Source of the DNA: Gammaproteobacteria bacterium | Lineage (GTDB): Bacteria > Pseudomonadota > Gammaproteobacteria > HK1 | NCBI GenBank assembly: GCA_965202875.1 | Contig: OZ241870.1 | Span: forward strand, 3,693,069-3,757,068 | Length of the DNA: 64,000 nt | Direction of reading: 5' to 3' | Shown here: positions 1-64,000 of the stretch, piece after piece | How the letters are laid out: every line of letters starts with the position of its first letter | Numbering within the stretch: position 1 is the first letter of the stretch | Made by a program: the position numbers and the translations under genes | The notes under the pieces: model-generated | Database searches by the model: none | What the model was told of the DNA's origin: nothing | The model's input: only the letters and a program-made list of their open reading frames with translations

Positions 1-2
1 AT

Positions 3-638
3 TCGACCGAGTCGGTGACCGAGGGGATCGACGCCGCCCTCGAACCCCTGCGATTCGGCGGTGGCCCGGTTGTCGAATGCGCGACCCTGACCGAGGGACC
101 GCCGGGGATCGAGAGCGATGACCATGTGCGGGCCGTCGCGGCGCCGGTCGCCCGCTTCGTCGCGGCGAGGGAAGCCGACGCCGGTGCATTCGTCATCGCC
201 TGCTTCAGCGATCCGGGGCTCGCCGAGGCCCGGGGCGCGACTTGGCGTCCGGTGCTCGGCATGGCGGCCTGCGGCGTGCTGACGGCGACCGCGCTCGGCG
301 ACCGCTTCGGCGTCATCTCGATCCTCGATCAGGCGATCCCCAGGCATCTGCGCTACTACGACGCGCTCGGCGTCGGCACGCGGCTCGCCGGCGACCGCGC
401 GGTGGGGATCGGGGTCACCGGCCTTGCCGACGAAACCGGAACCCTTGACCGGCTGACGGCCACGGGGAAAGCGCTGTGCGACGAGGACGGAGCCGACGTC
501 CTGGTACTCGGCTGCGCGGGAATGGCGCGCTACCGCGAACGGCTGGAGGATTCGCTCGCGGTGCCGGTCGTCGATCCGGTACAGGCGGCGGTCGGCATGG
601 CGATCTCGGTGCTCGCGCGGCGCGCTCCCGTCGCCTGA
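3..638 (+). CDS. Asp/Glu/hydantoin racemase family protein, 5' end truncated by the window edge (listed ORF begins with GTG at 15; frame open to position 3)
   Basis: Translation shows the racemase-family hallmarks 'FVIACFSDPGL' and 'LVLGCAGM'. The frame is open to the window start, so the N-terminus is missing. It is convergent with a hydantoinase gene. Confidence 0.6.
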   Translation, partial: STESVTEGIDAALEPLRFGGGPVVECATLTEGPPGIESDDHVRAVAAPVARFVAAREADAGAFVIACFSDPGLAEARGATWRPVLGMAACGVLTATALGDRFGVISILDQAIPRHLRYYDALGVGTRLAGDRAVGIGVTGLADETGTLDRLTATGKALCDEDGADVLVLGCAGMARYRERLEDSLAVPVVDPVQAAVGMAISVLARRAPVA

Positions 639-717
639 ACACGCACTCGGTCCCGCAACGGGTGGTCGTTCGGCTCCGGAGCCGGGACGAAGCGGGCGAA
701 CGTGCACCGCCCCCGTT

Positions 718-2178
718 TCATATCGCCGCGCCGAAGTTTGTCGCCGGATCCATCTCCGGCACCCGGAGCCCGAGCGGGCGGGCGGCTTCCGGTCGCCGGC
801 AGCGCAGGAACTCCCCACTGCCCCGCGCGACGTGGAGTGCGCCGCCGTCGACGACCCGGCGCCCGCGGGAGAGCACGGTCACCGGCCAGCCCTGGATGCG
901 CCGTCCTTCGTAAGGGGTGTACCCGACGTTGTCGTGCAGGGCGTCCCACGTCACCTCGACCTCGCGCTCGGGGTCCCAGATCGCCAGGTCCGCGTCGGAG
1001 CCGATCGCGATCGTGCCTTTGCGCGGATACAGCCCGTAGAGCCGCGCCGCGTTGGTCGAGGCCAGGGCCACGAAGCGGTTGAGATCCATCCGGCCGCCAC
1101 CGACACCCTCGCTGAACAGCAGCGGCAGGCGCAGCTCGATACCCGGCACCCCGTTGGCGATCGTCTTGAACGGGGCATCGGGGCCGCCCGCGAGCTTGCC
1201 GGTCTCGTCGAAGCGGTACGGCGCGTGGTCGGAGGAGAACACCTGGAAGGTGCCGTTCGCGAGCCCGCGCCACACGTGCTCCTGGTTGGCGGCGTCGCGC
1301 GGGGGCGGGCTGCAGCAGAACTTCGCGCCTTCCATACCGTCGCGGTCGAGGTCCGCGGCGGTCAGGAACAGATACTGGGGGCAGGTCTCCCCGTAGATCC
1401 GAAGCCCCAGATCCTGCGCGCGGCGGATGGCGTCGACCGCCTCGGCCGCGGAGACGTGCACGATGAGCATCGGGACGTCGACGAGCCTCGCGAGATCGAT
1501 GGCCCGGCCCGTCGCTTCGCCCTCCGCGACCCGCGCGTGGCTGACCGCGTGGTACTTCGGCGCCCGGTATCCGCCGTCGAGGAGCCGGTCGGAGAGCCAT
1601 CGGATCACGTCGTGGTTCTCGGCGTGCACCATGGTCATCGCGCCCTCGCGACGGGCGAGCGAGAGCACGTCGAGCATCTGGTAGTCATCGAGCTTCAGCA
1701 GGTCGTAGGTCATGTACACCTTGAACGAGGTGTAGCCGTCCTCGATCAGGGCGGGCAGCTCCTGGCCGAGCACGTGGGCGGTGGGGTCGGAGATGATGAG
1801 GTGGAAGGCGTAGTCGACGACCGACTTGGGATCGGCGCAGCCGTGGTACGCCTCGACCACTTCGCGCAACGACTGCCCGCGGTGCTGCGCGGCGAAGGGG
1901 ATGATGGTGGTGGTGCCGCCGAACGCGGCGGAGACCGAGCCGGAATAGAAGTCGTCCGCGCAGAGGAGCCCGCTCGCCGACCACTGCTCGACGTGGCAAT
2001 GGCTGTCGATCCCGCCGGGCAGCACGAGACGGCCCGTGGCGTCGATCTCGTCCCGGCCTTCGTCCAGGCCCTGGGCGAGGGCGGCGATCCTGCCGTCCCG
2101 GATCCCGACGTCGGCGGGGAAGGTGTCGGCGGCGGTCGCGACGGTGCCGCCGCGGACGACGAGGTCGAATCGGTCCAT
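718..2178 (-). CDS. dihydropyrimidinase / D-hydantoinase (cyclic amidohydrolase)
   Basis: 486-aa ORF with 'GGIDSHCHV' metal-binding motif, 'FKVYMTYD' carboxylated-Lys region, 'HVSAAEA', and 'SSDHAPY', typical of the D-hydantoinase/dihydropyrimidinase family. Confidence 0.85.
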   Translation of the reverse strand: MDRFDLVVRGGTVATAADTFPADVGIRDGRIAALAQGLDEGRDEIDATGRLVLPGGIDSHCHVEQWSASGLLCADDFYSGSVSAAFGGTTTIIPFAAQHRGQSLREVVEAYHGCADPKSVVDYAFHLIISDPTAHVLGQELPALIEDGYTSFKVYMTYDLLKLDDYQMLDVLSLARREGAMTMVHAENHDVIRWLSDRLLDGGYRAPKYHAVSHARVAEGEATGRAIDLARLVDVPMLIVHVSAAEAVDAIRRAQDLGLRIYGETCPQYLFLTAADLDRDGMEGAKFCCSPPPRDAANQEHVWRGLANGTFQVFSSDHAPYRFDETGKLAGGPDAPFKTIANGVPGIELRLPLLFSEGVGGGRMDLNRFVALASTNAARLYGLYPRKGTIAIGSDADLAIWDPEREVEVTWDALHDNVGYTPYEGRRIQGWPVTVLSRGRRVVDGGALHVARGSGEFLRCRRPEAARPLGLRVPEMDPATNFGAAI

Positions 2179-2401
2179 CTCGCCTCCCGGAGCCGGACGC
2201 GAACGGGGGGCGCGGCCGGACGGAGTATTGTACGGGTCGGGGTGGATGATACGCCCGCGGTCGGCAAGGAAGGGAACGACGTCGGGATGAGGAACCGAGG
2301 AATCAAAGTCGCTCCATCGGGCCGCCAGGTCCCGTCCCTCGACGGCGACCGGCGGATGGCAGACGCTTCTTGACGATCTCCGGAGGGAGGCCGCCTACCC
2401 C

Positions 2402-3235
2402 ATGTGCCTGATCTACGTCGCGTGGCGGCGCCATCCGCGCTATCGCCTCGCAGTCGCCGCAAACCGCGACGAATACCACGCGCGCCGCACCGCACCCGCG
2501 CACTGGTGGGAGGACGCGCCCGGTGTGCTCGCGGGCCGGGACCTCGAAGCGGGCGGGACGTGGATGGGGATCGCCCGCGGCGGCCGGTTCGCGGCGGTCA
2601 CCAACCATCGGGACCCCGCGGATCGTCGAGTAGCGGGCGCTCCTTCGCGCGGCGCGCTCGTCGGCGCGTTTCTCACCGGTGGCGAATCGGCGCCGGCCTG
2701 TCTTGAGCGCGTCGCGGAAGAAGGGCACCGGTACAACGGGTTCAGCCTCTTCGCGATGGACGGTGAGACGCTGGCGTTCACGTCCAACCGCGCCCGTGGC
2801 GTCATGCGGCTCAAGCCCGGGATCTACGGGCTGAGCAACCATCTGCTGGACACCCCCTGGCCCAAGGTGACGTCCGGGAAGGCGGAGCTGGAAGGACTCG
2901 TCGCCGGACCCGATGTTCGTGTCCCGGATCTGCTCGCCCTCCTCGCGTCGCGCGAGTCTTCGCCCGCGGAGGCGCTCCGCGCCGACACCGAAGGCGACTC
3001 CGGGCGCATGCGGTGGCGTTCGTCGCGGTTCATCCTCGGCGACGCTTACGGAACGCGGGCGTCGACGGTGGTTCTGCTCGCCGCGGACGGCGCCGGTGTG
3101 TTCGTCGAGCGGAGCTTCGACGCGCGTGGGACGGCTACCGCAGACGCGGTGTTCGATCTCGGTGAAGGCGCCGCCGCTCGCGCCGTCTCGCACGAAACCG
3201 GGCGAGGCAGTAGACTCGACCGGGCGTTGCGCTGA
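2402..3235 (+). CDS. NRDE family protein (DUF833 / TANGO2-like)
   Basis: 277-aa ORF starting 'MCLIYVAWRRHPRYRLAVAANRDEYHARRT', with the NRDE signature, 'GGTWMG' and 'NHRD' motifs. Confidence 0.8.
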   Translation: MCLIYVAWRRHPRYRLAVAANRDEYHARRTAPAHWWEDAPGVLAGRDLEAGGTWMGIARGGRFAAVTNHRDPADRRVAGAPSRGALVGAFLTGGESAPACLERVAEEGHRYNGFSLFAMDGETLAFTSNRARGVMRLKPGIYGLSNHLLDTPWPKVTSGKAELEGLVAGPDVRVPDLLALLASRESSPAEALRADTEGDSGRMRWRSSRFILGDAYGTRASTVVLLAADGAGVFVERSFDARGTATADAVFDLGEGAAARAVSHETGRGSRLDRALR

Positions 3236-3296
3236 TCGTGGCGCCGAGCCGGTACGCTCTCCCGGGCCGGCCGCCCCCATCCAGAGGAGGCGCACG

Positions 3297-3716
3297 ATGA
3301 GCCGTGATCCGGAGTGCATCTTCTGCAAGATCCTGACGGGCGAGGTTCCCTCGTTCATGCTGTGCGAAGACGACGCGACGTTCGCGTTCATGGACGTCAA
3401 CCCGGCGAACGAGGGCCACGCGCTGGTCATCCCGAAGGAGCACGCAAGCGACGTCTACACGGTGTCCGACGCGGCGCTCGCCCGCACCGTGGTGACCGCG
3501 AAGAAGGTGGCCGGCGCGCTCGCACGGACGCTGAACCCGGACGGGCTCAACCTCGTGCAGTGCAACGGTCCGGCCGCGGCGCAGTCGGTGATGCACTTCC
3601 ACGTGCACGTGCTGCCCCGCGTCGACGGGGATCGGCTGAAGATGAACTGGGGATTGAAGCTCGGCGACATCAAGGCCATCGGCAGGCTCGCCGAGCGCAT
3701 CCGGGAGCAGATGTGA
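3297..3716 (+). CDS. HIT (histidine triad) family hydrolase
   Basis: ATG at 3297 preceded by GAGGAGG (3284-3290). 139 aa with 'CIFCKI' and the histidine-triad 'HFHVHVLPR'. The upstream part of the listed 2913..3716 ORF is GC-noise. Confidence 0.85.
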   Translation: MSRDPECIFCKILTGEVPSFMLCEDDATFAFMDVNPANEGHALVIPKEHASDVYTVSDAALARTVVTAKKVAGALARTLNPDGLNLVQCNGPAAAQSVMHFHVHVLPRVDGDRLKMNWGLKLGDIKAIGRLAERIREQM

Positions 3717-3722
3717 GAAGGT

Positions 3723-4412
3723 GTGGCGGCCATGGCGAAGTTCATCGGAATCAAGGCATGCGTCTTCGACGCGTACGGCACGCTGTTCGACGTGCATTCG
3801 GCGGTCGGGAAGCACCGGGCCAGGCTCGGCGACAAGGCGGACGCGGTGTCGGGGACCTGGCGCACCAAGCAGCTCGAGTACACGTGGCAGCGCACCATCC
3901 TCGACCGCTACGTCGATTTCTGGCGGGTGACGGCGGACGGTCTCGACTTCGCGCTCGACGCCCACGGGGTCCCCCACGCGGCGTTGCGCGACGATCTGCT
4001 CAACGCCTACCTGAGCCTCGACTGCTACCCCGAGGCGCCGGGGGTGCTGAGCACCCTGAAGGAGGCCGGCCTCCGGAACGCAATCCTCTCGAACGGCTCG
4101 CCGATGATGCTGGAAGCGGCGGTGGAGAGCGCCGGACTCGGCGGCGTGCTGGATGAAGTGATCTCCGTCGACGAGCTGGGGATGTACAAGCCCTCCCTGG
4201 GGGTGTACCGGCTTGCCATCGACGCGCTCGGCGTCGGCCGCCGGCAGGTGAGCTTCCAGTCATCGAACGCGTGGGACGCGGCGGCGGCGGCGACGTTCGG
4301 GTTCCGTGTCGCATGGTGCAACCGTTTCGGCCAGGCGCGCGAGCGTCTGCCCGACGCGCCGGACGTGGAGATCCGGACCCTCGACGCGCTGCCGGCCATC
4401 GTGCTGCCCTAG
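3723..4412 (+). CDS. haloacid dehalogenase type II (HAD superfamily)
   Basis: 'CVFDAYGTLFDV' (DxYGT nucleophile motif), 'ILSNG' and 'SSNAWDAAAA' are typical of L-2-haloacid dehalogenases. Confidence 0.8.
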   Translation: MAAMAKFIGIKACVFDAYGTLFDVHSAVGKHRARLGDKADAVSGTWRTKQLEYTWQRTILDRYVDFWRVTADGLDFALDAHGVPHAALRDDLLNAYLSLDCYPEAPGVLSTLKEAGLRNAILSNGSPMMLEAAVESAGLGGVLDEVISVDELGMYKPSLGVYRLAIDALGVGRRQVSFQSSNAWDAAAAATFGFRVAWCNRFGQARERLPDAPDVEIRTLDALPAIVLP

Positions 4413-4432
4413 TCGCGCCGGTTTTCCGCAAC

Positions 4433-5197
4433 GTGGACGTCGCAGGACACGCCGCCGTCGTCACCGGCGGTGGTTCGGGGATGGGAGCGGAGACCGCCCG
4501 CCGCCTCGCCGCGGCCGGTGCGAAGGTGGCGGCGCTGGATCTGGACGAGGGGGCGGCCGGCGCGGTCGGCGCGGAGATCGGCGGACTCGGCCTCGGCTGC
4601 GACGTCTCCGACGCCGGCGGCGTGGAACGCGCCGTCGCCCGCGCCCGCGCCGCCCACGGCTCCGCCCGCATCTGCGTGAACTGCGCCGGCATCGCGACCG
4701 CGCGGCGCATCCTCGCCCGGGACGGGCCGGCGCCGCTCGACGGCTTCCGCAGGGTCGTCGAGGTCAACCTGATCGGCACGTTCAACGTGATGCGGGTCTG
4801 CGCGGCGGGCATGGCGGGCCTCGATCCCGTGAACGAAACCGGTGAGCGCGGGGTCATGATCGCGACCGCCTCGGTCGCCGCGTACGAAGGGCAGATCGGC
4901 CAGGCGGCCTACGCGGCCTCGAAGGCGGGCCTTGCCGGGATGACCCTGCCGCTCGCGCGGGATCTCGCAAGCCTCGGGATCCGGGTGATGACCATCGCCC
5001 CGGGCTTGATGGAGACGCCGATGCTGGCCGGGCTGCCCGACGACGTCCGCGAAAGCCTCGCCGCCTCGGCGCCGTTTCCCCGCCGCCTCGGCCGTCCGGG
5101 GGAGTTCGCGGACCTCGTCGAGCACGTCGTCGCCAACGCGATGCTCAACGGCTCCGTCATCCGGCTCGACGGTGCGATCAGAATGCCGCCGAGGTGA
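4433..5197 (+). CDS. SDR family oxidoreductase (3-hydroxyacyl-CoA dehydrogenase-like)
   Basis: Rossmann 'AAVVTGGGSGMG', catalytic 'YAASKAG', 'PGLMETPM'. Start assigned to the first in-frame GTG (4433) after the upstream stop; no ATG precedes the Rossmann motif, so the start is uncertain. Confidence 0.7.
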   Translation: MDVAGHAAVVTGGGSGMGAETARRLAAAGAKVAALDLDEGAAGAVGAEIGGLGLGCDVSDAGGVERAVARARAAHGSARICVNCAGIATARRILARDGPAPLDGFRRVVEVNLIGTFNVMRVCAAGMAGLDPVNETGERGVMIATASVAAYEGQIGQAAYAASKAGLAGMTLPLARDLASLGIRVMTIAPGLMETPMLAGLPDDVRESLAASAPFPRRLGRPGEFADLVEHVVANAMLNGSVIRLDGAIRMPPR

Positions 5198-5524
5198 CGC
5201 GGGCCGGCGCTCGTTGAGCAGGCGTGCACGCGGGCCGGACCATCGGCCCGCGGTGTTGCCGCCACCCCCTTCCGCGCCGTCCGGTCGTCGGGCGCACATG
5301 GCGTCCCCGAACGACCTCGATTCTCCGGTCCCGTTTTCCGAGCGTCCGGCGAGCGCCGATCGGGGAGTGTGGAATGACGCTGCGCCAGCCTGCCGCCCCG
5401 CTTTACTGGCGGACTTCATGCTTTATCATTGGCCATGGCCCGGATTCGAGGGCAGTCTCGAATCCGAAGCGCGCTCAGGCCTCCGGCCCTCCCGAAGTGC
5501 GCCGCCCGCGGAAAGGAGGAGCCG

Positions 5525-7510
5525 ATGGCCGAAACAGACACCGCCGGGCCGGCTCGAAGCGACCCGAACGCGCTCGACACCTTTCCGAAGATCCTCGCCC
5601 TCAACGCCCGCCGGTTCGCGGATCGGCACGCGGCGCGCGAGAAGGAGTACGGCATCTGGCAGAGCTGGACCTGGCGCGAGCTCAAGGCGGAGGTGGAGGG
5701 GCTCGCCTGCGGTCTCGCGACGCTCGGCTTCGAGCGGGGGGACAAGCTCGCGATCGTCGGGCGCAACCGTCCGCGGCTCTACGGCTCGATGTGCGCCGCA
5801 CAGGCCCTCGGCGGGGTGCCGGTGCCGATGTACCAGGATGCCGTGGCGAAGGAGCTCCGGTTCGTGGTCGATCACGCCGGCGTCCGGTTCGCGATCGCGG
5901 AGGACCAGGAGCAGGTCGACAAGCTTCTGGAGTTGAAGGAGCAATGCCCATCGCTCGAAGTCATCCTCTACGACGACCCGCGGGGGATGCGCCACTACGA
6001 CCAGCCCTTCCTGCATTCGTATTCATCCGTCCAGGAGCGGGGCAAGGCATTCGCGCGGGACGACCCCGGCTACTTCGACGAGCAGATCGCGAAAGGCAGC
6101 GGCGGGGACGTCGCGATCATCCTCTACACCTCGGGCACCACCGGCAATCCGAAGGGGGTGATGCTCACCCATGACAACGTCCTCGTCACCGCGCGCAACG
6201 CGGTGGAGTTCGACGGGCTCGGGGCCGAAGACGAAGTGCTCGCATACCTGCCGATGGCGTGGGTCGGCGACAACATCTTCTCCTTCGGGCAGAGCTACGT
6301 GAGCGGGTTCTGCGTGAACTGCCCGGAGAGCGCGGCGACGGTGATGCAGGACCTGAAGGAGATCGGTCCGACCTACTACTTCGCCCCTCCCGCGGTCTTC
6401 GAGAACCTGCTGACCACCGTGAGCATCCGCATCGAGGACGCGAGCCGGATCAAGCGCAAGATGTACCACTACTTCATGGATCTCGCGAAGCGGGTGGGGG
6501 TCAGGATCCTGGAGGGTCGGCCGGTGTCGTTCGCGGACCGGCTCAGCTACCGGCTCGGCAGCCTGCTGGTCTACGGGCCGCTCAAGAACACCCTGGGCTT
6601 TTCGCGCATCCGCATCGCGTACACCGCCGGGGAGGCAATCGGCCCGGACATCTTCGACTTCTACCGATCGCTCGGCATCAACATCAAGCAGCTCTACGGC
6701 CAGACCGAAGCCTCGGTGTTCGTCACCATGCAGCCCGACGGCGAGGTGCGCGCCGACACCGTCGGCCGTCCCGCTCCAGGCGTGGAGCTGAGGATCGACG
6801 ACGTCAGCGGGGAGGTCCTCTACCGCAGCCCCGGCGTCTTCCATGCCTATTACAGGAACGAGGAGGCGACCCGGGAGACGAAGACCGAGGACGGCTGGGT
6901 GCATACCGGCGACGCCGGGCTGCTGGACGGAGACGGGCACCTGCGCATCATCGACCGCGCGAAGGACGTGGGGAGGCTCAACGACGGCGCGATGTTCGCG
7001 CCCAAGTACCTCGAGAACAAGCTGAAGTTCTTCCCCCACGTCGCGGAGGCGGTGACCTTCGGCCACGGACGCGACCACGTCTCCGCGTTCATCAACATCG
7101 ACCTCGACGCGGTGAGCAACTGGGCCGAGCGCAACGGCATCGTGTACGCGAGCTACCAGGAGCTCGCCGCGCATCCCCGGGTCTATGCCCTGATCGGGGA
7201 CTGCATCGCCCAAGTGAATGCGGATCTCGCGGGCGATCCGCAACTCTGCTCATCCCAGATCAAGCGCTTCCTCGTGCTCCACAAGGAGCTCGACGCCGAC
7301 GACGGGGAGCTCACCCGGACCCGCAAGGTGCGGCGCCGGACCGTCGCCGAACGCTACGCCCCGCTCATCGACGCCCTCTACTCCGGGGCCGACACCTGTC
7401 ACATCGACACCGAAGTGGTCTTCGATGACGGCCGCCGCGGCGAGATCAGCGCGGACCTGAAGATCGACGAGGCGCAGGTGTTCTCCGGCCCGATGGCGAA
7501 GGCGAGCTGA
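5525..7510 (+). CDS. AMP-dependent synthetase / long-chain acyl-CoA ligase family
   Basis: ATG 5525 preceded by AGGAGGA. AMP-binding motif 'ILYTSGTTGNPKGV', 'YGQTE' and 'GWVHTGD' motifs. This ligase type is commonly encoded next to LivGHMKF-type ABC systems. Confidence 0.85.
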   Translation: MAETDTAGPARSDPNALDTFPKILALNARRFADRHAAREKEYGIWQSWTWRELKAEVEGLACGLATLGFERGDKLAIVGRNRPRLYGSMCAAQALGGVPVPMYQDAVAKELRFVVDHAGVRFAIAEDQEQVDKLLELKEQCPSLEVILYDDPRGMRHYDQPFLHSYSSVQERGKAFARDDPGYFDEQIAKGSGGDVAIILYTSGTTGNPKGVMLTHDNVLVTARNAVEFDGLGAEDEVLAYLPMAWVGDNIFSFGQSYVSGFCVNCPESAATVMQDLKEIGPTYYFAPPAVFENLLTTVSIRIEDASRIKRKMYHYFMDLAKRVGVRILEGRPVSFADRLSYRLGSLLVYGPLKNTLGFSRIRIAYTAGEAIGPDIFDFYRSLGINIKQLYGQTEASVFVTMQPDGEVRADTVGRPAPGVELRIDDVSGEVLYRSPGVFHAYYRNEEATRETKTEDGWVHTGDAGLLDGDGHLRIIDRAKDVGRLNDGAMFAPKYLENKLKFFPHVAEAVTFGHGRDHVSAFINIDLDAVSNWAERNGIVYASYQELAAHPRVYALIGDCIAQVNADLAGDPQLCSSQIKRFLVLHKELDADDGELTRTRKVRRRTVAERYAPLIDALYSGADTCHIDTEVVFDDGRRGEISADLKIDEAQVFSGPMAKAS

Positions 7511-7543
7511 TGCCGGCCGCTCACGGATCCGCGGCCCCCGCTT

Positions 7544-7560
7544 GCGGGCGGGACGCCCGC
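7544..7560. repeat. REP-like perfect hairpin GCGGGCG-GGA-CGCCCGC immediately after the CoA-ligase stop
   Basis: 17-nt palindrome seen directly; near-identical copies occur at 33579-33595 (inverted), ~33640-33656 and 33759-33775. Confidence 0.5.
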
Positions 7561-7637
7561 ATTCCCAGGAGTCTGCGCCGTTCCCCGGATCGGAACCGAC
7601 CCTCGGTTCCGGCGGCGCCCGGACAGGAAGCGCACCG

Positions 7638-8813
7638 ATGAGCGAGCGGTCGACGGCAGAGCGGATCACGTTCCATGAAGGCCGGGAGATCCTCGAAGTC
7701 GACTTCTCGGCGCTGACCTTTCGCGGCGCCGCCGACGTCGACGCCTTCTACGACGAGGTCGAGGCGCGGCTCGGCGAGACCGGCTCCCGCTGGTACTTCC
7801 TCGTCAACTACGAGAACTGCGAGATCGCCCCCGAGGCGTGGGCCGCGTTCGCCGAACGCGGCAAGCGCGCGAACATCACCCACGGGCTCGGCGCCGCCCG
7901 CTTCGGCGTGAACGTGGAGGTGCGCGAGTCGATCCGCGCCCACGCGCAGAGCGCGCAGTTTCGCGCCAACCTGTTCGAGTCGCGCGACGCGGCGCTCCTC
8001 GCCCTCGCCGACATGCGCAAGCGCCACCAGACGGCCGGCGCCGCCTCGGCGGAGTCGTTCCTGAAGGTCGAGGACGTCCTGCTGCGCTTCGGCGGGGTCA
8101 CCGCGCTCGACAACGTCGGGTTCTCGGTGCATCCCGGGGAGGTGTTCTCGATCATCGGGCCGAACGGCGCCGGCAAGACCTCGATGCTGAACGTGGTCAG
8201 CGGGTTCTACCGGCCGACGAGCGGGCGCATCCTGTTCGAGGGCCAGGATCGGACGCACCTGAAGACGTTCGAGGTCGCGCGGCTCGGTTTCGCCCGGACG
8301 TTCCAGAACATCGCGCTGTTCCGGGGGATGAGCACCCTCGACAACATCATGACCGGCCGGCTCCTCAAGATGAAGTACAACTTCCTCACCGACGCCCTGT
8401 ACCTGGGCCCCGCGCAACAGGAAGAGATCCGGCACCGGGAGTTCGTCGAGCGCATCATCGACTTCCTCGAGATCCAGGCGATCCGCCGCACCCCGGTCGG
8501 GAAGCTGCCGTACGGGCTGCAAAAGCGGGTGGAGCTCGCCCGCGCGCTGGCGATGGAGCCCAAGGTGCTGCTCCTCGACGAGCCGATGGCGGGCATGAAC
8601 CTGGAAGAGAAGGAGGACATGGCCCGCTTCGTCCTCGACGTGAACGACCAGTTCGGGACGACCGTGGTGCTGATCGAGCACGACATGGGGGTGGTCATGG
8701 ACATCTCCAGCCACGTGGTGGTGCTCGACCACGGCGTGAAGATCGCCGAGGGGACCCCGGACGAGGTGCGCAACGATCCGGTCGTGGTCCGTGCCTACCT
8801 GGGGGAAGGGTAG
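7638..8813 (+). CDS. ABC transporter ATP-binding protein, LivG-like, with ~150-aa N-terminal extension domain
   Basis: ATG 7638 with AGGAAG RBS. The C-terminal 250 aa carry Walker A 'GPNGAGKTS', signature 'LPYGLQKRVELARAL', Walker B 'LLLDEP' and the LivG-typical 'LIEHDM'. The N-terminal 150 aa ('ERITFHEGREILEVDFSALTFRGAADVDAFYDEV...') have no ABC motifs. Confidence 0.8.
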   Translation: MSERSTAERITFHEGREILEVDFSALTFRGAADVDAFYDEVEARLGETGSRWYFLVNYENCEIAPEAWAAFAERGKRANITHGLGAARFGVNVEVRESIRAHAQSAQFRANLFESRDAALLALADMRKRHQTAGAASAESFLKVEDVLLRFGGVTALDNVGFSVHPGEVFSIIGPNGAGKTSMLNVVSGFYRPTSGRILFEGQDRTHLKTFEVARLGFARTFQNIALFRGMSTLDNIMTGRLLKMKYNFLTDALYLGPAQQEEIRHREFVERIIDFLEIQAIRRTPVGKLPYGLQKRVELARALAMEPKVLLLDEPMAGMNLEEKEDMARFVLDVNDQFGTTVVLIEHDMGVVMDISSHVVVLDHGVKIAEGTPDEVRNDPVVVRAYLGEG

Positions 8814-8844
8814 GAGCGAAGGGCGGGCGGGGACGAACGGAGCG

Positions 8845-10068
8845 ATGCCGCCGATGATGGAAGAACTTCTGTTTTTCTTCGAGGTGCTGCTCGGCGGGTT
8901 GCTGACCGGCATCATGTACTCGCTGGTCGCGCTGGGCCTCGTGCTGATCTTCAAGGCGTCCCAGATCTTCAACTTCGCGCAGGGCGCCTTCGTGCTGTTC
9001 GCGGCCCTCACCTTCGTGCTGATGCTGGAGGTCGGGCCGGGCTTCTGGAGCTGGACCGGGTGGCTCGCGGTGGCCTTCGCGCTGCTCGCGGCGGGGATCT
9101 GGGGGCTGCGGCGGTACACCACCGTGCTCGACGCACCGAAGCGGTACGGCCGTACCCCGGTGGTGATCGCGGCGCTCGCCGTGGTGCTGCTGCCGGTCCT
9201 GTTCGACGGCGGCCAGCCGATGTGGCGGGCGATCTTCATCGTCGAGCTGACCTTCCTGATGCTCACCGTGGGGGCCCGTACCCCCAACTGGGCTGCCGGT
9301 GTCCTCCTCGGCCTCGCGGTAGCCTGCTTCTTCCTCGACGAGGCGATGCTGTGGCGCGCGCTCGCGCTGACCCTGCTGGTGATGATCATGATGGCCATCG
9401 CCATCGAGCGGATCGTGCTCCGCCCGCTCGTCAACCAGGAGCCCATCATCCTGTTCATGGCCGCGATCGGGTTGAACTTCGTCATCGAGGGGGTGGCGCA
9501 AGGGGTGTGGGACGCCGACGTGCACGCCCTCGACATCGGCATCCCCGACGTTCCCATCGCCTGGCTCAGGGAGAGCGTCGGCCTGTTCATCAGCGTTTTC
9601 GACGTGGTGGCGGCGGTGACCGCGGCGGCGCTGGTGGCCGCGCTGGCCTGGTTCTTCAACAAGACCCGGGTGGGGCGCGGGCTGCGCGCGGTGGCCGACG
9701 ACCACCAGGCGGCGCTCTCGGTCGGCATCCCGCTGAAGAACATCTGGGCCGTGGTGTGGTCGGCCTCGGCGATCGTCGCGCTGTTCGCGGGCCTGATGTG
9801 GGGGTCGAAGCTGGGGGTGCAGTTCTCGATCGCGCTGCTCGCGTTCAAGGCCCTGCCGGTGATCCTGATCGGGGGGTTCACCTCCATCCCCGGCGCGATC
9901 GTCGGCGGCCTGATCGTCGGGTCCACGGAGAAGCTCTTCGAGATCTACGTCGGGATCCCCTTCTTCGGCGGAGGGACCGAGAACTGGAGCCCGTACATGC
10001 TCGGGACGCTGTTCCTGCTGGTGCGCCCGCAGGGGCTGTTCGGGGAGAAGATCATCGAGCGCGTGTGA
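8845..10068 (+). CDS. branched-chain-type ABC transporter permease, LivH-like (enlarged, ~407 aa)
   Basis: Highly hydrophobic; N-terminal 'LLTGIMYSLVALGLVLIFKASQIFNFAQGAF' and C-terminal 'GIPFFGGGTENWSPYMLGTLFLLVRPQGLFG' match the LivH family. An extra ~100-aa hydrophobic insert is present. Confidence 0.8.
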   Translation: MPPMMEELLFFFEVLLGGLLTGIMYSLVALGLVLIFKASQIFNFAQGAFVLFAALTFVLMLEVGPGFWSWTGWLAVAFALLAAGIWGLRRYTTVLDAPKRYGRTPVVIAALAVVLLPVLFDGGQPMWRAIFIVELTFLMLTVGARTPNWAAGVLLGLAVACFFLDEAMLWRALALTLLVMIMMAIAIERIVLRPLVNQEPIILFMAAIGLNFVIEGVAQGVWDADVHALDIGIPDVPIAWLRESVGLFISVFDVVAAVTAAALVAALAWFFNKTRVGRGLRAVADDHQAALSVGIPLKNIWAVVWSASAIVALFAGLMWGSKLGVQFSIALLAFKALPVILIGGFTSIPGAIVGGLIVGSTEKLFEIYVGIPFFGGGTENWSPYMLGTLFLLVRPQGLFGEKIIERV

Positions 10069-10128
10069 CGCGCCGCCGCCATGCGTCGGGGATCCATCGG
10101 CCATTTCAGGGACGGGAAGAGATAGGCA

Positions 10129-11256
10129 ATGTTTTATCGCGAAGCAGGCCAGTTCAAGACCACGTACGCGAGCGACCAGGCGATCTTTCCCATTCGCCAG
10201 GACTACTGGTTCGTGATCGGGCTCGTGGCGTTCGCGTGCGTCGTCCCCCCCCTCACCGGCTCGCAGTACCTGATGGGGCCGATCCTGACCCAGTTCCTCG
10301 TGTTCGGGCTGGCCGCGCTGGGGCTGAACCTGCTCACCGGCTACGCCGGGCAGATCTCGCTGGGCACCGGCGGATTCATGGCGGTAGGCGCCTACGCCTG
10401 CTACAACCTCGTCCTGCGCCTGCCCGAGATCCCCTTGATCGCCAGCTTCATCCTCTCGGGCCTGTTCGCCGCGCTGGTCGGAGTCCTGTTCGGGCTGCCT
10501 AGCCTGCGCATCAAGGGGTTCTACCTCGCGGTCACCACGCTCGCCTCGCAGTTCTTCCTGCTCTGGCTGTTCGACCACGTCGGCTGGTTCACCAACTACG
10601 ATCCGGCGGGGGTGGCCTCGGCGCCGACCACCACGCTGTTCGGCCGGCTTGCCGAAGCCGGGGGGCCGCTCGACTTCCTCGCTCCCGTCAACGTCCTGGT
10701 GTCCGGGCCCCAGGCGACGCCGGAGGTCAAGTACCTCGTCACCCTGGCCGTCGTCGTGGTCCTCACCCTGCTCGCCAAGAACCTCGTGCGCAGCGCCACG
10801 GGACGCGCGTGGATGGCGATCCGGGACATGGACATCGCGGCCGAGATCATCGGCGTGCGACCCCTGCGCACCCGGCTGGTCGCGTTCGCGATCAGCTCGT
10901 TCTACTGCGGCGTCGCCGGCGCGATGTACGTGTTCACCTACGTCGGGAACGCGGACACCGAGGCGTTCGACCTCATCCGCTCGTTCAACATCCTGTTCAT
11001 GATCATCATCGGCGGGCTGGGCAGCATCATGGGCTCCTACCTCGGCGCCGCGTTCATCGTGCTCCTGCCGGTGGGGCTGAACGTCTTCGCCTCGACGGTC
11101 ATGGGCGGGACGCTGTCGGGCGACGTGCTGGCGAACCTGGAGCTGATCGTGTTCGGCGGCGCCATCATCTTCTTCCTCATCGTGGAGCCGCACGGCTTCG
11201 CAAGGCTATGGCAGATCGCGAAGGAGAAGCTGAGGCAATGGCCTTTTCCGTATTGA
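10129..11256 (+). CDS. branched-chain-type ABC transporter permease, LivM-like
   Basis: 375-aa multi-TM protein with 'GYAGQISLGTGGFMAVGAY' and 'RIKGFYLAVTTLA' motifs characteristic of LivM. Confidence 0.85.
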   Translation: MFYREAGQFKTTYASDQAIFPIRQDYWFVIGLVAFACVVPPLTGSQYLMGPILTQFLVFGLAALGLNLLTGYAGQISLGTGGFMAVGAYACYNLVLRLPEIPLIASFILSGLFAALVGVLFGLPSLRIKGFYLAVTTLASQFFLLWLFDHVGWFTNYDPAGVASAPTTTLFGRLAEAGGPLDFLAPVNVLVSGPQATPEVKYLVTLAVVVVLTLLAKNLVRSATGRAWMAIRDMDIAAEIIGVRPLRTRLVAFAISSFYCGVAGAMYVFTYVGNADTEAFDLIRSFNILFMIIIGGLGSIMGSYLGAAFIVLLPVGLNVFASTVMGGTLSGDVLANLELIVFGGAIIFFLIVEPHGFARLWQIAKEKLRQWPFPY

Positions 11257-11434
11257 TGGAGGTCGAACCCGAAGGACGACGCGAGAGTGTGGCGGGCCGC
11301 GGACGACGCCGGGGATCGTCGTTCACGACAGCGGCTCGGGTACCCTGGAATCCCCCGTACCGCCCCGGAGGGCGGCAACCGGTGATCTGAACGATCAACC
11401 GATGTTCCAACGACACGATAAGGAGGAGTCACCG

Positions 11435-12772
11435 ATGAGAACCACAAGACCTCTGCTTTCCCTGGTCGCCGCGAGCTTGGTGCTCACGCCCTTCGCGGCC
11501 ACGCAGGCCCAGGACGAGCAATTCATCCCCGCGCTCGTGTACCGCACCGGCCCCTATGCCGCGGGCGGCTCCGGGTTCTGGGGCGGCATGGAAGACTACA
11601 TGGAGCTGCTCAACATCCGCGACGGCGGGATCGGCGGCGTGAAGCTCACCTGGGAGGAGTGCGAGACGGCGTACAACTCCGACCGCGGGGTGGAGTGCTA
11701 CGAACGCCTCAAGGGCAAGGGACCGACCGGCGCGGGCATCGTGCACCCGCTCTCCACCGGCATCACCTACCGGCTCATCGAGCGCGCCACCACCGACAAG
11801 ATCCCGCTCATCTCCATGGGATACGGGCGCACCGACGCCACCAACGGCAAGGTCTTCCCCTACGTCTTCCCCCTGGTGACCAACTACTGGAGCCAGAACA
11901 CGGCGAAGATCAAGTACATCGGGATGAAAGAGGGCGGCATGGGGAGCCTGGAGGGCAAGAAGATCGCCAACCTCTATCATGAGTCGAGCTACGGCAAGGA
12001 GACGATCCCGGTCCTGAACAAGCAGGCCGAGATGTACGGCTTCGAGGTCCGCCACTTCCCGGTCCCGCATCCCGGCCTCGATCAGAAGGCCACGTGGCTG
12101 GAGATCGCGCGGCGCTACAAGCCGGACTGGGTCATCCTGCGCGGCTGGGGGGTGATGAACCCGACCGCGCTCAAGGAAGCGTCCCGCGTCGGCTTCCCGG
12201 CCACGAAGATCGTCGGCGTGTGGTGGAGCGGCGCCGAGGAGGACGTCATCCCCGCCGGCAAGGCGGCGGTCGGCTACGTGGCCGCCGGCTTCCATCCATC
12301 CGGAGCCGATTTCCCGGTCATCCAGGAGATCCTCGACAAGGTGCACGGGGCCGGCAAGGGCCACATCTCGCCGCAGCGCGTGGGCACGATCTACTACAAC
12401 CGCGGCCTCATCGCGGGGATCCTCACCATGGAGGCGATCCGCAACGCGCAGGGCAAGTTCGGCGCCAAGCCGCTCACCGGCGAGGAGATCCGCTGGGGCA
12501 TCGAGAGCCTGGACGTTACCGAGGCGCGCATCGAGGAGCTCGGGGCCGAGGGGCTGATGTCCCCGCTCAAGGTGAGCTGCGCCGACCACGAAGGCGGCGG
12601 TGCGGTCAAGTTCCTGGAATGGACCGGAGCCGAGTGGAAGGAGGTCACCGACTGGATCGAGACCGACAAGTCGATCGTCAATCCGATGATCCAGGCGTCC
12701 TCCTCGCAGTACGCCACGGAGAAGGGCATCACCCCGCGCAGCGGGATGTCGATGGGCAGCGACTGCGGCTGA
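11435..12772 (+). CDS. ABC transporter substrate-binding protein (LivK / periplasmic-binding-protein type I-like) with signal peptide
   Basis: ATG 11435 after AAGGAGG. N-terminal signal 'MRTTRPLLSLVAASLVLTPFAATQAQ'. The ~445-aa mature protein is typical of SBPs encoded in CoA-ligase-linked Liv-type clusters. Confidence 0.85.
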   Translation: MRTTRPLLSLVAASLVLTPFAATQAQDEQFIPALVYRTGPYAAGGSGFWGGMEDYMELLNIRDGGIGGVKLTWEECETAYNSDRGVECYERLKGKGPTGAGIVHPLSTGITYRLIERATTDKIPLISMGYGRTDATNGKVFPYVFPLVTNYWSQNTAKIKYIGMKEGGMGSLEGKKIANLYHESSYGKETIPVLNKQAEMYGFEVRHFPVPHPGLDQKATWLEIARRYKPDWVILRGWGVMNPTALKEASRVGFPATKIVGVWWSGAEEDVIPAGKAAVGYVAAGFHPSGADFPVIQEILDKVHGAGKGHISPQRVGTIYYNRGLIAGILTMEAIRNAQGKFGAKPLTGEEIRWGIESLDVTEARIEELGAEGLMSPLKVSCADHEGGGAVKFLEWTGAEWKEVTDWIETDKSIVNPMIQASSSQYATEKGITPRSGMSMGSDCG

Positions 12773-12887
12773 TACATCCTCAGCCGTGGCTGACCGACGA
12801 CGTCAGCCGCGGCTGATCGCCAACGTCAGCTACGGCCGGCCGATCCGCGGCGCATCCCGGCCGGCGGCAGAGACAGCCGAAGCACAG

Positions 12888-13715
12888 ATGGACAGGGCCA
12901 TGGAGACCAACGGGACGCCCCTGCTGAGCGTCAACAACGTCGAGGTGATCTACGACCACGTGATCCTCGTGCTCAGGGGGGTGTCCCTCGAAGTGCCCGA
13001 GGGGGGTATCGTCACCCTCCTCGGGGCCAACGGCGCCGGGAAGTCGACGACGCTGAAGTCGATCTCGAACCTGCTCGGCGCCGAGCGGGGCGAGGTCACG
13101 AAAGGTTCGGTCACGTACCGGGACGAGCGCGTCGACGGACGCACCCCGGCCGATCTCGTGAAGATGGGCGTCGTCCAGGTCATGGAAGGCCGCCACTGCT
13201 TCGGCCACCTCACCGTCGAGGAGAACCTGCTCACCGGCGCGTATACACGCACCGACGGCAGGGGCGCGATCGAGCGCGACCTCGAAATGGTGTACGGCTA
13301 CTTCCCGCGCATCAAGGAGCGCCGCCGCGCGATGGCCGGCTACACCTCGGGCGGCGAGCAGCAGATGACCGCGCTCGGTCGCGCGCTGATGGCCAGGCCC
13401 TCGATGATCCTCCTCGACGAGCCGTCGATGGGCCTCGCACCGCAGCTCGTCGAGGAGATCTTCGAGATCGTGAAGAGGCTCAACGAGAACGAAGGCGTGA
13501 CCTTCCTCCTCGCCGAGCAGAACACCCACATGGCGCTGCGCTACGCCCGGTACGGCTACATTCTCGAGAACGGCCGCGTGGTGATGGACGGCGAAGCTCG
13601 CGCACTGGCCGACAACGAGGACGTCAAGGAGTTCTACCTCGGCACCAGCGGAGGCGGACGCAAGAGCTTCCGCGACACCAAGCACTACCGCCGCCGCAAA
13701 CGCTGGCTGGCGTAG
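12888..13715 (+). CDS. ABC transporter ATP-binding protein, LivF-like, with basic C-terminal tail
   Basis: Walker A 'GANGAGKST', signature 'YTSGGEQQMTALGRAL', Walker B 'ILLDEPSMGL'. C-terminal extension '...GTSGGGRKSFRDTKHYRRRKRWLA'. Confidence 0.85.
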   Translation: MDRAMETNGTPLLSVNNVEVIYDHVILVLRGVSLEVPEGGIVTLLGANGAGKSTTLKSISNLLGAERGEVTKGSVTYRDERVDGRTPADLVKMGVVQVMEGRHCFGHLTVEENLLTGAYTRTDGRGAIERDLEMVYGYFPRIKERRRAMAGYTSGGEQQMTALGRALMARPSMILLDEPSMGLAPQLVEEIFEIVKRLNENEGVTFLLAEQNTHMALRYARYGYILENGRVVMDGEARALADNEDVKEFYLGTSGGGRKSFRDTKHYRRRKRWLA

Positions 13716-13763
13716 AGGGCTGTTTCTCGGGAAGATGAACGAAGACGTTCACCAGAGGCTTCC

Positions 13764-14042
13764 ATGTTGAAAAATAAAACGGATGGACTTAAAGAAGAGA
13801 TCGGATTGTTGAAACTTGTATTTGGCTTGGTATTTTTGCCTTGGATTTCCCTATTGGGTTGGCTGGGAGGGCAAGTGGTGGAAGATCTTCCACAGAAGTT
13901 CGATTTGGAGGCGATACTGCGGAAATTGGAAGTGACGTCAGCGGATTCTCGGGTGGTGCTGGCGCTACTGGTATGGTCGGGTATGTCTATATTTCTACTG
14001 AGCTGCCTTCTGGAGATCAGGCGCAAAATTGACAAATTGTAA
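13764..14042 (+). CDS. hypothetical small membrane protein (92 aa, 2 predicted TM) inside AT-rich insert
   Basis: Lies in a ~45-50% GC segment within a ~70% GC region. ATG after AGAGG. Hydrophobic stretches 'LLKLVFGLVFLPWISLLGWLGG' and 'VVLALLVWSGMSIFLLSCLL'. Confidence 0.45.
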   Translation: MLKNKTDGLKEEIGLLKLVFGLVFLPWISLLGWLGGQVVEDLPQKFDLEAILRKLEVTSADSRVVLALLVWSGMSIFLLSCLLEIRRKIDKL

Positions 14043-14067
14043 ACCTTCGTTGACCGGGAGAGCCGTC

Positions 14068-14373
14068 ATGGAGACGTCAAGTGGGATGATTGCAGGGTCG
14101 ATTATAGTGCTGATTTTCGCCGCATTGCTGATCCCCATCAAGAAATCCAGGGGAATGTTGTCCTCGATTGCAGCACTGATTTTCGCCATGTTGTTTATAG
14201 CATTACTGGCCGTTGTCATGGTGCCTGGTGAAATAGTGGTTCCAACTATTGCAGCATCGATCTTTCTTGTAACACTCGTATTGATGCTGGTTATCGCATT
14301 ACAGCCATCGAAAGGCCTGTTTGCCAAGATAGCCCATTTCTTTCTGATCCGGAACTCCGGTTCTACGGGATGA
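14068..14373 (+). CDS. hypothetical small membrane protein (101 aa, ~3 predicted TM) inside AT-rich insert
   Basis: ATG 14068 preceded by GGGAGAG. Almost entirely hydrophobic ('IAGSIIVLIFAALLIPI', 'IAALIFAMLFIALLAVVMV', 'IFLVTLVLMLVIAL'). Same low-GC segment as the preceding ORF. Confidence 0.45.
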   Translation: METSSGMIAGSIIVLIFAALLIPIKKSRGMLSSIAALIFAMLFIALLAVVMVPGEIVVPTIAASIFLVTLVLMLVIALQPSKGLFAKIAHFFLIRNSGSTG

Positions 14374-14497
14374 ATATCCAGCATGACCCTTCATCCGCAG
14401 CCAGCTTGGTTACCCGCCCATTGGCGAGAATACCGAGCGAATCCGGCTCCTCGGGATGCTCCGGCCATCCGGATGTATTCCATCATACTCCGCGGAC

Positions 14498-15733
14498 ATG
14501 ACCTCCGACCACTACGACACCCTCGAAACCCGCGACCCCGCAGCGCGTGAGGCGGAGCTGTTCGCCGCCCTCCGCGACCACTTGCGGGCCGCGATGCGCG
14601 CTCCGGCCGTCGCACGCATCCTCGAAGGAACGGACCCGGACGCGGTGACGGACCGCACCGCTCTGGCGGCGCTGCCCGTGCTCCGGAAGCCGGCGCTGAT
14701 GGCGGTGCAGTCCGACTCCCCGCCGCTCGAGGGGTTGACGCCCGCCCCGGTCGGGGACTACGCGAACGTGTTCGCCTCCCCCGGCCCGATCTTCGAGCCC
14801 GCGCCGCGCCGTGCCGACGCCTTCCGCATGGCGCGCGCGCTCTTCGCGGCGGGGGTGCGCAAGGGCGACCTCGTCCACAACGCCTTCTCCTACCACTTCA
14901 CACCGGCCGGCGCGATGCTGGAGAGCGGCGCCCGGGCGCTCGGCTGTGCGGTATTTCCCGCCGGCACCGGCCAGACCGAGCTCCAGGTGCAGGCGATTGC
15001 GCGGCTGCGCCCGAACGCCTACGTCGGCACGCCCTCGTTTCTCGACATCCTCCTCGACAAGGCGGCCGAGCTCGGCGAGGACGTGGGCTCGATCGCAAGA
15101 GGTCTGGTTTCGGGCGAGGCCCTCCCCCCGAGCCTGCGCGCCGCCATCGGCGAGCGCGGGGTCTCGGTCATGCAGTGCTACGCGACCGCCGACGTCGGAC
15201 TGATCGCCTACGAATCGCCGGCGCTGGAAGGGATGATCCTCGACGAAGGCGCAATCGTGGAGATCGTGCGCCCGGGCACCGGCGACCCGGTCCCGGACGG
15301 CGAGGTCGGGGAGGTCGTGGTGACGCCGTTCAACCCCGACTACCCCCTCGTGCGCTTTGCGACCGGCGACCTCTCCGCGGTGCTGCCGGGCGCGAGCCCC
15401 TGCGGGCGCACCAACACCCGGATCAGGGGGTGGATGGGACGCGCCGACCAGACGACGAAGGTCAGGGGCATGTTCGTGCACCCGTCCCAGGTGGCCGAGG
15501 TCGTGCGGCGGCACGTGGAGATCGTCCGGGCGAGGCTCGTGGTCACCAGCGCCGGCAACCAGGACGTCATGACCCTGCGTTGCGAGAGCGGGACGGGCGA
15601 TCCGGGCCTGGCCGGCGCGGTCGCGGCGACGATACGCGACGTGTGCAAGCTCCGCGGCGAGATCGAGATCGTGGCCCCGGGCTCGCTCGCGAACGACGGC
15701 AAGGTGATCGAGGATGCTCGTACCTACGAGTAG
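14498..15733 (+). CDS. phenylacetate-CoA ligase family protein (PaaK-like / coenzyme F390 synthetase-like)
   Basis: 411 aa with 'HNAFSYHFTPAG', 'YVGTPSF', 'MQCYATADVG' and 'KVRGMFVHPSQV' arrangement typical of PaaK-type adenylate-forming ligases. Confidence 0.85.
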   Translation: MTSDHYDTLETRDPAAREAELFAALRDHLRAAMRAPAVARILEGTDPDAVTDRTALAALPVLRKPALMAVQSDSPPLEGLTPAPVGDYANVFASPGPIFEPAPRRADAFRMARALFAAGVRKGDLVHNAFSYHFTPAGAMLESGARALGCAVFPAGTGQTELQVQAIARLRPNAYVGTPSFLDILLDKAAELGEDVGSIARGLVSGEALPPSLRAAIGERGVSVMQCYATADVGLIAYESPALEGMILDEGAIVEIVRPGTGDPVPDGEVGEVVVTPFNPDYPLVRFATGDLSAVLPGASPCGRTNTRIRGWMGRADQTTKVRGMFVHPSQVAEVVRRHVEIVRARLVVTSAGNQDVMTLRCESGTGDPGLAGAVAATIRDVCKLRGEIEIVAPGSLANDGKVIEDARTYE

Positions 15734-16207
15734 GGAGGGCAGGGTACGGCCATTGCTTCATCGGCGCCAGCTTCCCAACGGGCCCGCCGGACTCGCACCC
15801 GAAAACAGGCGCAATCCAGGCGGCGATGGCGATGAACGCGCCCCGATGATGCCGACGATGCTCGCTCCCTGGTCCTTTGTCCGTGAAGTCATCGACAAAA
15901 CGACGAATTTTTTCCGGGCCGGGTCGGGATCCACACGGCGCGGCAGATACGCGCTTCGAGGTTGGCGACATCGGCACGCAGAGCGACGATGCCCGTCTTC
16001 GTGGCATGTTCGCCACGTCCGGGGACGGTGACTTGACGCAACGCTTCGGCGTGCGCTTCTGCCTGCCGCGTTCGACTCCCGCGGCTTCGAGGCCGCGGAC
16101 GATGCGGCGGGTGTCGAAGGCTGTGGCATTTGCCGTGATCCATTCGACGGAACGTTGCGCGAGCAACTTCAACACGGTTCGGCAATCGTCGTTGGAAAGT
16201 CGTTGAG

Positions 16208-16957
16208 ATGGAAACGTTGCCCAGCGGAAGGGTCCGGGGCCGGCGGGCGTCTCCGGTGCGGGCCTTCGCCACCATCAACGCCGCCGTCGAAGCGGAAGGG
16301 CTCGCCAGCCGTGGCGCGTTCCACGTCGATGCGGAGGACGCGGTTCCACGCTTCGGCGATGGTGCGCCCGCCCGGACGCTGGTCCTCGTCGGCAACGCCG
16401 GTCCCCGGATGTGGCCCGCCTTCGCGGCCTCCGAAGAGGCGAACGACGGCGCGCCGGACCCACTCGACCGGTGGAGCCGGCGGATCGTCACCCGGCTCGC
16501 GTGCACCCTGGACGCGGGCGCCCACTTCCCGTTCGGCGGTCCGCCCTGGCTGCCTTTCATCCGTTGGGCGCAACGGGCCGGCCCCGTCTACCCCTCCCCC
16601 ATCGGACCGTTGGTGCACCCGGACCACGGCCTGTGGCATGCGTACCGGGGCGCTCTCGCGTTCCGCGAACGTCTCGACCTTCCGCCGCGCGACGAGCGCC
16701 CGAGCCCTTGCGAGCGCTGCGCCGAACGACCGTGCCTCTCGGCCTGTCCCGCCGGTGCGTTCTCCGCGAGCGGCTACGATGTCGATGCCTGTGTCGCGCA
16801 CACTGCAAGCCGCGCGGGCGTCCGATGCCTCGACGGGGGATGCCTCGCCCGCCACGCCTGCCCGGCCGGACGCGATGCGGTATACGGCGCCCCGCAGGCG
16901 GCGTTTCACATGCGGGCGTTTCTCGCCGCAAGACAGTGCGCACGGCGAAGCAAGTAA
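16208..16957 (+). CDS. 4Fe-4S ferredoxin-type domain protein (function unknown)
   Basis: C-terminal Cys clusters 'CERCAERPCLSACPAG' and 'CLDGGCLARHACPAG'; the N-terminal domain could not be assigned. Start codon uncertain. Confidence 0.55.
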   Translation: METLPSGRVRGRRASPVRAFATINAAVEAEGLASRGAFHVDAEDAVPRFGDGAPARTLVLVGNAGPRMWPAFAASEEANDGAPDPLDRWSRRIVTRLACTLDAGAHFPFGGPPWLPFIRWAQRAGPVYPSPIGPLVHPDHGLWHAYRGALAFRERLDLPPRDERPSPCERCAERPCLSACPAGAFSASGYDVDACVAHTASRAGVRCLDGGCLARHACPAGRDAVYGAPQAAFHMRAFLAARQCARRSK

Positions 16958-17375
16958 GCGGTCACCCGGGTCTCTGCCCGGATTCTGCGGGCTCCGGTGC
17001 GATCCGGGCATCCGATGAAGCCCGAGGGCAGCGTAGTGAAACCGCCCGGTCCGGTGCCGTGGCGGTCCGCCGGCCGGCGGGTTCCTGCGGACCGGGCCGC
17101 CGATCGAGCGCCGGGCACGGGAGTGCGGGGGGTTCCGCCGAGTCTTCGCCGCTTCACGTCCATACGCCCGCGAGCCGATCGGATCTATGATGCGTTCCTC
17201 TCGGGGGAGCCGCTCGCCGATCCTCCGCGGACGGCGAGGGTTTGCCGGCCCCGCCGTCACCGCCTTCGGGGCTGGTGGGCAGCCGGCCGCTCGTCCGGCG
17301 GGGCCCGGTGGGCCGGGCCGGAGGCCGCATGGCAGGACGCGGCGACGGCAGGGCAGTCCGAACGGGGCAGCAGAG

Positions 17376-17466
17376 GCAGGGCAAACAGACAGGGCAAACA
17401 GACAGGGCAAACAGGCAGGGCAAACAGGCAGGGCAAACAGGCAGGGCAAACAGGCAGGGCAACCGA
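17376..17466. repeat. 13-bp direct tandem repeat (CAGGGCAAACAG + 1 variable nt), ~7 copies, ending ~24 bp before the downstream SBP start codon
   Basis: Seen directly: GCAGGGCAAACAG A CAGGGCAAACAG A CAGGGCAAACAG G ... CAGGGCAACCGAAACA. Unit length is not a multiple of 3 and the repeat is non-coding (intergenic, 5' of the gene at 17490). Confidence 0.9.
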
Positions 17467-17489
17467 AACAATACAAAGGAGATGGAATC

Positions 17490-18644
17490 ATGATCAGGAA
17501 TCGTTTGAACCGGCGGAACTTCTTGCAGCGGACCGGATTCTGGGCGGCCGTGGCCGCGACCGGCTCGCTGCCGGGGCCAGCGTACGCGGCCCGCGACAAG
17601 GAGCTCAACATCTACTGCTGGGAAGGCTACAACTCCGACGACGTGCTCGACCCCTTCCGCCGCGAATTCGACGCCAAGGTCCGCGCCGAGGGCCTCACCT
17701 CCGACCCGGATGCGGTCAACCGCCTGCGCGCGGGCGAGACCGCGGTGTGGGACCTCATCAACGTCAACAACCCCTGGGCGCGCGAGATGATGTATCCGGA
17801 GGGGCTGATCCGGCCGCTTCCGAGGGATCGCTTCGAGCCGATGTTCGAGAAGATGATGCCGGCCTTCCATCCGCCGTACGAATGGGCGATGGACAGGTCG
17901 GGCCGGGAGCTGCTCGGGATGACCCAGCGCTTCGGGCCGTTCAACTTCGTGGTCAACACGGACAGGATCTCACGCGCCACGGCGGAGGACGAGGGCTTCA
18001 ACGTCTTCCTGGACTCCGCCATGAACGGAAGGTACGGCGTCCTCACCTACGACAACTGGAACATCTACCACATGTGCGTCACCGCCGGGGTGCATCCGTT
18101 CAAGGCGCACACCGAGGAGGAGATCGCGGCGTTCACGGACGCCTGCAAGAAGATCTTCAACGGCGCCAAGCTGCTGACGGACGATCTGGTCCAGATGAAC
18201 CTGGCGCTCATCAACGGCGAGGTCGACGCCTACTTCACGGGCGGCACCTACACCGCTTCCCCGGCGCGCTACGACGGTGCGACGCAGGTGCGCGGCATCA
18301 CGCCGAAATCGGGTCCGATGGACGGCAAGGGCGGCATCGTGTGGATCGAGCTGACCTCCGCCGTCAACAATCCGGAGCCGTCGCCGCTGGCCGACGAGTT
18401 CCTGGCCTACGTCCAGCGCCCGGACATCTCCAAGCGGGTGGCCTTCGCGGAGGGCACCTACAATCCGGTGTCGCAGATGGGCGACCCTGCGGTCATGGAG
18501 CAGTTCGACGCGGACGAGCTGAACGCCATCCAGTGGGACAGCCTGGAAGAGGAGATGGCGAACTCCGCCGATTACGACATCAACCCGGACTACGCGCAAA
18601 TGTACGAGATCTACTCCGCCGCGAAGCGCGAGCGCGAGTCCTGA
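17490..18644 (+). CDS. polyamine-type (spermidine/putrescine, PotD/PotF family) ABC transporter substrate-binding protein with Tat-like signal
   Basis: ATG 17490 after AAGGAG. 'MIRNRLNRRNFLQRTGFWAAVAATGSLPGPAYA' twin-arginine signal. The mature protein resembles the PotF/PotD fold family. Confidence 0.85.
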   Translation: MIRNRLNRRNFLQRTGFWAAVAATGSLPGPAYAARDKELNIYCWEGYNSDDVLDPFRREFDAKVRAEGLTSDPDAVNRLRAGETAVWDLINVNNPWAREMMYPEGLIRPLPRDRFEPMFEKMMPAFHPPYEWAMDRSGRELLGMTQRFGPFNFVVNTDRISRATAEDEGFNVFLDSAMNGRYGVLTYDNWNIYHMCVTAGVHPFKAHTEEEIAAFTDACKKIFNGAKLLTDDLVQMNLALINGEVDAYFTGGTYTASPARYDGATQVRGITPKSGPMDGKGGIVWIELTSAVNNPEPSPLADEFLAYVQRPDISKRVAFAEGTYNPVSQMGDPAVMEQFDADELNAIQWDSLEEEMANSADYDINPDYAQMYEIYSAAKRERES

Positions 18645-18682
18645 CGCGGTCGAGGCTCCTGGTGTCCGGGTCCGGAGGGTCG

Positions 18683-19759
18683 ATGGAGGGCAGCGGCACG
18701 GAGCCGTTCCTCGTACTGGACGGCCTCACCAAGCGCTTCGGCGATTTCGTCGCCGTCCGCGACGTGGCGCTCGAGATCCGGGAGGGCGAGTTCTTCACCC
18801 TCGTCGGGCCTTCCGGCTCCGGGAAGACCACCATGATTCGCCTGCTGGTGGGCATGGACCCGCCCACCGGCGGCGAGATCCGGCTCAAAGGGGAGCTGCT
18901 CAACCACGTTCCGGCGAACCGGCGCCCGACCTGCATGGTGTTCCAGAACCTGGCCTTGTTTCCGCACAAGAGCGTCGGCGAGAACATCGAGTTTCCCCTG
19001 AAGATCGCCGGGGTCGAGCGGGCGGCGCGAAGGGCGAGGGCGCTGGCGCTGCTCGAACAGTTGCACCTCCCCGCCGGCTGGTACGGCAAGGGCGTGAACC
19101 AGTGCTCGGGCGGCGAGCGCCAGCGGATCGCGCTCGCCCGCGCGCTGGCGTTCGATCCACAGATCCTGTTCTTCGACGAGCCGCTCTCGGCGCTCGATTT
19201 CCGGCTGCGCAAGACCCTGGAGAAGGAGCTCAAGGACATCCACCGGGAGACGGGCAAGACCTTCGTCTACATCACGCATTCGCTTGAGGAAGCCATGGTG
19301 ATGTCGGACCGGATCGGCATCATGAAGGACGGGGGGCTGGTCCAGATCGGAACCCCGGACGCGATCTACAACCGGCCGGTCGACAGGTTCGTCGCGGAGT
19401 TCATGGGAGAGGTGAACACGTTGGAGGTGGAGGCGGCGGGGGCCGGCCGGGTGCGGGTCTGCGGCGGCGGGGCCGAATTCGCGGTCCGGGACGTGCCTCC
19501 GGAGTTCACCGGCGGATTCCTCATCATCCGCCCGGAGGTCATGAAGCTTGGCCTGGACTCCCTGGACGTGGCGAACACGCTCACCGGCCGGCTCTTCAAC
19601 GACTATGCCCTCGGATCGAGGATCCAGTACCAGATCCGCACCGCCGACGGCGCACACTGGCTCGTGGAGCGGCTCCAGGACGAGTCCTTCGAGGGCGGCC
19701 TCGGGACCGACGTCACGTTGGGCTGGCGGCCCGAAGACTCCATCCTGGTGGGCCGCTGA
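18683..19759 (+). CDS. polyamine-type ABC transporter ATP-binding protein (PotA/PotG-like)
   Basis: Walker A 'GPSGSGKTT', signature 'CSGGERQRIALARAL', Walker B 'LFFDEP', plus C-terminal TOBE-like domain. The listed 920-aa ORF is an upstream GC-artefact extension. Confidence 0.85.
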   Translation: MEGSGTEPFLVLDGLTKRFGDFVAVRDVALEIREGEFFTLVGPSGSGKTTMIRLLVGMDPPTGGEIRLKGELLNHVPANRRPTCMVFQNLALFPHKSVGENIEFPLKIAGVERAARRARALALLEQLHLPAGWYGKGVNQCSGGERQRIALARALAFDPQILFFDEPLSALDFRLRKTLEKELKDIHRETGKTFVYITHSLEEAMVMSDRIGIMKDGGLVQIGTPDAIYNRPVDRFVAEFMGEVNTLEVEAAGAGRVRVCGGGAEFAVRDVPPEFTGGFLIIRPEVMKLGLDSLDVANTLTGRLFNDYALGSRIQYQIRTADGAHWLVERLQDESFEGGLGTDVTLGWRPEDSILVGR

Positions 19760-20637
19760 TGCCGGCGCAGGGCGGCAAGGCGAGGAGCCGGCTCCGCCGG
19801 CCGGGGCCGGGCATGCTCTGCGCCGCGCCGGTGTCGCTGTTCCTGCTCGCCGGGTTCGCGGGCCCCCTCCTCATCCTGCTCGGCTACAGCTTCATGCCGC
19901 CGCGCACCTTCTCGCTCTTGCAGGCGCCGACGGTCGCCAATTTCGTCTCCGTCGTCACCGACAGCTACTACCTGTCCTTCTTCTGGTCCCTGTTCCTCGC
20001 GGTCGTGACGGTCGTTCTGCTCTTCCTGATCTGCTATCCCGTCGCCTACGGCATGGCGAAGCTGTTCGGCCGGTGGGCGCATCTGGTGACCGCCCTGGTC
20101 GCCCTGCCGCTGCTCATCTCGGAGAACGTCCGGCTGTTCGGCTGGGTGTTGATCCTGCTGAAGAACGGCATCCTCGACGGCACGCTCCAGCATCTTTTCG
20201 GCGTCTCGGCGTCGGGCCTGCTCTACACGGTGCCGGCCATCGTCCTCGGACTGGTCTACGTCTACCTGCCCTTCATGCTGTTCCCGCTGGTCATCGGCAT
20301 CTCGATGGTCCCGGACAGCCTGAAGGAGGCGGCCTTCGACCTCGGCGCCTCGCGGTGGCAGGTGTTCCGGGAGGTGGAGCTGCCCCTGTCGACGCCGGGG
20401 ATCATGATCGGCGGCATCCTGACCTTCGTCCTTTCGCTGGGGTCGCTCGCCGAGTCCAAGATCCTCGGGGGGCAGGCGGTCATCATGATCGCCGACGACA
20501 TCGAGAGCGCGTTCACCTTCGCCCAGGACTGGCCCAAGGGATCGGTGCTGTCGGTGCTCCTGATCGGCCTGTCCGGCCTCATCGTCTTCATGCTGCTGCG
20601 CAGGATCGACCTGGACCGGATCATCGGGAGGCGCTAG
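19759..20637 (+). CDS. polyamine-type ABC transporter permease (PotB/PotH-like)
   Basis: ATG overlaps the previous stop (TGATG). 292-aa, 6-TM permease with an 'EAAFDLGASRWQVFREVELPL' EAA loop. Confidence 0.85.
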   Translation: MPAQGGKARSRLRRPGPGMLCAAPVSLFLLAGFAGPLLILLGYSFMPPRTFSLLQAPTVANFVSVVTDSYYLSFFWSLFLAVVTVVLLFLICYPVAYGMAKLFGRWAHLVTALVALPLLISENVRLFGWVLILLKNGILDGTLQHLFGVSASGLLYTVPAIVLGLVYVYLPFMLFPLVIGISMVPDSLKEAAFDLGASRWQVFREVELPLSTPGIMIGGILTFVLSLGSLAESKILGGQAVIMIADDIESAFTFAQDWPKGSVLSVLLIGLSGLIVFMLLRRIDLDRIIGRR

Positions 20638-20641
20638 GCCG

Positions 20642-21475
20642 ATGGCCACGCACCGGAGGGGAGGGACGGCGCGAATGCTCGTCGCCCTGTGGACGGTGGG
20701 CGTCCTCGCCTTCCTGTACGTTCCGATGGTCGCGGTGGTCCTGGCCTCGTTCTCCAGGCAGAGGTACTTTCGATTTCCGATCGCCGGCTGGTCGACCCAG
20801 TGGTACGAGAAGGCGGGCGAGTCGCTTTCGGTGCGCGATCTCGTGTGGACCTCGCTCACCGTCGCGGTGCTGGTGACGATCTTGTCGGTGGTGCTCGCGT
20901 TCTTCGGGGCGCTCGCCTTCGCCCGCTACGACTGGAAAGGCCGCAAGCTCTACCAGCGCCTCGTGCTGCTGCCGATCTTCTTTCCCCAGGCGGTGCTCGG
21001 GCTCGCCCTGCTGCTGTGGTTCTCGGTCCTCGGGGTCACGACGAGCTGGCACACCGCGGTCTTCGCCCACATGGTGTGGATCGTGCCGATCGTCGTGCTC
21101 ATCATGTCGATCCAGGCCTACGGCTTCGACCCGGCCCTGGAAGAGGCCGCCTTCGATCTGGGGGCGAACCGATGGCAGGTGCTGAAGGAGGTCACCATTC
21201 CCATCCTGGCCCCCGGGATCGTCTCCGGCGCGATCTTCGCCTTCCTGCTGTCGTGGAGCAATTTCCCGCTGTCGCTGTTCTCGACCGGCGCCGATCAGAC
21301 CGTCCCCGAGTGGCTCTATTCCAAGATGGTCTCCGGCTACACTCCGATGGTTCCGACCCTCGGCGCGCTCACCATGGCCGGAGCGGTGCTGCTGCTCCTG
21401 CTCGCCTGCCCGGTCTGGCTGATCGGCCGGGCGCGGAGACGGTCCGGATCGCGGCCACCGCCACCGTCGCGATGA
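20642..21475 (+). CDS. polyamine-type ABC transporter permease (PotC/PotI-like)
   Basis: 277-aa permease with an 'EEAAFDLGANRWQVLKEVTIPIL' EAA loop. Immediately follows the PotB-like gene. Confidence 0.85.
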   Translation: MATHRRGGTARMLVALWTVGVLAFLYVPMVAVVLASFSRQRYFRFPIAGWSTQWYEKAGESLSVRDLVWTSLTVAVLVTILSVVLAFFGALAFARYDWKGRKLYQRLVLLPIFFPQAVLGLALLLWFSVLGVTTSWHTAVFAHMVWIVPIVVLIMSIQAYGFDPALEEAAFDLGANRWQVLKEVTIPILAPGIVSGAIFAFLLSWSNFPLSLFSTGADQTVPEWLYSKMVSGYTPMVPTLGALTMAGAVLLLLLACPVWLIGRARRRSGSRPPPPSR

Positions 21476-21551
21476 CCGGGGCCGCCATCTTCGCCATGGC
21501 CGCCAATCCCCATGTCCCCCGTCGTCACTTCAACCAGGGAGGAGGCTCAGG

Positions 21552-22316
21552 ATGCTGACATCCATCGCAGGACGCTCCGTGATCGTCACCGGAGCAAGCA
21601 AGGGCATCGGCAAGGGCATCGCCCGCGTCTTTGCCGGGCAGGGCGCGAAAGTGCTGATCGTGGCCCGCACCCTGGCGGACGCGGACGCCGCGGCAGCGGA
21701 GATCGGCAACGGCGCCAGCGCGTTTTCCGCCGACGTGGGCGACTGGGAGCAATGCCGGGCGATGGCGGAGGCAGCGGCCTCGCGCCACGGCGGTATCGAC
21801 GTCCTCTGCGCGAACGCCGGCGTCTATCCCCAGACCAGCATCGAGGACATGGACCCCTCCGAGTGGGATCTCGTGATGGGCACCAACCTCCGGGGCAACT
21901 TCCTGAGCGTCAAGGCGTGCCTGCCGGAGCTGAAGAAGTCGGATCAGGGCCGCGTCGTCCTGACCTCGTCGATCACCGGCCCGGTGACCGGCTTCCCCGG
22001 CTGGTCCCACTACGGCGCGTCGAAGTCCGGCCAGCTCGGGTTCATGAGGACCGCCTGCATCGAGCTCGCGAAGCATGGCGTCACCATGAACGCGGTCCTG
22101 CCCGGAAACATCGTCACCGAAGGGCTGGAGGGCCTGGGGGAGGACTATCTCGAGACCATGGCCGCCTCCATCCCCCTCAAGAAGCTGGGCGTCGTCGAGG
22201 ACGTCGGACACGCCGCCCTGTTCCTGGCCTCGAGGGAGGCCAACTACATCACGGGCCAGACGATCGTCGTGGACGGCGGACAGATCCTGCCCGAGTCGCT
22301 GGAGGCGCTGGAATGA
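21552..22316 (+). CDS. SDR family oxidoreductase (FabG-like)
   Basis: AGGAGGAGG RBS. 'VIVTGASKGIGKGIA' Rossmann motif, 'NAGV', catalytic 'YGASKSG'. Confidence 0.85.
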   Translation: MLTSIAGRSVIVTGASKGIGKGIARVFAGQGAKVLIVARTLADADAAAAEIGNGASAFSADVGDWEQCRAMAEAAASRHGGIDVLCANAGVYPQTSIEDMDPSEWDLVMGTNLRGNFLSVKACLPELKKSDQGRVVLTSSITGPVTGFPGWSHYGASKSGQLGFMRTACIELAKHGVTMNAVLPGNIVTEGLEGLGEDYLETMAASIPLKKLGVVEDVGHAALFLASREANYITGQTIVVDGGQILPESLEALE

Positions 22317-22445
22317 GACGACCGCAGGAAGGGCGTCCTGTCGGGACCGTTGCGGGCGGCGGCGGACAGGGTCTTGCCCACGCCGGTCTCGACCGCCCGC
22401 CGGCGCCGGGTTCTGCGACGGTGTCGTGGATCGCGGGCCAATGCC

Positions 22446-24152
22446 TCATCGCGTGCTTCCACGCTCCGGGCGCAGCCACATCGCAGTGCCGTCCCGGGCG
22501 ATTTCGCCGGGCAGCCCGATCTCCCAGTCGAGGTAATCGCGCATCGCCTTCTCCATGCCTCCCTCCGCCTCGTGGACGGGAACCAGGACGTCGTCCGGGT
22601 CGTCGAGGAAGCACGGCTCGGCGGCGGTGAGCGGGTACCCGGCCGCGACCCAACCCGCGTTGCCGCCTTCGAGCAGCCGCAAGGACGCATCGACGGAGGC
22701 CGCGGCATCCGCGGCGGCAAAACGTGCGAGTGCCTCGTCGTCGGAGGTGAGAACCAGCATCCGTCGTCCGGAGGGGCGGCCGGAGAGCGACCGTTCGAGC
22801 CTTGCCCGGACCGCATGGCAGGCGCCGGGAATGTGGCCGGCACGGTAGGCACGGCTCAGGGAGATGTCCACGACCTCCGCCCCGCCACGGTGGAGCGCCG
22901 CCGCGAGGGCATCGGGGGTGACGAGGGGGACCGCTGCGCCGCCTTCGATACGATCCGCCGCCGCGACCACGCCGGGGGCGGCGCCCTCCCCGCGCACCTT
23001 GCCCGAACCGGGCAACGGCGGCACCGGCATTCCCGTGTCGAGCGCGTGGCCCTCGAGGCCCCCTTCGAGCACCACTGCATCGCACCAGCCCATCTGCACG
23101 AGCCAGGAAGCGGTCATCGTCGCCCGCGCTCCGTCGTCGTCGGTGAGGACGATGCGCGAACGCAAGGTCCCGATGTGGCGGTCCGTCGCCTGGACGAGCT
23201 GTCCGCCGGCGACCCAGCGCGCATCGGGCAGATGGCCGGCTTCGTACTCCTCGCGGGTGCGGACGTCGAATACGAACAGCGAGCGGGAGCCGGACTCCGC
23301 ACGCCACCGGTCGAACGTGGTGCGGTCGATCGACCGCACCGTGAACCGTCGTGCAACCCGCGCCGCCGCGGCCCCGGCCTTTGCGAGCCCCTCGGCTGAA
23401 GGCTTCGCAGCGTGCTCCGTCGCGCCTTTTGCCAGATCGAACCCCGCGAGATGCCACGCCATGGTGCCGTTGCGCAACACCGCCACCCGGTTGGGCACAC
23501 CGGCGTTGATGAGCGACTGCGCGCCGATGATGCTCCGGGTGCGGCCCGCGCAGTTCACGACGACCATCGTTTCCGGCGAAGGCGCGGTGTCGTGCACGCG
23601 GTACGCGAGTTCGGCGCCGGGGCAGCAACGTCCGCCGGGGATGCTGAAGTTGGTGAACTCGGGAGTCGGACGGCTGTCGAGGATGACCAGATCCTCGCCC
23701 GCGGCGAGCATCGTCCGAAGCTCTTCGGCCGACACCGAGGGCGTGCCGAAGTCGTGCTCGACCACCTCGCCGAACGCCTTGCTCGGGACGTTGACGCCGC
23801 TGAAGAGGGAATAGCCGGTCGCGGCCCAGGCGCCGATGCCGCCTTCCAGCACCGAGACGCCGGTATAGCCGAGCTGCCCGAGACGCGCGGCGGCCCGCGC
23901 CGCTTCCCCCGCCTTCGCGTCGCATACCACGACCCGCACGCTACGACGGGGAGCGAGGAGCGGCGCCAGCCTTTCAAGCCTCGAAAGGGGGCAGCAGCTC
24001 GCGTAGAGGACGTGGGATTCGGCGAACCGCCGCTCCTCGCGCGCGTCGAGCAGCGCAAGCTCCCGATCGTCGAAGATCATCCGCCTCAGCTCGTGTGCGG
24101 TCACCGTCTGCATCGATCTGCCCTCGATCCCGGACAGCAGCCGCATCGCCAC
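22446..24152 (-). CDS. multi-domain rhodanese-like sulfurtransferase (approx. four rhodanese modules)
   Basis: 568 aa with repeated rhodanese features; catalytic-Cys loops 'VCDAKAGE', 'VVNCAGRTRS' and 'CDAVVLEGGLEG'; 'LLDAREERRFAESHV'-type domain openings. Alternative start at MQTVT (24113). Confidence 0.75.
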   Translation of the reverse strand: MAMRLLSGIEGRSMQTVTAHELRRMIFDDRELALLDAREERRFAESHVLYASCCPLSRLERLAPLLAPRRSVRVVVCDAKAGEAARAAARLGQLGYTGVSVLEGGIGAWAATGYSLFSGVNVPSKAFGEVVEHDFGTPSVSAEELRTMLAAGEDLVILDSRPTPEFTNFSIPGGRCCPGAELAYRVHDTAPSPETMVVVNCAGRTRSIIGAQSLINAGVPNRVAVLRNGTMAWHLAGFDLAKGATEHAAKPSAEGLAKAGAAAARVARRFTVRSIDRTTFDRWRAESGSRSLFVFDVRTREEYEAGHLPDARWVAGGQLVQATDRHIGTLRSRIVLTDDDGARATMTASWLVQMGWCDAVVLEGGLEGHALDTGMPVPPLPGSGKVRGEGAAPGVVAAADRIEGGAAVPLVTPDALAAALHRGGAEVVDISLSRAYRAGHIPGACHAVRARLERSLSGRPSGRRMLVLTSDDEALARFAAADAAASVDASLRLLEGGNAGWVAAGYPLTAAEPCFLDDPDDVLVPVHEAEGGMEKAMRDYLDWEIGLPGEIARDGTAMWLRPERGSTR

Positions 24153-24278
24153 CTCGACGTTGTCGAACCAGCGACCGGGGTGATGGCCGAGCTCGCGGGC
24201 GAAGCGCCGCGCATCGCTTGCATGCCCGAACCCGGCGTTGTACGCGGCCAGCGCGTGACCTGCCGCCCGGCGGAAGCT

Positions 24279-25811
24279 TCAGGCGTCGTCGGCGCTGCGC
24301 CTGAAGTTGAACACCGCGCCTTCGCGGATGCCGGAAGGCCAGCGCGAGGTCACCGTCTTCATGCGGGTGAAGAAGCGCACGCCCTCCGGGCCGTGCATGT
24401 GGTGGTCGCCGAACAGCGAGCGTTTCCAGCCGCCGAAGCTGTAGTAGGCGGTCGGCACCGGGATCGGCACGTTGACCCCGACCATGCCGATCTGCACGCG
24501 GTGGGCGAAGTCGCGCGCGGCGTCGCCGTCGCGGGTGAAGATCGCAGCGCCGTTCCCGAGCTCGTGCTCGTTGACGAGCCTGAGCGCCTCCTCGTAGTCG
24601 TCCGCCCGCACCACGCTCAGGACCGGCCCGAAAATCTCCTCTTTGTAGATGCGCATGTCCGGCGTCACGCGATCGAAGATGCAGCCGCCGATGAAGAAGC
24701 CGTCCTCACGGCCTTCGACGGCGGCGCCGCGGCCGTCCACGACCAAGGCCGCCCCTTCCCCGACGCCGGTGTCGACGTAGCCCCGGACCTTGTCGCGGTG
24801 CTCGCGGGTGACCAGCGGCCCCATCTCCACCCCGCCGGTGTCGAAGGCGCCGATCTTCAGCGCCTCGACCCTCGGCTTCAGCCGCCCGATCAGATCGTCG
24901 GCGGTCTCGTCACCGACCGCCACCGCGACCGCTACCGCCATGCACCGCTCCCCGGCCGAGCCGTAAGCCGAGCCCACGAGGGCGTCGGTCACCTGGTCCA
25001 TGTCGGCGTCCGGCATGACCACCAGATGGTTCTTCGCCCCGCCGAGCGCCTGCACCCGTTTACCCGCGGCGGTCCCGGTGCGGTGGACGTACTCCGCGAC
25101 CGGCGTCGAGCCCACGAAGCTCACCGCCGCGACGGCCTCGTGGGCGAGCAGCGCGTCGACCGCTTCCTTGTCGCCGTTGACGACGTTCAGCACGCCGGGC
25201 GGCGCCCCGGCCTCGATCGCCAGCTCGGCGAGCCGCAGGCCGCAGGACGGGTCCTTTTCCGAGGGTTTCAGCACGAAGGTGTTGCCGCAGGCCAGCGCCA
25301 CCGGATACATCCACATCGGGACCATGGCCGGGAAGTTGAAGGGCGTGATGCCGGCGCATACGCCCAGCGGCTGGCGGACGTTGAAGCTGTCCACGTTGCC
25401 GGCGACGTTCTCGTTCATCTCGCCCTTGAGGAGCTGGGGGATCCCACAGGCGAACTCGACGATCTCGATGCCGCGGGTGACCGAGCCGCGGGCGTCGTCG
25501 AGGGTCTTGCCGTGCTCGGAGGAGCAGGTGCGGGCGAGATCCTCGCGATGTGCTTCGAGGACGTCCCGGTAGCGGAACAGGATGCGCGCGCGTTGCGAGG
25601 GCGGGGTCGCCGCCCACGCGGGGAACGCCGCCTTCGCCGCCCGGACCGCCTTGCCGACCTCGTCCGCGGTCGCGAACGGCACCCGCGCCTGCACCCGCCC
25701 GGTCGCCGGGTCGTAGACGTCCCCGAAGCGGTTGCTCTCACCGGGAACGCGCCGGCCGTTGATGAAGTGATGGAGGGTGGGTGTGTTCATGTCGCTGCCG
25801 GCCGTGGCCAT
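24279..25811 (-). CDS. mmsA: methylmalonate-semialdehyde dehydrogenase (CoA-acylating)
   Basis: 510 aa; 'FINGRRV' aldehyde-DH N-terminus, catalytic Cys region 'SAGERCMAV', and C-terminus '[32 protein letters not shown]' specific to MmsA. GGAGAAG SD upstream of ATG 25811; alternative start at 25790. Confidence 0.85.
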
Positions 25812-25885
25812 GGGTCTTCTCCAGGGGGGTCTTCTCCAGGGGGGTCTTCTCCAGGGGGGTCTTCTCCAGGGGGGCTTCTTCAGGG
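25812..25885. repeat. 15-bp direct tandem repeat GGGGTCTTCTCCAGG (minus-strand reading CCTGGAGAAGACCCC), ~4.5 copies, abutting the mmsA start codon
   Basis: Seen directly at 25812-25885; the last unit supplies the mmsA Shine-Dalgarno sequence (GGAGAAG), so each unit carries an SD-like motif. Confidence 0.85.
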
Positions 25886-25947
25886 AGAACCCCCGCGGAC
25901 GCGGGGGTTCGGGTGTGACCGGGGTGAAGGAGTCCGCGCATCGGTGC

Positions 25948-27621
25948 TCACGCCTCGATCGCGAGCTCCTCGGGGAAGATGTAGCCCGTGGGATGGATCT
26001 TGTAGCCCAGCACGCGCTTGTCGAACGCGGCGAACTGGCCGCGCCACAGCGGCTGGGTGATCGGGCCGCGCTCCTGCATGATGGTCTCGAGGCGGCCGAT
26101 GATCTCGGTGCGTTCGGCGAGGTCGAGGGTGCCTTCCGCCTTGGTCAGCAGGGAGTCGAACTCGGCGTCGCTGAAGCGCGACTCGTTCCACGGCACCCCG
26201 GAACGGTAGGCCAGGGCCAGCACCATGAAGCCGAGCGGGCGATGCGCCCAGGAGGTGAACCCGAAGGGCACCTTGTCCCACACGTCCCAGAACTGGGCCG
26301 ACGGCATCAGGTTGATGTTCACGCGGATGCCGGCCTCCTTCCACTGCTCCACCATCGCCTGCACCGCCTGCAGCTCCCAGGCCGGCTCCTTCTTCGAGGC
26401 GATCTCCATCTCGATGCCGTCCGGCCAGCCGGCTTCGGCCAGCAGCTTCTTCGCGGCCTCGACGTCGCGGTTCATGAAGGGCAGCTTCTTGTAGTCGGGA
26501 TGCACCGGGCATACGTGGTGGTGCTCGCCCGGCGAGCCGATGTTGCGGTAGGCAAGCTCCAGGCAGCGCGGGGTGTCGACCGCGAGACGCATGGCCCGCG
26601 CGATCCGGGGATCCTTGAACTCCTCGCGGTCCATCTGCACCCGCGCCACCCCGGTCCCCGCGGTGATCACCTCGTAGAGCGTGGTGTGCGGGAGGCTCTT
26701 GAGGACGTCGAGGGTGTTCACGTCGGTATCGCCGCTGTACTGGCCGTGCACCTGCTGCGAGGCCAGCGCGCCGACGGTCGCGGACGGGTCGTCGCCGAGG
26801 TCGACGTAGATCACCTCGTCGAGGAAGGTCTCGCCGCCCCACCAGCCCTCGCGCTTCCTGAGCACCGCGGTCTCGCCGACGCTCTGCTCGACCAGCGGAT
26901 AGGGGCCGGTGCCGTTCGAGCCGGGGCCGAACTTGCCGCCTTCCTCCGGGTCGAGCATGGCGAAGGGGTAGTGGAACAGGTGCTCCGGCACCGCGACCTG
27001 CGCCTCCTTGAGGTTCAGGCGCACGGTGTGGTCGTCCACCTTCTCGATGGCGTTGGCGTCCCAGAGCCGGGTGCTCTTCTTCGGGTTGCCCTTGTCGTCC
27101 TTCTCGCCGGTCTCGTACTCCTCGAGCATGTAGCCCTTCATCAGGCCGAGTACGGAAGATCCGGTGCCCGGGTCCAGGCAGTGCTCGATGTTCCAGATGA
27201 CGTCATCGGCGATGAAGTCGCGTCCGTTGTGCCACTTGACCTTCTCGAGGTGCAGGTTCCAGGTCTTGAGGTCGTCGCTCGCCGTCCACTTGTTGCAGAG
27301 GTAGGGCCGGGTGACGTTGTCGGAGCCGGTCCTGGTCAGGTACTCGTGGGTGCCGCGTCCCTGGTTCGAGTCGTGCAGCCAGGAGTAGGTATGCGGGCTG
27401 TCCACCTTGTACACGCGCATCGAGATGCGCAGCGAGCCGCCCTTGGGCATGTCCGCCGCCCTGGCGGATTTCGGTGCGACCATGCCCATCATGCCGTAGG
27501 CGGCGGTGGCGGAGACGCCGAGCAGCGTCGAGTAGCGGATGAACTCGCGGCGGCCCATCCTGCCCTCGTTGAACTGCCGCTTCAGTTGCTTCAGTCCGGG
27601 ATGCTCTCGTTTTCTCGTCAT
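25948..27621 (-). CDS. ABC transporter substrate-binding protein, family 5 (DppA/OppA/NikA-like), Tat-like signal
   Basis: ATG 27621 preceded by AAGGAG. '[43 protein letters not shown]' signal. The 557-aa protein is typical of family-5 SBPs. Upstream part of the listed 712-aa ORF is an artefact. Confidence 0.8.
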
Positions 27622-28149
27622 TGAAGTGTCTCCTTCGTCATGCCCGTCGTCAGCGCCGCTTGTCGGCGTTGGTCGAAGGCCGATGGCCGGTGTTGCGGGC
27701 ATCGCCGTCAAGCGGCCCGGGGAGGCGTCCGCAGGCAGGAGGCCGGCACCGGACGCCGAATACCGCATCAAGAGGAAGGGTAGTCGAGTCCGATCCGTAT
27801 GAGAAGACTGACGTGATTCCGGGTCGGCCCCCTGCCGCCGGCCGCGGCTGGCCGCCGTGGCTGCAGCGGTTCCCGCCGGCGCTCCGGTGCTTGACGCGAC
27901 AGCGCGATACCGGGGCGGTTCCGGGGGATGGAGCGCCTGATCATCATCGCGTCGGATCTTTTCGAACGTCGCCATGCCTGGCGGGATTGCTGCCAAGGCG
28001 CAGGCGGCTTCCGGAGGAACTTCTCCGGCATCCTGCGCTGTCGTTCCCCCGCCTGCCGGCGGCGGCGTCGACCCCGTTCGGGACAAAGCGGGCCGTCCAC
28101 CCGCTGCCGATGCACGTGGCGCGCTTGATGCAGATCATCACGACGCGCC

Positions 28150-29238
28150 TCAATCCAGCAGCAGTACGGCCGCTTCCGCCGGCCAGCAGATCGTCTCGCG
28201 GTCCCCCATCTCGTAGGAGCGGTCCGAGGCGCTGCGGTGCTGCTCGACGTGGACGAGTACGCCTTCACCGACCTCGAAGACGTCCGTTTCGAGCGAGCCC
28301 AGGAACTCGGTCGCGACGTAGCTCCCCTCGACCCGGTTGGCCATGCCGGCGTGGATGCCGGTGTGCACCAGATCCGCGCGTACCGAGAAATGGGCGTGCC
28401 GCCCGATCTCGACGGCCCGGTCGTCGTCGTGGTGGGCGCGCACGTAGAACAGGCGCCCGGCGGACTCCACGAAGACGACGGAGCCGCTGCGCGACCGGAT
28501 GACGCCTTCGAAGACGTTGTTGTTGCCGATGAAGTCGGCGACGAAGCGGGTGCGCGGCGCTTCGTAGATCTCGCGCGACGTGCCGGTCTGCTGGATGACC
28601 GCGTCGCTCATCACGATCACCTTGTCGGCCATCGACATGGCCTCCTGCTGGGAGTGCGTGACCATGACGAAGGTGATGCCGAGCTCGCGCTGGATCTTCT
28701 TCAGCTCGACCATCATCTGCTGGCGCAGGCTGTAGTCGAGGGCGCCGAGGGGCTCGTCGAGCAGCAGCACCGTGGGCTTGCTGATCAGGGCGCGGGCGAG
28801 CGCAACGCGCTGCTGCTGGCCGCCGCTCAAGTCCCGCGGGTAGCGCTCGGCGAGCTCGTCGAGGCTGACCATCCGCAGCATCTCGCGCACCTGCCGGTCG
28901 CGCTCGCCGCGCTCGATCCCCTTGACCTTGAGGCTGAACTCGACGTTCTGGTGGACGGTGCGGTGGGGAAAGAGCGCGAAGCTCTGGAACATCATCGAGG
29001 TGTCGCGCTGCGACGGCGCCAGATCGGTGACGTCCTGGCCCGCGATGTAGATCTTGCCCTCGGTGACCTCTTCGAGGCCGCCGATCATCCGTAGCGTGGT
29101 GGTCTTGCCGCAGCCGCTCGGGCCGAGCATGGCGACGAACTCCCCGTGCTCGATCTCCGCGTTGAAGTCGATGACCGCGCGCACGCCGCCGTCGAAGGTC
29201 TTGTTGACGTCGACCAGGACGACGTCGGGATCAGGCAC
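28150..29238 (-). CDS. ABC transporter ATP-binding protein (PotA-like, with C-terminal TOBE domain)
   Basis: Walker A 'GPSGCGKTT', signature 'LSGGQQQRVALARAL', Walker B 'LLLDEP'. No cognate permease genes are adjacent. Confidence 0.85.
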   Translation of the reverse strand: MPDPDVVLVDVNKTFDGGVRAVIDFNAEIEHGEFVAMLGPSGCGKTTTLRMIGGLEEVTEGKIYIAGQDVTDLAPSQRDTSMMFQSFALFPHRTVHQNVEFSLKVKGIERGERDRQVREMLRMVSLDELAERYPRDLSGGQQQRVALARALISKPTVLLLDEPLGALDYSLRQQMMVELKKIQRELGITFVMVTHSQQEAMSMADKVIVMSDAVIQQTGTSREIYEAPRTRFVADFIGNNNVFEGVIRSRSGSVVFVESAGRLFYVRAHHDDDRAVEIGRHAHFSVRADLVHTGIHAGMANRVEGSYVATEFLGSLETDVFEVGEGVLVHVEQHRSASDRSYEMGDRETICWPAEAAVLLLD

Positions 29239-29366
29239 CGTCCGGCGTCCTCAGCCGCGGGCCGCCGGACGACATGGATCGGACTTCTGCCATGCACCCA
29301 TCGCTATGCCGCCTCTGTCGTATTTCTCGATCAACCGGTAGACCTTTGCGAGTTCCTTCGCGTGGT

Positions 29367-30176
29367 TCACGTAGCCGGATCTGGTTGTGGCTGTTGTAAC
29401 CAGACGATCGGCTCCCGATTGTTTCTCTCCAGGTATTCGTTGGCGCAAGAGAAATGGCTGGTTCCCTTGATTCCAGCCCCATAGCTCGGGTGCTGTGCAC
29501 ATAAGACCTTATGGCGGCTGCGGTCGATATGTACGATCTTCTTCATCGCATGGGCTCCCCACAACATGAAGACAACGTGCCCGGGATCACGGCAGTTTAT
29601 TGCTTTGACGATTTTGGTCGTGAAACGCTTCCAGGCTCTCCCTGCGTATCCCTCGATGTGTGCGTTGCGTGGGCGTTCTCCATCAGGCTGGTCTGCTACT
29701 TGTCGAAATGTCAACACCGTGTTCAGCAGGAGCACACCCTGATCAGCCCAGGGCCTCAGGCAAACGTGGCTGCCAGGTAGCCTATCCTGAAATCGATCAC
29801 TTCCTCCCGGCGCACAGTCTTCGTTGACTTCGCGAATGATGTTCTTTAGCGAATCGTTGTGACTCCGGTGTTGGGCGTAAGTTTCCTGCATGGAGAAGGC
29901 CAAGCCATCCGCTTGGCCCTGGTTAGGATAGGGTTCTTGGCCCAATATGACGACCTTTACGTCCTCCAACCGCGTACGGTACAAGGCTTCGAAAATAAGA
30001 TCCGCAGGCGGAAGAATCGCATATCCATCTTCTTCGCATTGAAGGATATTGCGTAGAGAGCGCATGAGTCGCCACCTGACTGTCCTCCGGAGGATCGGCA
30101 ACCAATCACTATCCGCGAAACGTTGCTCGATATGGCCCGGGGTCAATACATCGCCCATTTGTAATCCGTTCGGCAT
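29367..30176 (-). CDS. uracil-DNA glycosylase, family 1 (UNG)-like, divergent active-site motif; located in low-GC islet
   Basis: Collinear with UNG: 'DVKVVILGQEPYPNQGQADGLAFS' (canonical GQDPYH replaced by GQEPYP), 'WADQGVLLLNTVLTFR', 'VFMLWGAHAMKK', 'RHKVLCAQHPS'. ATG 30176 with GGAG SD; the longer TTG-initiated ORF to 30287 is less likely. Local GC ~52% versus ~70% in flanking genes. Confidence 0.75.
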   Translation of the reverse strand: MPNGLQMGDVLTPGHIEQRFADSDWLPILRRTVRWRLMRSLRNILQCEEDGYAILPPADLIFEALYRTRLEDVKVVILGQEPYPNQGQADGLAFSMQETYAQHRSHNDSLKNIIREVNEDCAPGGSDRFQDRLPGSHVCLRPWADQGVLLLNTVLTFRQVADQPDGERPRNAHIEGYAGRAWKRFTTKIVKAINCRDPGHVVFMLWGAHAMKKIVHIDRSRHKVLCAQHPSYGAGIKGTSHFSCANEYLERNNREPIVWLQQPQPDPAT

Positions 30177-30283
30177 AACAAACTCCGTCTGGTTCTTCGT
30201 GATCAGTGTTGTGTCCCGCCGGTTTCCAGGCAGTCGGCCCCCGGTGCGCGGCTCAACGTTGGCGGTCGGATGGCGGTGGTCGG

Positions 30284-30541
30284 TCAATCCCGATTGGACG
30301 TCCGCTTTGCGTCAAGCTCATTTCGGGAGCGAAGCAGCCTGGCCTGTACCGATTCCAGCAAGGTGTCGCGCACGAACGTGCTCGCTTCGAGTATCTCGAT
30401 GCCGATGATCTCTCCCTTGCGGTTGAGCTCCGCCGTAATGTTGGGACTCAGCTCTGCGCTACCCGCCTCCTCCTCCTCGTCGTTGATCACGAGGTGCAGC
30501 ACATCCTCCCGCTCGAAGTAATGCAGCCGCGGTCTTGTCAT
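30284..30541 (-). CDS. DUF2283 domain protein
   Basis: 85 aa 'MTRPRLHYFEREDVLHLVIND...NRKGEIIGIEILEAS' matches the DUF2283 pattern (YD.E.D.L.I...G.I.GIEIL.AS). Lies in the same lower-GC islet as the UDG. Confidence 0.7.
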   Translation of the reverse strand: MTRPRLHYFEREDVLHLVINDEEEEAGSAELSPNITAELNRKGEIIGIEILEASTFVRDTLLESVQARLLRSRNELDAKRTSNRD

Positions 30542-30595
30542 GGCGGTGTGTACCTGCCCGTTCGCAACCGAAAGTTGATCTGTCTCCGTCCGCCC

Positions 30596-33406
30596 TCACT
30601 TCGAGGACTTCGCCAGCGCCTGCAAAAGATTCCACGCGGTGGCGAAGGGCACGTCGTCGAAGGTCCCGCCCTCGTTCACCGAGCCCAGCACCGCGAGGGC
30701 GCGGGTCGCCTCCTCGTCGCCGCCCGCCGCCTCCCCGAGCCGTTCGAGCGCCGCCGCGAAGGGGGTGTCCAGGGCGTCGCCGAGATGGGCGTCCACCAGG
30801 CCCGCGATCCGCTCCACGTGGCCGCTCAGGGGGCCGCCGTCCGGGCGGCGGAAGATCCCGCGGATGCCGTCGCGGGCCAGACGGTCCCGCAGCCCCTCGG
30901 GCAGGGACTGGGCCACGCCTTCCAGCGCCTCCCCGATCCCGAACCCCGACGTGAAGAGCTGGCGGATGTTGTCCACGGTGCCGCCGTCGCCGCCGTACAT
31001 CCGGATGTGGGCGCCGGTCAGGGCGCTGCCCATGGCCTTGGCCTGGTCGATGTGGACGTCGCGCTCGGCCTCGATGTGCAGCTTGGCGAGCTCCAGGAAG
31101 GTCGCGGACTCGTTGTACTTCTTGAGGGCGTCGGCCTTGGCCTCGATCCCCACCGCCTCGGCCTGGAAGCGGCGCTGGACGTTCTCCACGCGCAACGCCT
31201 CGACGTGCACCTCCGCCCGCCCCACCGCGCCGGCTTCCCGCTCGATGCCCTCCGCCGAGATCTGCTGGGCCTCGCTGGTGGCGCGGGCGCGGGTGAGGGT
31301 GGCTTCGGCCTCCCGCTCCGCCGCCAGGCTGCGCGCCTCGGCCTGGGTGAGCATGTGCATGCGCGAGATCTGGGCCTTGTTCTCCTCCTCGATCCGGCGG
31401 GTGTCGGCGTCCTTCTCGGCCCGGATGCGGTCGATCTCCTTCTGGCGGGTGGCGTCCGCGACGCGGCGCACGGACTCCGCGTCATGCTCCGCCTGCTCGC
31501 GCCGTGCGGTCATCTCCAGGCGGTGGGCCTCCGCCTGCTCCAGCTCGCGGGTCTTCGCGGCCAGGGCGATCTGGCGGTCCCGCTCCTCCTGCTCGCGGGC
31601 AAGGAAGCGCTGGATGTCCGTCCGCTCCCGCTCCTGCTCCTTGGCGATGAGGGCGATCTCGCGCTCGCGCTCCTCGACCTCCACCGCCAGCGCCTTCTTC
31701 ACCCGGGTCCGCTCGACCTCCTCGTCCTTGCCGGTGAGGGCGATCTCGCGCCCGCGCTCCTCGACCTCCACCGCGAGGCGCCGTTGCACCTCGGCCTGCT
31801 CCAGCTCGCCGGCCTTCGCGACCAGGGCGATGTCGCGGTCCCGCTCCTCGGTCTCGCGCGCCAGCCCGCGCCGGATCTCGGCCGCCTCGCGTTCGCGGGT
31901 CTCCTCGATGATCGCGACGTCCTTCCGGAGCCGCGCCGCCTCCAGGGCCTGGGCCTTGGCGATCTCCTCCTGCTCGACCTGCCAGCGCTGCTCCAGGATG
32001 AAGCGCTGCTGCTCGCTCAGCACCCGGGCCCGCTCGTTGGCCACCTCCCGCTCCTGCTGCGCCTGGGCGAACGCCTCGTCCTTGTCGATCTCCAGCATCG
32101 CGAGGCGGGTTTCCAGGCTGCGCCGGCGGACCGAGAGCGCGGTCGCCTCGGAGGATTGGTGCCGCTCGTCGCGGGCCACCTCCTCCCGCCCCATCACCGC
32201 GGTGGTGCGGTCGATGTCCGCCGTCTCCCGCGCCTGCTCCTTGGCGATGAGTTCGATCTCCTTGTCCTTCTCGGCCCGCTCGCGGGCGAGGGCGCGGCCG
32301 ATCCCGGCCAGCTCCTCCTCCTCCGCCTTGGCCACCAGGGCGATGCGGCGGTCGTGCTCCGCGCGCTCCTCGGAGAGCTTGCGCCGGATGTTGGCGAGTT
32401 GCTCCTCCTCGGTCTTCGCGACCAGCTCGATCTCCCGGTCCCGGCGTGCCTTCTCCAGCTCCAGGGTCTTGCGGATCTCCGCCGCCTCGCGGCGCCGGCT
32501 CTCCTCGGTGGCGCTCACGTCGCGCTCCGCCCTCATGCGTTCGAGCGCCTGCTCGTTGTCGATCTCCTTCTGCTCCACCGCCATGCGCTGGTCGAGCACG
32601 TACCTCTGCTTGTTGCCGATCTGCTGGGCCTGCTCGTTGGCGACCTCCCGATCCTGGTGGGCGCGCGCGAACGCCTCCTGCTTCTCGATCTCCAGCAGCT
32701 CGAGCTGGGTGTCGAGCTCGCGCTGTCGGATGGAGACGGTGGTGCGCTTCTCGGTGTTGTGCACTTGGCGCCGCGCGTCGGAGGTGATCTCGGTGATGAC
32801 CTTCAGGCCCTCGGCGTCGAACACGTTGTCCTTGTCGAAGAACTCCTTGGCGCTCTGCTCCAGGGTGACGATGGTGACTTCTTCGAGCGTGAGGCCGTTG
32901 GCGTGGAAGCTCTCGACCACGCTCCCCTGCACCGCCTTGGCGAAGGCGTCGCGGTTCTCGTGGAGCTCGCTCAGGGTCTTGGTGGCCGCGAAGCTGCGCA
33001 GCGCGCTGACGATCTTGGCTTCGAGGAGGTTGCGGACCTTCTCGGTGTCGAAGGTGCGCTCGCCGAGGCTGCGCGCGGCGGCCAGCAGGTCCTCTTCGCT
33101 CCGGCCGACGTGGGCGTAGAGCTCCGCCACCACGTCGATCCGGATCTTGTCGGAGGTGAGCACCGCCTGATCGCGCGAGCGGCTGACGATGAGCTTCAGG
33201 GTCTCCAGCGAGACCCAGGTGACCTCGTGGAACACCGGCAGGACGATCGCGCCGCGGCCCAGGCAGACCTTGGTGCCGAGGTAGCCGGTGCGGATGAACC
33301 CCATGTTGGCGGGCGCCCGCTTGTAGACCCAGATCGAGATGACGTAGAGGATCGCGATCAGGACGATCACGAGGAAGAGGAGGGTAATCAGGAGTTCCGC
33401 GGTCAT
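30596..33406 (-). CDS. flotillin-like SPFH/band-7 protein (YqiK/FloA family) with greatly expanded coiled-coil repeat region
   Basis: N-terminal TM plus SPFH domain ('GFIRTGYLGTKVCLGRGAIVLPVFHEVTWVSLETLKL', 'AEGLKVITEITSDARR'), then ~500 aa of E/R/A-rich heptad repeats with reiterated 'REIALVAK/REIALIAKEQERE' modules. 936 aa in total. Confidence 0.8.
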   Translation of the reverse strand: MTAELLITLLFLVIVLIAILYVISIWVYKRAPANMGFIRTGYLGTKVCLGRGAIVLPVFHEVTWVSLETLKLIVSRSRDQAVLTSDKIRIDVVAELYAHVGRSEEDLLAAARSLGERTFDTEKVRNLLEAKIVSALRSFAATKTLSELHENRDAFAKAVQGSVVESFHANGLTLEEVTIVTLEQSAKEFFDKDNVFDAEGLKVITEITSDARRQVHNTEKRTTVSIRQRELDTQLELLEIEKQEAFARAHQDREVANEQAQQIGNKQRYVLDQRMAVEQKEIDNEQALERMRAERDVSATEESRRREAAEIRKTLELEKARRDREIELVAKTEEEQLANIRRKLSEERAEHDRRIALVAKAEEEELAGIGRALARERAEKDKEIELIAKEQARETADIDRTTAVMGREEVARDERHQSSEATALSVRRRSLETRLAMLEIDKDEAFAQAQQEREVANERARVLSEQQRFILEQRWQVEQEEIAKAQALEAARLRKDVAIIEETREREAAEIRRGLARETEERDRDIALVAKAGELEQAEVQRRLAVEVEERGREIALTGKDEEVERTRVKKALAVEVEEREREIALIAKEQERERTDIQRFLAREQEERDRQIALAAKTRELEQAEAHRLEMTARREQAEHDAESVRRVADATRQKEIDRIRAEKDADTRRIEEENKAQISRMHMLTQAEARSLAAEREAEATLTRARATSEAQQISAEGIEREAGAVGRAEVHVEALRVENVQRRFQAEAVGIEAKADALKKYNESATFLELAKLHIEAERDVHIDQAKAMGSALTGAHIRMYGGDGGTVDNIRQLFTSGFGIGEALEGVAQSLPEGLRDRLARDGIRGIFRRPDGGPLSGHVERIAGLVDAHLGDALDTPFAAALERLGEAAGGDEEATRALAVLGSVNEGGTFDDVPFATAWNLLQALAKSSK

Positions 33407-33578
33407 GGTCGGTCCGTTCCCGTCTGGTGTGTCCGTTCAGTGAGCCGGAGCGTCCCGGCTCCGCTCGCACGTTCCCCGGTCTCGAAGCATCGAAGCAGAC
33501 CCCGATCCGACATGGCCGGAGCCAAGGGTCGAGCAGGAATGAACAAGCCTTTCCTGGGAGCGGCGCGTCCTGACGGAC

Positions 33579-33775
33579 GCGGGCGTCCCGCCCGCTTGAT
33601 CGCTTCGCGGGCCTTCGGCCCCGGATCCTTCGGTCCGCTACGGGCGGGACGCCCGCATTCCCGGGAAGCGCTTCCCTTGGCGAAGCCCGTCACGACAGGG
33701 CGGGCCTTGTCATGGCCAAGGGACGGGGGGCCCGAAAAGCCCACGCCTCCGGCGTGTTGCGGGCGGGACGCCCGC
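33579..33775. repeat. cluster of three REP-like hairpins (GCGGGCG-NNN-CGCCCGC) in the flotillin upstream intergenic region
   Basis: Palindromes at 33579-33595 (loop TCC), ~33640-33656 (loop GGA) and 33759-33775 (loop GGA), each followed by the same flank ('ATTCCC' or 'GCTCCC'). The same element occurs at 7544. Confidence 0.5.
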
Positions 33776-34160
33776 GCTCCCAGGTTCGCAACCGGCCTCA
33801 CGGCGCATTCGGGCACGGGGCCGGCCCGCGAAGAACGCATCGAGGTTGTCCAGGCAGCAGTACCCCATCGCGTCGCGGGTCTCCAGGCTGGCGCTGCCGA
33901 TGCGGGGGAGCAGGAAGGTGTTGTCGAGGTCGCGATAGCGGGGATCGAGGTTCGGCTCCCCCGCGAGCACGTCGAGACCGGCCGCCGCCACCTTGCCGGA
34001 CTGCAAGGCGTCGATGAGCGCATCGTCGTCGACCAAGTCCCCGCGGGCGGTGTTGACCACCACCGCGCCGTCGGGGAGGAGCGCGATGCGTTCGGCGTCG
34101 AGGAAGCGGCGCGTCTCCGGAGAGGAAGGCGCGTCGATGGACAGGAAGAGGCGGTGAGGA
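33710..34160 (-). pseudogene. D-isomer-specific 2-hydroxyacid dehydrogenase, C-terminal fragment only (N-terminal ~2/3 missing; 3' end runs into GC-noise)
   Basis: The ORF reads '...FLSIDAPSSPETRRFLDAERIALLPDGAVVVNTARGDLVDDDALIDALQSGKVAAAGLDVLAGEP...LPRIGSASLETRDAM...LDAFFAGRP', i.e. the NAD-binding tail and catalytic His region. No upstream NAD-binding 'GxGxxG' or substrate domain is present. Homology stops at ~34160, where a lower-GC segment begins. Confidence 0.6.
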
Positions 34161-34276
34161 GTTCCCGCTCGGGTTCTGGTTGACGGTGACGTACACGAGC
34201 CAGGGCCTTCAAGACAATCGTTCCCGCCACCGTCAGCAGTCCTGCTGCGAATACGAGCTCGCCGATTCCTGGCCCC

Positions 34277-34573
34277 TCAAAACGGGTTGCTTGTGGACGC
34301 ATACACCTTCCATCCGGTGTTCACATGCTCTTCCACCGTGCCCCCCGGCTTCACGCTTCTGGGATCTTTCCCTCCTTCCCGGAGTTGGTCTCGGCAGTTG
34401 TGCTCCCAGAAGAACACCTCCGGTCCTTCGAGGTGCTTCGCCCGCACGATCACCTGACTCATGCGGTCTCCGTTGACGAAGATGGGCCAGTCGCCGCCGT
34501 AGTCGCCGATCTCAATCTCCCTTGGGTCGTTCCGGCCGACCACTTCGATTTCGATTCTCGCTTTTCCTGCCAT
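34277..34573 (-). CDS. hypothetical protein (98 aa) in lower-GC segment adjoining the dehydrogenase pseudogene
   Basis: ATG 34573 preceded by GAGGAGGGAG at 7 nt. 'MAGKARIEIEVVGRNDPREIEIGDYGGDWPIFVNGDRMSQVIVRAKHLEGPEVFFWEHNCRDQ...'. No family recognised. Upstream part of the listed 158-aa ORF is an artefact. Confidence 0.55.
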   Translation of the reverse strand: MAGKARIEIEVVGRNDPREIEIGDYGGDWPIFVNGDRMSQVIVRAKHLEGPEVFFWEHNCRDQLREGGKDPRSVKPGGTVEEHVNTGWKVYASTSNPF

Positions 34574-34827
34574 TGCAGCTCCCTCCTCTTCTGATTCCAG
34601 CTCGGGGCCTGTACCGCAGAGGTACTTGGCTACCGCCCCTTTCTCAACGGTTGTCCCCACGCTGTAGCGCGCCACCGTTCTGGCGCGACTCCGTGCCTCG
34701 AAGCAGGGGCAAGGACTGTCGCGCACGCCAGACGCCCGATCCGCGCCAACCACGCCGCTCGCGGCGTCGATCGGGGGGCTGGCGCCGCGGGCCCTGGCCC
34801 CCGACCCCGGGGCGTCAACTTCTCCCC

Positions 34828-35439
34828 TTACTGACCGAACGTCGGGGCTCCATCGGCCAGGTAACGCCGCTCTTCCTCCGTGGATTCCCGGCCGAGAATG
34901 CGGTTGCGGTGCGGGAAACGGCCGAAGCGTTCGATGACGTCGTGATGCAGGCGCGCGAAACGCACGTTCTCGGCGAAGCGGTCGAGCCAGTCATCGCCTG
35001 CCTCGGACGCGAGCGACTCGAACCGCTCGACGGAGCGGCGCTGGAGATCGAGGTCCTCGGCGTGCTGCAGCGGCATGTACAGGAAGATGCGTTCGATCGG
35101 ATTGAGGGCGCGGTCCTGCCCGGACTCGATGCCGGCGATGCAGTGGGCGGCGGCCCGCGTATCGTGCATGAACGCGGCCGGTGATCCGCGGTGGACGTTG
35201 CGCGGGATCTGGTCGAGGAGGATCACGAGGGCCAGCCGTCCATGCGGCGTCCCGGCCCAGTCGCCCAGGCCGCCGCGTGCCGCGTCCTCAAGCGCGACGG
35301 CGAACCGGGTCGCGCATTCGCGGTCGAACGCGGAATCGCCGTGGAACCAGACCGCGCTACGGCGCCGTAGCGCCTCCGGGCTCTCCGCGGCGTCCTCGAA
35401 CCAGAACGAGAGCACGTCCCGCGGCGTAGCCGCGCTCAT
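34828..35439 (-). CDS. DUF924 family protein
   Basis: 'VLSFWF', 'RLALVILLDQIPRNVHRG', 'FLYMPLQHAEDL' and 'IERFGRFPHRNRILGRESTEEE' match the DUF924 signature. Start at MSAATPRD (35439). Confidence 0.75.
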   Translation of the reverse strand: MSAATPRDVLSFWFEDAAESPEALRRRSAVWFHGDSAFDRECATRFAVALEDAARGGLGDWAGTPHGRLALVILLDQIPRNVHRGSPAAFMHDTRAAAHCIAGIESGQDRALNPIERIFLYMPLQHAEDLDLQRRSVERFESLASEAGDDWLDRFAENVRFARLHHDVIERFGRFPHRNRILGRESTEEERRYLADGAPTFGQ

Positions 35440-35594
35440 CGGTCGACAGGGTTGGGTCCGGACATGGCCGCAGCTTAGCATCACGATCCCCGCCTGTCGC
35501 GATTGAGCCTCTCCCCATTCCCGATGAAGAACCCGAGGCACGAAGCATCGAGTCCGAAGGGAAGCACGGAGCTTCCCCGAACCGGGAACGGCTG

Positions 35595-36188
35595 ATGGAC
35601 GAAGCCGTCGTCCGTGCGATGGCGAAATGGCCGGACGTGCCGGCCGTATGGGGATGGCTGTCGCTCGATCGGCGCGGCGCGTGGAAGCTGAAGGGCGAGG
35701 CGATCCTGAACCGCGCCACGATCGACTTCATCGCCCGCAACTACGCTTCGGATCCGGACGGCCGCTGGTTCTTCCAGAACGGCCCGCAGCGGGTGTTCGT
35801 CGAGCTCGCGTATACGCCCTGGGTCTATTCGCTCGACGGGCGCGGAGCGCTCGTGACGCACACCGGCCGGGACTGCGGAGCAATCCGATGCGCGTGGATC
35901 GACGAAGCCGGCGCGATGATCCTGCTCGGCGAGCCCGGCCCCGGCATCGTGGACGATCGCGACCTGCCGGCGCTCTCCGATCACCTCGTCGACGAGCACG
36001 GCAGGCCGGTCGAAGAAGACACCCTCGCCGCGTTCATCACGAGCCCTCCGGGATCGGAACCGGCGTTGCGGCTCGAACACGGCGGCACGCGCGTTCGCGT
36101 CGGTCGCATCGATTCCGGCGAAGTCGCCGGACGCCTGCGCTTCGATCCGCACCCGGTCGAGAACCCAATGCAGAGCGACAGGCGGTAA
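35595..36188 (+). CDS. conserved hypothetical protein
   Basis: 197-aa ORF with protein-like composition ('VWGWLSLDRRGAWKLKGEAILNRATIDFIARNYASDPDGRWFFQNGPQRVFVEL'). Divergent from the DUF924 gene. No family assigned with confidence. Confidence 0.5.
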   Translation: MDEAVVRAMAKWPDVPAVWGWLSLDRRGAWKLKGEAILNRATIDFIARNYASDPDGRWFFQNGPQRVFVELAYTPWVYSLDGRGALVTHTGRDCGAIRCAWIDEAGAMILLGEPGPGIVDDRDLPALSDHLVDEHGRPVEEDTLAAFITSPPGSEPALRLEHGGTRVRVGRIDSGEVAGRLRFDPHPVENPMQSDRR

Positions 36189-36195
36189 ACGCCGT

Positions 36196-36903
36196 TCAGC
36201 GCCTTCGCGAGTGCCGCTCCGGATGCCAAAGTCGCACGTTTCGCCGCTTGAACAGCGGGATCAGCGCGAGTCCGGCGATGAAGCCGCCGATGTGTGCGCC
36301 GAAGGCCACGCCCCCACCGCCCGGCGGCGTCGTCAGGGAGTTGAAGAGCTGCAGCGCGAACCACAGCCCCAGCACCATGCCGGCCCGAAGATGGAGGATC
36401 CGGGAAAAGAAACCGAGCGGGATCAGGACGAGCACCCGCGCATGAGGATAGAGCAGCAGATAGGCGCCGAGCACGCCCGAGATCGCGCCGCTCGCCCCGA
36501 TCATCGGCACCTCCGAGTGCGTATCCGGCAGCGACTGCGCCAGCACCGCCGCCACCCCGCACAGCAGGTAGAAGACGACGAAGCGCCCATGTCCCATGCT
36601 GTCCTCGACGTTGTCGCCGAAGATCCACAGGTAGAGCATGTTGCCGATGAGGTGCATCCACCCGCCGTGCAGGAACATCGAGGTGAACACGGTGGCAAGC
36701 GGTGGCGCCAGGGCCAGCTCCGGCGGCAACCGGGCGCCTTCGAACAGAACGGCCGGGATGACCCCCAGGGCGTAGACTGCAATCTGGCCGTCGCGCGGCC
36801 CGAGAGAAAGCTGCCACAGAAAAACGAGCACGCAGGCCCCGGTGAGCACCCAACTCACGACGGGGACGATGGCGCTCGGGTTGTCGTCGCGTAGCGGTAT
36901 CAT
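36196..36903 (-). CDS. rhomboid family intramembrane serine protease
   Basis: 6-TM protein with 'FLHGGWMHLIGNMLYLWIFG', the catalytic 'GASGAISGVLGAY' and His 'AHIGGFIAG'. Confidence 0.85.
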   Translation of the reverse strand: MIPLRDDNPSAIVPVVSWVLTGACVLVFLWQLSLGPRDGQIAVYALGVIPAVLFEGARLPPELALAPPLATVFTSMFLHGGWMHLIGNMLYLWIFGDNVEDSMGHGRFVVFYLLCGVAAVLAQSLPDTHSEVPMIGASGAISGVLGAYLLLYPHARVLVLIPLGFFSRILHLRAGMVLGLWFALQLFNSLTTPPGGGGVAFGAHIGGFIAGLALIPLFKRRNVRLWHPERHSRRR

Positions 36904-37126
36904 GCGGCGTCTGTCCGGCGTTCGGCGGGGAAGAGGACGAACGCCCTTCCCCTTGGTGGAATGCAGGCCTCACGTGAAAGTCTCGCCATCGGACGGCCGG
37001 GACGTGAACAGCCGGGACCGGGCCGGCGCAGAACCATGAGCGTCGGATCATGAGCGCTTGCACCGGAAAATTCCATCACGGACACGTTGCGTCCCGCCGT
37101 GTGCCCGGGACGACGCGGAGCGCCCG

Positions 37127-37840
37127 ATGACGCCGCCGCTCCCCTACCCTCGCGAGGAGGTCACCGCCGCGGTGCTCGCGGGCGGCAGGGCTCGGCGCAT
37201 GGGCGGCGGAGACAAGGGACTCGTCGAAGTCGCGGGCAGGCCGATGGTCGCGCATGCCGTCGACGCCCTCCGGACGCAGGCAGCGGAGGTCGTCGTCAAC
37301 GCCAACCGCAACGCCGGCGCGTATGCCTCGGTCACCGGATGCCGCGTGGTCGCCGATACCGTGAGCGGCTTTGCCGGCCCGCTCGCGGGCATGGCGAGCG
37401 CGCTGGAGGCGTCGGCGACCCGGCTCCTGCTCACCGCGCCGTGCGACTCGCCGCTCGTCGTCCCGGATCTCGGGCCGAGACTGCACGCGGCGCTGGCCCG
37501 CGCCGGCGCGGAGATCGCGGTTGCCCACGACGGCGAGCGTATGCAGCCGGTCTTCGCCCTGCTCGCGCGGGGCGTGCTGCCGGGCCTGCTCGCCTTCCTC
37601 GATGCGGGCGGGCGCAAGATCGACGCCTGGTACGCGACCCGGCATACGGTGTGCGCGGACTTCTCCGATGCCCTCGACACCTTCCTCAACGTCAACACGC
37701 CGCAAGAGCGGGAGCGCCTGGAACGGCGGTTCGCACGGTCCGATCTTCCGATCAGTCGAGGCGTGGCCGCACTTCCTGCGCGAAGCGTTCCATCGCGTCA
37801 AGCGCGACGTCCGCCTTCTCCGGGACGAAATCGAGCGTGA
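37127..37840 (+). CDS. mobA: molybdenum cofactor guanylyltransferase
   Basis: 'VTAAVLAGGRARRMGGGDKGL' (LAGGxxxRMG motif), 'TAPCDSP' and 'FLNVNTPQE' are MobA hallmarks. The 3' end overlaps the convergent LLM gene by ~89 bp, so the true stop may be earlier than the ORF suggests. Confidence 0.8.
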   Translation: MTPPLPYPREEVTAAVLAGGRARRMGGGDKGLVEVAGRPMVAHAVDALRTQAAEVVVNANRNAGAYASVTGCRVVADTVSGFAGPLAGMASALEASATRLLLTAPCDSPLVVPDLGPRLHAALARAGAEIAVAHDGERMQPVFALLARGVLPGLLAFLDAGGRKIDAWYATRHTVCADFSDALDTFLNVNTPQERERLERRFARSDLPISRGVAALPARSVPSRQARRPPSPGRNRA

Positions 37841-38666
37841 AATGCCCGGCGCCGACGTCGACGTAGCGTTTGAGGCCGTCCACGATCTGCCCGGGGGTGC
37901 CTTGGGTGGGGAACTCGCCCGGACCCTCCTGGAAGACGAGCGGCAGCTTGAGGCAGAGCTTGACCGAGCCCGGAGCGCGCCCGATCTTTTCGCACTCGGC
38001 GTCCAGCACCCCGCGCATCTCGACGACCTTCTCGGGCGGCATCCGCGCCGGGTGGAAGGCCTCGGCGTACCGTGCCGCGCGGCGGCAGGCGGGTCGGCTC
38101 GCGCCGGCGACCCAGATCGGGGGATGCGGGCGCTGCACCGGCTTCGGCGAGAACGCGACGTCCTCGCACGAGTAGAACCTGCCCTTGTACGTGACGGGAT
38201 CCTCCGCCCACAGCATCTTCATGAGCTCGATCGCGTCGTCGGTGCGGGCGCCCCGGTTCCCGAAGTCCTGGCCGAGCACCTCGAACTCCTCCTCGAACCA
38301 CCCGACGCCGAGCCCGAAGACGAACCGGCCGTTGGAGAGCCGGTCCACCTCCGCGACCTGCTTCGCACACTCGAAGGGGTTGTGCATCGGGAGCACCACG
38401 ACACTCGTGCCCAGGGTGATGCGCGTGGTGTGCGCGGCCAGGAAGGAGAGCACGGTGAAGGGCTCCCAGTAGCATTCGCGCCAGTGCGGCGGGTGCTTGC
38501 GGCCGGGAATGAGGACGTAGCCCGACTTCACCTGCGGCGGGAGCACCACGTGTGCGCTGAGCCAAAGGGAGTCCATTTCGAGCGCTTCGGCGCGCTCGGC
38601 CATCTTGACGAACGTCTCCGGGGTGGCGTCCTCGCCGCGCACGATGAGGGAAAAACCGTATCGCAT
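37752..38666 (-). CDS. LLM-class (luciferase-like monooxygenase) flavin/F420-dependent oxidoreductase
   Basis: 'MRYGFSLIVRGED', 'SLWLSAHVV', 'ITLGTSVVVLPMHNPFECAKQVAEVDRLSNGRFVFGLGVGW' and 'HFTLDF' match LLM class oxidoreductases. Confidence 0.8.
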   Translation of the reverse strand: MRYGFSLIVRGEDATPETFVKMAERAEALEMDSLWLSAHVVLPPQVKSGYVLIPGRKHPPHWRECYWEPFTVLSFLAAHTTRITLGTSVVVLPMHNPFECAKQVAEVDRLSNGRFVFGLGVGWFEEEFEVLGQDFGNRGARTDDAIELMKMLWAEDPVTYKGRFYSCEDVAFSPKPVQRPHPPIWVAGASRPACRRAARYAEAFHPARMPPEKVVEMRGVLDAECEKIGRAPGSVKLCLKLPLVFQEGPGEFPTQGTPGQIVDGLKRYVDVGAGHFTLDFVPEKADVALDAMERFAQEVRPRLD

Positions 38667-39008
38667 GGATGGCCTCTCCACGTTCGAACCGCAAGGCATC
38701 CGGACTATAGCCCGAAACGTCCGCTCGCTCACGGACCGGCGCGGGGGTCGAGAACGCAACTCGAACGTCTCGGCCTTCGACTTGTGCGTATCGCTCGCGT
38801 TTCTGTGGGACGTCGAGAACGCAACTCGAGCGTCGCGGCCTCTCCCGGTAACACCGGAGCTCGTTCCCGACGGCCGGCCTTTCCCTCCGGTTCCCGGTGG
38901 GTGATGTGCGCGCGTTTGCTCCCGGTGCGCCCCACCATGCGGCTCCCCCGCCGAAGGAGGGCTCGACTCGTCCCTGTCCGGAGTCGCGGCCGCGGACAGG
39001 CCCCGGAC

Positions 39009-41654
39009 TCAGCGCGGGTGCGCGTCCGCCTCACTCTTCTCCGCGTCGCGCCGGGCGACGACCTGGGACTCCACGCCGGTGCGCGCCCGCCGCCGGCGCC
39101 ATGCGACCGCGCCGGCGAGGGACCCGGCGAGGACCACCGGCGCGGCGAAGTTGAGGATGACGAGGCGCGTCTGCAACGCATCGACCCCGGCCCGGACCTG
39201 TTCGCGGATCGCCCGCTCGCGGCGGCGTAGCGGCAGGAGGCGGCGGCGGATCTCCGTGACCGTTTCCGCCACCTCGCCGCGCAGGCGCTCGGGGGAGGAG
39301 GCGCCGGACGTGTCGATCAGCGCCTCGATGTGGCGCTCGCCTTCGGCGATGGTGCGGGCAAGCTCCGCCAGCTCCTCCCGCACGTCCGCTTCGCCCGCCC
39401 GGAACAGCGCCTCGATGCGGGTGAAGGGGCGGCGGAGCCTGCCCCGCGAGCGGACCTCCGCGAGCGGGGCCGCGCCGCTTCCGAACGCCACCATGTTCGC
39501 TAGGAATGCGTGATTGTCGTTGATGGGACGCACCCGGGGCCGGTCCCCCGCATCGGCGACCTCGACCGAGAAGGGGTCGAAGATCCAGTCCACGTCCGCG
39601 ACCGCGAACACCCGGGCCTCTTCCGCCCCCGGAGCGCCGGAGACCGCGCTGGGGAACGGGCCGGAAGCGTAGGCCGCGAGCACGCGGGCGCCTCCGGCCG
39701 GAGCGAACTCCGATGCGAGGGTTTCGGGAGGCGCACCCGGGAAACGCCCACGGGCGAGCGTCCCGGCGCGCGCGCTCGTCGTCACCAGCGGCACCACGCC
39801 GCGCGCGGCGTCGATCTCCAGCGTGCCCGGCTCCGCGAAGAGCAGGCTCCGCAACGTTCCGGCCACCGGGTGCGAGTCCGCGAGCCCCGCCTCCGGCACC
39901 TGGATCCAGAAGGGATAGCCGGTCACGCCCGATCCGCCGATCGACACCGGCGCCGCGAACTCCGCGTCTCCGGCCACCCCGTCCACCGCGAAACGAATCC
40001 CGTATGCGGCGAGGAGATCGGTGACGTCGTCGAGATCCCTGGAGGGCGAAGGCCGTGGCGCCCGCCGGCCCGCCGGGCTGGATCGCACAAAGGGGTCCAG
40101 GAGCACGATGAGCGTGCCGCCCTCGGCCACGAAGCGATCGATGGAGCGCAGCATCGAACGCTTCAGCAAGGTGGCGTCGATGGCGACGAGTACGTCGAGG
40201 CCGTCCGGGAGCGCGTCCGCGAAGTAGGGCACCACCACGAGGTCGTTGCGCGCCCGCAGCTCGGTGAGGAACGACAGCCCTTCGCGGCCGGTCCTGGCCG
40301 CGCTCGGCGCGACGAGTGGGCTGAGCACCGCGACGCGCGGCGGGCGCTCGCGCGCAAGCAGGCTCAACGCGGACGCGAAGTCGTATTCGAGGAGCCGGGC
40401 GCGTTCGACGTCGAGGTAAGGCACCGGGAGGACGCGGGACCCGTGGCGCAGCTCGACGTTGCGGCGAAATTCGACTCCCAGGAAGAAGACGTCTCCACTC
40501 GTCATCGGGACCCGGCGCATCCCCGCTCCGAGGGCGGCGACCTCCGTCTCGGAGTCGGGGCGTGGGTCGCGTCGGTGCACCATGAACCTTCCGTCGCTCT
40601 CCCGCGCAAAGGCGTCGAGCATCGTGCCGACGCGGCGCGCGTGGGTGCGGATGGCGGTGGGGATCCCCTCCTGCTCCGCGCTCCAGAACAGCGTCGCACC
40701 CACACCGGGAGGAAGCGCTTCGAGGATCGCCCGGGTCCCCGGCGCCAGGGTGTGCTCGCGCTCTGCGCTCAAGTCGATGAACCCGCTCCAACGATCCGCG
40801 AGACCGGGCCCCGTTGCGAGGACGGCGGCGAGCAAGACCATCGCGCCGGCGCCGCGCAGCGCCACCGAGCGCGTCGGGGCCGCCCTCCGGCGCGAGGCCA
40901 CGAGACCACGGGCGAGCACGAGCGCGAGCGCCAGCATGATCCCGAAGTACGCGAGCGAGCCTGCCCCCACCCGCCCGCTCGACCATTCCTCGATCCAGCG
41001 TCGGGGTCCGATCGAGGCGATCGCGTCCACGCCCCACGGGGGCAGCCAGTCGTCGAGCCGGCGCGCGGCGCCCTCGCTGCCGAGCATGACCAGCCCGAAC
41101 AGCGTGCACGCGCCGGCCACGAACGCGGCGGTGGCGTCGGCGGTCACCGCCGCCGCGGCAAGCGCGACGGCGTAGAAGGCCGCGAGCAGCGCGAATCCGG
41201 CAAGGTAGCTGCCGGTCATCGCACCGAAATCCGGTTCGCCGAGCCAGGCGACCGTGGCGGGAAAGGCCGCGGTCAGCAGGAGCACGAACGCGAGCACCAC
41301 CAGCCCGGCGAGGAACTTCCCGGCGACCAGCGCGCCGTCCCCGAGCGGCAGCGACATCGCGAACTCCAGGCCGCGGTCGTCGGGTCCCTCCGGCCACGCC
41401 CGCATCGCCAGCGCCGGGACGAACACGATCGCGGCCCAGGGAAGGAACAGCACGAAGAGCCGCGCCGACGCTTCGTCGGTGGAGAGGAACTCGCCGACCA
41501 CGAAGATCGCGACGTACACGCTCAGCGCGAACCCCGAAGCGAGCACGTAGCTCACGGGGGCATGGAAGGCGAGCCGGATCTCGTGGCGCGTGACCGTGAG
41601 GGCGCTCCGGGCGAAACCCGGCACGGACACGGGGTCACCGCGGCTCACGGTCAT
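39009..41654 (-). CDS. fused ABC-2 family permease / GldG-like (Gldg) auxiliary domain protein
   Basis: N-terminal ~250 aa multi-TM ABC-2 permease, followed by a large extracytoplasmic domain and a C-terminal TM. Co-oriented, with a 20-bp overlap, with the ABC-2 ATPase gene upstream. Confidence 0.7.
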   Translation of the reverse strand: MTVSRGDPVSVPGFARSALTVTRHEIRLAFHAPVSYVLASGFALSVYVAIFVVGEFLSTDEASARLFVLFLPWAAIVFVPALAMRAWPEGPDDRGLEFAMSLPLGDGALVAGKFLAGLVVLAFVLLLTAAFPATVAWLGEPDFGAMTGSYLAGFALLAAFYAVALAAAAVTADATAAFVAGACTLFGLVMLGSEGAARRLDDWLPPWGVDAIASIGPRRWIEEWSSGRVGAGSLAYFGIMLALALVLARGLVASRRRAAPTRSVALRGAGAMVLLAAVLATGPGLADRWSGFIDLSAEREHTLAPGTRAILEALPPGVGATLFWSAEQEGIPTAIRTHARRVGTMLDAFARESDGRFMVHRRDPRPDSETEVAALGAGMRRVPMTSGDVFFLGVEFRRNVELRHGSRVLPVPYLDVERARLLEYDFASALSLLARERPPRVAVLSPLVAPSAARTGREGLSFLTELRARNDLVVVPYFADALPDGLDVLVAIDATLLKRSMLRSIDRFVAEGGTLIVLLDPFVRSSPAGRRAPRPSPSRDLDDVTDLLAAYGIRFAVDGVAGDAEFAAPVSIGGSGVTGYPFWIQVPEAGLADSHPVAGTLRSLLFAEPGTLEIDAARGVVPLVTTSARAGTLARGRFPGAPPETLASEFAPAGGARVLAAYASGPFPSAVSGAPGAEEARVFAVADVDWIFDPFSVEVADAGDRPRVRPINDNHAFLANMVAFGSGAAPLAEVRSRGRLRRPFTRIEALFRAGEADVREELAELARTIAEGERHIEALIDTSGASSPERLRGEVAETVTEIRRRLLPLRRRERAIREQVRAGVDALQTRLVILNFAAPVVLAGSLAGAVAWRRRRARTGVESQVVARRDAEKSEADAHPR

Positions 41655-42381
41655 CCCCGTTTCCCGGATCGCCTTCTTCCGTCAGCCGGTGGAACGCGGG
41701 TGCGAGCCGGCCACGTTCATCCATGAGCCGGGCGGGGACCTCGTCGGCGACGATGCGGCCCCGTGCGATGAAGATGGCGCGGGTCGCAATCTCCTCCGCC
41801 TCTTCGAGGACATGCGTCGAGAGCAGGATCGCCTTGTCCCGCGACACTTCCTCCCGGAGCAGCGCGCGGATGTGGCGCCGCTCGGTCGGGTCGAGGCCGT
41901 CGGTGGGCTCGTCGAGGATCAGCGCCGGCGGATCGTGCAGAAGCGCCTGGGCGAGCCAGGCACGCTGGCGCCAGCCCTTGGACAGCTCGCCAAGGAGCGC
42001 GCCGCGGGCGTCCCCGGCGTGCACCCGCTCGGTGACGCGATCGACCGCTGCACCGAGGGCCCGCCCGGTGAGGCCGCGCGACTCGCCGCAGAAGCGGAGG
42101 AACTCGTCGACGGTCAGTCGGGAGAACCCCGCCGCCGCTTCGGGCAGGAACCCGACCGAGGCCGCGGCGGCCCGCCGCCCGGCGATGACGTCGTGACCGT
42201 TGACCCGCGCGCGGCCTTCCAGGGGACGAAGGACGCCGGTGAGCAGCCGCATGGCGGTCGACTTGCCGGCGCCGTTGCATCCGAGGAGCGCGCATAGTTC
42301 GCCGTGCCCGACCCTGAACGACAGCCGATCCACCACGGCCCGCGGGCCGAAACGCATCGTGAGCCCGAGCGCTTCGATCAT
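41635..42381 (-). CDS. ABC transporter ATP-binding protein (ABC-2 / GldA-like)
   Basis: Walker A 'GCNGAGKST', signature 'LSKGWRQRAWLAQAL', Walker B 'LILDEPTDGLD'. Confidence 0.85.
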   Translation of the reverse strand: MIEALGLTMRFGPRAVVDRLSFRVGHGELCALLGCNGAGKSTAMRLLTGVLRPLEGRARVNGHDVIAGRRAAAASVGFLPEAAAGFSRLTVDEFLRFCGESRGLTGRALGAAVDRVTERVHAGDARGALLGELSKGWRQRAWLAQALLHDPPALILDEPTDGLDPTERRHIRALLREEVSRDKAILLSTHVLEEAEEIATRAIFIARGRIVADEVPARLMDERGRLAPAFHRLTEEGDPGNGDDREPR

Positions 42382-42539
42382 CGCTCCCTCGGCCGCCGCG
42401 CACCCCCGTCCGCCACGGCGGGCCGGCGCGTTGCTCCCGCCTTCCCCTCCGGGCGCCCGGCCGATTTGCCCGTTGATCCCGCTGATGTCATAGTGGCGGC
42501 GTCTTCCACCCGATGGAGCGCGGAAGGGAGGGCTGGGGA

Positions 42540-42977
42540 ATGCTGACCCGTCAGGACTGGCTCCTGCTTGCGCTGTCGAAATCGCCGGACGGCCGAATGA
42601 GCCCCGTCCAGATCCAGAAGGCCCTGTTCCTGTTCGGCCAGGAAGCCGGCGACCTGATCGGCACGGAATTCTACTCCTTCAAACCCTACGACTACGGCCC
42701 CTTCGACGCGGCGATCTACGACGATCTGCGGCGGATGAAGCGCGAGGGTCACGTCGCGGATGAATGGCGGCCCGGCCGAAGATGGAAGAACTACATGATC
42801 ACCAAGTCCGGCCAGAACGCCGCGCTCGGTCTCGAGAAAGACGCCGAGGTCCGGCTCGCCGACTTCATCGGGCGCATCGTCGAATGGGTCAAGGTGCGGT
42901 CGTTCTCCGATCTTCTCCGCAGCGTCTACGCCGCCTACCCGGACTTCGCGGTGAACAGCGTGTTCCGTGGAGGATGA
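42540..42977 (+). CDS. Panacea (DUF4065 / SocA / GepA)-like domain protein with possible C-terminal winged-helix
   Basis: 'SPVQIQKALFLFGQEAGDLIGTEFYSFKPYDYGPFDAAIYDDL' fits the Panacea pattern (KLQKLLY...W.YGPV...Y). The C-terminal 'EGHVADEWRPGRRWKNYMITKSGQ' resembles a PadR/wHTH wing. Assignment is from motif memory only. Confidence 0.5.
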   Translation: MLTRQDWLLLALSKSPDGRMSPVQIQKALFLFGQEAGDLIGTEFYSFKPYDYGPFDAAIYDDLRRMKREGHVADEWRPGRRWKNYMITKSGQNAALGLEKDAEVRLADFIGRIVEWVKVRSFSDLLRSVYAAYPDFAVNSVFRGG

Positions 42978-43225
42978 CCGGGCGCCTCGCCGGATGGATC
43001 GAGGGGCGGTGTTCTCCGGGTCTTCTTCGGCGACGGCGCGCCGCGCTTCCCCTGCGCGTCCGGTCTTGACGGTGGGCGGCGCGTTCCGCGACGGACGATC
43101 GCCCGTTCCCCGGGGGTATCGCCGGATGGATCAAGGGAGGATCATCCACTGAACCCTCTTCTGCGACGTCCCCGCCGCTCCGCCCCTTGTCCGGGCTTCA
43201 CGGCGGGCGGCAGGTTCCACGGCAC

Positions 43226-43993
43226 ATGACCGTTCTCGTCGGCATCCTGGCGAGCGACGGCGCGGCGATCGCCGCCGATCGGCAGGTCACCGCCGGGCAC
43301 GTCGGCATCCCGATGCCCAAGATCGCCCCGATCGGGGGCGACAGCCTGGTTGCGTCCAGCGGCTCCCTGGCCCTCGGGCAGAAGATTCAAATGGTGTTCG
43401 AAACGCATCACGCCGACCTCAAGACCCACAGCTACAACGAGCACCTGCCGGCGATCGAGCAGGCAATCCGCGGCATCGTGACCCCGGCGATCCAGATGGC
43501 GGAAAAAACCAGGTACGTGATCCCCGGCGCCGAAAACAACGCGCTGGCTTCGTCCCTGGCATGTATTCCCTTTGCGGACGGCCTTCGTCTGTGCCACATC
43601 GACTGGGACGGTTCCATCCACTGCCTGAACGAACACCTTCCCTACGTCACGGCCGGCTCCGGCAAGGTGAACGCGGATCCCTTCATCCGATTCATCTGGG
43701 ACGTGTTCTGGCCCGATCCGGGCCATCTTCCTCCGCTCCGCGAGGCGGCCTTTGCCGCGTACTGGACGGTGCAGATGAACATCGAGCACAGCTCGGTGGG
43801 CGTCGGCATCGGCGTCGACGTGTGGACGGTCAACCACAAGGCCGACGGCGGCTACGTCGCCGAGGAAATGGACTGGGAGCGGCTCGAGCCGCCCGATGAA
43901 TTCATCGAGAGCATGAAGCAGGCCATGCGCGCGCAACGCGACCGGACGTTCGGCAACAAGGACGGGCCGGCGGAAGCGCCGCCGAAGCTGTAG
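43226..43993 (+). CDS. proteasome-like N-terminal-nucleophile (peptidase T1 / HslV-Anbu-BPH-like) hydrolase
   Basis: Starts 'MTVLVGILASDGAAIAADRQVTAG': Thr immediately after Met, an Asp ~17 residues on, a Lys ~31 residues on, and 'GGDSLVASSGSLALGQ', as in proteasome beta/HslV active sites. 255 aa. Confidence 0.6.
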   Translation: MTVLVGILASDGAAIAADRQVTAGHVGIPMPKIAPIGGDSLVASSGSLALGQKIQMVFETHHADLKTHSYNEHLPAIEQAIRGIVTPAIQMAEKTRYVIPGAENNALASSLACIPFADGLRLCHIDWDGSIHCLNEHLPYVTAGSGKVNADPFIRFIWDVFWPDPGHLPPLREAAFAAYWTVQMNIEHSSVGVGIGVDVWTVNHKADGGYVAEEMDWERLEPPDEFIESMKQAMRAQRDRTFGNKDGPAEAPPKL

Positions 43994-44273
43994 AGCGAGC
44001 GGAGGGAGCCGCGGCGAAGCCGCACGCCGCCGCCGGGCAACCCGAGGCGCCGTTCCGTGCACCGCATCGTCCGCGAAACGTAGCGCCGGCGGTCGAATGC
44101 CACCCCCTCCCCCGGGTAACGGCCCTCTCGTCGTTCCCGCCCGGGACTTCGACGGCCTGATCCGGACCCTGCGGCGGTCGGCATGAACCGGGCCGCTCGA
44201 CCGGGGCGGTTCGCCTCCGGTGAAGAGCCGATTTTCCGGGATGCGGATTGGCGACAGGGGGCGCTGCACCGCA

Positions 44274-45410
44274 TCAGGGGCGATATCGGCGCAGGGCGTT
44301 CGCCGGGATCCTGCGCGGCAACCCCTTGCGATGGATCTTGAGAAACGAGGCGGGCGCCTCGTGGGCGATGCGCCAGATGCCGTCGCCATCCTCGATCCAG
44401 TACTGCCACCAGCGTCCGCCGCCCGCCCACGCGGCGCGGAATTCCACGAGCGCCATGGCCGTTTCCTGCCCGGAGCCGACCGGATAGCCGTACATGCCGA
44501 GGCCACGATTCGCGGTGCCGCTCCCGCCGAAACGCTCGATCCGGGCCCGCCATTCGGCCCGGTGCCGCTCGTGATCGGCCGGAGCCATCCAGCGCATTCG
44601 TTCGGCGATGACGACGGGGACGCTTTCCTGTCCGATCGTCCGTTTCAGAGTCTCCAGCGCCGGATTCGAGACGACGAGACAGCCCCCGCTCCAGCGAGGG
44701 GCGCGGCTCGTGAGGCCCCGAGGCTCGCCGTGGATCCAGATCCCGTAACCGGTGCGCCGCCGGCGCCGGTCCCATCCGTTGGGATAGTTCAATCCGAGGC
44801 TGCCTGCTCCGTAGAACTCGGGCAGGGCCCGGCTCTCCACCTGCATGGTCACGAAGTACACCCCGAGCGGGGTCTTCCCGTCACCCTCGCGATGCTTGCC
44901 GGTCCCGCCCCAGCCGGTGGAGGCGTACCAGTCTCCCTTCTTCGTCCAGCGCCCGTCGGACCATTCGAACAGGTACAGGCGCGCGCGGGCAGCGTCTGCG
45001 CCGACCACCACCGTGCGGTCCGGGGCAGCCTCGATCAGGACGTCCGGGAGGGCGTCCGATGGTGGACGGTCGAACCAGTAGGAGAGCCGGGCGTACGCTT
45101 CGCTACGCGGCCTCTTCATCGCACTCGACTCGTCGCGGGGGGTCAGATCGAGCAGCGCCGCGGCGAGATCTCCGGTGCGCAGCAACGACGCCTGGACAAG
45201 GTACGATGCGAGGAAGGCGGGGTATCTCTCGGTGACGCGGTTCAGCTCGTTCAGTCCGCCGGTGCGATCCCCTGCCTGGTAGCGGTCGAGGGCTGCGAAC
45301 AGAGCCGCCTCGTGGGCGTCCGTCTCGATCTCCGTCTCGACCGTTGCCGCCGGCTCGGCCAGAAGGAGCATCACGGCGCCGAGGGCAAGGCGGGCAACGC
45401 GCGCTGTCAC
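44274..45410 (-). CDS. L,D-transpeptidase (YkuD domain) with signal peptide
   Basis: YkuD catalytic region 'GYGIWIHGEP...RWSGGCLVVSNPALETL' (His...Cys). Signal-like 'VTARVARLALGAVMLLLAEPAATVE' from GTG 45410. The upstream part of the 521-aa ORF is non-protein-like. Confidence 0.7.
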   Translation of the reverse strand: MTARVARLALGAVMLLLAEPAATVETEIETDAHEAALFAALDRYQAGDRTGGLNELNRVTERYPAFLASYLVQASLLRTGDLAAALLDLTPRDESSAMKRPRSEAYARLSYWFDRPPSDALPDVLIEAAPDRTVVVGADAARARLYLFEWSDGRWTKKGDWYASTGWGGTGKHREGDGKTPLGVYFVTMQVESRALPEFYGAGSLGLNYPNGWDRRRRRTGYGIWIHGEPRGLTSRAPRWSGGCLVVSNPALETLKRTIGQESVPVVIAERMRWMAPADHERHRAEWRARIERFGGSGTANRGLGMYGYPVGSGQETAMALVEFRAAWAGGGRWWQYWIEDGDGIWRIAHEAPASFLKIHRKGLPRRIPANALRRYRP

Positions 45411-45850
45411 TGGCTCAACGAATCCGTGTGGTACGGAACCCGGGCTCCATCGTCTTCGCCGGGCGGCGGGTGGCGGCGCACGCGGAAAGGTTCGCTCCAC
45501 CGCATCTCCATCTCCCGGAAGCCGAAATCGACCGGGCGCCAATATGGCCACGCATCGCGCCATCGTCAAGGCGCCCGCGGGACCGCCGCTTCCCTCCCGT
45601 AGTCCCTGACCCGAAGTCTTCGACAAAACGACGAAGAATTGTCCGCCGCGGCCGTTCGCGAGAGGGTACCCTGCCGCGGCGAGGCATTCGCCGAGGCGAC
45701 CGCCACGAACGCGGGAGCGGTGATCGAGGATGCCCGGTCGGCCTCGGCATCGTTGTACATACCGATCACCTCCGTTCACCGGCGCCCCGATACGCGGGGT
45801 CGCGACTCCGGCGGCGGGCACTCGACTCGAACGGGACACGGAGCGGCACG

Positions 45851-46681
45851 ATGGCGGACGAGTGGTATTACGAGCAGTTCGAGAACCACACCCGGCTCGG
45901 GATGCAGGTCAGGCGCCGCCTCGTCTCCGAGCAGAGCGCGTTCCAGAAGATCGAGCTCTTCGAGGCGGAGCGCTACGGGCGGGTGCTCGCGCTCGACGGG
46001 GTGTACCAGACCAGCGAGGCGGAGGAGTACTTCTACCACGAGATGCTCGTGCACCCGGCGATGACGAGCGCGCCGCGCATCCGCCGCGCGCTCGTCATCG
46101 GGGGCGGGGACGGCGGCACCGCCCGCGAAGTGCTGAAGCATCCCGAGGTCGAGCAGTGCGTGATGGTCGAGATCGACGCGAAGGTCGTCGAGGCGTGCAA
46201 GGCCCACCTGCCGTCCATCGGCGCCGCCTGGGACGACCCGCGCCTCGATCTGCGCATCGGCGACGGCATCGCGTTCGTGAAGGAGGCCGACACCGAGCCC
46301 TTCGACGTGATCTTCCTCGACGGGAGCGACCCGATCGGTCCGAGCACCGGCCTCTACGACGAGGCGTTCTACCGCGGCTGCGCGCGGGTGCTCGCGCCGC
46401 GGGGCATCTTCGCCCTGCAGAGCGAATCGCCGTTCCTGATGCGCGGGATCTTCCTCCGCGTCCAGGAGACGTTGCGCCGGGTGTTCGAGCGGGTGGATCC
46501 CTACTTCGGACCGGCGCCGATCTACGGCTGCGGGATCTGGTCGTGGACCTGCGCGTCGCGGGGGATCGACCCGACCGCGATCGTGGACGCCCGCGCCGGA
46601 CGGATCGAGGCACAGTCGCGCTACTACAACCGCGACGTCCACCGCGGCGCCTTCGCGGTGCCGAACGATCTCCGCCGGTAG
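45851..46681 (+). CDS. speE: polyamine aminopropyltransferase (spermidine synthase)
   Basis: 'YHEMLVHPAM', 'LVIGGGDGGTAREVLKH', 'VEIDAKVV', 'DVIFLDGSDPIGPSTGLY' are the SpeE signature blocks. Confidence 0.8.
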   Translation: MADEWYYEQFENHTRLGMQVRRRLVSEQSAFQKIELFEAERYGRVLALDGVYQTSEAEEYFYHEMLVHPAMTSAPRIRRALVIGGGDGGTAREVLKHPEVEQCVMVEIDAKVVEACKAHLPSIGAAWDDPRLDLRIGDGIAFVKEADTEPFDVIFLDGSDPIGPSTGLYDEAFYRGCARVLAPRGIFALQSESPFLMRGIFLRVQETLRRVFERVDPYFGPAPIYGCGIWSWTCASRGIDPTAIVDARAGRIEAQSRYYNRDVHRGAFAVPNDLRR

Positions 46682-46977
46682 CGCCCTCGGCCGACGCAGG
46701 CATCGGTCCGGGCGCACACCCGTCAGCCGTCGAAGCCGCTCTCGCCCCAAGGCCGGCCAGGGACGCGCATCGTCGGCGTTGCGCCAGGGTCGGTTCCGTC
46801 GCTACGCTTTTCGGGGCCGTCTCTCGCGACGCGCACTTCGAGATCGAACCGGTCTGCGTCCTCGGTGTGGGCGGCTCCGCGGTCGGGACCGACATGACCC
46901 GCCGGAGCCTCCCGGGCGCGGCGCCGTCAACCGGCGGGGTCCCGAGGGCATGGACAGGGTCGAAGCGGCGTGAGGCG

Positions 46978-48231
46978 ATGACGATGAACGGGATGCACGA
47001 TCGGCCGGGCAACGTACCGCAGTTCGAGCTCACGGCGGAGCAACAGGCCCTGAAGGGGCGGGCGCGCGCGCTTGCGCGCGAGGTCGTCGAGCCGCGCGCG
47101 GCGGAGGTGGACCGCACCGAGCAGTATCCCTGGCACAACGTCGAGGCGCTGCGCGACGCCGGCTTCATGGGCATGACCATCCCCCGGAGTTACGGCGGCC
47201 AGGGGCGGAGCTTCCTCGACGCGGCACTCGTCATCGACGAGGTGGCGCAGGCGTGCGGCGTCACCGGCCGGATCGTGGTCGAGGCGAACATGGGCGCGAT
47301 CTCGGCCCTCATGCACTACGGGACGGAGGCGCAGAAGCGCCTCGGCGCCGGGCTGGTGCTCGCCGGCGACAAGCCCGCGATCTGCATCACCGAGCCCGGC
47401 GCGGGAAGCGCGGCCGGGGAGATGGCCACCCGCGCCGACAAACGCGGCGACGGCTACGTCGTCAACGGTGCGAAGCACTGGATCACCGGCGGCGGGGTCT
47501 CGCGCCTGCACTTGGTGTTCGCGCGGGTGTTCGACGAGCAGGGCGCGGAGCAGGGGATCGGCGGCTTCATCGCGATTCGCGACGAGACGAAGGGGCTGGA
47601 GATCGGCGCCCGCGAGCCGGCGATGGGGCTGCGCGGCATCCCCGAGACCGAGATCCGGTTCGAGGACATGGAGATCCCGGCCGAGCGCGTCCTCCTGCCC
47701 CCGCGCGGGTTCCGGCGCGGGTTCGCGGAGCTGATGAACGCCTACAACTCGCAGCGGGTCGGCGCGGCGGCCGTGGCGCTGGGCATCGCGGACGGCGCCT
47801 GCCGCCGCGCCCTTGCCTACGTCGGCGAGCGCGAGCAGTTCGGCCGCCCGCTGGCCGAGTTCCAGGGGCTGCAATGGATGCTCGCGGACATGAGCATCCG
47901 CATCGCCGCAGCCCGGCTCATGATCCACAAGGCGGCGGCGAGCGCCGCCCCTTTCCCGGACGTGACCCTGGCCGCCCAGGCCAAGATCTTCGCCTCGGAG
48001 ATGGCGATCGAGGTCACCAACGACGCGCTCCAGTGCTTCGGCGCGCGCGGCTACTCGCGCAACCTGCCGCTCGAGCGCATGGCCCGCGACGCGCGGATGT
48101 TCACCATCGGCGGCGGCACCGCGCAGATCCTGCGCACGGTGGTGGCCTCTCGGATCCTGAACCGCAAGCTGCCGCAGACGCGGGACGGGTTCAGCCGGTT
48201 GGCGGCGAAGGAGGGTGGAGGACAGGGGTAG
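46978..48231 (+). CDS. acyl-CoA dehydrogenase family protein
   Basis: 'CITEPGAGSAAG', 'YVVNGAKHWITGG', 'QFGRPLAEFQGLQWMLADM' and the catalytic base region 'IGGGTAQILRTVVA' are typical of ACADs. Confidence 0.85.
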   Translation: MTMNGMHDRPGNVPQFELTAEQQALKGRARALAREVVEPRAAEVDRTEQYPWHNVEALRDAGFMGMTIPRSYGGQGRSFLDAALVIDEVAQACGVTGRIVVEANMGAISALMHYGTEAQKRLGAGLVLAGDKPAICITEPGAGSAAGEMATRADKRGDGYVVNGAKHWITGGGVSRLHLVFARVFDEQGAEQGIGGFIAIRDETKGLEIGAREPAMGLRGIPETEIRFEDMEIPAERVLLPPRGFRRGFAELMNAYNSQRVGAAAVALGIADGACRRALAYVGEREQFGRPLAEFQGLQWMLADMSIRIAAARLMIHKAAASAAPFPDVTLAAQAKIFASEMAIEVTNDALQCFGARGYSRNLPLERMARDARMFTIGGGTAQILRTVVASRILNRKLPQTRDGFSRLAAKEGGGQG

Positions 48232-48239
48232 ACAGCGCA

Positions 48240-49007
48240 ATGTCCAAGCCATCCGCCCGGGGCGCAGGAGCGCCTGCCGACCGCGCATCCCAGACGGCGG
48301 TTTCTCCATCGCCCGAGCCGGCCGGGCCCATCCCGCCCGGATCCATCGACGTGGTGATGATCCGCCATGCGCCGACGGCGTGGAACGATGCGGGGCGCAT
48401 CCAGGGCCAGACGGACGTCCCGCTCGGCGGAAAGGGGCGCCGGGCGCTGGCCCGGCGCCGGCTCCCGGAGCGCTTCGGGTCCTACCGGGTGCATTCGAGC
48501 CCGCTCGCCCGCGCGGTGGAGACCGCGGCGCTTCTCGGGCTCGAAGCGCCGCTGCTCGATCGTCGCCTCATGGAGATGGACTGGGGCGAGTGGGAGGGAA
48601 GCAGCCGCGCCGCGATTTCGGCGGCGGACCCCGCCGGCGTCGCGCGCAACGAAGCCAAGGGGCCGGACTTCAGGCCGCCGGGCGGGGAGAGTCCGCGCGA
48701 GGTGCAGGCCCGGATCGTCGACTGGGCCCGGGACGCCGCCGGATCCCCCCCCGGCGCCGTGTGGAGCCATTGCAGCCCGGAGGGCGGCGTGGCCCGGAGC
48801 GTCGCCGGCCAGTCACCGCCGGGCGTGGTCGCGATTACCCACAAGGGGGTCATCAGGGCGGTGCTGGGGCTCGTCCATGGATGGGACCTCACCGGCAAGC
48901 CACCGGAACGCCTCGACTGGACCCGCGCCCACCGCTTCCGGTTCGATCCGGCCGCCGGCGCGTTCGCCCTCGCCGAGCCGAACCTCCGGCTCGAACGCGA
49001 CGGATAA
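48240..49007 (+). CDS. histidine phosphatase family protein (phosphoglycerate mutase-like)
   Basis: 'VVMIRHAPTAWNDAGRIQGQTDVPL' (RHG-type motif, here RHA) and 'VVAITHKGVIRAV' second His motif. Confidence 0.7.
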   Translation: MSKPSARGAGAPADRASQTAVSPSPEPAGPIPPGSIDVVMIRHAPTAWNDAGRIQGQTDVPLGGKGRRALARRRLPERFGSYRVHSSPLARAVETAALLGLEAPLLDRRLMEMDWGEWEGSSRAAISAADPAGVARNEAKGPDFRPPGGESPREVQARIVDWARDAAGSPPGAVWSHCSPEGGVARSVAGQSPPGVVAITHKGVIRAVLGLVHGWDLTGKPPERLDWTRAHRFRFDPAAGAFALAEPNLRLERDG

Positions 49008-49116
49008 GGGCGGGGAACGCCGCGGGAACGCCGACGATTCCGTGCAACGAAATCGCGAAGCGACCGTGCCGGCGGCCGCCCCTCCCGTGACCACCCCGGC
49101 CGCCGCGCCCCGGATC

Positions 49117-50280
49117 ATGCTCTGGGTCCAGCACCTGATGGGGATCGGCCACCAGCGCCGGGCCGCCGCCATCGCGCTGGCGCTGGCCGGGAGAGGGGCG
49201 GACGTCGTATATGTGACCGGCGGGCCGGAGGTCCCGGATCTCGCGCCCGGCTGGCCCGGCCGGGTGCGCGTCGTCGCGCTCCCCGCCGCTCGGGCCGCGG
49301 ATGCCGGCTACCGCGCCTTGGTGGACGCACGCGGACGCGAAGTCGACGACGCCTGGCGGACCGCGCGCAGGGATCGGCTGCTGGCCGCCTTCGAGGAGCA
49401 CGCGCCGCGCGTGCTCGTCACCGAGACCTGGCCGTTCGGCCGCCGGCTGCTGCGCTTCGAGCTCGAACCGCTCGCCGAGCGTGCCCGGGCGGCGGGGTGC
49501 CGGCTGGTCAGCTCGATCCGCGACGTGCTGGAGCCGCCCTCGAGCCCGGCCAAAGCGCGGGCGGTGGCGGAGCGCGTGCTGGAGTCCTGTGACGCGGTGC
49601 TCGTGCACGGCGACCCCGCCTTCATCCCGCTCGACGCGAGCTTCCCCGAGACGGAGCGGATCCGGACGCGCATCCGGTACACGGGATACGTCGTGGCGGG
49701 AGAGGGGCCGGCCGCGCCGCCCGGGGTGGGGGAGGACGAGATCGTCGTCTCCGCCGGCGGCGGGGTGGTCGCGCACCGCCTCGTGGAAGCCGCCCTCGAC
49801 GCTGCGCGCCGGGATGCCGGCCTCCGATGGCGGATACTGGTCGGGCCGAACGCCGGTGCAGACGCCTTCGCCGGCTGGCACCGGGCCGCTGCGGCGAACG
49901 CGGTCGTGGAGCCGAACCGCGCGGACTTCGGCTCGATCCTCTCGCGGGCGCGCGCCTCCGTCTCCCAGGCGGGCTACAACACCGTCACCGACCTCCTGGC
50001 CGCCGGCGTCCCGGCGGTGCTGGTGCCGTTCTCCGCCGCCGGAGAGCGCGAGCAGTCGATTCGCGCCCGCACCCTCGCCGAGGCGGGGTGCGCACGGGTG
50101 GTCGACGAGGACCGCCTGACCCCCGAAGCATTGCTCGAAGCGGTCCGCGGCGCACCCTCGCCGGTCGCGGGGCGGCCGCGCGTTCGGCTCGACGGCGCCG
50201 GAGAGGGCGCCGGCGCGGTGCTCGAGGTTGCCCGCGCGGGTGCCCGCCGTCGCGGGTGCCCGCCGTGGCGGGTGCTATGA
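49117..50280 (+). CDS. glycosyltransferase (GT1/GT28-like, MGT family)
   Basis: N-terminal 'MLWVQHLMGIGHQRRAAAIALAL' (G-loop with His) and C-terminal 'VSQAGYNTVTDLLAAGVPAVLVPF...GEREQSIRA' donor-binding region. Confidence 0.7.
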   Translation: MLWVQHLMGIGHQRRAAAIALALAGRGADVVYVTGGPEVPDLAPGWPGRVRVVALPAARAADAGYRALVDARGREVDDAWRTARRDRLLAAFEEHAPRVLVTETWPFGRRLLRFELEPLAERARAAGCRLVSSIRDVLEPPSSPAKARAVAERVLESCDAVLVHGDPAFIPLDASFPETERIRTRIRYTGYVVAGEGPAAPPGVGEDEIVVSAGGGVVAHRLVEAALDAARRDAGLRWRILVGPNAGADAFAGWHRAAAANAVVEPNRADFGSILSRARASVSQAGYNTVTDLLAAGVPAVLVPFSAAGEREQSIRARTLAEAGCARVVDEDRLTPEALLEAVRGAPSPVAGRPRVRLDGAGEGAGAVLEVARAGARRRGCPPWRVL

Positions 50281-50305
50281 TTGCCCGCCGCTCGAATCCC
50301 CTTGG

Positions 50306-51037
50306 ATGACCGGCCAGATGAACGGTGATCGCAACAAGCTTCCGGCGCGGTCGACGTCGGCCGAGGTCGATGCGTTTCTGCGCAACGTCGCGGCGATCAC
50401 CCCGGCCGGGCGGCGGACGGCGGTCCAGGGGCGCCTGCTCTTCGCGATGGATGCGACCGCGAGCCGCGAGCCGGCCTGGGACCGTGCGTGCCGGATCCAG
50501 GGCGAGATGTTCACCGAGGCGGCCCGGGCCGGCGGCCTGGCGGTGCAGCTCTGCCACTATGGCGGCTTCCACGGCTTCGAGGCGACTCCCTGGCTCACGA
50601 ATTCGGCCGCGCTCTTGCGCCACATGGGCGCGGTGCGTTGTGCGGCGGGCATCACCCAGATCGAGCGGGTGCTGCGCCACGCGAAGGCCGAGGCCGAGCG
50701 CGCGCGCGTGAACGCGGTGGTCTTCGTGGGCGATTGCGTCGAGGAAGATCCCGACCGCCTGTGCGCGGCGGCCGGCCCTCTGCGTCTGCTCGCCGTCCCG
50801 GTGTTCGTGTTCCAGGAAGGCCACGACCCCGTGGCCGAGCGCGCCTTGCGGGCGATCGCCACCCTGACCGAGGGGGCGTACTGCCGCTTCGACGCCTCAA
50901 GCGCGGTGGAGCTGCGCGACCTCCTGCGCGCCGTCGCGCTCTACGCGGTGGGCGGCCGAGACGCGCTGGAGGATCTCGGCCGGCGCGAAGGCGGCGCGAT
51001 CAAGCGCCTCACGCATTCGCTCGGCCGGCGCACATAG
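50306..51037 (+). CDS. hypothetical protein, possible VWA-like fold; paired with downstream J-domain membrane protein
   Basis: 'GRLLFAMDATASREPAWD', 'VVFVGDCVEEDPD', 'VPVFVFQEG' suggest a VWA/MIDAS-like layout (D.T.S ... D). Family assignment is tentative. Start at MTGQMNG (50306). Confidence 0.45.
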   Translation: MTGQMNGDRNKLPARSTSAEVDAFLRNVAAITPAGRRTAVQGRLLFAMDATASREPAWDRACRIQGEMFTEAARAGGLAVQLCHYGGFHGFEATPWLTNSAALLRHMGAVRCAAGITQIERVLRHAKAEAERARVNAVVFVGDCVEEDPDRLCAAAGPLRLLAVPVFVFQEGHDPVAERALRAIATLTEGAYCRFDASSAVELRDLLRAVALYAVGGRDALEDLGRREGGAIKRLTHSLGRRT

Positions 51038-51043
51038 CGAGTC

Positions 51044-51763
51044 ATGCACCCGCTCCTGCTGCTTGCCGCCCTGGTCGCGGCGCTGTTCTTCATCAGTTGG
51101 TACAAGCGCGCGCCGAAGGCGAACCAGCGCCGGATCCGCAACCGGGCACTGCTGATCGGGGGCGGAATCCTCCTGTTCCTCGCGCTGATCACCGGCAAGC
51201 TGCATCCCCTGTTCGCCGGCCTGGCCGCTCTGGTGCCCCTCGCGTACCGCGCGGTCGGCCTGTTCCAGACCTTCAACACCATCAAGGCGTTCACCGCGCG
51301 CATGAAGGCCGGTGCTTCACCCGGCCCTGCCCCGGGACAGACCTCGGAGGTCGAGACCGCATTCCTGCGGATGCGCCTCGACCACGACTCGGGGGAGATG
51401 GAGGGCGAAGTGCTCCGGGGACGATACGAGGGACGCACGCTCGGCTCACTCGATTTTGAAGATCTCCTCGCGCTGCTCGCCGAATGCCGGTCGGACCGCC
51501 AGTCCGCGGCGGTGCTGGAGGCGTATCTGGACCGCACTCATGCGGGTTGGCACAAGCGCGACGAGCCGCCGTCCGTCGCCCCGACGGGAGAGATGGGCGA
51601 ACAGGAGGCGCGGGCGGTGCTGGGGATCGGGCCGGAGGCGACGCGGCAGGAGATCGTCGAGGCGCACCGGCGCCTCATGCAGCGGCTCCACCCCGACCGT
51701 GGCGGCTCGGACTACCTCGCCGCGAAGCTCAACGCGGCGAAGGACATGCTGCTCGGCGGCTGA
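51044..51763 (+). CDS. DnaJ (J) domain-containing membrane protein (DjlA-like)
   Basis: Two N-terminal TM helices, then a C-terminal J domain 'EARAVLGIGPEATRQEIVEAHRRLMQRLHPDRGGSDYLAAKLNAAKDMLL' with the HPD motif. Confidence 0.75.
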   Translation: MHPLLLLAALVAALFFISWYKRAPKANQRRIRNRALLIGGGILLFLALITGKLHPLFAGLAALVPLAYRAVGLFQTFNTIKAFTARMKAGASPGPAPGQTSEVETAFLRMRLDHDSGEMEGEVLRGRYEGRTLGSLDFEDLLALLAECRSDRQSAAVLEAYLDRTHAGWHKRDEPPSVAPTGEMGEQEARAVLGIGPEATRQEIVEAHRRLMQRLHPDRGGSDYLAAKLNAAKDMLLGG

Positions 51764-51819
51764 CGCGCCCCGCTCCGCCCGCGCCCGCCGCATCTGCTCC
51801 GCACAGGCGGAGGCGTCCC

Positions 51820-52530
51820 TCATTCGTCGAACGCGACGTTCACGCGGCGGTTCTGCCGCCCCTTCTTCTCGATCTTCGTCACCCGCACCTTTCCGATCTC
51901 GCCGGTGGATGCCACGTGCGTCCCGCCGCAAGGCTGCAAGTCCACACCCGCGATTTCGAGCAACCGCACCCTGCCCCGGCCGCGTGGAGGCGCGACCGAC
52001 ATCGTCCGCACCAGGGAGGGGTTCGCGTCGAGCTCCTCTTCGCTGATCCAGCGCGGGGTGGCAGGATGGTTTTCGGCGACGAGCCGATTGAGCCGCGTGG
52101 TGAGGTCCTCCTTGTCAAGGGTGCTCTCGGGCAGGTCGAAATCGAGCCGGCCGCTCCCGTCCCGGATGGACCCGCCGGTCACGGGGGCGGGGATGAGCGA
52201 AGACAGAAGGTGCATGCACGTGTGCATCCGCATCAGCCGGTGCCGTCGGTCCCAGTCGATGCGGGCCGTCGCCTCCGAGCCGACGATGTCCGGATCGGCC
52301 GGGGTCTCCGGGACGTGCACGATCTCTCCCGCGGCGTCACCCTTGCGGGTGTCGACGATTCGGATGACGGTCCCGTCGCCGAAGGCCAGCGCGCCGCGGT
52401 CTCCCGGCTGGCCGCCCCCGGTCGGGTAGAAGACGGTGCGGTCGAGACGTATCCCTGCACCGTCCACCGCCGTGATGCGCGCGTCGCACGAGCGCGTGTA
52501 GGCGTCCTGTCTGAACACTTCCTCGGTCAT
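51820..52530 (-). CDS. alanyl-tRNA editing protein AlaX-like (Ser-tRNA(Ala) deacylase)
   Basis: Zinc-binding editing motifs 'HTCMHLLS' and 'CGGTHV' in a 236-aa protein lacking a synthetase catalytic domain. Confidence 0.8.
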   Translation of the reverse strand: MTEEVFRQDAYTRSCDARITAVDGAGIRLDRTVFYPTGGGQPGDRGALAFGDGTVIRIVDTRKGDAAGEIVHVPETPADPDIVGSEATARIDWDRRHRLMRMHTCMHLLSSLIPAPVTGGSIRDGSGRLDFDLPESTLDKEDLTTRLNRLVAENHPATPRWISEEELDANPSLVRTMSVAPPRGRGRVRLLEIAGVDLQPCGGTHVASTGEIGKVRVTKIEKKGRQNRRVNVAFDE

Positions 52531-52771
52531 GATCCCTGCTCCGTATCGATTGCCGCGGGTGGGTCCGCGGCCCGCTGCCGCCACCGTGCGCCCCCACGAT
52601 CCGGCGCACGCCCGCTCGGCATATCGGGTACGTGTCTGCCGGCCGCGTGTCCGGTGCAAAGCGTCCGCTTGCGGTGGAAGCAATTGAGGAAACGGCCCCT
52701 CGTCCGCCCGGCGGCGGCTCGCGGGGCCTTCGAATGCACGCCGTCCCCGCGGGGACGGCGCGGGCAATGGC

Positions 52772-52996
52772 TCAGGCGTGCTCTCGCCGGTACTGCTCGA
52801 TCATCGCGGCCATCTTGTCCTTGGCGAGAAGCTTCTCCTTCTTCATCGTGCCGAGGCTCACGTCGTCGAGCGGCAATACCCCGATCTCGGCGTCGCGCAC
52901 CTTCGCCTTGAGCTCGTTGTGCTGTCTGTAGAGTGCCTGGAACCGCTCGTTGTCGCCGAGAAGGATCTCGACGACGTCCTGGTCATACTCGAACAT
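52772..52996 (-). CDS. DUF465 (YdcH-like) family protein
   Basis: 74 aa 'MFEYDQDVVEILLGDNERFQALYRQHNELKAKVRDAE...LDDVSLGTMKKEKLLAKDKM' matches DUF465. Confidence 0.75.
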   Translation of the reverse strand: MFEYDQDVVEILLGDNERFQALYRQHNELKAKVRDAEIGVLPLDDVSLGTMKKEKLLAKDKMAAMIEQYRREHA

Positions 52997-53284
52997 TGAA
53001 ACTCCCGAGGTCGTTGTGGGGTGTGGACTCCCATCGGCGAGCACCCTGTGCCGTCTGGGCGCATCAAGCGTACCCTAGCCCATGTCCGGGGTTGTCTCAA
53101 TTGATCCGGCGAGGGCCGTCGCCCGTTCGCCCGGAACGGGGCCTTGTGGCTCGATCGGAGAGGAGATCGTTTCCGGCACGGCCTCGACGTCGAGACGACG
53201 CTGCTCTCCCGAACGCTCCGGTCCGCCGCGGCCATCCGGCAAGTCAAGCGCGAGGAGAGCGCGGTCATCCCCGCACCACGACGA

Positions 53285-53696
53285 CGTGCAGCCGCCGCGG
53301 GCCGTGCGCGCCTTCGAGGATCACGAGCTCGACGTCGCCGGTCTTCGAGGTGCGGGACGATCCGCGATTCGCGCAGCACCACGACGTGATCCTCGGGCAG
53401 GAAGTTCAGCGTCGTCGGGTGCTCCGGCCCGGAGAGCAGCATCATGCTCCCGGTCTCCGCGATGCCGGCGAACGCGCCGGTCACGCTGAGCCGGTCCGAC
53501 CCACGGGCCGCGCGCCGCTCGACGGCGAGACGGTTCGACCACTGCACGCCGTCGAGCCCCGGGGCCACCACGATCGACTCGCCGAGGTCGTGCTCCTCGA
53601 CGTGGCGCAGCACGACCCCCGAGACCTCGGCGAGGGTGGACACCCTGGAGATCCGGGCGTGGACCGCATCCGCCTTGCGGACGAAGAGATCGACCG
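53285..53696 (-). pseudogene. lutC: lutC (LUD domain) 3'-portion remnant carrying a 74-bp frameshifting deletion
   Basis: Aligns to the intact lutC at 55936-56586 ('...AEVSGVVLRHVEEHDLGESIVVAPGLDGVQWSNRLAVERRAARGSDRLSVTGAFAGIAETGSMMLLSGPEHPTTLNFLPEDHVVVLRESRIVPHLED'). It lacks the segment between two CTTCGA repeats present in the intact copy, shifting the frame. Confidence 0.6.
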
Positions 53697-53824
53697 GATC
53701 GTCGCCGAGGGCCGGTCTGAGATTCGGCGCCGGGACGGAAGAGATCGACGAGGCAGGTGACGAGCAGCCCGACCCGGGGGCGGCTGGTCGGGTCGTCGGG
53801 AGACTGCCGGATTCTGTCGGACAC
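53697..53824 (-). pseudogene. lutA: lutA 5' fragment (first ~42 codons) fused to the lutC remnant
   Basis: Nucleotide-identical to the 5' end of the intact lutA at 58880-59004 ('MSDRIRQSPDDPTSRPRVGLLVTCLVDLFRP'), then jumps directly into the lutC 3' portion. Confidence 0.6.
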
Positions 53825-54198
53825 GATGGAGGCTATGCCGCGGGTTGTCGCCCGATTCTATCCGAGCCGGTGGAAAGCTCCGCCGGCAAAAAGTGGCGGC
53901 GCCGCCTGGATTGATCTCGAAAGGTGGGTATGGGGCAATCCATTCCAGACTCACCACAGGAACAGCCCGATGAATACGGACTACCTCATCGTCGGCTCGG
54001 CGATTGCACGTATCGCCTTCGCGGGCGCGTCGCGGGAATGGACCTGTGAGCGCCGAGCCGAGGACATCGGGCCCAGAGCCGTTCCGGATCAACTCGAAGA
54101 GCTGGCGGTGGGCGTAGCCGCCGCCCGCGGTGTCGTCTTCGACGTTCGATGCCTGCCGGAATGGCCGGCGTCAGCGCGATCGTCCCCACCCCGATACG

Positions 54199-55848
54199 CT
54201 ACAGCGTCCAGACGGCCACCTTGCGACCGTCCTGCCGGCGACCGCATCCACCCGCCTCGCTCCCGCGCTCCTCCGTGCCCTCACTCCTCCGCCGACGTTT
54301 CCCGGTTCGGCGGTCGAACACCACCAGATGCCCTTCCTCCGCTCCGCACTGCACCATATACCCCAACGTCTGCTCCACCCCGCGATCGATGGTCCACGCG
54401 AGGCTCTTGCGGTCCGAGTCCCGCAACACCTTGCACTCCACCACGAAACGCTCCCACAGGTCCGAGGGCTGCCCCGCCTCGCGCGGCCACAGCACCAGCA
54501 GGTCCGTCCGGCCGCGCCCCAGCCCGTACTCCCGCTCGATGCGTCCGTCCCCGTTCACCACCCGCTGCAAGTACGTCTGCAACAGGAGCTGCGGCCCCGC
54601 CTCACGGTAGTCGAAGCGGCCCATCCAGTGCTCGGCGTGCTCCCCGAAGAAGGTGCGGAACGCCCTCAGCAGCTTCGTCATGTCCAGACGGCCGGCGCCG
54701 TCCACGTACCACGCCGCCTGGACGTTGACCAGACGCTCCTGCGCCGCCGCCGTCAGCTCGCGCGGCACCACCTCCGCATAGATCGGGTTCGCCATGCGGA
54801 TGCCCCGGCCCGGAGCGATCAGCCCCAGGTCGCGCACGTAGTCGACGTCGCGCTGGAAGCCGATGTCCGACACCCCGCAGCCCGGCTCCTCCGCATCGCT
54901 CAGCAGCGGCTCGATGACCCGCCGCACCCGCTCTTCTTCCAGCTTGTGCGCCAACTGGTCCAGATGCGTGCGCCGCGAGAGGATGAGCTCCTCCCGCGCC
55001 GCGTAGACGTCGTCCACCTCGATGGAACGCGAGCGGTCCCTTCCGGCCTTGTCGTCGAAGCACGCCCCCGCGCACAGCGCGTTCACCAGCCACGGCTGGC
55101 CCCGGGTCTGCGTCCATACCATCTCCAACGCCGCCGGGGAGAAGCGCTGCTTGGTCTCCTCGGTGTGCTGCGCCATCAGCGCCCGCGTCTCCGCTTCCGT
55201 GAAGTCGCCCATGCGCAACGACTTCGCCGCGACGTTGAAGGGGCTGCCGCCGGCAATCACTTCGCCGGTGCTCGACCGGATGCGGTAGTCGCGGATGTCG
55301 CGCACCCCGCACAGCACCACGCTCTGCGGGAAGGCTTCGGGGCGTTGCTCGTAGCCGGCGCGGAGCTGGCGCAGCACCGAGAGCAGGGTGTCGCCGACCA
55401 GCGAATCGATCTCGTCGACCAGCAGCACCAGCGGCACCGGGTTCGCCAAGCACCAGTGCATCAACACGTGCCGCAAGGCGTCGTTGGGACCCACCTTGGC
55501 CAGCATGTCCGGCCAGACCCTGTCCGGGTAGTCGTCGCCCAGCAGCAGCGCCCGCGACGCCATCATGCTCAGGATGGCGCGGATGCCCTCGGCCACGTCG
55601 TCGCGCGCCACCTGGGCGACCTCGACGTTCACGTTCACGCAGCGGAAGCTGCCCACTTCGCCGCTGTTGAGCAGGTCGCGCAGGGCGATGAGCGCGGAGG
55701 TCTTGCCGGTCTGGCGCGGCGCGTGCAGCACGAAGTAGCGTTCCGCCCGAATCAGGGCCAGGAATTCGCCGACGTTCACGCGATCCAACGGCCGGATCGC
55801 ATAGTGCTTGTCCGGGCGCACCGGCCCTTCGGTGTTGAAGAAGCGCAT
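54199..55848 (-). CDS. AAA-ATPase-like + C-terminal PD-(D/E)XK nuclease-fold protein, paralogue 1 of 3
   Basis: 549 aa. Walker A 'HAPRQTGKTSAL', Walker B 'LVLLVDEIDSL', C-terminal 'GRTDLLVLWP...ERFVVECKVL' (D...E.K). 87 bp downstream of lutC, same strand. Confidence 0.8.
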   Translation of the reverse strand: MRFFNTEGPVRPDKHYAIRPLDRVNVGEFLALIRAERYFVLHAPRQTGKTSALIALRDLLNSGEVGSFRCVNVNVEVAQVARDDVAEGIRAILSMMASRALLLGDDYPDRVWPDMLAKVGPNDALRHVLMHWCLANPVPLVLLVDEIDSLVGDTLLSVLRQLRAGYEQRPEAFPQSVVLCGVRDIRDYRIRSSTGEVIAGGSPFNVAAKSLRMGDFTEAETRALMAQHTEETKQRFSPAALEMVWTQTRGQPWLVNALCAGACFDDKAGRDRSRSIEVDDVYAAREELILSRRTHLDQLAHKLEEERVRRVIEPLLSDAEEPGCGVSDIGFQRDVDYVRDLGLIAPGRGIRMANPIYAEVVPRELTAAAQERLVNVQAAWYVDGAGRLDMTKLLRAFRTFFGEHAEHWMGRFDYREAGPQLLLQTYLQRVVNGDGRIEREYGLGRGRTDLLVLWPREAGQPSDLWERFVVECKVLRDSDRKSLAWTIDRGVEQTLGYMVQCGAEEGHLVVFDRRTGKRRRRSEGTEERGSEAGGCGRRQDGRKVAVWTL

Positions 55849-55935
55849 GGGCCGATTATGACACCTGCCGCGCCGGTTTCCGGGTTGCGCTCGGCCGAGA
55901 AAATCGCGGTACGGTCTCGCCGGGCGGCGGGCCGG

Positions 55936-56586
55936 TCATTCCCGCACCACGACGACGTGCAGCCGCCGCGGACCGTGCGCGCCTTCGAGGATCACGAGCT
56001 CGACGTCGCCGGTCTTCGAAGGGCCGCAGATGAGGTTGACGGTGCGCGGCATCGTGGCGCGCTCCTTGCGGAGCATGGCCCAGGCGTCTTCGAGGTGCGG
56101 GACGATCCGCGACTCGCGCAGCACCACGACGTGATCCTCGGGCAGGAAGTTCAGGGTCGTCGGATGCTCCGGCCCGGAGAGCAGCATCACGCTCCCGGTC
56201 TCCGCGACCCCCGCGAACGCGCCGGTCACGCTGAGCCGGTCCGAGCCACGGGCCGCGCGCCGCTCGACGGCGAGACGGTTCGACCACTGCACTCCGTCGA
56301 GCCCCGGGGCCACCACGATCGACTCGCCGAGGCCGTGCTCCTCGACGTGGCGCAGCACGACCCCGGAGACCTCGGCGAGGGCGGAGACCCTGGAGATCCG
56401 GGTATGGACCGCATCCGCCTTGCGGACGAAGAGATCGACCGGATCGTCGCCGAGGGCCGGCCTGAGATTCGGCGCCGGGGCGGCGAGGCGGCGGTCGAGC
56501 ACGTCGCGCACGCTTTCCGGCAACGGCCCGGCCCGGTGCAGCGAGCGCCGCACCGAGGCCAGGATGCGTTCCCTTGCGATGCTCAT
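55936..56586 (-). CDS. lutC: lactate utilisation protein C (LUD domain, YkgG family)
   Basis: 216 aa 'MSIARERILASVRRSLHR...LLSGPEHPTTLNFLPEDHVVVLRESRIVPHLEDAWAMLRKERATMPRTVNLICGPSKTGDVELVILEGAHGPRRLHVVVV'. 4-bp overlap with lutB. Confidence 0.8.
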   Translation of the reverse strand: MSIARERILASVRRSLHRAGPLPESVRDVLDRRLAAPAPNLRPALGDDPVDLFVRKADAVHTRISRVSALAEVSGVVLRHVEEHGLGESIVVAPGLDGVQWSNRLAVERRAARGSDRLSVTGAFAGVAETGSVMLLSGPEHPTTLNFLPEDHVVVLRESRIVPHLEDAWAMLRKERATMPRTVNLICGPSKTGDVELVILEGAHGPRRLHVVVVRE

Positions 56587-58022
56587 CCCGTTCCGCCCGC
56601 TGCTCGTTCCTTCCGCCGCTTCGCCCAGGCCGCCATGAACGTCTCGCCCGCGGGCGCGGGCAGGTCGCGGGTCGCGGTCCAGCCTCCGGCCAGGGGCAGC
56701 CGGCGGAAGCGGCCACGGAAGCGTCCGAGCAGGCCGAGGACGCGCATCGCGAGCGACGCCACGAAGCGGTAGAGCGCCGGGCGGCGCGCGGCGAAGGCCC
56801 ATATCCGCAACCCCAACCGGGCGCGCGGCGGCGTGAGGCGTTCGTCGAACTCGCGCTCGCGCAGCCGGCGGATCATGTCCGGGAGCGGGATCTCCACCGG
56901 GCACACCTCCCGGCACCGCCCGTTGAGGGTGCAGGCGTTGGGGAGGTCGCGGGCCTCGTCCAGCCCGACCATCAGCGGGGTCAGCACCGAGCCCATCGGA
57001 CCCACGTACACCCAGCCGTAGGCGTGCCCGCCCACCGCGTGGTAGACCGGACAGTGGTTCATGCACGCGCCGCAGCGGATGCAGCGCAGCATCTCGTGGA
57101 ACTCGTTGCCGAGCATCTGCGAGCGGCCGTTGTCGAGCAGCACCACGTGGTACTCGCCGGGGCCGTCGAGGTCACCCGCGCGGCGCGGCCCGCTCGACAG
57201 CGTTGTGTAGGCCGACGCCTCCTGCCCGGTCGCGCTTCTCGCCAGCACCCGCAGGAGGGTGCTCATGTCCTCGAGGGTGGGGATCACCTTCTCGATCCCC
57301 GTGGTCACCACGTGCACGCGCGGCAGGGTGTTGGTCAGGTCGCCGTTGCCCTCGTTGGTGACGATGACGCTCGACCCGGTCTCCGCGACCAGGAAGTTCG
57401 CGCCGGTGATCCCCACGTCCGCGCTCTGGAACTTCTCGCGCAGCACGGTGCGCGCCTCGCCGACCAGCGCGGTCGGCTCGGTCTGGCGTTCGGTGAGCCC
57501 GTACCGCGCGTGGTGCGCGTGGAAGAGGTCGGCGATCTGGTCCCGGGTCTTGTGGATGGCGGGGGCGATGATGTGGCTCGGCGGCTCGTTCGCGAGCTGG
57601 ATGACGTACTCCCCGAGATCGGTCTCGACCGGCTCGAAGCCCGCGGCTTCCAGGGCCTCGTTGAGCGCGATCTCCTCGCCCACCATGGACTTCCCCTTGG
57701 TGACCCGCTTCGCGCCCGCCGCGCGGCAGACGTCGAGGACGATCGCCCGCGCCTCGGCCGGGGTGCCCGCCCAGTGCACGTGCCCGCCGTGCTCGCGGAC
57801 CTGCGCTTCGAAGCGTTCGAGGTAGTGGTCGAGGTGCTGGAGGGTGTGCTCCTTGATCTCGCGCGCGATGCGCCGCAGCTCCGGGTACTCGGGCAGTGCT
57901 TCGACGGCGGCGCGGCGCTTGTCGATGAACCCCGTCCGGGCCCGCGCCATCGCCCGCGCGAGGTCGGGGTTCCGCAGCCCGGCCCGGGCCCGGGCCGGGA
58001 AGTCGTGGGCGGCGGACTTCAT
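56583..58022 (-). CDS. lutB: lactate utilisation protein B (4Fe-4S cluster-binding, YkgF family)
   Basis: 479 aa; LUD domain followed by two ferredoxin motifs 'CIRCGACMNHCPV' and 'CTLNGRCREVCPV'. Start at MKSAAHDF (58022). Confidence 0.85.
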   Translation of the reverse strand: MKSAAHDFPARARAGLRNPDLARAMARARTGFIDKRRAAVEALPEYPELRRIAREIKEHTLQHLDHYLERFEAQVREHGGHVHWAGTPAEARAIVLDVCRAAGAKRVTKGKSMVGEEIALNEALEAAGFEPVETDLGEYVIQLANEPPSHIIAPAIHKTRDQIADLFHAHHARYGLTERQTEPTALVGEARTVLREKFQSADVGITGANFLVAETGSSVIVTNEGNGDLTNTLPRVHVVTTGIEKVIPTLEDMSTLLRVLARSATGQEASAYTTLSSGPRRAGDLDGPGEYHVVLLDNGRSQMLGNEFHEMLRCIRCGACMNHCPVYHAVGGHAYGWVYVGPMGSVLTPLMVGLDEARDLPNACTLNGRCREVCPVEIPLPDMIRRLREREFDERLTPPRARLGLRIWAFAARRPALYRFVASLAMRVLGLLGRFRGRFRRLPLAGGWTATRDLPAPAGETFMAAWAKRRKERAAGGTG

Positions 58023-58209
58023 CGTCCGGGCTCCCCGAGTCCGCACTCCCCGAACACGCGCTCCCCGGTCCTGCTCCTGGCGCCCGTGCCGGCGGGCGCC
58101 TTCGCCACGGGGCGCGTACTCGCCGGGTACGCCGGGTATACCCTCGTCGCGGGTTCACGGTTTCGCGGCGCGGTCCAGGCGCGGCCCGGAAAATCGTACG
58201 TAGCGGATT

Positions 58210-59004
58210 TCATCGACCCTGCTCCCCGATTCCACGTTCGGTCATGCCGGCGAGCACCTCCGCCACGTGGAACACCCGCACCGGATGCGATTCGCGCGTG
58301 AGCCTGCCCGCGATGTTCATCAGGCAGCCCAGATCGCCGCCGAGCAGCACCCCGGCGCCGGTGGCGAGGACGTGGGCGCATTTCTCGTCGACGAGGCGGG
58401 TGGAGATCTCCGGGTACTTCACGCAGAACGTCCCGCCGAAGCCGCAGCAGGCGTCCGAATCGCGCATCTCCGCCACCGTCAGCCCCCCCACCGACGCGAG
58501 CAGGCGGCGCGGCTGGCCGCGTACCCCCATCTCGCGCAGGCCCGAGCAGGAGTCGTGGTAGGTCGCGTCCGCCTCGAAGCGCGCGGCGACCTCGCGCACG
58601 CCGAGGACGTCGACGAGGAAGCCCGCGAGCTCGTGCGTGCGTTCGGCCAGCGCCTGCGCCCGCCCGTGCCAGTCGGCGCCGGTGGGGAACAGCCGGGGGT
58701 AGTGCTCGCGCAGCATCCCGGCGCAGGAGCCGGACGGCGCGACGACGTAGTCGAAGGGCTCGAACGCCTCGACGGTACGCTTCGCGATGGCCCGCGCGGT
58801 GGCGGAGTCGCCGCCGTTGTACGCCGGCTGGCCGCAGCAGGTCTGCACGGCGGGCGCCTCCACGACGCAGCCCGCGTCCTCGAGCAGCCTGACCGCCGCG
58901 AACCCGACCGCGGGACGGAAGAGATCGACGAGGCAGGTGACGAGCAGCCCGACCCGGGGGCGGCTGGTCGGGTCGTCGGGAGACTGCCGGATTCTGTCGG
59001 ACAC
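58210..59004 (-). CDS. lutA: lactate utilisation protein A ((Fe-S) oxidoreductase, CCG domains, YkgE family)
   Basis: 'VGLLVTCLVDLF', 'CCGQPAYNGG', 'HDSCSGLREM' and 'CCGFGGTF' CCG-domain motifs. Confidence 0.85.
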   Translation of the reverse strand: MSDRIRQSPDDPTSRPRVGLLVTCLVDLFRPAVGFAAVRLLEDAGCVVEAPAVQTCCGQPAYNGGDSATARAIAKRTVEAFEPFDYVVAPSGSCAGMLREHYPRLFPTGADWHGRAQALAERTHELAGFLVDVLGVREVAARFEADATYHDSCSGLREMGVRGQPRRLLASVGGLTVAEMRDSDACCGFGGTFCVKYPEISTRLVDEKCAHVLATGAGVLLGGDLGCLMNIAGRLTRESHPVRVFHVAEVLAGMTERGIGEQGR

Positions 59005-59376
59005 GATGGAGGCTATGCCGCAGGTTGTCGCCCGATTCTATCCGAGCCGGTGGAAAGCTCCGCCGGCAAAGTGGCGGCGCCGCCTGGATTGATCTCGAAA
59101 GGTGGGTATGGGGCAGTCCATTCCAGACTCACCACAGGAACAGCCCGATGAATACGGACTACCTCATCGTCGGCTCGGCGATTGCACGTATCGCCTTCGC
59201 GGGCGCGTCGCGGGAATGGACCTGTGAGCGCCGAGCCGAGGACATCGGGCCCAGAGCCGTTCCGGATCAACTCGAAGAGCTGGCGGTGGGCGTAGCCGCC
59301 GCCCGCGGTGTCGTCTTCGACGTTCGATGCCTGCCGGAATGGCCGGCGTCGGCGCGGTCGTCCCGACCCCGATATG

Positions 59377-61026
59377 CTACAGCGTCCAGACGGCCACCTT
59401 GCGACCGTCCTGCCGGCGACCGCTTCCGCCCGCCTCGCTCCCGCGCTCCTCCGTGCCCTCACCCCTCCGCCGACGCTTCCCGCCGCGGCGGTCGAACACC
59501 ACCAGATGCCCTTCCTCCGCTCCGCACTGCGCCATGTACCCCAACGTCTGCTCCACCCCGCGATCGATGGTCCACGCGAGGCTCTTGCGGTCCGTATCCC
59601 GCAACACCTTGCACTCCACGACGAACCGCTCCCACAGGTCCGAGGGCTGCCCCGCCTCGCGCGGCCACAGCACCAGCAGGTCTGTCCGGCCGCGCCCCAG
59701 CCCGTACTCCCGCTCGATGCGTCCGCCCCCGTTCACCACCCGCTGCAAGTACGTCTGCAACAGGAGCTGCGGCCCCGCCTCCCGGTAGTCGAAGCGGCCC
59801 ATCCAGTGCTCCGCGTGTTCGCCGAAGAAGGTGCGGAACGCACTCAGCAGCTTCGTCATGTCCAGACGGCCGGCGCCGTCCACGTACCACGTCGCCTGGA
59901 TGTTGACCAGACGCTCCTGCGCCGCCGCCGTCAGCTCGCGCGGCACCACCTCCGCGTAGATCGGGTTCGCCATGCGGATGCCCCGGCCCGGCGCGATCAG
60001 CCCCAGGTCGCGCACGTAGTCGACGTCGCGCTGGAAGCCGATGTCCGACACCCCGCAGCCCGGCTCCTCCGCATCGCTCAGCAGCGGCTCGATGACCCGC
60101 CGCACCCGCTCTTCTTCCAGCTTGTGCGTTAGCTGGTCCAGATGCGTGCGCCGCGAGAGAATCAACTCCTCCCGCGCGGCGTAGACGTCGTCCATTTCGA
60201 TGGCCCGCGAGCGGTCCCTTCCGGCCTTGTTGTCGAAGCACGCCCCCGCGCACAGCGCGTTCACCAGCCACGGCTGGCCCTGGGTCTGCGTCCACACCGC
60301 CTCCACCGCCGCCGGGGAGAAACGCTGCCCGGTCTCCTCCGTGTGCTGCGCCATCAGCGCCCGCGTCTCCGCTTCCGTGAAGTTGCCCATGCGCAGCGAC
60401 TTCGCCGCGACGTTGAAGGGGCTGCCGCCGGCAATCACTTCGCCGGTGCTCGACCGGATGCGGTAGTCGCGGATGTCGCGCACCCCGCACAGCACCACGC
60501 TCTGCGGGAAGGCTTCCGGGCGTTGCTCGTAGCCGGCGCGGAGCTGGCGCAGCACCGAGAGCAGGGTGTCGCCGACCAGGGAGTCGATCTCATCGACCAG
60601 CAGCACCAGCGGCACCGGGTTCGCCAAGCACCAGTTGGACAGCAGATCGCCCAGCGCATCGTCCGGTCCCGATGCTTCCAGCACGGTGCGCCACGACTCG
60701 TGCGGAAAGCCGTCGCCCGACAGCCGCGCCCGCATGGCCAGCCGGCTCAGGATGGCGCGCATGCCGCGCGCCACGTCGTCGCGCGCCACCTGGCCGACCT
60801 CCACGTTGGTATGCACGCAACGGAAATTGCCCGCTTCGCCGCTGTTCAGGAAGTCGCGCAGGGCGATGAGGGCGGAGGTCTTGCCGGTCTGGCGCGGCGC
60901 GTGCAGCACGAAGTAGTGCTTGGCCCGAATCAGCCCCAGCAGATCTTCCACGTCCATCCGGTCCAGAGACGGAATGGCGTAGTGGTCGTCCGGACGCACC
61001 GGCCCTGCCGTGTTGAAGAAGCGCAT
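59377..61026 (-). CDS. AAA-ATPase-like + PD-(D/E)XK protein, paralogue 2 of 3
   Basis: 549 aa, ~90% identical to paralogue 1 but with a distinct N-terminal block ('MRFFNTAGPVRPDDHYAIPSLDRMDVEDLLGLIRAKHY'). Start at MRFFNT (61026); the longer listed ORF is an artefact. Confidence 0.8.
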   Translation of the reverse strand: MRFFNTAGPVRPDDHYAIPSLDRMDVEDLLGLIRAKHYFVLHAPRQTGKTSALIALRDFLNSGEAGNFRCVHTNVEVGQVARDDVARGMRAILSRLAMRARLSGDGFPHESWRTVLEASGPDDALGDLLSNWCLANPVPLVLLVDEIDSLVGDTLLSVLRQLRAGYEQRPEAFPQSVVLCGVRDIRDYRIRSSTGEVIAGGSPFNVAAKSLRMGNFTEAETRALMAQHTEETGQRFSPAAVEAVWTQTQGQPWLVNALCAGACFDNKAGRDRSRAIEMDDVYAAREELILSRRTHLDQLTHKLEEERVRRVIEPLLSDAEEPGCGVSDIGFQRDVDYVRDLGLIAPGRGIRMANPIYAEVVPRELTAAAQERLVNIQATWYVDGAGRLDMTKLLSAFRTFFGEHAEHWMGRFDYREAGPQLLLQTYLQRVVNGGGRIEREYGLGRGRTDLLVLWPREAGQPSDLWERFVVECKVLRDTDRKSLAWTIDRGVEQTLGYMAQCGAEEGHLVVFDRRGGKRRRRGEGTEERGSEAGGSGRRQDGRKVAVWTL

Positions 61027-61112
61027 GGGCCGATTATGACACTGCCGCGCTGGTTTCCGGGTTGCGCTCGGCCGACGAAATCGCGGTGCGGTCTCGCCGG
61101 GAGGCGGGCCGG

Positions 61113-61330
61113 TCATTCCCGCACCACGACGACGTGCAGCCGCCGCGGACCGTGCGCGCCTTCGAGGATCACGAGCTCGACGTCGCCGGTCTTCGAGGGG
61201 CCGCAGATGAGGTTGACGGTGCGCGGCATCGAGCCGCGCTCCTTGCGGAGCAAGGCCCATGCGTCTTCGGGACGGGCGACGATTCGCGACTCGCGCAGCA
61301 CCACGACGGAGGCCTGGGACAGGAAGTTCA
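61113..61330 (-). pseudogene. lutC: lutC 3'-terminal fragment (~70 codons) abutting the third AAA-ATPase paralogue
   Basis: '...LNFLSQASVVVLRESRIVARPEDAWALLRKERGSMPRTVNLICGPSKTGDVELVILEGAHGPRRLHVVVVRE'. Only the C-terminus is present and it joins directly to the 3' end of the next AAA gene with no spacer. Confidence 0.6.
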
Positions 61331-61359
61331 GCGGCGGCGGATGCTCCGGCCTCGATACG

Positions 61360-63009
61360 CTACAGCGTCCAGACGGCCACCTTGCGACCGTCGTGCCGGC
61401 GACCGCTTCCACCCGCCTCGCTCCCGCGCTCCTCCGTGCCCTCACTCCTCCGCCGACGTTTCCCGGTTCGGCGGTCGAACACCACCAGATGCCCTTCCTC
61501 CGCTCCGCACTGCACCATATACCCCAACGTCTGCTCCACCCCGCGATCGATGGTCCACGCGAGGCTCTTGCGGTCCGAGTCCCGCAACACCTTGCACTCC
61601 ACCACGAAACGCTCCCACAGGTCCGAGGGCTGCCCCGCCTCGCGCGGCCACAGCACCAGCAGGTCCGTCCGGCCGCGCCCCAGCCCGTACTCCCGCTCGA
61701 TGCGTCCGCCCCCGTTCACCACCCGCTGCAAGTACGTCTGCAACAGGAGCTGCGGCCCCGCCTCACGGTAGTCGAAGCGGCCCATCCAGTGCTCCGCATG
61801 TTCGCCGAAGAAGGTGCGGAACGCCCTCAGCAGCTTCGTCATGTCCAGCCGGCCATCGCCGTCCACGTACCACGTCGCCTGGACGTTGACCAGACGCTCC
61901 TGCGCCGCCGCCGTCAGCTCGCGCGGCACCACCTCCGCATAGATCGGGTTCGCCATGCGGATGCCCCGGCCCGGAGCGATCAGCCCCAGGTCGCGTACGT
62001 AGTCGACGTCGCGCTGGAAGCCGATGTCCGACACCCCGCAGCCCGGCTCCTCGGCATCGCTCAGCAGCGGCTCGATGACCCGCCGCACCCGCTCCTCCTC
62101 CAGCTTGTGCGCCAACTGGTCCAGATGCGTGCGCCGCGAGAGGATGAGCTCCTCCCGCGCCGCGTAGACGTCGTCCACCTCGATGGAACGCGAGCGGTCC
62201 CTTCCGGCCTTGTTGTCGAAGCACGCCCCCGCGCACAGCGCATTCACCAGCCACGGCTGGCCTTGCGTCTGCGTCCACACCGCCTCCACCGCCGCCGGGG
62301 AGAAACGCTGCCCGGTCTCCTCCGTGTGCTGCGCCATCAGCGCCCGCGTCTCCGCTTCCGTGAAGTCGCCCATGCGCAGCGACTTCGCCGCGACGTTGAA
62401 GGGGCTGCCGCCGGCAATCACTTCGCCGGTGCTCGACCGGATGCGGTAGTCGCGGATGTCGCGCACCCCGCACAGCACCACGCTCTGCGGGAAGGCTTCG
62501 GGGCGTTGCTCGTAGCCGGCGCGAAGCTGGCGCAGCACCGAGAGCAGGGTGTCGCCGACCAGGGAGTCGATCTCGTCCACCAGCAGCACCAGCGGCACCG
62601 GGTTCGCCAGGCACCAGTTGGACAGCAGATCGCCCAGCGCATCGTCCGGCCCCGATGCTTCCAGCACGGCGCGCCACGACTCGTGCGGAAAGCCGTCGCC
62701 CGACAGCCGCGCCCGCATGGCCAGCCGGCTCAGGATGGCGCGCATGCCGCGCGCCACGTCGTCGCGTGCCACCTGGCCGACCTCCACGTTGGTATGCACG
62801 CAGCGGAAATTGCCCGCTTCGCCGCTGTTCAGGAAGTCGCGCAGGGCGATGAGCGCGGAGGTCTTGCCCGTCTGGCGCGGCGCGTGCAGCACGAAGTAGC
62901 GTTCCGCCCGAATCAGGGCCAGGAATTCGCCGACGTTCACGCGATCCAACGGCCGGATCGCATAGTGCTTGTCCGGGCGCACCGGCCCTTCGGTGTTGAA
63001 GAAGCGCAT
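61360..63009 (-). CDS. AAA-ATPase-like + PD-(D/E)XK protein, paralogue 3 of 3 (mosaic of paralogues 1 and 2)
   Basis: 549 aa. Residues 1-57 match paralogue 1, 58-~330 match paralogue 2 ('FLNSGEAGNFRCVHTNVEVGQ...'), and the C-terminal third matches paralogue 1 again ('KVLRDSDRK...YMVQCG...RRTGKRRRRSEG'). Confidence 0.8.
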   Translation of the reverse strand: MRFFNTEGPVRPDKHYAIRPLDRVNVGEFLALIRAERYFVLHAPRQTGKTSALIALRDFLNSGEAGNFRCVHTNVEVGQVARDDVARGMRAILSRLAMRARLSGDGFPHESWRAVLEASGPDDALGDLLSNWCLANPVPLVLLVDEIDSLVGDTLLSVLRQLRAGYEQRPEAFPQSVVLCGVRDIRDYRIRSSTGEVIAGGSPFNVAAKSLRMGDFTEAETRALMAQHTEETGQRFSPAAVEAVWTQTQGQPWLVNALCAGACFDNKAGRDRSRSIEVDDVYAAREELILSRRTHLDQLAHKLEEERVRRVIEPLLSDAEEPGCGVSDIGFQRDVDYVRDLGLIAPGRGIRMANPIYAEVVPRELTAAAQERLVNVQATWYVDGDGRLDMTKLLRAFRTFFGEHAEHWMGRFDYREAGPQLLLQTYLQRVVNGGGRIEREYGLGRGRTDLLVLWPREAGQPSDLWERFVVECKVLRDSDRKSLAWTIDRGVEQTLGYMVQCGAEEGHLVVFDRRTGKRRRRSEGTEERGSEAGGSGRRHDGRKVAVWTL

Positions 63010-63096
63010 GGGCCGATTATGACACCTGCCGCGCTGGTTTCCGGGCTGCGCTCGGCCGAGAAAATCGCGGTACGGTCTCGCCGGACGGCGGGCCGG

Positions 63097-63318
63097 TCAT
63101 CCCCGCACCACGACGACGTGCAGCCGCCGCGGACCGTGCGCGCCTTCGAGGATCACGAGCTCGACGTCGCCGGTCTTCGAGGGGCCGCAGATGAGGTTGA
63201 CGGTGCGCGGCATCGTGGCGCGCTCCTTGCGGAGCATGGCCCAAGCGTCCTCGAGGTGCGGGACGATCCGCGACTCGCGCAGCACCGAAGCCAGGATGCG
63301 TTCCCTTGCGATGCTCAT
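63097..63318 (-). pseudogene. lutC: lutC with large internal in-frame deletion (first 12 codons joined to last ~60)
   Basis: Encodes 'MSIARERILASV|LRESRIVPHLEDAWAMLRKERATMPRTVNLICGPSKTGDVELVILEGAHGPRRLHVVVVRG'. Followed by a 44-bp direct duplication (63290-63333 / 63340-63383) of the lutB-lutC junction sequence. Confidence 0.6.
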
Positions 63319-63363
63319 CCCGTTCCGCCCGCTGCTCGTTCCTTCCGCCGCCCCTTGCGATGC

Positions 63364-63756
63364 TCATCCCGTTCCGCCCGCTGCTCGTTCCTTCCGCCGC
63401 TTCGCCCAGGCCGCCATGAACGTCTCGCCCGCGGGCGCGGGCAGGTCGCGGGTCGCGGTCCAGCCTCCGGCCAAGGGCAGCCGGCGGAAGCGGCCACGGA
63501 AGCGTCCGAGCAGGCCGAGGACGCGCATCGCGAACGACGCCACCAAGCGGTAGAGCGCCGGGGGGCGGGCGGCGAAGGCCCACGTCCGCAACCCCAACCG
63601 GGCGCGCGGCGGCGTGAGGCGTTCGTCGAACTCGCGCTCGACGCGGCGCAGTTGCGGGTACTCGGGCAGTGCTTCGACGGCGGCGCGGCGCTTGTCGATA
63701 AATCCCGTCCGGGCCCGCGCCATCGCCCGCGCGAGGTCGGGGTTCCGCAGCCCGGC
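63364..63756 (-). pseudogene. lutB: lutB remnant: 3' ~270 bp joined to 5' ~150 bp (internal ~1 kb deleted), 5' end fused to unrelated lower-GC sequence
   Basis: 3' part aligns to 56583-56860, then jumps to the segment matching 57880-58000 ('...LRVLGQCFDGGAALVDKSRPGPRHRPREVGVPQPGPG'). At 63757 similarity ends and a different sequence continues to the window edge (ORF start at 63990). Confidence 0.55.
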
Positions 63757-64000
63757 CCGGGCGCAGAATGAAATGCTTTCGTTGGCGGGATGCTCGGGAT
63801 TGCAACATGGTGTGTATCGCACGAAAATGCCCGGATGAAGATCAAGCATGCGGGATTGCGGAGGCTCCATGAGCGAGGCGACGCCCGACGGCTGAATCCC
63901 GGCCACGTCCGGCGCATCCGTCGCGTACTGGCCGATCTCGACGTAGCGCGCGACCCGCATGACCTCGATCAGCCCGGCTACCGGCTGCATCCTCTGGCAG

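What the first reader, a model, noticed from the sequence alone, without database searches (positions are those of the whole stretch)
29240..30595. Low-GC islet carrying a divergent family-1 uracil-DNA glycosylase (GQEPYP instead of GQDPYH) next to a DUF2283 gene
GC drops from ~70% to ~52-57% across ~1.35 kb wedged between an orphan ABC ATPase and the flotillin gene, consistent with horizontal acquisition. The UDG is collinear with UNG across the whole fold (VVILGQ..., LLLN, LWG..A..K, HPS), but the water-activating Asp of motif A is Glu and the following His is Pro. It also has a ~20-aa insertion ('DCAPGGSDRFQDRLPGSHVCLRP'). A Glu at this position could change catalysis or substrate range (the Asp is essential in E. 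coli and human UNG). The partner gene is DUF2283, which usually occurs with DUF4258 in TA-like pairs, but here it lacks that partner. An accessory, possibly phage-derived, UDG variant is worth a look.
Basis: partly seen in the sequence, partly recalled or inferred. Interest (0 to 1): 0.7.

Follow-up and report, generated by a model that had tools for sequence, protein, structure and literature searches.

The report
Hypervariable uracil-DNA glycosylase gene, fixed locus
The low-GC stretch holds a real but unusual uracil-DNA repair-type enzyme gene that is not a recent import: it sits at the same place in every related genome, yet differs by 20-35% between strains that are otherwise about 98% identical, which is unexpected for one of the most conserved DNA-repair enzymes.

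Summary
Window 29367-30176(-) encodes a 269-aa family-1 UNG-like protein with GQEPYP, and 30284-30541(-) encodes a DUF2283 protein. GC is 0.54 and 0.59, against 0.69 for the window.

The recent-HGT or phage-origin reading is not supported:
- The same pair, with the same low GC, lies in a conserved 5.3-kb block (Band_7, DUF2283, UDG, ABC ATPase) in every relative recovered.
- There is no tRNA, integrase or flanking repeat, and no clade member in IMG/VR.
- H->P is common in otherwise canonical UNGs.
- D/E is a within-species polymorphism, with five alleles of each.

- The Leu-intercalation loop is 3 aa shorter and has no conserved protruding residue.
- The Pro-rich and Gly-Ser loops are remodelled.
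- The UDG gene is hypervariable and mosaic. Ten alleles share 64-82% aa identity (dS 0.3-0.55) inside flanks that are 97-99% identical (dS 0.04).
- The uracil pocket is under strong purifying selection (pN/pS 0.02).
- One identical allele occurs in three different backgrounds.

Best reading: an active, lineage-restricted UNG paralogue kept polymorphic by recombination and balancing selection, possibly at an interface with phage-encoded UNG inhibitors. That last step is inference. DUF2283 looks like an orphan remnant of a toxin-antitoxin-like pair.

The parts
29367..30176 (-). CDS of the divergent family-1 uracil-DNA glycosylase (269 aa, allele P0001). This is the hypervariable gene.
   Evidence: for identity and fold. 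for hypervariability and mosaicism.
29925..29942 (-). Water-activating motif GQEPYP (residues 79-84). Codon 81 is GAA (Glu) where canonical UNG has Asp.
   Evidence: Sequence read. D and E alternate among alleles. GQDPYP is common elsewhere.
29721..29741 (-). Uracil-recognition strand QGVLLLN (residues 146-152). It is invariant in all ten alleles.
   Evidence: In the 15-codon window starting at W143 (alignment columns 146-160, WADQGVLLLNTVLTF) pN/pS is 0.02 while pS is 0.30. Entropy is 0 over residues 146-156.
29463..29492 (-). Loop V: HPSYGAGIKG (residues 229-238). The catalytic His is kept. The loop is 3 aa shorter than the canonical HPSPLSAHRGF, with no conserved Leu or Phe. Positions 232-233 are hypervariable.
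30177..30283 (-). 107-nt spacer between DUF2283 and the UDG gene. It is non-coding: indels between alleles break the frame. It diverges in some pairs (78% for WIN/L004) and is conserved in others (95-99% for L001/L006).
30284..30541 (-). CDS of a DUF2283 (YuzE-like) protein, 85 aa, acidic (pI 4.9). The model shows five strands and a long C-terminal helix.
30542..30595 (-). Deletion scar. It holds the last ~12 codons of an upstream ORF that is intact in L001 and L006, where that 113-aa ORF overlaps the DUF2283 ATG by 4 nt.
29239..29366 (-). Spacer between the UDG stop and the ABC ATPase start. It lies within the divergent segment in some allele pairs (L001/L006).
28150..29238 (-). ABC_tran+TOBE_2 ATPase (362 aa) with no adjacent permease. 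It is the conserved flank and the end of the conserved block.
30596..33406 (-). Band_7/SPFH flotillin-like protein (936 aa). It is the conserved flank on the other side.
28144..33476 (.). The 5.3-kb four-gene block, which is the only part of the window shared with the related loci. Neighbours beyond both ends differ.
   Evidence: (megablast), and the gene maps.

Best explanation
The stretch holds two genes fixed in this gammaproteobacterial lineage.

- Shown: it keeps the uracil pocket and catalytic residues (Gln, Asp/Glu, Tyr, Phe, Asn, His) under strong purifying selection.
- Inferred: it therefore most likely still flips and excises uracil.
- Shown: the three loops that pinch the DNA backbone are remodelled. 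These are also the loops that all known protein inhibitors of UNG grip: the Pro-rich loop, the Gly-Ser loop and the Leu-intercalation loop. The protruding Leu/Phe is gone.
- Shown: the gene is a hypervariable, recombining locus. At least ten mosaic alleles, 64-82% identical in protein, sit between flanks that are 97-99% identical. The same allele also occurs in different backgrounds. The Asp/Glu difference is one of these polymorphisms.
- Inferred: the allele diversity is old and is kept by balancing or diversifying selection plus allele exchange.
- Inferred: the most plausible driver is an interface with proteins of phages or other mobile DNA, such as UNG inhibitors, with this UNG acting as a restriction-like factor against uracil-containing or single-stranded replicating DNA.
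- Inferred: the low GC is a stable property of the locus. Recent changes run GC->AT, with no drift back towards host composition. It is not a mark of recent import.

(2) DUF2283 is an ordinary, very conserved YuzE-like small protein. Inferred: in the window it is an orphan left after deletion of its upstream partner ORF, and it is probably not functionally tied to the UDG.
For: Family and fold.

Clade restriction:
- Only about 10 clusters at 90% identity, followed by a jump to 42% identity.
- A single 50% cluster among 1.84e9 representatives: 543 bits against 261 for the next hit.
- Absent from GTDB species representatives and IMG/VR. The 80 loci it kept are canonical UNGs.

Fixed synteny and constant low GC.

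Hypervariability:
- WIN against L002-4: Band_7 99.3-99.8% aa (dS 0.04), ABC 98.6-99.2% (dS 0.06), UDG 74.5% (dN 0.14, dS 0.29).
- L001 against L006: flanks 99.5% (dS 0.035-0.07), UDG 70% (dS 0.46).
- The divergence is sharply bounded at about 30300-29415.
- Baseline nucleotide identity is 97-98% over 12-15 kb.

Mosaicism: the PHI-like statistic was lower than in all 500 permutations, 46% of informative site pairs fail the four-gamete test, and the nearest allele changes segment by segment.

Allele spread: an identical allele (dS 0) lies in L002, L003 and L004, whose flanks differ by dS 0.03-0.07 and whose outer neighbours differ.

Functional constraint:
- All ten alleles whose DNA was analysed are intact ORFs.
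- Whole-gene dN/dS is 0.3-0.5.
- pN/pS is 0.02 in the window over WADQGVLLLN and 0.14 in the window over VKVVILGQ(D/E)PYP, while pS stays at 0.25-0.5 along the whole gene.

Variable positions concentrate in the loop II equivalent, insertion 2, Gly-Ser positions 208-209, Leu-loop positions 232-233, helix 26-50 and the C-terminus.

No drift back towards host GC: singleton changes run GC->AT 75 against AT->GC 38.

Literature:
- Ung acts as a restriction factor on replicating viral DNA, and the Ugi/SAUGI and p56 folds, whose complexes are described there, sequester the intercalating Leu/Phe (PMC10303552).
- Loop V and the Pro-rich loop are the p56/Ugi contact sites (PMC3711442).

DUF2283:
- It is 60-70% identical over the full length (up to 76% in local alignments) to homologues from other phyla.
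- It evolves like the flanks.
- An upstream ORF overlaps its start in L001 and L006 and is deleted in the window.
- It was not found beside canonical UNGs in 243 control loci.
Against: - No biochemical data. Loss of the intercalating residue nearly abolishes activity in human and B. subtilis UNG (PMC3711442), so the protein may be weak on duplex DNA or act only on ssDNA.
- No 15-codon window shows convincing pN/pS above 1. The two highest values, 1.41 and 1.29, come from tiny windows. Selection for diversity is therefore inferred from the excess of synonymous and nonsynonymous divergence and from the genealogy, not from a site test.
- No inhibitor gene or uracil-DNA phage has been linked to this host.
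- PADLOC gives no hit.
- Whether the genome also has a canonical ung could not be checked.
- All relatives come from metagenome assemblies. However, four alleles were each recovered from two or more independent assemblies.
Confidence: 0.55

Rival explanations
1. One reading: a recently acquired, possibly phage-derived accessory islet carrying a UDG whose Asp->Glu change alters catalysis or substrate range.
For: GC3 is 0.59 against 0.89-0.97 in the flanks. The protein matches a PHROG family of unknown function at 3e-37. A distant relative, P0143, also sits in a low-GC single-gene islet in another lineage, at 0.53 against 0.64.
Against: The position and GC are the same in all relatives, whose flanks have diverged up to dS 0.3. 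There are no mobile-element hallmarks. No clade member is in IMG/VR. D/E is polymorphic within a species. Recent substitutions do not move the gene towards host GC.
Confidence: 0.08
2. Decay under relaxed constraint: a redundant UNG paralogue that is drifting. AT-biased mutation lowers its GC, and weak selection on codon usage inflates dS.
For: Whole-gene dN/dS is 0.3-0.5 against 0.03-0.18 in the Band_7 and ABC flanks. Singleton changes are biased GC->AT. The DNA-binding loops are degraded. The D/E alternation sits at a residue regarded as essential.
Against: All ten alleles whose DNA was analysed keep full-length ORFs. The active-site segments show pN/pS of 0.02-0.14 despite pS of 0.3. dS is 7-10 times that of the flanks, which is too large for relaxed codon selection alone. 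An identical allele is shared by diverged backgrounds, and the mosaic structure shows exchange rather than simple clock-like drift.
Confidence: 0.17
3. A two-gene toxin-antitoxin-like or defence module: the UDG-like glycosylase is a DNA-damaging effector held in check by the small acidic DNA-mimic-like DUF2283 protein encoded just upstream.
For: The two genes are adjacent, on the same strand and in the same order, in every locus. DUF2283 is 85 aa with pI 4.9, similar in size and charge to Ugi (the comparison with Ugi is from my own knowledge). DUF2283 is absent from 243 canonical-UNG neighbourhoods. A distant short-loop relative, P0141, carries a C-terminal tail and overlaps a ParE-like toxin gene. 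Variable TA and defence genes lie nearby in relatives.
Against: DUF2283 does not co-vary with the hypervariable UDG: it is 87-99% identical and evolves like the flanks. It is 60-70% identical over the full length (up to 76% in local alignments) to homologues across phyla where this UDG clade does not exist. It has its own overlapping upstream partner ORF in L001 and L006. There is a 107-nt non-conserved spacer before the UDG gene. The DUF2283 model has no significant match to Ugi, SAUGI, p56 or anything else in the PDB; the best E-value is 0.23. PADLOC gives no hit. The uracil-specific pocket is retained, so normal bases should not be attacked.
Confidence: 0.12
4. Programmed local hypermutation, such as a diversity-generating retroelement, cassette conversion or deaminase-driven mutagenesis, diversifies the gene.
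For: The divergence is sharply confined to one gene, and Ts/Tv is higher than in the Band_7 and ABC flanks (1.73 against 0.93-1.29).
Against: There is no reverse transcriptase, template repeat or silent cassette within +-10 kb of eight loci or within the 64-kb window (gene maps). Variation spans the whole 800 nt rather than a short variable repeat. Identical alleles are stable across three independent assemblies.
Confidence: 0.03

Closest known systems
[quoted passage not shown]
   Same: The fold matches (TM-score 0.88-0.90). Identity is 38-40% over the full length. It keeps the Gln-Asp/Glu-Pro-Tyr water-activating loop, the stacking Phe (GLAFS), the Asn of LLLN and the catalytic His of HPS. 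It passes the Pfam UDG cut-off and one NCBIfam ung equivalog cut-off.
   Different: Glu or Asp alternate at the catalytic position, and Pro replaces His. Loop V is 3 aa shorter with no intercalating Leu/Phe. The Pro-Pro of loop II is replaced by a variable 4-aa-longer loop, and the Ser of the Gly-Ser loop is variable. There are two further insertions and an N-terminal ~20-aa extension. The gene is hypervariable within a species, whereas UNG is normally among the most conserved repair enzymes. It scores below the cut-off of four of five NCBIfam ung models.
Poxvirus D4 uracil-DNA glycosylase
   Same: From my own knowledge, not tested here: D4 is a family-1-type enzyme whose water-activating motif ends in Pro (GIDPYP) and whose loop V lacks the Leu, yet it is an active UDG. 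This is a precedent that both changes are compatible with activity.
   Different: No specific relationship is detectable. The window protein's nearest solved relatives are bacterial UNGs, and D4 is not among the sequence hits. D4 has Asp, not Glu, and serves as a polymerase processivity subunit.
Unconventional family-1 UNG of Nitratifractor salsuginis (PDB 5x3g/5x3h)
   Same: It is a family-1 member with non-canonical motifs. From my own knowledge, it is reported as insensitive to Ugi. It appears as a weak sequence hit (E 4.7e-6).
   Different: The relationship is far more distant than to ordinary UNGs (29 bits against 130 bits), so it is not the same subclade.
Anti-phage DNA glycosylases of the UDG superfamily (Brig1, Brig2)
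   Same: These are UDG-superfamily enzymes repurposed for defence. Brig2 homologues lie preferentially in A/T-rich regions (PMC11078745; bioRxiv 10.1101/2025.10.29.685425). This is a functional analogy for the proposed restriction-like role.
   Different: Brig1 resembles family-4 UDGs and has an enlarged pocket for glucosyl-hmC. The window protein is a family-1 enzyme with an intact, invariant uracil pocket. It gives no PADLOC hit (that library dates from 2023, before Brig1 was published, so it may not include it) and is not in an integron or a mobile island.
DUF2283 / YuzE (COG5428) small proteins, predicted antitoxins of DUF4258-type toxins
   Same: The upstream gene is a full-length, typical member: PF10049 at 1.6e-11, and 60-70% identity over the full length (up to 76% in local alignments) to homologues of several phyla.
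   Different: There is no toxin partner in the window. Relatives L001 and L006 keep an overlapping upstream ORF, but its only family signal is a non-significant BrnT_toxin hit (E 0.1), not DUF4258.

Membership tests
[quoted passage not shown] | Alpha/beta UDG fold with family-1 topology | tested here: met
   The AlphaFold model has pLDDT 90 and pTM 0.90. Foldseek top hits are all UNGs, with TM-score to target 0.88-0.90 and E about 1e-20.
[quoted passage not shown] | Curated sequence models (Pfam PF03167; NCBIfam/TIGRFAM ung equivalogs) | tested here: inconclusive
   Pfam scores 45.1 against a cut-off of 24.3. NF003592 scores 175.4 against 162, but TIGR00628 scores 163.4 against 185.75 and three other ung models are also below cut-off.
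[quoted passage not shown] | Motif A GQDPYH (water-activating Asp) | tested here: inconclusive
   The window has GQEPYP; sister alleles have GQDPYP. The carboxylate is kept. His->Pro also occurs in otherwise canonical UNGs.
[quoted passage not shown] | Motif B HPSPLS with catalytic His and intercalating Leu/Phe | tested here: not met
   The His is kept and invariant. The loop is 3 aa shorter (HPS-YGAGIKG), and the positions after HPS vary (Y/K/N/-, G/Q/K/E/-).
[quoted passage not shown] | Uracil-specificity residues: Tyr of motif A, stacking Phe, Asn of LLLN | tested here: met
   Y83, F94 and N152 are invariant in the clade and in 59 aligned UNGs. pN/pS is 0.02 in the window over the Asn strand.
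[quoted passage not shown] | Uracil excision from ssDNA and dsDNA; inhibition by Ugi | not testable with these tools
   This needs recombinant protein.
Horizontally acquired genomic islet or prophage remnant | Deviant composition | tested here: met
   GC is 0.54 and GC3 0.59, against 0.69 and 0.89-0.97.
Horizontally acquired genomic islet or prophage remnant | Presence/absence polymorphism among close relatives | tested here: not met
   The pair is present at the same position in all 14 related loci recovered.
Horizontally acquired genomic islet or prophage remnant | Mobility hallmarks: tRNA target, integrase or transposase, flanking direct repeats | tested here: not met
   No tRNA in the 64 kb. 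Only short chance-level repeats. No integrase between Band_7 and the ABC ATPase.
Horizontally acquired genomic islet or prophage remnant | Close homologues in phage or viral collections | tested here: not met
   The best IMG/VR matches are 32-42% identical, no closer than cellular UNGs.
DUF4258/DUF2283-type toxin-antitoxin pair | DUF2283 antitoxin-like gene | tested here: met
   PF10049 at 1.6e-11, covering 48 of 49 profile positions.
DUF4258/DUF2283-type toxin-antitoxin pair | Adjacent, translationally coupled toxin gene | tested here: not met
   None in the window: only a 54-nt spacer lies before Band_7. L001 and L006 have an ORF overlapping by 4 nt, with only a non-significant BrnT_toxin hit.
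Diversity-generating retroelement target | Nearby reverse transcriptase and template repeat; variation limited to a short variable repeat | tested here: not met
   No repeat of any UDG segment in the window or in eight 7-21-kb loci. No RT domain in the gene maps. Variation spans the whole gene.

The most novel reading that the evidence does not exclude
A bacterial UNG paralogue has become a polymorphic immune-type locus. It has shed the intercalating Leu that every known UNG-inhibitor fold grips. It is held as many old, recombining alleles, including Asp and Glu versions of the catalytic residue, by frequency-dependent selection from phage or plasmid proteins. That would be the first case of a family-1 uracil-DNA glycosylase evolving like a restriction factor in an arms race rather than as a housekeeping repair enzyme.
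Probability: 0.3. Interest if true: 0.8.

Novelty: new variant of a known kind. Interest (0 to 1): 0.62.

Why it matters
UNG is a textbook example of a highly conserved repair enzyme. Its protein inhibitors (Ugi, p56, SAUGI) are thought to work so well because they mimic DNA and grip residues the enzyme cannot afford to change.

This clade bears on three questions:
- It has changed exactly those residues while keeping the uracil pocket under strong constraint. Testing it would show whether family-1 UNGs can escape inhibitor mimicry, and at what catalytic cost.
- Asp and Glu alternate naturally at the water-activating position. That gives a ready-made pair of natural variants for a residue usually studied only by mutagenesis.
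- Ten or more old, mosaic alleles persist in nearly identical strains. This resembles immune or surface-antigen loci and would add uracil excision to the list of arms-race interfaces.

If it is only relaxed drift, it is still a clear example of how a low-GC 'islet' in a high-GC genome can be old and locus-intrinsic rather than a sign of recent transfer.

Tried and rejected
- **Longer ORF from the TTG at 30287 (306 aa, overlapping the DUF2283 stop).** Rejected. The upstream 107 nt differs between alleles by indels that break the frame, and most alleles start at MPN(G/E)L.
- **Looking for the clade elsewhere.** GTDB species representatives and IMG/VR returned only ordinary UNGs at 43% identity or less. 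The exact protein P0001 could not be located by contig look-up.
- **Context of distant short-loop relatives.** Only two could be fetched. P0141 lies next to a ParE-like gene on a 1.7-kb contig. P0143 is solitary in a low-GC islet.
- **Defence annotation.** PADLOC gave no hit for the UDG, DUF2283 or Band_7 proteins. The ABC ATPase hits (mad3 and others) are generic P-loop similarity.
- **Regulatory and RNA signals.** There are no Rfam families, no sigma-70-like promoters, and only one chance-level terminator-like site.
- **DUF2283 as a Ugi-like mimic.** The structure model is confident (pLDDT 90), but nothing in the PDB matches at E below 0.2, and there is no sequence hit to a solved structure.
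- **Literature on DUF2283.** One paper calls FseA/QseM 'DUF2283' (PMC4755241). From my own knowledge that family is usually cited as DUF2285, so I did not use it.
- **Silent cassettes or DGR.** None was found.
- **Site-wise positive selection.** Only crude sliding pN/pS was possible. Two small windows exceed 1, and I do not regard them as significant.
- **A fused DUF2283-UDG structure prediction.** I considered this to test binding and did not run it, because the tool returns no interface metrics.
Full report
**What is there**

Between the Band_7 gene (30596-33406, minus strand) and an ABC_tran+TOBE_2 ATPase gene with no adjacent permease (28150-29238, minus strand) lie two minus-strand genes.

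- DUF2283, at 30284-30541, encodes 85 aa (PF10049, 1.6e-11).
- A UDG-superfamily gene follows.

The mechanical ORF for the UDG gene starts at a TTG at 30287. The conserved start is the ATG at 30176 (MPNGL...), which gives the 269-aa protein P0001. That protein is in the public collection with exactly this sequence. The 107 nt upstream of this ATG differ between relatives by indels that are not multiples of three, so they are non-coding.

| Feature | GC | GC3 |
|---|---|---|
| UDG gene | 0.54 | 0.59 |
| DUF2283 | 0.59 | 0.76 |
| Flanking genes | 0.67-0.71 | 0.89-0.97 |
| Whole window | 0.69 | - |

**Family**

- NCBIfam ung models score about 1e-51. One (NF003592) is above its cut-off and four are below.
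- The best solved relatives are E. coli UNG (1e-36, 38-40% identity) and other bacterial UNGs.
- An AlphaFold model built on 59 sequences has pLDDT 90 and pTM 0.90. It matches UNG structures with TM-score to target of 0.88-0.90.
- The protein keeps Gln80, Tyr83, the stacking Phe94 (GLAFS), Asn152 (LLLN) and His229 (HPS).

It departs from the canonical pattern in these ways:

- Motif A is GQEPYP instead of GQDPYH.
- The Pro-Pro of the Pro-rich loop is replaced by a loop about 4 aa longer.
- There is a second insertion of about 12 aa after the LLLN strand.
- The Ser of the Gly-Ser loop is not conserved.
- The Leu-intercalation loop is 3 residues shorter (HPSPLSAHRGF becomes HPS-YGAGIKG) and has no conserved protruding residue.

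**How special are D->E and H->P?**

- GQDPYP occurs in 25 of about 270 UNG-family proteins retrieved here and in 24 of 158 UNG genes in viral and metagenomic loci. Most of these have a normal HPSPLS loop. His->Pro is therefore ordinary.
- GQEPY is rare outside the clade. Inside the clade, Asp and Glu alternate: five alleles have GQEPYP and five have GQDPYP.
- Both forms occur in strains whose flanking genes are about 99% identical, for example WIN (E) against L004 (D), and L001 (E) against L006 (D).
- Glu is thus a tolerated within-species polymorphism, not a fixed catalytic novelty.

**Distribution**

- Among 5.8e9 clustered proteins only about ten clusters are 64-80% identical to the window protein (one further cluster is the window protein itself). 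The next hits are ordinary UNGs at 42%.
- In a library of 1.84e9 representatives at 50% identity the whole clade is one entry (543 bits). The next hit scores 261 bits.
- No member was found among GTDB species representatives or in IMG/VR. The 80 loci it kept are all canonical UNGs.
- The host is an uncultured gammaproteobacterium. The MmsA encoded in the window is 84-88% identical to proteins of Thiotrichales and Ectothiorhodospiraceae MAGs and of Thioalkalivibrio sp. HK1.
- A few more distant proteins share the N-terminal 'LTxx(H/Y)F' extension and a shortened loop V: P0141, P0143, P0168 and P0156.

**Not a recent import**

- Every relative whose DNA could be fetched (L001-L007, L089-L094) has DUF2283, the ABC ATPase or both next to the UDG gene on the same strand. 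The eight longer loci show Band_7, DUF2283, UDG and ABC ATPase, or as much of that order as the contig holds.
- The UDG gene has GC 0.51-0.55 in all of them.
- Megablast shows that the only part of the window shared with these loci is 28144-33476, which is exactly this four-gene block. The genes outside it differ.
- There is no tRNA, no meaningful flanking repeat and no integrase.
- Singleton substitutions in the UDG alleles run GC->AT 75 against AT->GC 38. The gene is not drifting towards host composition, so low GC is a stable property of the locus.

**The unexpected part: hypervariability**

| Pair | Band_7 | ABC ATPase | DUF2283 | UDG |
|---|---|---|---|---|
| WIN vs L002/L003/L004 | 99.3-99.8% aa, dS 0.04 | 98.6-99.2% aa, dS 0.06 | 95% aa | 74.5% aa, dN 0.14, dS 0.29 |
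| L001 vs L006 | 99.5% aa, dS 0.035 | 99.4% aa, dS 0.07 | 98.8% aa | 70% aa, dS 0.46 |

- Sliding nucleotide identity drops from 97-100% to 65-90% only between about 30300 and 29415 for WIN/L004, and between about 30205 and 29215 for L001/L006. It then returns to 98-100%.
- Baseline identity between these strains is 97-98% over 12-15 kb.
- One allele (P0005) is identical at every nucleotide in L002, L003 and L004, although their flanks differ by dS 0.03-0.07 and their outer neighbours differ.
- The ten alleles are mosaics. The nearest allele changes from segment to segment. 46% of informative site pairs fail the four-gamete test. A PHI-type statistic is lower than in all 500 permutations.
- Four alleles were each recovered from two or more independent assemblies, so assembly error is not the cause.
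- No partial copies or cassettes exist within the window or within the eight related loci examined, which span 7-21 kb each.

**Constraint**

- All ten alleles whose DNA was analysed are intact ORFs.
- Whole-gene dN/dS is 0.3-0.5, against 0.03-0.18 for the Band_7 and ABC flanks.
- Synonymous diversity is high along the whole gene (pS 0.25-0.5).
- Nonsynonymous diversity collapses at the active site: pN/pS is 0.02 in the window over WADQGVLLLN and 0.14 in the window over VKVVILGQ(D/E)PYP.
- Positions with four or more residue states concentrate in the loop II equivalent, the second insertion, Gly-Ser positions 208-209, loop V positions 232-233, helix 26-50 and the C-terminus.
- The protein is therefore functional with a UNG-type pocket. 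Its DNA-contact and inhibitor-contact surface is both remodelled and variable.

**Interpretation**

Shown:
- The gene is a lineage-restricted family-1 UNG offshoot.
- It is fixed in a conserved block and is hypervariable and recombining.
- Its uracil pocket is conserved.

Inferred:
- The excess of both synonymous and nonsynonymous divergence is confined to one gene.
- Gene genealogies are decoupled from the flanks, and distinct alleles coexist in the same samples. ERZ26050812 holds L001 and L006, and ERZ25070167 holds L002 and L089.
- Together these are the classical pattern of old alleles kept by balancing or diversifying selection with allele exchange.

A plausible driver comes from the literature:
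- Ung acts as a restriction factor on replicating viral DNA (PMC10303552).
- The Ugi/SAUGI and p56 inhibitor folds, whose complexes that paper describes, sequester the intercalating Leu/Phe (PMC10303552). They also contact loop V and the Pro-rich loop (PMC3711442).
- This clade has removed or randomised exactly these elements.

Against this:
- Loss of the intercalating residue nearly abolishes activity in model UNGs.
- No site test shows omega above 1.
- No inhibitor or uracil-DNA phage is linked to this host.

Relaxed drift is the main rival. It explains the raised dN/dS and the AT bias. It does not explain the 7-10-fold dS excess, the intact ORFs, the strongly constrained core, or the shared identical allele.

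**DUF2283**

- The protein is 60-70% identical over its full length (up to 76% in local alignments) to 'YuzE'/DUF2283 proteins of Nitrospinota, Methylomirabilota and FCB-group bacteria.
- It evolves like the flanks.
- It is acidic, with pI 4.9.
- The model shows a five-stranded sheet plus a long helix, with no significant PDB match.
- In L001 and L006, about 385 extra nucleotides between Band_7 and DUF2283 hold a 113-aa ORF that overlaps the DUF2283 ATG by 4 nt. Its only family signal is a non-significant BrnT_toxin hit (E 0.1).
- The window keeps just the last ~12 codons of that ORF (30542-30595), and L005 keeps about 196 nt.
- The DUF2283 gene therefore looks like the surviving half of a toxin-antitoxin-like pair.
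- A functional link to the UDG cannot be excluded. The two are always adjacent, and DUF2283 is absent from 243 canonical-UNG neighbourhoods. One distant short-loop UNG is coupled to a ParE-like gene.
- However, the lack of co-variation and the independent wide distribution of this DUF2283 subfamily argue against a link.

**Verdict**

The 'horizontally acquired, phage-derived islet with a catalytic D->E switch' reading is largely not supported. What is really there is a new variant of a known enzyme family: a family-1 UNG without the Leu loop, kept as a set of old, mosaic alleles at a fixed chromosomal site. The proposed role as an arms-race interface is an inference that needs biochemical and population data.

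Noticed in passing
L001 9204-9642 (same in L006); window 30542-30595: About 385 nt are present in L001 and L006 and absent from the window. They hold a 113-aa ORF that overlaps the DUF2283 start codon by 4 nt. Its only family signal is a weak BrnT_toxin hit (E 0.1). The window keeps just its last ~12 codons, and L005 keeps about 196 nt. It looks like a toxin partner lost by stepwise deletion.
   Followed up: partly
window 28144-33476: Homology to all related loci stops exactly at the ends of the four-gene block Band_7, DUF2283, UDG, ABC ATPase. Outside it the window has SBP_bac_5 and MmsA on one side and unannotated ORFs on the other. Relatives have hydantoinase A/B upstream. Downstream they have amidase, nuo genes, sulfite reductase, transposases and many TA or defence-type genes (AbiEii, PemK, PIN, ParE-like, Fic, MZB helicase, AAA_15). 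The block sits at a rearrangement-prone spot.
   Followed up: partly
window about 13700-14400: This is the only other low-GC stretch in the 64 kb (minimum 0.549 for a 1.2-kb window starting at 13351). It lies between an ABC ATPase gene and a PaaK-like ligase gene and contains only small hydrophobic ORFs of 92 and 114 aa.
   Followed up: no
L095 272-1467 (protein P0141): A distant short-loop UNG-like protein (GQDPYH, HPRIGLED) has a ~55-aa C-terminal tail, and its stop overlaps the start of a ParE_like toxin gene (PF24732, 9e-14). The UNG-like protein therefore sits in the position usually held by an antitoxin. This is a single 1.7-kb contig.
   Followed up: partly
L256 8001-8708 (protein P0143): Another short-loop UNG-like gene (GQDPYY, HPTQGLSD), from a different lineage, is also a solitary low-GC islet (0.53 against 0.64). 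It has 450-580-nt intergenic regions on both sides and lies between metabolic genes.
   Followed up: partly
proteins P0139 and P0140: These proteins carry two UNG domains in tandem, and P0139 also has an N-terminal extension. The second UNG domain has degenerate motifs (GAEPVS or GQEPPC, HPA...). It is another setting in which Glu replaces the catalytic Asp.
   Followed up: no
L002 and L003 9631-9852; L005 9638-9859: In these loci the DUF2283 reading frame changes near residue 70, which replaces the C-terminal tail beyond the Pfam domain with a short '...RSRR' end. The helix tail of the protein is evidently dispensable or variable.
   Followed up: no
window 30596-33406 and the Band_7 genes of the related loci (e.g. 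L002 7437-8566, L001 7054-8183): The 936-aa Band_7 protein contains internal, roughly 600-nt direct repeats at about 68% identity. They show up as off-diagonal BLAST hits between the related loci and encode the Glu/Arg/Ala-rich coiled-coil region. L005 has a 29-aa longer version.
   Followed up: no

Follow-up and report, generated by a model that had tools for sequence, protein, structure and literature searches.

Within the 64,000-nt stretch of gammaproteobacterial DNA analysed here (the window), two plus-strand genes, referred to below as gene 1 and gene 2, lie between a divergent operon encoding ABC_tran and ABC_transp_aux proteins on one side and a convergent gene for a YkuD L,D-transpeptidase on the other (Table 1). 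The first-pass annotation, made from the letters alone, had described both the co-oriented pair and these flanks, and each was confirmed. The two open reading frames show the codon bias typical of the genome, with GC3 values of 0.85 for gene 1 and 0.87 for gene 2 in a window of 69% GC. The start of gene 1 was set at 42540 because its orthologues are 145 aa long and open with MLTRQDW, the alternative ATG at 42513 being without orthologue support. Similarly, the gene 2 start was placed at the ATG at 43226 (MTVLVG...) rather than at the TTG at 43187, since M/V/L-Thr opens the protein in 127 of 144 family representatives. Purifying selection acts on both genes, as seen from dN/dS values of 0.17-0.30 for gene 1 and 0.13-0.23 for gene 2. 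A scan of positions 42250-44350 for sigma-70 promoters and terminators returned no promoter and a single chance-level terminator, a result that says little at 69% GC.

Table 1. Features of the two-gene locus (positions are those of the window).
Feature	Coordinates	Strand	Remarks
Gene 1	42540..42977	+	145 aa; Panacea/DarG-CTD-like winged-helix protein, putative antitoxin or sensor
G53-P54-F55 codons	42696..42704	+	Invariant motif of gene 1, where Panacea proteins have the 'GPV' signature
ATGA	42972..42975	+	Ancestral overlapping stop/start junction; relatives have ATGA/GTGA here
Spacer unit 1	42978..43109	+	Tandem copy, decayed, of the gene junction (final ~110 nt of gene 1 and the beginning of gene 2)
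Spacer unit 2	43110..43225	+	Another decayed copy, with the working gene 2 ATG at its end
Gene 2	43226..43993	+	255 aa; proteasome-family N-terminal-Thr hydrolase, putative effector/toxin
Thr2 codon	43229..43231	+	Predicted catalytic nucleophile after Met1 removal; invariant in alignments A4 and A6
Asp18 codon	43277..43279	+	Equivalent of proteasome Asp17; no variation among the 40 sequences of A6 (identities as low as 24%)
Lys32 codon	43319..43321	+	Equivalent of proteasome Lys33; invariant in A4 and in at least 90% of A6
G144-S145-G146 codons	43655..43663	+	Proteasome GSG loop; G144 invariant, G146 in at least 90% of A6

Gene 2 encodes a member of the proteasome beta/HslV superfamily (MEROPS T1). 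Its product passes the gathering score of PF00227 (25.9 bits against 22.4), and the profile of its family (alignment A6) matches proteasome beta subunits of known structure in the PDB (E 5e-10) as well as HslV (E 5e-7). The AF2 model (pLDDT 93.9, pTM 0.90) shows an Ntn alpha-beta-beta-alpha sandwich of the beta-subunit/Anbu fold with helices H1 and H2 and a C-terminal helix, and Foldseek aligned it with proteasome beta subunits, Anbu and M. tuberculosis PrcB at TM scores of 0.54-0.67, E values of about 1e-12 and a probability of 1.00. The motifs quoted for both genes in the first-pass annotation are present, and the catalytic residues are conserved throughout the family, which comprises about 800 clusters at 50% identity; in mature numbering Thr2, Asp18 and Lys32 become residues 1, 17 and 31. 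Gly46 is likewise invariant among the 40 sequences of A6, which extend down to 24% identity, and the protein carries no propeptide. The active site is intact, and from sequence and model together the enzyme is predicted to be catalytically competent. PADLOC v2 contains no model for this proteasome-like family, five members of which gave no match. Searches by tblastn of 50,697 isolated phage genomes with gene 2, its L034 homologue and the protein P0233, and of the PLSDB plasmids with the window's gene 2 and P0233, retrieved no relative.

The 145-aa product of gene 1, which has 171 close homologues, is harder to place. The first-pass annotation had given it a Panacea-like core and had named the absence of a Panacea match beside a PadR-type one as an outcome that would tell against its reading. 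Taken literally, Pfam alone returns just that outcome: PF13274 (SocA_Panacea, DUF4065) does not match the window protein at E<=1, and its sole Pfam match is PadR (PF03551; E 1.3e-4), which covers residues 57-94 only and, at 22.3 bits, stays under the gathering score of 27. TIGR03433 similarly falls short of its cut-off (18.8 against 101.8), and 17 of 28 gene 1 relatives match PadR weakly. The remaining evidence still points to the Panacea/DarG-CTD superfamily. Weak whole-protein matches to PF13274, below threshold, were obtained for seven of the 28 relatives (best E 2.1e-4), a more distant relative (L057) scores 21.3 bits where the cut-off is 25.7, and NCBI labels homologues from haloarchaea (E values as low as 2e-10) as SocA-domain antitoxins. 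A GPF motif is invariant in the 28 sequences of alignment A8, the most distant at 30% identity, so that the Panacea signature, GPV, which is described as critical for neutralisation (PMC8832971), is present in a variant form with F replacing V; it aligns with the 'GRYGPY' of DarG chain 7yk3_B.

The AF2 model of gene 1, built from alignment A7 (pLDDT 91.9), contains a canonical helix-wing unit. Its top PDB matches are chains D and B of the DarG C-terminal domain structure 7yk3 (E 3.9e-4 and 1.2e-3, TM 0.59-0.60), with MarR and PadR structures ranking behind, and a BFVD search placed a 'SocA-like Panacea domain' protein ninth (E 0.033, TM 0.52/0.58). The DarG domain, to which DUF4065 proteins are reported to be homologous (PMC13621843), tops the comparisons by sequence profile and by structure alike, and among the PADLOC models gene 1 matched the N-terminus of PDC-M19A (E 3.9e-15) and DarG (E 0.0026). 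Given the sub-threshold PF13274 matches, the SocA-annotated homologues, the DarG match and the invariant GPF, 'Panacea-like' is a fair description of gene 1, whereas 'DUF4065 member' would go beyond the evidence.

The two genes form an obligate pair. When loci were located with gene 2 as the sole query, an upstream Panacea-like winged-helix gene homologous to gene 1 immediately preceded it in all 94 independently sampled cases, usually overlapping gene 2 or a few bases away from it. A same-strand homologue was present upstream in 10/10 genome loci, in 10/10 IMG/VR loci at 25-32% identity and in all 74 loci with sufficient upstream sequence from a metagenome scan that used the subfamily alignment A10 as query. 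Gaps between the genes range from -4 to +37 nt across the sampled loci with one exception, and all but two of the related loci show a 4-nt overlap or a few-base gap, the stop of gene 1 and the start of gene 2 overlapping in relatives as ATGA or GTGA.

The surroundings of the pair, in contrast to its composition, are variable. Across the 281 ORFs that flank about 79 related loci, no additional gene turns up repeatedly. As the first-pass annotation had noted for the window, no HslU gene adjoins the pair there; neither HslU nor a proteasome alpha subunit recurs in the related loci, and the Anbu partners (ATP-grasp, transglutaminase-like and alpha-E proteins) are absent from the annotated neighbours. 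Because these partner genes are absent, membership in an HslVU, Anbu or 20S system was rejected. The housekeeping contexts of Anbu or BPH genes were not seen either. Neighbours include HsdR, Type IIG and Type I restriction-modification enzymes, BrxL, a PLD/SNF2/Schlafen cluster and an IS transposase, and defence genes make up only about a quarter of those sampled. On viral contigs the pair adjoins genes for TerL (L029), the major capsid protein (L035), a P22-type portal (L033) or terminase (L024). Within the window's own clade, with genomes of 4-6 Mb, it is largely syntenic and vertically kept. The pair behaves as a self-contained, horizontally mobile unit found in variable contexts (prophage, IS, restriction-modification/BREX).

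The first-pass annotation had placed gene 1 immediately upstream of gene 2, which is true of nearly all related loci but not of the window itself, where a 248-nt spacer (42978-43225) parts them. The ATG at the ancestral junction opens only a 32-codon remnant frame (42972-43070) reading MTGRLAGWIEGR..., in which gene 1's GRIVEWVKVR is repeated in decayed form. The first spacer unit, which contains the direct-repeat families D1, D2 and D4, scored 37 in a local alignment to positions 42860-42980, where shuffled sequences averaged 9.8 (z 15.9), and the second unit gave z 12.8 against the gene 1 3' end and z 19.9 against the first. The same 248-nt spacer occurs in L058, whose gene 1 is 98% identical, L059 has one 124-nt unit, and all other loci are without a spacer. 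By these alignments, tandem duplication of the gene junction has broken the coupling of the two genes in the window. Insertion of a MITE or IS element was rejected as the origin of the spacer in view of its homology to the gene 1 3' end and of the one-unit intermediate L059. A riboregulator or other structured RNA was likewise rejected, because Rfam returned a single chance match, to a eukaryotic lncRNA, over 42200-44400 and folding of the spacer revealed no excess RNA structure (z -0.09).

No observed instance of gene 2 lacked gene 1, whereas proteins of the gene 1 type were also encountered in other combinations: with a DUF2335 membrane protein, in a DUF488 fusion that corresponds to the PADLOC candidate PDC-M19A, in an HsdS fusion, in a C-terminal fusion of unknown kind, with a 111-aa ORF and, on haloarchaeal plasmids, with HTH proteins. 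Pairing with many unrelated partner domains, as expected of Panacea proteins, is therefore found among them, and the asymmetry of a constant gene 1 with varied partners is typical of toxin-antitoxin pairs. Two loci from sister genomes, L004 and L020, are collinear, their sequences on either side (mnmE and mnmG) being 76-77% identical. In the interval one of them carries a gene 1-like gene with DUF2335 and the other a gene 1-like gene with a proteasome homologue, and what they share there is confined to the 5'-terminal 168 nt of gene 1. This swap of a protease for a membrane protein at one chromosomal site looks like an exchange of effectors.

Taken together, these results support the two-gene conflict module proposed by the first-pass annotation. 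All of the computational checks that it had suggested turned out favourably, the Pfam result for gene 1 being the single caveat. The pair shows the features by which type II toxin-antitoxin systems are recognised, namely two small co-directional overlapping genes, a patchy mobile distribution and exchangeable partners, and gene 1, by its DarG-CTD match, the SocA annotation of its homologues and its invariant GPF, resembles a direct toxin binder at the level of sequence and model. We infer, with confidence slightly on the favourable side of even, that it functions as a type II toxin-antitoxin or abortive-infection module with a protease as its effector.

In such a module the product of gene 1 would be made first, its translation having ancestrally been coupled to that of gene 2, and would bind the gene 2 product and hold the hydrolase inactive, while its winged helix would probably repress the operon as well. 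Gene 2, as a Thr1 hydrolase with neither propeptide nor AAA+ partner, would become competent upon removal of Met1 and assembly. Loss, titration or triggering of the gene 1 product, for example by phage infection, would then free the hydrolase, which would cleave cellular or phage proteins and so stop growth or phage replication. In the window, where junction duplication has broken the coupling so that gene 2 needs its own weak start, translation from that start would probably lower the ratio of effector to partner.

Several observations sit less comfortably with a toxin. A protease of 255 aa that is probably oligomeric would be an unusual one, and the syntenic, vertical upkeep in the window's clade also fits a beneficial housekeeping role. 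Complete co-occurrence is accounted for just as well by an enzyme with two obligatory subunits, and the winged helix of a gene 1 that stays under the PF13274 threshold could be that of a mere repressor. Uncoupling by a spacer without gene loss is easier to accommodate in a pair less tightly balanced than poison and antidote, and the modest share of defence genes among the sampled neighbours is a further counter-point.

Some of the same facts would be expected if the partnership were a positive one, in which the gene 1 product would replace the missing AAA+ cap or alpha ring by gating the protease, helping it to assemble or delivering substrates to it as an adaptor. Such a pair would be devoted to degrading specific targets, whether phage proteins or, where phages carry it, host defence proteins. 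We consider this proposal unlikely, although 100% co-occurrence and coupled translation are what stoichiometric subunits would show, and the Panacea-domain protein SocA is a proteolytic adaptor that brings SocB to ClpXP (PMC8832971). Moreover, since no unfoldase or alpha subunit recurs nearby, gene 2 would need some other specificity factor; the purifying selection on the pair in its syntenic chromosomal clade and the strong conservation of both the extreme C-terminus of gene 1 (NSVF-x-x) and the C-terminal Pro motif of gene 2 are also in keeping with such a role. However, an adaptor for a protease leaves unexplained why gene 1-like domains pair or fuse with the non-protease proteins DUF2335, DUF488 and HsdS, the solved structure closest to gene 1 is an inhibitory domain, and the protease-to-membrane-protein swap has the appearance of effector exchange.

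Plain regulation, in which gene 1 would be a PadR/MarR-type repressor of a stress or housekeeping protease and would not neutralise it by protein-protein contact, strikes us as improbable. It would account for the PadR matches, the canonical helix-wing unit and the MarR/PadR structures that follow DarG, as well as for a gene 1 pI of 8.9, compatible with DNA binding, and for the housekeeping genes that flank the window pair. Every PadR match lies under the gathering score, however, and pairs of regulator and target are seldom kept without exception, with 4-nt overlaps, over 25-90% identity and in phages too. The invariant residues of the gene 1 family are the GPF and aromatic core positions rather than basic residues of the recognition helix, and the domain is also fused to enzymes and to HsdS. 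Least probable by far is a part in phage morphogenesis, for example as a protease of the prohead or scaffold together with a chaperone, the bacterial copies being prophage remnants, since the proximity to head and packaging genes on the four viral contigs is offset by the unrelated neighbours and lack of nearby phage genes at most loci, the varying place of the pair in the head module and the empty three-query search of isolated phage genomes.

Should the toxin-antitoxin or abortive-infection reading hold, gene 2 would represent a new effector class for the biology of toxin-antitoxin systems and phage defence, and a natural case of a proteasome-like protease controlled without an ATPase. A wider and more tentative proposal, which we would put on the doubtful side, is that the proteasome-type family at large supplies the effectors for immunity or addiction in prokaryotes, with a Panacea-like gate and sensor replacing the ATPase cap. 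In that case a proteasome-family protease would for the first time be seen to serve as a toxin or abortive-infection effector, and a phage-borne pair could instead act as a counter-defence degrader. To our knowledge, bacterial proteasome homologues other than HslV and the actinobacterial 20S enzyme are functionally orphan. One such family of proteasome relatives now gains its first fixed partner, drawn from the Panacea/DarG-CTD antitoxin superfamily, and an 'unknown protease' becomes the subject of a precise two-gene hypothesis concerning inhibition, trigger and substrates. No description of the gene 1-gene 2 module was found in the searchable literature, and searches on PDC-M19, on proteasome-like proteins with defence islands and on HslV-like proteins with antitoxins yielded nothing relevant.

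Among known systems, the type II toxin-antitoxin modules PanA-PanT (Kurata et al. 2022, PMC8832971; Ernits et al. 2023, PMC10440598) resemble the pair in having a small upstream Panacea-type core with a GP-x motif coupled to a downstream effector, in combining one core with many unrelated partners and in their compact overlapping genes on chromosomes, plasmids and phages. The pair differs from them in that gene 1 stays under the PF13274 threshold, shows a PadR-like wing more clearly and has two further helices at its C-terminus, and in that the partner is a 255-aa proteasome-family hydrolase, a class absent from the main text and searchable supplements of these two reports. The C-terminal domain of DarG (7yk3), which binds and inhibits its own toxin directly, is the best profile match of gene 1, with which it shares a QxQK...F.P..YGP motif block and a fold (E 3.9e-4, TM 0.60 over ~158 columns). 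Unlike DarTG, the pair has no macrodomain in gene 1 and a protease rather than an ADP-ribosyltransferase as partner, and identity is only 16-18%. In the case of the PADLOC candidate PDC-M19A, the N-terminal ~125-130 residues are homologous to gene 1; unlike gene 1, PDC-M19A is fused to DUF488, and L055 matches it over its full length (1.9e-78).

The orphan bacterial proteasome homologues (Anbu, BPH and 22 subfamilies; PMC8665760) share with gene 2 the beta-like fold, Thr1/Asp17/Lys33 and Gly47, the lack of a propeptide and of an AAA+ partner, and some phage-borne members, and the long C-terminal helix of gene 2 is as in Anbu. From RPC and AAH, described as having no H2 or no C-terminal H5 (PMC8665760), gene 2 is set apart by description only, its model containing both. 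Fuchs, Alva & Lupas (2021) reported no conserved genomic context for any of the 22 new subfamilies (PMC8665760); in contrast to these, and with the Anbu operon partners absent, the gene 2 family has an invariant upstream partner.

Wherever enough upstream sequence was available, the loci retrieved with gene 2, the proteasome-like putative effector, had a homologue of gene 1, the Panacea/DarG-CTD-like putative antitoxin or sensor, directly upstream on the same strand. Retrieval used gene 2 alone, and the sampling was therefore independent of gene 1. The upstream partner was present in 10/10 species-representative genomes (54-85% identity), in 10/10 IMG/VR viral contigs (25-32% identity) and, at loci from a different subfamily, in 74/74 metagenome contigs that extend 440 nt or more upstream, so that the recurrence which the first-pass annotation had suggested checking held at 94/94 loci; five of six truncated metagenome loci retained a 3' portion of gene 1. 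Remoter gene 1 homologues (46-56% identity, protein-identity lookup) again preceded a proteasome-like gene, one pair lying between mnmE and mnmG, one by a phage terminase and one by an IS transposase. On the terminase-bearing contig L024/L025 two ORFs, of 71 and 199 aa, take the place of a single proteasome-like gene; a pseudogene, a frameshift or an error in the sequence could explain the split.

Coordinates of the pair in the window and of features at related loci (L handles, own coordinates). The starts of genes 1 and 2 were adopted because orthologues fix them.
Feature	Sequence	Coordinates	Strand	Remarks
Gene 1	window	42540-42977 (alternative start 42513)	+	145 aa, MLTRQDW...
Gene 1 C-terminus	window	42954-42977		residues 139-145
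Ancestral ATGA	window	42972-42975		
Spacer	window	42978-43225		
Gene 2	window	43226-43993 (alternative start 43187)	+	255 aa, MTVLVG...
'...PPKL' of gene 2	window	43982-43990		residues 253-255
Defence-type cluster	L001	4866-10710		
Gene 1-like + DUF2335	L004	5847-7163		
Gene 1-like + proteasome homologue	L020	4904-6205		
Split proteasome-like gene	L024/L025	877-1657		
DUF488 fusion	L055	2071-3045		
Spacer	L058	522-769		
Spacer	L059	858-981		
HTH + gene 1-like	L060	2207-3399		
HTH + gene 1-like	L062	714-1903		

In the window (69% GC) both genes have genome-typical codon bias (GC3 0.85 for gene 1, 0.87 for gene 2). The flanks had been described correctly as an ABC exporter operon and a convergent L,D-transpeptidase: the operon, divergent and upstream, encodes ABC_tran + ABC_transp_aux, and the convergent downstream gene is of the YkuD type. 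The gap between the two genes, on which the first-pass annotation was silent, measures 248 nt, compared with -4 to +37 nt at the loci retrieved with gene 2 and a single outlier of 157 nt. It consists of two decayed tandem copies of a unit of about 110-130 nt that covers the gene 1 3' end together with the ATGA junction (z 12.8-19.9 relative to shuffled sequences); the retained ancestral ATGA now starts only a 32-codon remnant echoing GRIVEWVKVR of gene 1. The spacer gave no Rfam match and no excess of RNA structure. L058 (gene 1 98% identical) has the spacer as in the window, L059 (gene 2 89% identical) a single 124-nt unit, and all other loci none; with 0, 1 or 2 decayed copies, the close relatives form a small evolutionary series uncoupling the two ORFs. 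Judging from sequence, translational coupling appears to have been lost in this lineage, gene 2 now being translated from a poorer, independent start. Both genes are under purifying selection, also between the two spacer-bearing lineages (dN/dS 0.16-0.18). Taxon labels of close relatives (L006-L018) conflict: a MAG at NCBI carries the name Defluviicoccus sp. (Alphaproteobacteria), while the labels of syntenic genomes whose proteins are 80-85% identical read Gammaproteobacteria or Thiotrichales. Study-style prefixes (PANK22-1, NGUY21-1, ROBB21-1) are common in the ENA records.

Gene 2 scored 25.9 bits against PF00227 (Pfam cut-off 22.4), and its N-terminal half matched the 'peptidase HslV family' of PHROGs. 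An exhaustive profile search (E<=1e-3) yielded a family of 796 clusters at 50% identity, nearly all of 250-270 aa with end-to-end matches; 127 of the best 144 clusters start with M/V/L-Thr. Across 40 aligned members, down to 24% identity, T2, D18, G46, G144 and P253 are invariant and K32 is kept in at least 90%, the positions of T2, D18, K32, G46 and G144 being those of proteasome Thr1, Asp17, Lys33, Gly47 and GSG. The confident AlphaFold model (pLDDT 93.9, pTM 0.90) predicts a complete beta-subunit topology, extended by a long C-terminal helix, and its Foldseek neighbours are proteasome beta subunits, Anbu and M. tuberculosis PrcB (TM 0.54-0.67). Domain match, conserved catalytic residues and predicted fold thus all point to a proteasome-family hydrolase that lacks a propeptide and appears to be active, in agreement with the T1-fold protease originally proposed. 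The invariant P253, near the C-terminal end beyond a poorly conserved linker, could mark a candidate docking tail.

The label 'Panacea-like' stood for gene 1 at the level of superfamily, and not as a formal family match. Pfam returned no PF13274 match for the gene in the window and a sub-threshold PadR match alone; sub-threshold matches to PF13274 and PadR occurred in 7 and 17 of 28 family members, respectively. Haloarchaeal plasmid proteins match gene 1 by tblastn (27-35% identity, 81-98% of the protein covered), four of eight being named 'type II toxin-antitoxin system antitoxin SocA domain-containing protein' by NCBI. PADLOC matches comprised the PDC-M19A N-terminus, a C-terminal add-on in some HsdS and residues 167-251 of DarG. 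The best PDB match of the family profile was weak (7yk3_B, E 0.44); for the confident AF2 model (pLDDT 91.9), the sole structural matches near or below E 1e-3 were 7yk3 chains D and B (TM 0.60), the DarT-binding C-terminal domain of DarG, followed by MarR and PadR regulators (E>0.02). A 2026 paper (PMC13621843) states homology between DUF4065 proteins and this DarG domain, and the invariant G53-P54-F55 of the gene 1 family corresponds to the Panacea signature 'GPV', described as critical for neutralisation (PMC8832971). The weak PF13274 matches, SocA naming, DarG-CTD fold match and GPF motif so place gene 1 as a distinct family inside the Panacea/DarG-CTD winged-helix superfamily. At the gene 1 C-terminus a strongly conserved N-S-V/I-F-x-x, 2-3 residues before the end (28-sequence alignment, down to 30% identity), loosely resembles the hydrophobic-aromatic tails in which proteasome activators end; DUF2335-paired relatives also retain it, so it may merely be core structure.

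Gene 1-like proteins also exist in settings that lack gene 2: paired with a DUF2335 membrane protein, gene 1 there having an additional 63-aa tail; fused to DUF488 as PDC-M19A (L055, full-length PADLOC match, 1.9e-78); with an unknown C-terminal fusion; followed by a 111-aa ORF; as tandem paralogues; and beside HTH proteins on haloarchaeal plasmids. The DUF488 portion of the L055 fusion is also matched by PDC-M45B and PDC-M45C. On the haloarchaeal plasmids L060 and L062 an overlapping HTH-domain gene of about 245 aa precedes a gene 1-like 'SocA-domain'/'PadR' gene, a further pairing in which the domain recurs, this time in archaea. Most telling is the comparison of loci L004 and L020, which are collinear over both flanks (mnmE and mnmG, 76-77% DNA identity) and between these carry gene 1-like cassettes with DUF2335 and a proteasome homologue, respectively, alignable only over the initial 168 nt of gene 1; the mnmE-mnmG intergenic site may serve as a hotspot of integration or recombination. 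An effector that is never alone and a promiscuous partner are the toxin-antitoxin pattern.

Sampled neighbours of the pair included HsdR, two Type IIG/I restriction-modification enzymes, BrxL, a DNA methyltransferase, nucleases, phage-type genes (TerL, a portal and a capsid gene) and ordinary housekeeping genes, as well as, at one related locus, a PLD/SNF2/SMC-like/Schlafen cluster. That locus, L001, shares the window's ABC-transporter flank; on the pair's other side it carries PLDc_2, Schlafen AlbA_2/HATPase_c_4, SMC-like AAA and PLD-SNF2 helicase genes, which look like a defence island and are missing from the window.

We lean, at slightly better than even confidence, towards a type II toxin-antitoxin-like or abortive-infection module, for which we infer binding, toxicity and trigger: the Panacea-like protein would hold a constitutively competent Thr1 protease in check by binding it, and would probably also regulate its own operon; once lost or triggered, it would release the protease. 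That gene 1 acts as a positive adaptor or gate for the protease, as the SocA precedent and the lack of an ATPase partner would suggest, we consider unlikely. Still less probable is a PadR-like repressor only, with which the weak PadR matches and the wHTH fold of gene 1 are consistent. A phage morphogenesis role, suggested by the proximity of the pair to head genes in some viral contigs, is very improbable.

A published account of the pair was not found in the literature searched, of which coverage was incomplete. 'Proteasome' and 'peptidase' are absent from the main texts of the Panacea (PMC8832971) and NetFlax (PMC10440598) papers, as are 'proteasome', 'PF00227', 'HslV' and 'Ntn' from the accessible portions of their supplements; gene 2 is not represented among the PADLOC v2 models, and no conserved context was reported for any of the new proteasome homologues of Fuchs et al. 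2021 (PMC8665760). Within this literature and PADLOC v2, the pair is a Panacea-type module with an effector class without precedent. Gene 2 belongs to neither HslVU nor Anbu because the partner genes are absent; their absence had been pointed out from the outset, and no third gene recurred when the 281 ORFs around about 79 loci were compared. Gene 1 falls formally outside Panacea PF13274; the architecture proposed for the pair would work as PanAT and DarG-CTD/DarT neutralisation do.

What the first reader, a model, noticed from the sequence alone, without database searches (positions are those of the whole stretch)
53285..63760. Tandemly amplified, actively recombining array: three AAA-ATPase/PD-(D/E)XK paralogues interleaved with one intact and five decayed lutABC pieces
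A ~5.2-kb unit (spacer - lutA - lutB - lutC - AAA/PD-(D/E)XK gene, all on the minus strand) is present once intact (54199-59376) and flanked by partial units. To the right: AAA copy 2; a lutC 3' stub fused to AAA copy 3; a lutC with an internal deletion; a lutB with an internal deletion; and a 44-bp duplication. To the left: a lutA'-'lutC fusion stub with a 74-bp deletion between CTTCGA direct repeats. The three ATPase-nuclease paralogues are 85-95% identical, and copy 3 is a clear mosaic (N-terminus like copy 1, middle like copy 2, C-terminus like copy 1), implying gene conversion or unequal crossing-over between copies. Walker A/B plus a C-terminal D...E.K nuclease fold, multi-copy diversification, and placement in an unstable repeat are all reminiscent of immune or conflict genes rather than lactate metabolism. 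The fixed placement 87 bp downstream of lutC, inside the amplified unit, is unusual.
Basis: seen in the sequence. Interest (0 to 1): 0.8.

Follow-up and report, generated by a model that had tools for sequence, protein, structure and literature searches.

The report
Recombining array of ATPase-nuclease gene copies
Three copies of a stand-alone ATPase-nuclease gene have repeatedly recombined and dragged pieces of a neighbouring lactate-utilisation operon with them; the gene belongs to a little-known family found in at least 10-16 copies per genome in four related marine chromosomes and shared at 82-90% identity between bacterial phyla.

Summary
Self-alignment shows one intact unit (spacer-lutA-lutB-lutC-ATPase, period 5,178 bp), a 1,983-bp sub-repeat, and three 549-aa paralogues that are 89-95% identical. 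It also shows decayed lut fragments, microhomology deletions, and a mosaic copy 3.

Minor corrections:
- The small duplication is 49 bp, not 44.
- PF09820 does not appear for the window proteins; PF08011 is far below threshold.

The lut linkage is incidental. It occurs in only 4 of 77 related loci. Everywhere else the gene sits alone among unrelated genes.

The larger finding is the family:
- More than 539 loci in species-representative genomes.
- At least 16 dispersed copies in one 5.4-Mb chromosome.
- Same-strand arrays of two or three complete copies at about 16 loci, each with its own local spacer.
- 82-90% protein identity between phyla.
- Purifying selection (dN/dS 0.27).
- A conserved TGnCATAAT motif 6 nt before the ATG.
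- A 48-aa variable segment shuffled among copies.

Best reading: a diversified, ATP-dependent DNA nuclease whose paralogues undergo unequal crossing-over and gene conversion. A defence or conflict role is plausible but untested.

The parts
63763..64000 (-). Native upstream flank of the lut operon. It lies outside the array and is joined directly to a 5'-truncated lutB.
   Evidence: In relatives L039 and L001 this segment lies upstream of lutA or lutB' (L039 3226-3429 ~ window 64000-63798; L001 4235-4607 ~ 64000-63628).
63628..63762 (-). lutB 5' fragment (matches 57855-57989)
   Evidence: Self-BLAST 94.1%.
63352..63640 (-). lutB 3' end and lutC start fragment (matches 56571-56859). About 995 bp of lutB is deleted between this piece and the previous one, with a 13-bp overlap.
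   Evidence: Self-BLAST 97.6%.
63303..63400 (.). Perfect 49-bp tandem duplication, two copies. The single copy in the intact unit is at 56571-56619.
   Evidence: the repeat finder family D11; TRF period 49, 2.0 copies, 100% match.
63086..63286 (-). lutC 3' fragment. About 445 bp of lutC is missing upstream of it.
   Evidence: Part of 61346-63286 ~ 59363-61302 and of 61350-63286 ~ 54189-56125.
61360..63009 (-). ATPase-nuclease copy 3 (549 aa), a mosaic of the copy 1 and copy 2 types.
   Evidence: ORF; informative-site track; AAA_22 and AAA_35 hits.
61095..61351 (-). lutC 3' stub. It begins 8 nt after the stop of copy 3 and runs, after the 87-nt spacer, into copy 2.
   Evidence: Self-BLAST 53249-53353 ~ 61098-61201 and 53341-53429 ~ 61263-61351; spurious 627-aa ORF 59377-61260.
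59377..61026 (-). ATPase-nuclease copy 2 (549 aa)
   Evidence: ORF and family N-terminus MRFFNT; Pfam.
59068..59367 (-). Spacer, copy A: the 3' flank of the ATPase gene joined to the region upstream of lutA.
   Evidence: 99% identical to 53890-54189 (family D5).
58210..59004 (-). lutA, intact (264 aa, two CCG domains)
   Evidence: Pfam CCG E 1.5e-27.
56583..58046 (-). lutB, intact (487 aa)
   Evidence: TIGR00273 472 bits against a cut-off of 444.8; LUD_dom, Fer4_8 and LutB_C hits.
55936..56586 (-). lutC, intact (216 aa). Its ATG overlaps the lutB stop (ATGA).
   Evidence: LUD_dom E 1e-26; start located.
55855..55863 (-). TGT-CATAAT extended -10-like motif, ending 6 nt before the ATG of copy 1. 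The same motif is at 61033-61041 (copy 2) and 63016-63024 (copy 3).
   Evidence: The motif is conserved in most of 102 copies from 24 contigs. Its function as a promoter of a leaderless mRNA is inferred.
54199..55848 (-). ATPase-nuclease copy 1 (549 aa). Walker A is at aa 43-51 (55696-55722) and Walker B at aa 142-148 (55405-55425). The nuclease motifs are E..D..ExK, at aa 436-474 (54427-54543).
55444..55587 (-). Variable segment of copy 1 (aa 88-135): three helices between strand beta-2 and the Walker B strand.
   Evidence: Highest entropy in the family. Mean identity is 60% here against 84% for the backbone, with correlation r = 0.29. dS is 0.58-0.63 here against 0.14-0.17 in the ATPase core between copy 1 and copies 2 and 3.
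53890..54189 (-). Spacer, copy B
   Evidence: 99% identical to 59068-59367.
53731..53890 (-). lutA 5' fragment (160 bp)
   Evidence: 99% identical to 58911-59070 (family D9).
53262..53738 (-). lutC remnant. It is joined to lutA' through an 8-bp microhomology and carries a 74-bp deletion between GTCTTCGA repeats. It ends at the lutC stop, which is the left edge of the array.

Best explanation
The region is a hotspot of segmental duplication and gene conversion, built around a solo gene.

Shown:
- The gene carries a conserved -10-like motif and encodes an AAA+ ATPase of the archaeal-ATPase/ORC-Cdc6/STAND type, a helical middle region, and a C-terminal PD-(D/E)XK nuclease.
- It belongs to a family that is multi-copy in several related chromosomes, shared between phyla, and under purifying selection.
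- Members form local same-strand tandem arrays at many unrelated loci.
- Unequal homologous recombination between adjacent paralogues has duplicated the gene together with whatever lay beside it, here the lutABC operon.
- Gene conversion has shuffled an N-terminal block and a 48-aa variable helical segment between copies.
- Microhomology-mediated deletions have eroded the redundant lut copies, leaving one intact operon.

Inferred:
- The protein assembles on DNA in an ATP-dependent way. The variable helices sit where the DNA-contacting initiator-specific motif sits in ORC, Cdc6, MuB and TnsC.
- It cuts DNA with its nuclease domain. In effect it would be a single-chain analogue of McrB plus McrC.
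- Paralogues would differ in what they recognise, which makes the family most likely a diversified defence or conflict nuclease repertoire.
- The TGnCATAAT motif 6 nt before the ATG probably drives a leaderless transcript, which would let the gene work wherever it lands.
For: Array anatomy.

Mosaics: copy 3 in the window. Different mosaics and array layouts occur in independent assemblies L001 and L077.

Family: more than 539 loci in GTDB species representatives. At least 16, 13, 13 and 10 copies lie on four chromosomes. Same-strand arrays of two or three complete copies occur at about 16 loci, with locus-specific spacers. Protein identity between phylum-level lineages is 82-90%. dN/dS is 0.27 overall and 0.17-0.18 in the ATPase and nuclease cores. 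The variable segment is uncoupled from the backbone: r = 0.29, and 119 pairs have backbone identity of at least 92% but segment identity of 65% or less.

Promoter-like motif.

lut linkage in only 4 of 77 loci, and no conserved partner gene.

Weak defence hints:
- Distant relatives hit PADLOC PDC-S01 (6 of 64) and LmuA (4 of 64).
- Three loci (two independent places) have CRISPR arrays within 8 kb.
- Restriction-type neighbours include ResIII, N6_Mtase, McrBC and Type_ISP.
Against: - The window proteins match no PADLOC or NCBIfam model, so no defence function is shown.
- Roughly 90% of immediate neighbours are ordinary metabolic or transport genes, so the copies are not concentrated in defence islands.
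- dN/dS in the variable segment is 0.42-0.45, raised but below 1, so positive selection is not demonstrated.
- The promoter and leaderless reading rests on a consensus match only. The sigma-70 scan, which needs a -35 box, finds nothing.
- Nothing explains how copies reach new loci.
Confidence: 0.6

Rival explanations
1. The gene is an autonomous selfish element. Its nuclease and ATPase promote its own duplication and spread, in a homing-like or otherwise unrecognised single-gene mobility mechanism. The arrays and dispersed copies reflect that drive rather than any benefit to the host.
For: - At least 10-16 dispersed copies lie on each of four chromosomes, and there are more than 539 loci overall.
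- Identity between phyla is 82-90%.
- There is no partner gene.
- Each copy carries the same conserved -10-like motif.
- Tandem arrays arise independently at many loci.
- In L054 three copies sit head to tail, separated only by GGCC.
- MuB and TnsC, which are transposition ATPases, are among the structural neighbours.
Against: - No terminal repeats, target-site duplications or conserved target were found.
- Similarity between copies at different loci ends at the stop codon in 88% of pairs and about 15-30 nt upstream of the ATG. With dS near 0.5, flanks would be unalignable anyway, so this test cannot decide.
- No clean filled-versus-empty site was found.
- The gene is absent from phage records and nearly absent from 2.9 million viral contigs. 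Only distant relatives sit on plasmids.
- The copies are old and diverged, not a recent burst.
Confidence: 0.25
2. The protein is a chromosome or plasmid maintenance, recombination or repair factor, for example an ATP-dependent structure-specific nuclease working with recombinases. Its high copy number would reflect dosage or sub-functionalisation.
For: - Relatives at 36-39% identity lie on cyanobacterial plasmids, on several plasmids within each of two Pseudanabaena strains (8 records). In the two examined, the gene sits directly upstream of a tyrosine recombinase.
- NucS and Holliday-junction resolvase Hjc are among the C-terminal fold neighbours, and 7 of 64 relatives hit NucS_C.
Against: - The recombinase linkage is absent in Aulosira and in all 76 loci of this clade.
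- Repair factors are not normally kept in more than 10 diverged copies, shuffled in a variable segment, or transferred between phyla.
Confidence: 0.1
3. The ATPase-nuclease is a dedicated accessory of lactate utilisation, and its position after lutC is functional.
For: The same 87-nt spacing after lutC is seen in three copies in the window and in L001 and L077.
Against: - The spacing is copied by the duplication itself.
- L039 and L048 have a roughly 1-kb ORF between lutC and the gene.
- 73 of 77 loci have no lut genes.
- The domain content (DNA-type AAA+ plus restriction-endonuclease fold) has no link to LutABC chemistry.
Confidence: 0.02
4. The array is an assembly artefact, caused by mis-joined or collapsed reads from mixed strains.
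For: The source is probably a metagenome assembly, and repeats of 2-5 kb at 92-95% identity are error-prone. Read data cannot be inspected here.
Against: - The copies differ by 5-9% at the DNA level, so they are not duplicated identical sequence.
- Two independent assemblies of relatives carry the same kind of array, and one (L001) shares the flank-to-lutB' junction.
- Same-strand arrays of two or three complete copies are seen at about 16 other loci in chromosome-level assemblies.
Confidence: 0.03

Closest known systems
DUF1703-type proteins (Pfam PF09820 AAA-ATPase_like + PF08011 PDDEXK_9), for example the 25-paralogue expansion in Cardinium cCpun (PMC6387759)
   Same: - Same two-part architecture: N-terminal P-loop ATPase and C-terminal PD-(D/E)XK nuclease, about 520-550 aa.
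- Large paralogue expansions in some genomes.
- Recombination between paralogues, suspected horizontal transfer, and unknown function.
- Some 35-55% relatives of the window protein hit PF08011 (15 of 64, best 4.7e-7) and PF09820 (11 of 64, best 1e-6).
   Different: - The window proteins do not reach either model's threshold. PF08011 gives 12 bits against 25.5, and PF09820 gives no hit.
- The ATPase is closest to AAA_35, AAA_22 and AAA_16.
- Paralogues here are much more alike than in Cardinium: about 84% mean backbone identity (aa 1-87 and 136-511) against 39%.
- They are shared across phyla and carry a conserved upstream motif.
Archaeal Walker-type ATPases PAB2304 (2qen) and SSO1545 (2fna), Pfam ATPase_2
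   Different: They have no nuclease domain. Sequence identity is 13-14%.
McrBC (AAA+ McrB plus PD-(D/E)XK McrC) and other ATP-dependent restriction enzymes
   Different: - This is one polypeptide, not two.
- The ATPase is of the ORC/STAND-like type, not the McrB GTPase.
- There is no separate DNA-reading domain.
- No activity is known.
Bacterial STAND/NLR-like defence proteins with nuclease effectors (Avs1-3)
   Different: - The domain order is reversed: the nuclease is C-terminal.
- There is no TPR or other repeat sensor.
- The protein has 549 aa, against 1,500-2,000.
LutABC lactate-utilisation operon (the passenger genes)
   Same: All three genes match their families. lutB scores above the TIGR00273 cut-off.
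   Different: Nothing unusual in the intact copy. The extra copies are truncated remnants.

Membership tests
LutABC | LutA with two CCG cysteine-rich domains | tested here: met
   PF02754, two stretches, E 1.5e-27.
LutABC | LutB/LldF iron-sulfur protein above the TIGR00273 cut-off | tested here: met
   472 bits against 444.8.
LutABC | LutC with a LUD domain, in the gene order lutA-lutB-lutC | tested here: met
   PF02589 E 1e-26. The order is as expected and the lutB stop overlaps the lutC start.
AAA+ / P-loop ATPase (ORC-Cdc6/STAND-like, Pfam AAA_35 and AAA_22) | Walker A GKT/S and Walker B hhhhDE | tested here: met
   APRQTGKTS and LLVDEID are nearly invariant in 102 copies.
AAA+ / P-loop ATPase (ORC-Cdc6/STAND-like, Pfam AAA_35 and AAA_22) | AAA+ fold with a C-terminal helical lid and winged-helix region | tested here: met
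PD-(D/E)XK nuclease superfamily | Alpha-beta-beta-beta-alpha-beta core carrying D...(D/E)xK | tested here: met
DUF1703 (PF09820 + PF08011) | N-terminal match to PF09820 at the gathering score | tested here: not met
   No hit for the window proteins even at E <= 10. 11 of 64 distant relatives hit weakly.
DUF1703 (PF09820 + PF08011) | C-terminal match to PF08011 at the gathering score | tested here: not met
   E 0.15-0.3, 11.5-12.5 bits against 25.5. 15 of 64 relatives hit, best 4.7e-7.
Known anti-phage defence systems (PADLOC-DB 2.0) | Match to a system protein model | tested here: not met
   No hit for the three window proteins at E <= 0.1. Only weak domain-level hits of distant relatives to PDC-S01, LmuA and mad8.
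Known anti-phage defence systems (PADLOC-DB 2.0) | Protection against phage or plasmid | not testable with these tools
   Needs an experiment.
Transposable element / insertion sequence | Transposase or integrase within the unit | tested here: not met
   No recurrent neighbour gene in 76 loci. IS66 transposase is a neighbour at only 2 loci.
Transposable element / insertion sequence | Defined termini (inverted repeats or hairpins) and target-site duplication | tested here: inconclusive
   Shared sequence ends at the stop codon and about 15-30 nt upstream of the ATG. Flank folding is no better than in shuffles. Copies are too diverged (dS near 0.5) for flanks to be informative.
STAND NTPase immune receptors (Avs/NLR-like) | C-terminal repeat sensor domain (TPR, WD40 or LRR) | tested here: not met
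   The 549-aa model has no repeat region. The C-terminus is the nuclease.

The most novel reading that the evidence does not exclude
The gene is a new kind of single-gene genetic agent. It would be a self-promoted ATPase-nuclease that multiplies within chromosomes and moves between bacterial phyla in one marine community without any transposase or integrase. Alternatively, it is a hyper-expanded innate-immune receptor-nuclease repertoire whose DNA-contact segment is diversified by gene conversion among many paralogues. In either case the arrays, like the one in this window, would be a by-product of its own activity.
Probability: 0.25. Interest if true: 0.8.

Novelty: new variant of a known kind. 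Interest (0 to 1): 0.6.

Why it matters
The array by itself is ordinary genome mechanics: unequal crossing-over between paralogues followed by decay of redundant copies. It also shows how a repeated gene can duplicate and then erode a housekeeping operon.

The gene family is the interesting part.
- It is an uncharacterised ATPase-nuclease kept intact by selection in at least 10-16 copies per chromosome in four related chromosomes.
- It is exchanged between Gammaproteobacteria, Acidobacteriota, Binatia, Alphaproteobacteria and Spirochaetes at 82-90% identity.
- It carries a conserved -10-like motif that may serve as its own promoter.
- It has a variable segment at a likely DNA-contact site that is shuffled among copies.

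If it is a defence nuclease, it would be an unusually large, recombining specificity repertoire in bacteria. If it is selfish, it would be a mobile gene with no known mobility machinery. Both ideas can be tested directly with the cloned gene.

Tried and rejected
- **Terminal hairpins or attC-like structures next to the gene.** Fold energies of the -62..-18 and +1..+45 segments equal those of shuffled controls. Dropped.
- **A conserved partner gene** (transposase, integrase, methylase, immunity). Clustering of all flank ORFs in 76 loci found none. Pfam scans of the nearest upstream and downstream genes were heterogeneous.
- **Carriage by phages or viruses.** No tblastn hit in 50,697 phage records. 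No close hit and one 24%-identity hit in IMG/VR.
- **Filled versus empty sites.** Orthologous locus pairs (L002/L004, L020/L021, L011/L029, L024/L050) differ in copy number or spacing, but none gives a clean insertion boundary.
- **Sequence search of the PDB.** Only Walker-A-level matches.
- **tRNA and Rfam scans of the window.** Nothing found.
- **Sigma-70 and terminator consensus scan of the array.** Nothing found.
- **Exact look-up of the window protein in public assemblies.** Not on record.
- **Literature.** No paper cites the related accessions or describes this clade. The only useful parallel is the Cardinium DUF1703 expansion.
- **Sponge-symbiont origin.** I suspected this from the mix of taxa but could not support it. 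Azotimanducaceae (HTCC2089) are described as mainly free-living marine bacteria.

Full report
**1. The observation**

Read on the minus strand, the order is:
- the native upstream flank (64000-63763);
- a lutB remnant in two pieces (63762-63628 and 63640-63352, about 995 bp deleted between them);
- a perfect 49-bp tandem duplication (63303-63400);
- a lutC 3' piece (63286-63086);
- ATPase-nuclease copy 3 (63009-61360);
- a lutC 3' stub (61351-~61095);
- copy 2 (61026-59377);
- a 300-bp spacer (59367-59068);
- intact lutA (59004-58210), lutB (58046-56583) and lutC (56586-55936);
- copy 1 (55848-54199);
- the spacer again (54189-53890);
- 160 bp of lutA (53890-53731), joined through an 8-bp microhomology to a lutC remnant (53738-53262). 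That remnant carries a 74-bp deletion between GTCTTCGA repeats.

The long period is 5,178 bp and the short one 1,983 bp.

The lut genes match their families. lutB scores 472 bits against the TIGR00273 cut-off of 444.8. The lutB stop overlaps the lutC start. The lutC stop lies exactly 87 nt before each ATPase ATG.

The three 549-aa proteins are 89%, 93% and 95% identical. Copy 3 is a mosaic: like copy 1 at nt 1-170, like copy 2 at nt 175-~800, and mostly like copy 1 from nt 822.

The only corrections are these:
- The small duplication is 49 bp, not 44.
- The array's right edge is at 63762/63763.
- The 627-aa ORF at 59377-61260 is a read-through from the lutC stub.

**2. Not an assembly artefact**

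The copies differ by 5-9% at the DNA level. Two independent assemblies of close relatives carry the same kind of array in a different arrangement. These are L001 (chromosome OZ242023.1) and L077 (a 28-kb contig of ERZ25070167), both 92-96% identical to the window. L001 shares the flank-to-lutB' junction, so the array predates the split of these lineages.

At sites that distinguish copy 1 from copy 2, the positional counterparts in L001 and L077 show other mosaics of the same two sequence types. Recombination between the copies has therefore happened repeatedly.

**3. The lut linkage is incidental**

In more distant relatives (L039 in OY282378.1, L048 in OY282353.1) there is one intact lutABC. 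It is preceded by the segment that in the window lies at 63798-64000. It is followed by a roughly 1-kb ORF with no Pfam match and then by a single ATPase gene of about 83% DNA identity.

Of 77 related loci, only L001, L039, L048 and L077 have lut sequence. The 87-nt spacing is simply copied with each duplication.

**4. The protein**

Pfam gives only generic ATPase matches: AAA_22 at 29 bits and AAA_35 at 24 bits. PF09820 does not appear even at E <= 10, and PF08011 reaches E 0.15-0.3. PADLOC and NCBIfam give nothing.

Among 35-55% relatives, 15 of 64 hit PDDEXK_9 and 11 of 64 hit PF09820. The family is therefore a sibling of the DUF1703 architecture, not a member by Pfam's thresholds.

**5. 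The family**

This is the main result.
- The word-indexed search saturated at 8,000 hits. The best 120 are all 79-97% identical to the window protein.
- The exhaustive search found 4,690 clusters at 50% identity with E <= 1e-3, and 883 with E <= 1e-30.
- In species-representative genomes, more than 539 loci encode a relative. Only the best 76 were returned.
- Within those 76 alone, OZ242023.1 (5.37 Mb) has at least 16 full-length copies scattered around the chromosome. OY282378.1 and OY282433.1 have at least 13 each, and OY282353.1 has at least 10.
- Same-strand arrays of two or three complete copies occur at about 16 loci. Each array has its own spacer made of local DNA. In L054 the three copies are separated only by GGCC. 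The arrays therefore arise in place, again and again.
- Chromosome-level MAGs labelled Vicinamibacterales, Alphaproteobacteria, Binatia and Spirochaetia carry copies. These are respectively 90%, 86%, 85% and 82% identical in protein to their nearest copy in another lineage. For the first three that copy is gammaproteobacterial; for Spirochaetia it is in Vicinamibacterales. This is as close as paralogues within one genome.
- No phage record and essentially no viral contig carries the gene.
- On plasmids only 22-40% relatives are found, mostly cyanobacterial.

**6. What is conserved around the gene**

Between copies at different loci, similarity ends at the stop codon in 88% of pairs. It extends about 15-30 nt upstream of the ATG.

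That upstream stretch is a near-invariant GCGCGGCAaG-TGC-CATAAT-CGGCCC-ATG. In the window it reads TGT-CATAAT at 55855-55863, 61033-61041 and 63016-63024. It reads as an extended -10 element ending 6 nt before the start codon, with no Shine-Dalgarno sequence. I infer a leaderless, self-promoted transcript.

With dS near 0.5 between copies, neutral flanks would be unrecognisable. The sharp boundaries therefore reflect selection on the ORF and this upstream motif. They say nothing either way about element termini. Flank hairpins are no better than chance.

**7. Selection and the variable segment**

Across 1,200 pairs, dN/dS is as follows:

| Region | dN/dS |
|---|---|
| Whole gene | 0.27 |
| ATPase core | 0.18 |
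| Nuclease | 0.17 |
| aa 88-135 | 0.42 |
| C-terminal tail | 0.57 |

The copies are working genes.

Residues 88-135 form three helices between strand beta-2 and the Walker B strand. They are the most variable part of the protein. Mean identity there is 60%, against 84% for the backbone, and it correlates only weakly with backbone identity (r = 0.29). In 119 pairs the backbone is at least 92% identical but this segment is 65% or less. The segment falls into a few discrete types that recur in different genomes and loci.

In the window, copy 1 carries one type and copies 2 and 3 carry another. dS across the segment is 0.58-0.63, against 0.14-0.17 in the ATPase core. The segment therefore has an older, separate history and is moved by gene conversion.

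**8. Context**

No gene recurs next to it. The nearest upstream and downstream genes at 72 and 71 loci are mostly metabolic or transport genes. A minority, very roughly one in ten, are restriction- or defence-type genes or transposases. These include ResIII (3), N6_Mtase (3), McrBC (2), Type_ISP_C (2), a C5 methylase, SLFN AlbA_2 (2) and IS66 (2).

A 26-repeat CRISPR array ends about 450 nt upstream of the tandem pair in L020. Its orthologue L021 also has one, and another array lies in L003.

Distant relatives weakly hit the PADLOC candidate PDC-S01 and LmuA. These are hints of a defence setting, not proof.

**9. Explanation**

Shown:
- A solo ATPase-nuclease gene family with many diverged copies.
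- Repeated local tandem duplication.
- Gene conversion between neighbours.
- Co-duplication and later microhomology-mediated decay of lutABC in this lineage.

Inferred:
- The protein is an ATP-dependent DNA nuclease whose paralogues differ in recognition through the variable helices. In effect it is a one-chain McrBC-like enzyme with an ORC/STAND-type motor.
- The family is a defence or conflict repertoire.

The main rival is that the gene is itself selfish. Copy number, spread between phyla, the conserved upstream motif and the lack of any partner fit that reading. No termini, target or empty site could be found, and the copies are old. A repair or recombination role is a weaker rival. It is suggested by the tyrosine recombinase that follows the distant homologue on two Pseudanabaena plasmids. 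That linkage is missing elsewhere.

**10. Comparison with known systems and novelty**

The closest described case is the DUF1703 (PF09820 + PF08011) expansion in the symbiont Cardinium cCpun. It has 25 recombining paralogues and unknown function (PMC6387759).

This clade shares the architecture and the behaviour. It differs in four ways:
- It fails the Pfam membership tests.
- Its ATPase is closest to AAA_35.
- Its copies are much more alike and are shared across phyla.
- It has a conserved -10-like upstream motif and a shuffled variable segment.

I found no paper on this clade. I rate it a new variant of a known kind.

The array in the window is ordinary genome mechanics. The interest lies in the family.

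The environmental source of the related MAGs could not be established. The labelled taxa point to a marine community.

Noticed in passing
L020 5912-7548 (OY282378.1); orthologous shorter array at L021 ~5723-6267; another at L003 ~14907-16461: CRISPR arrays lie near the ATPase genes. In L020 there are 26 copies of the 28-nt repeat GTAATCGTTCCCCATGAGGGGTTAGGAG at 64-65-nt spacing. The array ends about 450 nt upstream of a tandem pair of ATPase-nuclease genes. The orthologous array in L021 has only 9 repeats.
   Followed up: partly
L054 4726-9692 (OY282455.1): Three full-length copies sit head to tail, separated only by GGCC (TAG-GGCC-ATG). The second and third copies therefore lack the usual upstream motif. 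GGCC also flanks the array on both sides, which suggests duplication through that 4-nt microhomology.
   Followed up: partly
L078 (NZ_CP112877.1) 4995-7493 and L079 (NZ_AP017562.1) 4995-7505: On two Pseudanabaena plasmids examined, a 36-38% homologue of the ATPase-nuclease is followed 13 nt later by a tyrosine recombinase. Eight plasmid records from two strains each carry such a homologue. The pairing is absent in Aulosira (L080).
   Followed up: partly
L039 6853-7950 and L048 6892-7953: An ORF of 353-366 aa with no Pfam match sits between lutC and the single ATPase gene in these relatives. It is missing in the window lineage, where only about 23 bp separate the two homology blocks.
   Followed up: partly
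L001 11617-13493, L048 9770-12437, L077 4817-6799: In the relatives, genes for a Schlafen AlbA_2 protein (with an HATPase_c_4 domain where Pfam domains were listed, in L077) and for a DUF488-like protein follow the ATPase array. The window's left flank is different: it holds an AlaX-like tRNA_SAD protein at 51820-52767. The array therefore sits at a synteny break.
   Followed up: partly
window 59377-61260: This is a spurious 627-aa ORF. The lutC stub, read in another frame, runs in frame into ATPase copy 2. A gene caller would probably report an N-terminally extended protein.
   Followed up: yes
window 31528-31883: An 87-bp tandem repeat (about 4 copies, 67-78% matches) lies inside a 936-aa minus-strand ORF (30596-33406).
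   Followed up: no
window 17374-17462 and 25812-25885: Two short, nearly perfect tandem repeats: 13 bp x 6.8 copies (AGGCAGGGCAAAC) and 15 bp x 5 copies (GGGTCTTCTCCAGGG). The second lies between two minus-strand ORFs.
   Followed up: no
P0174 (993 aa, from the representative search): The best-scoring 50%-cluster representative is about twice the normal length and matches the query in two stretches. It is probably a fused tandem pair or a protein with an extra N-terminal half.
   Followed up: no
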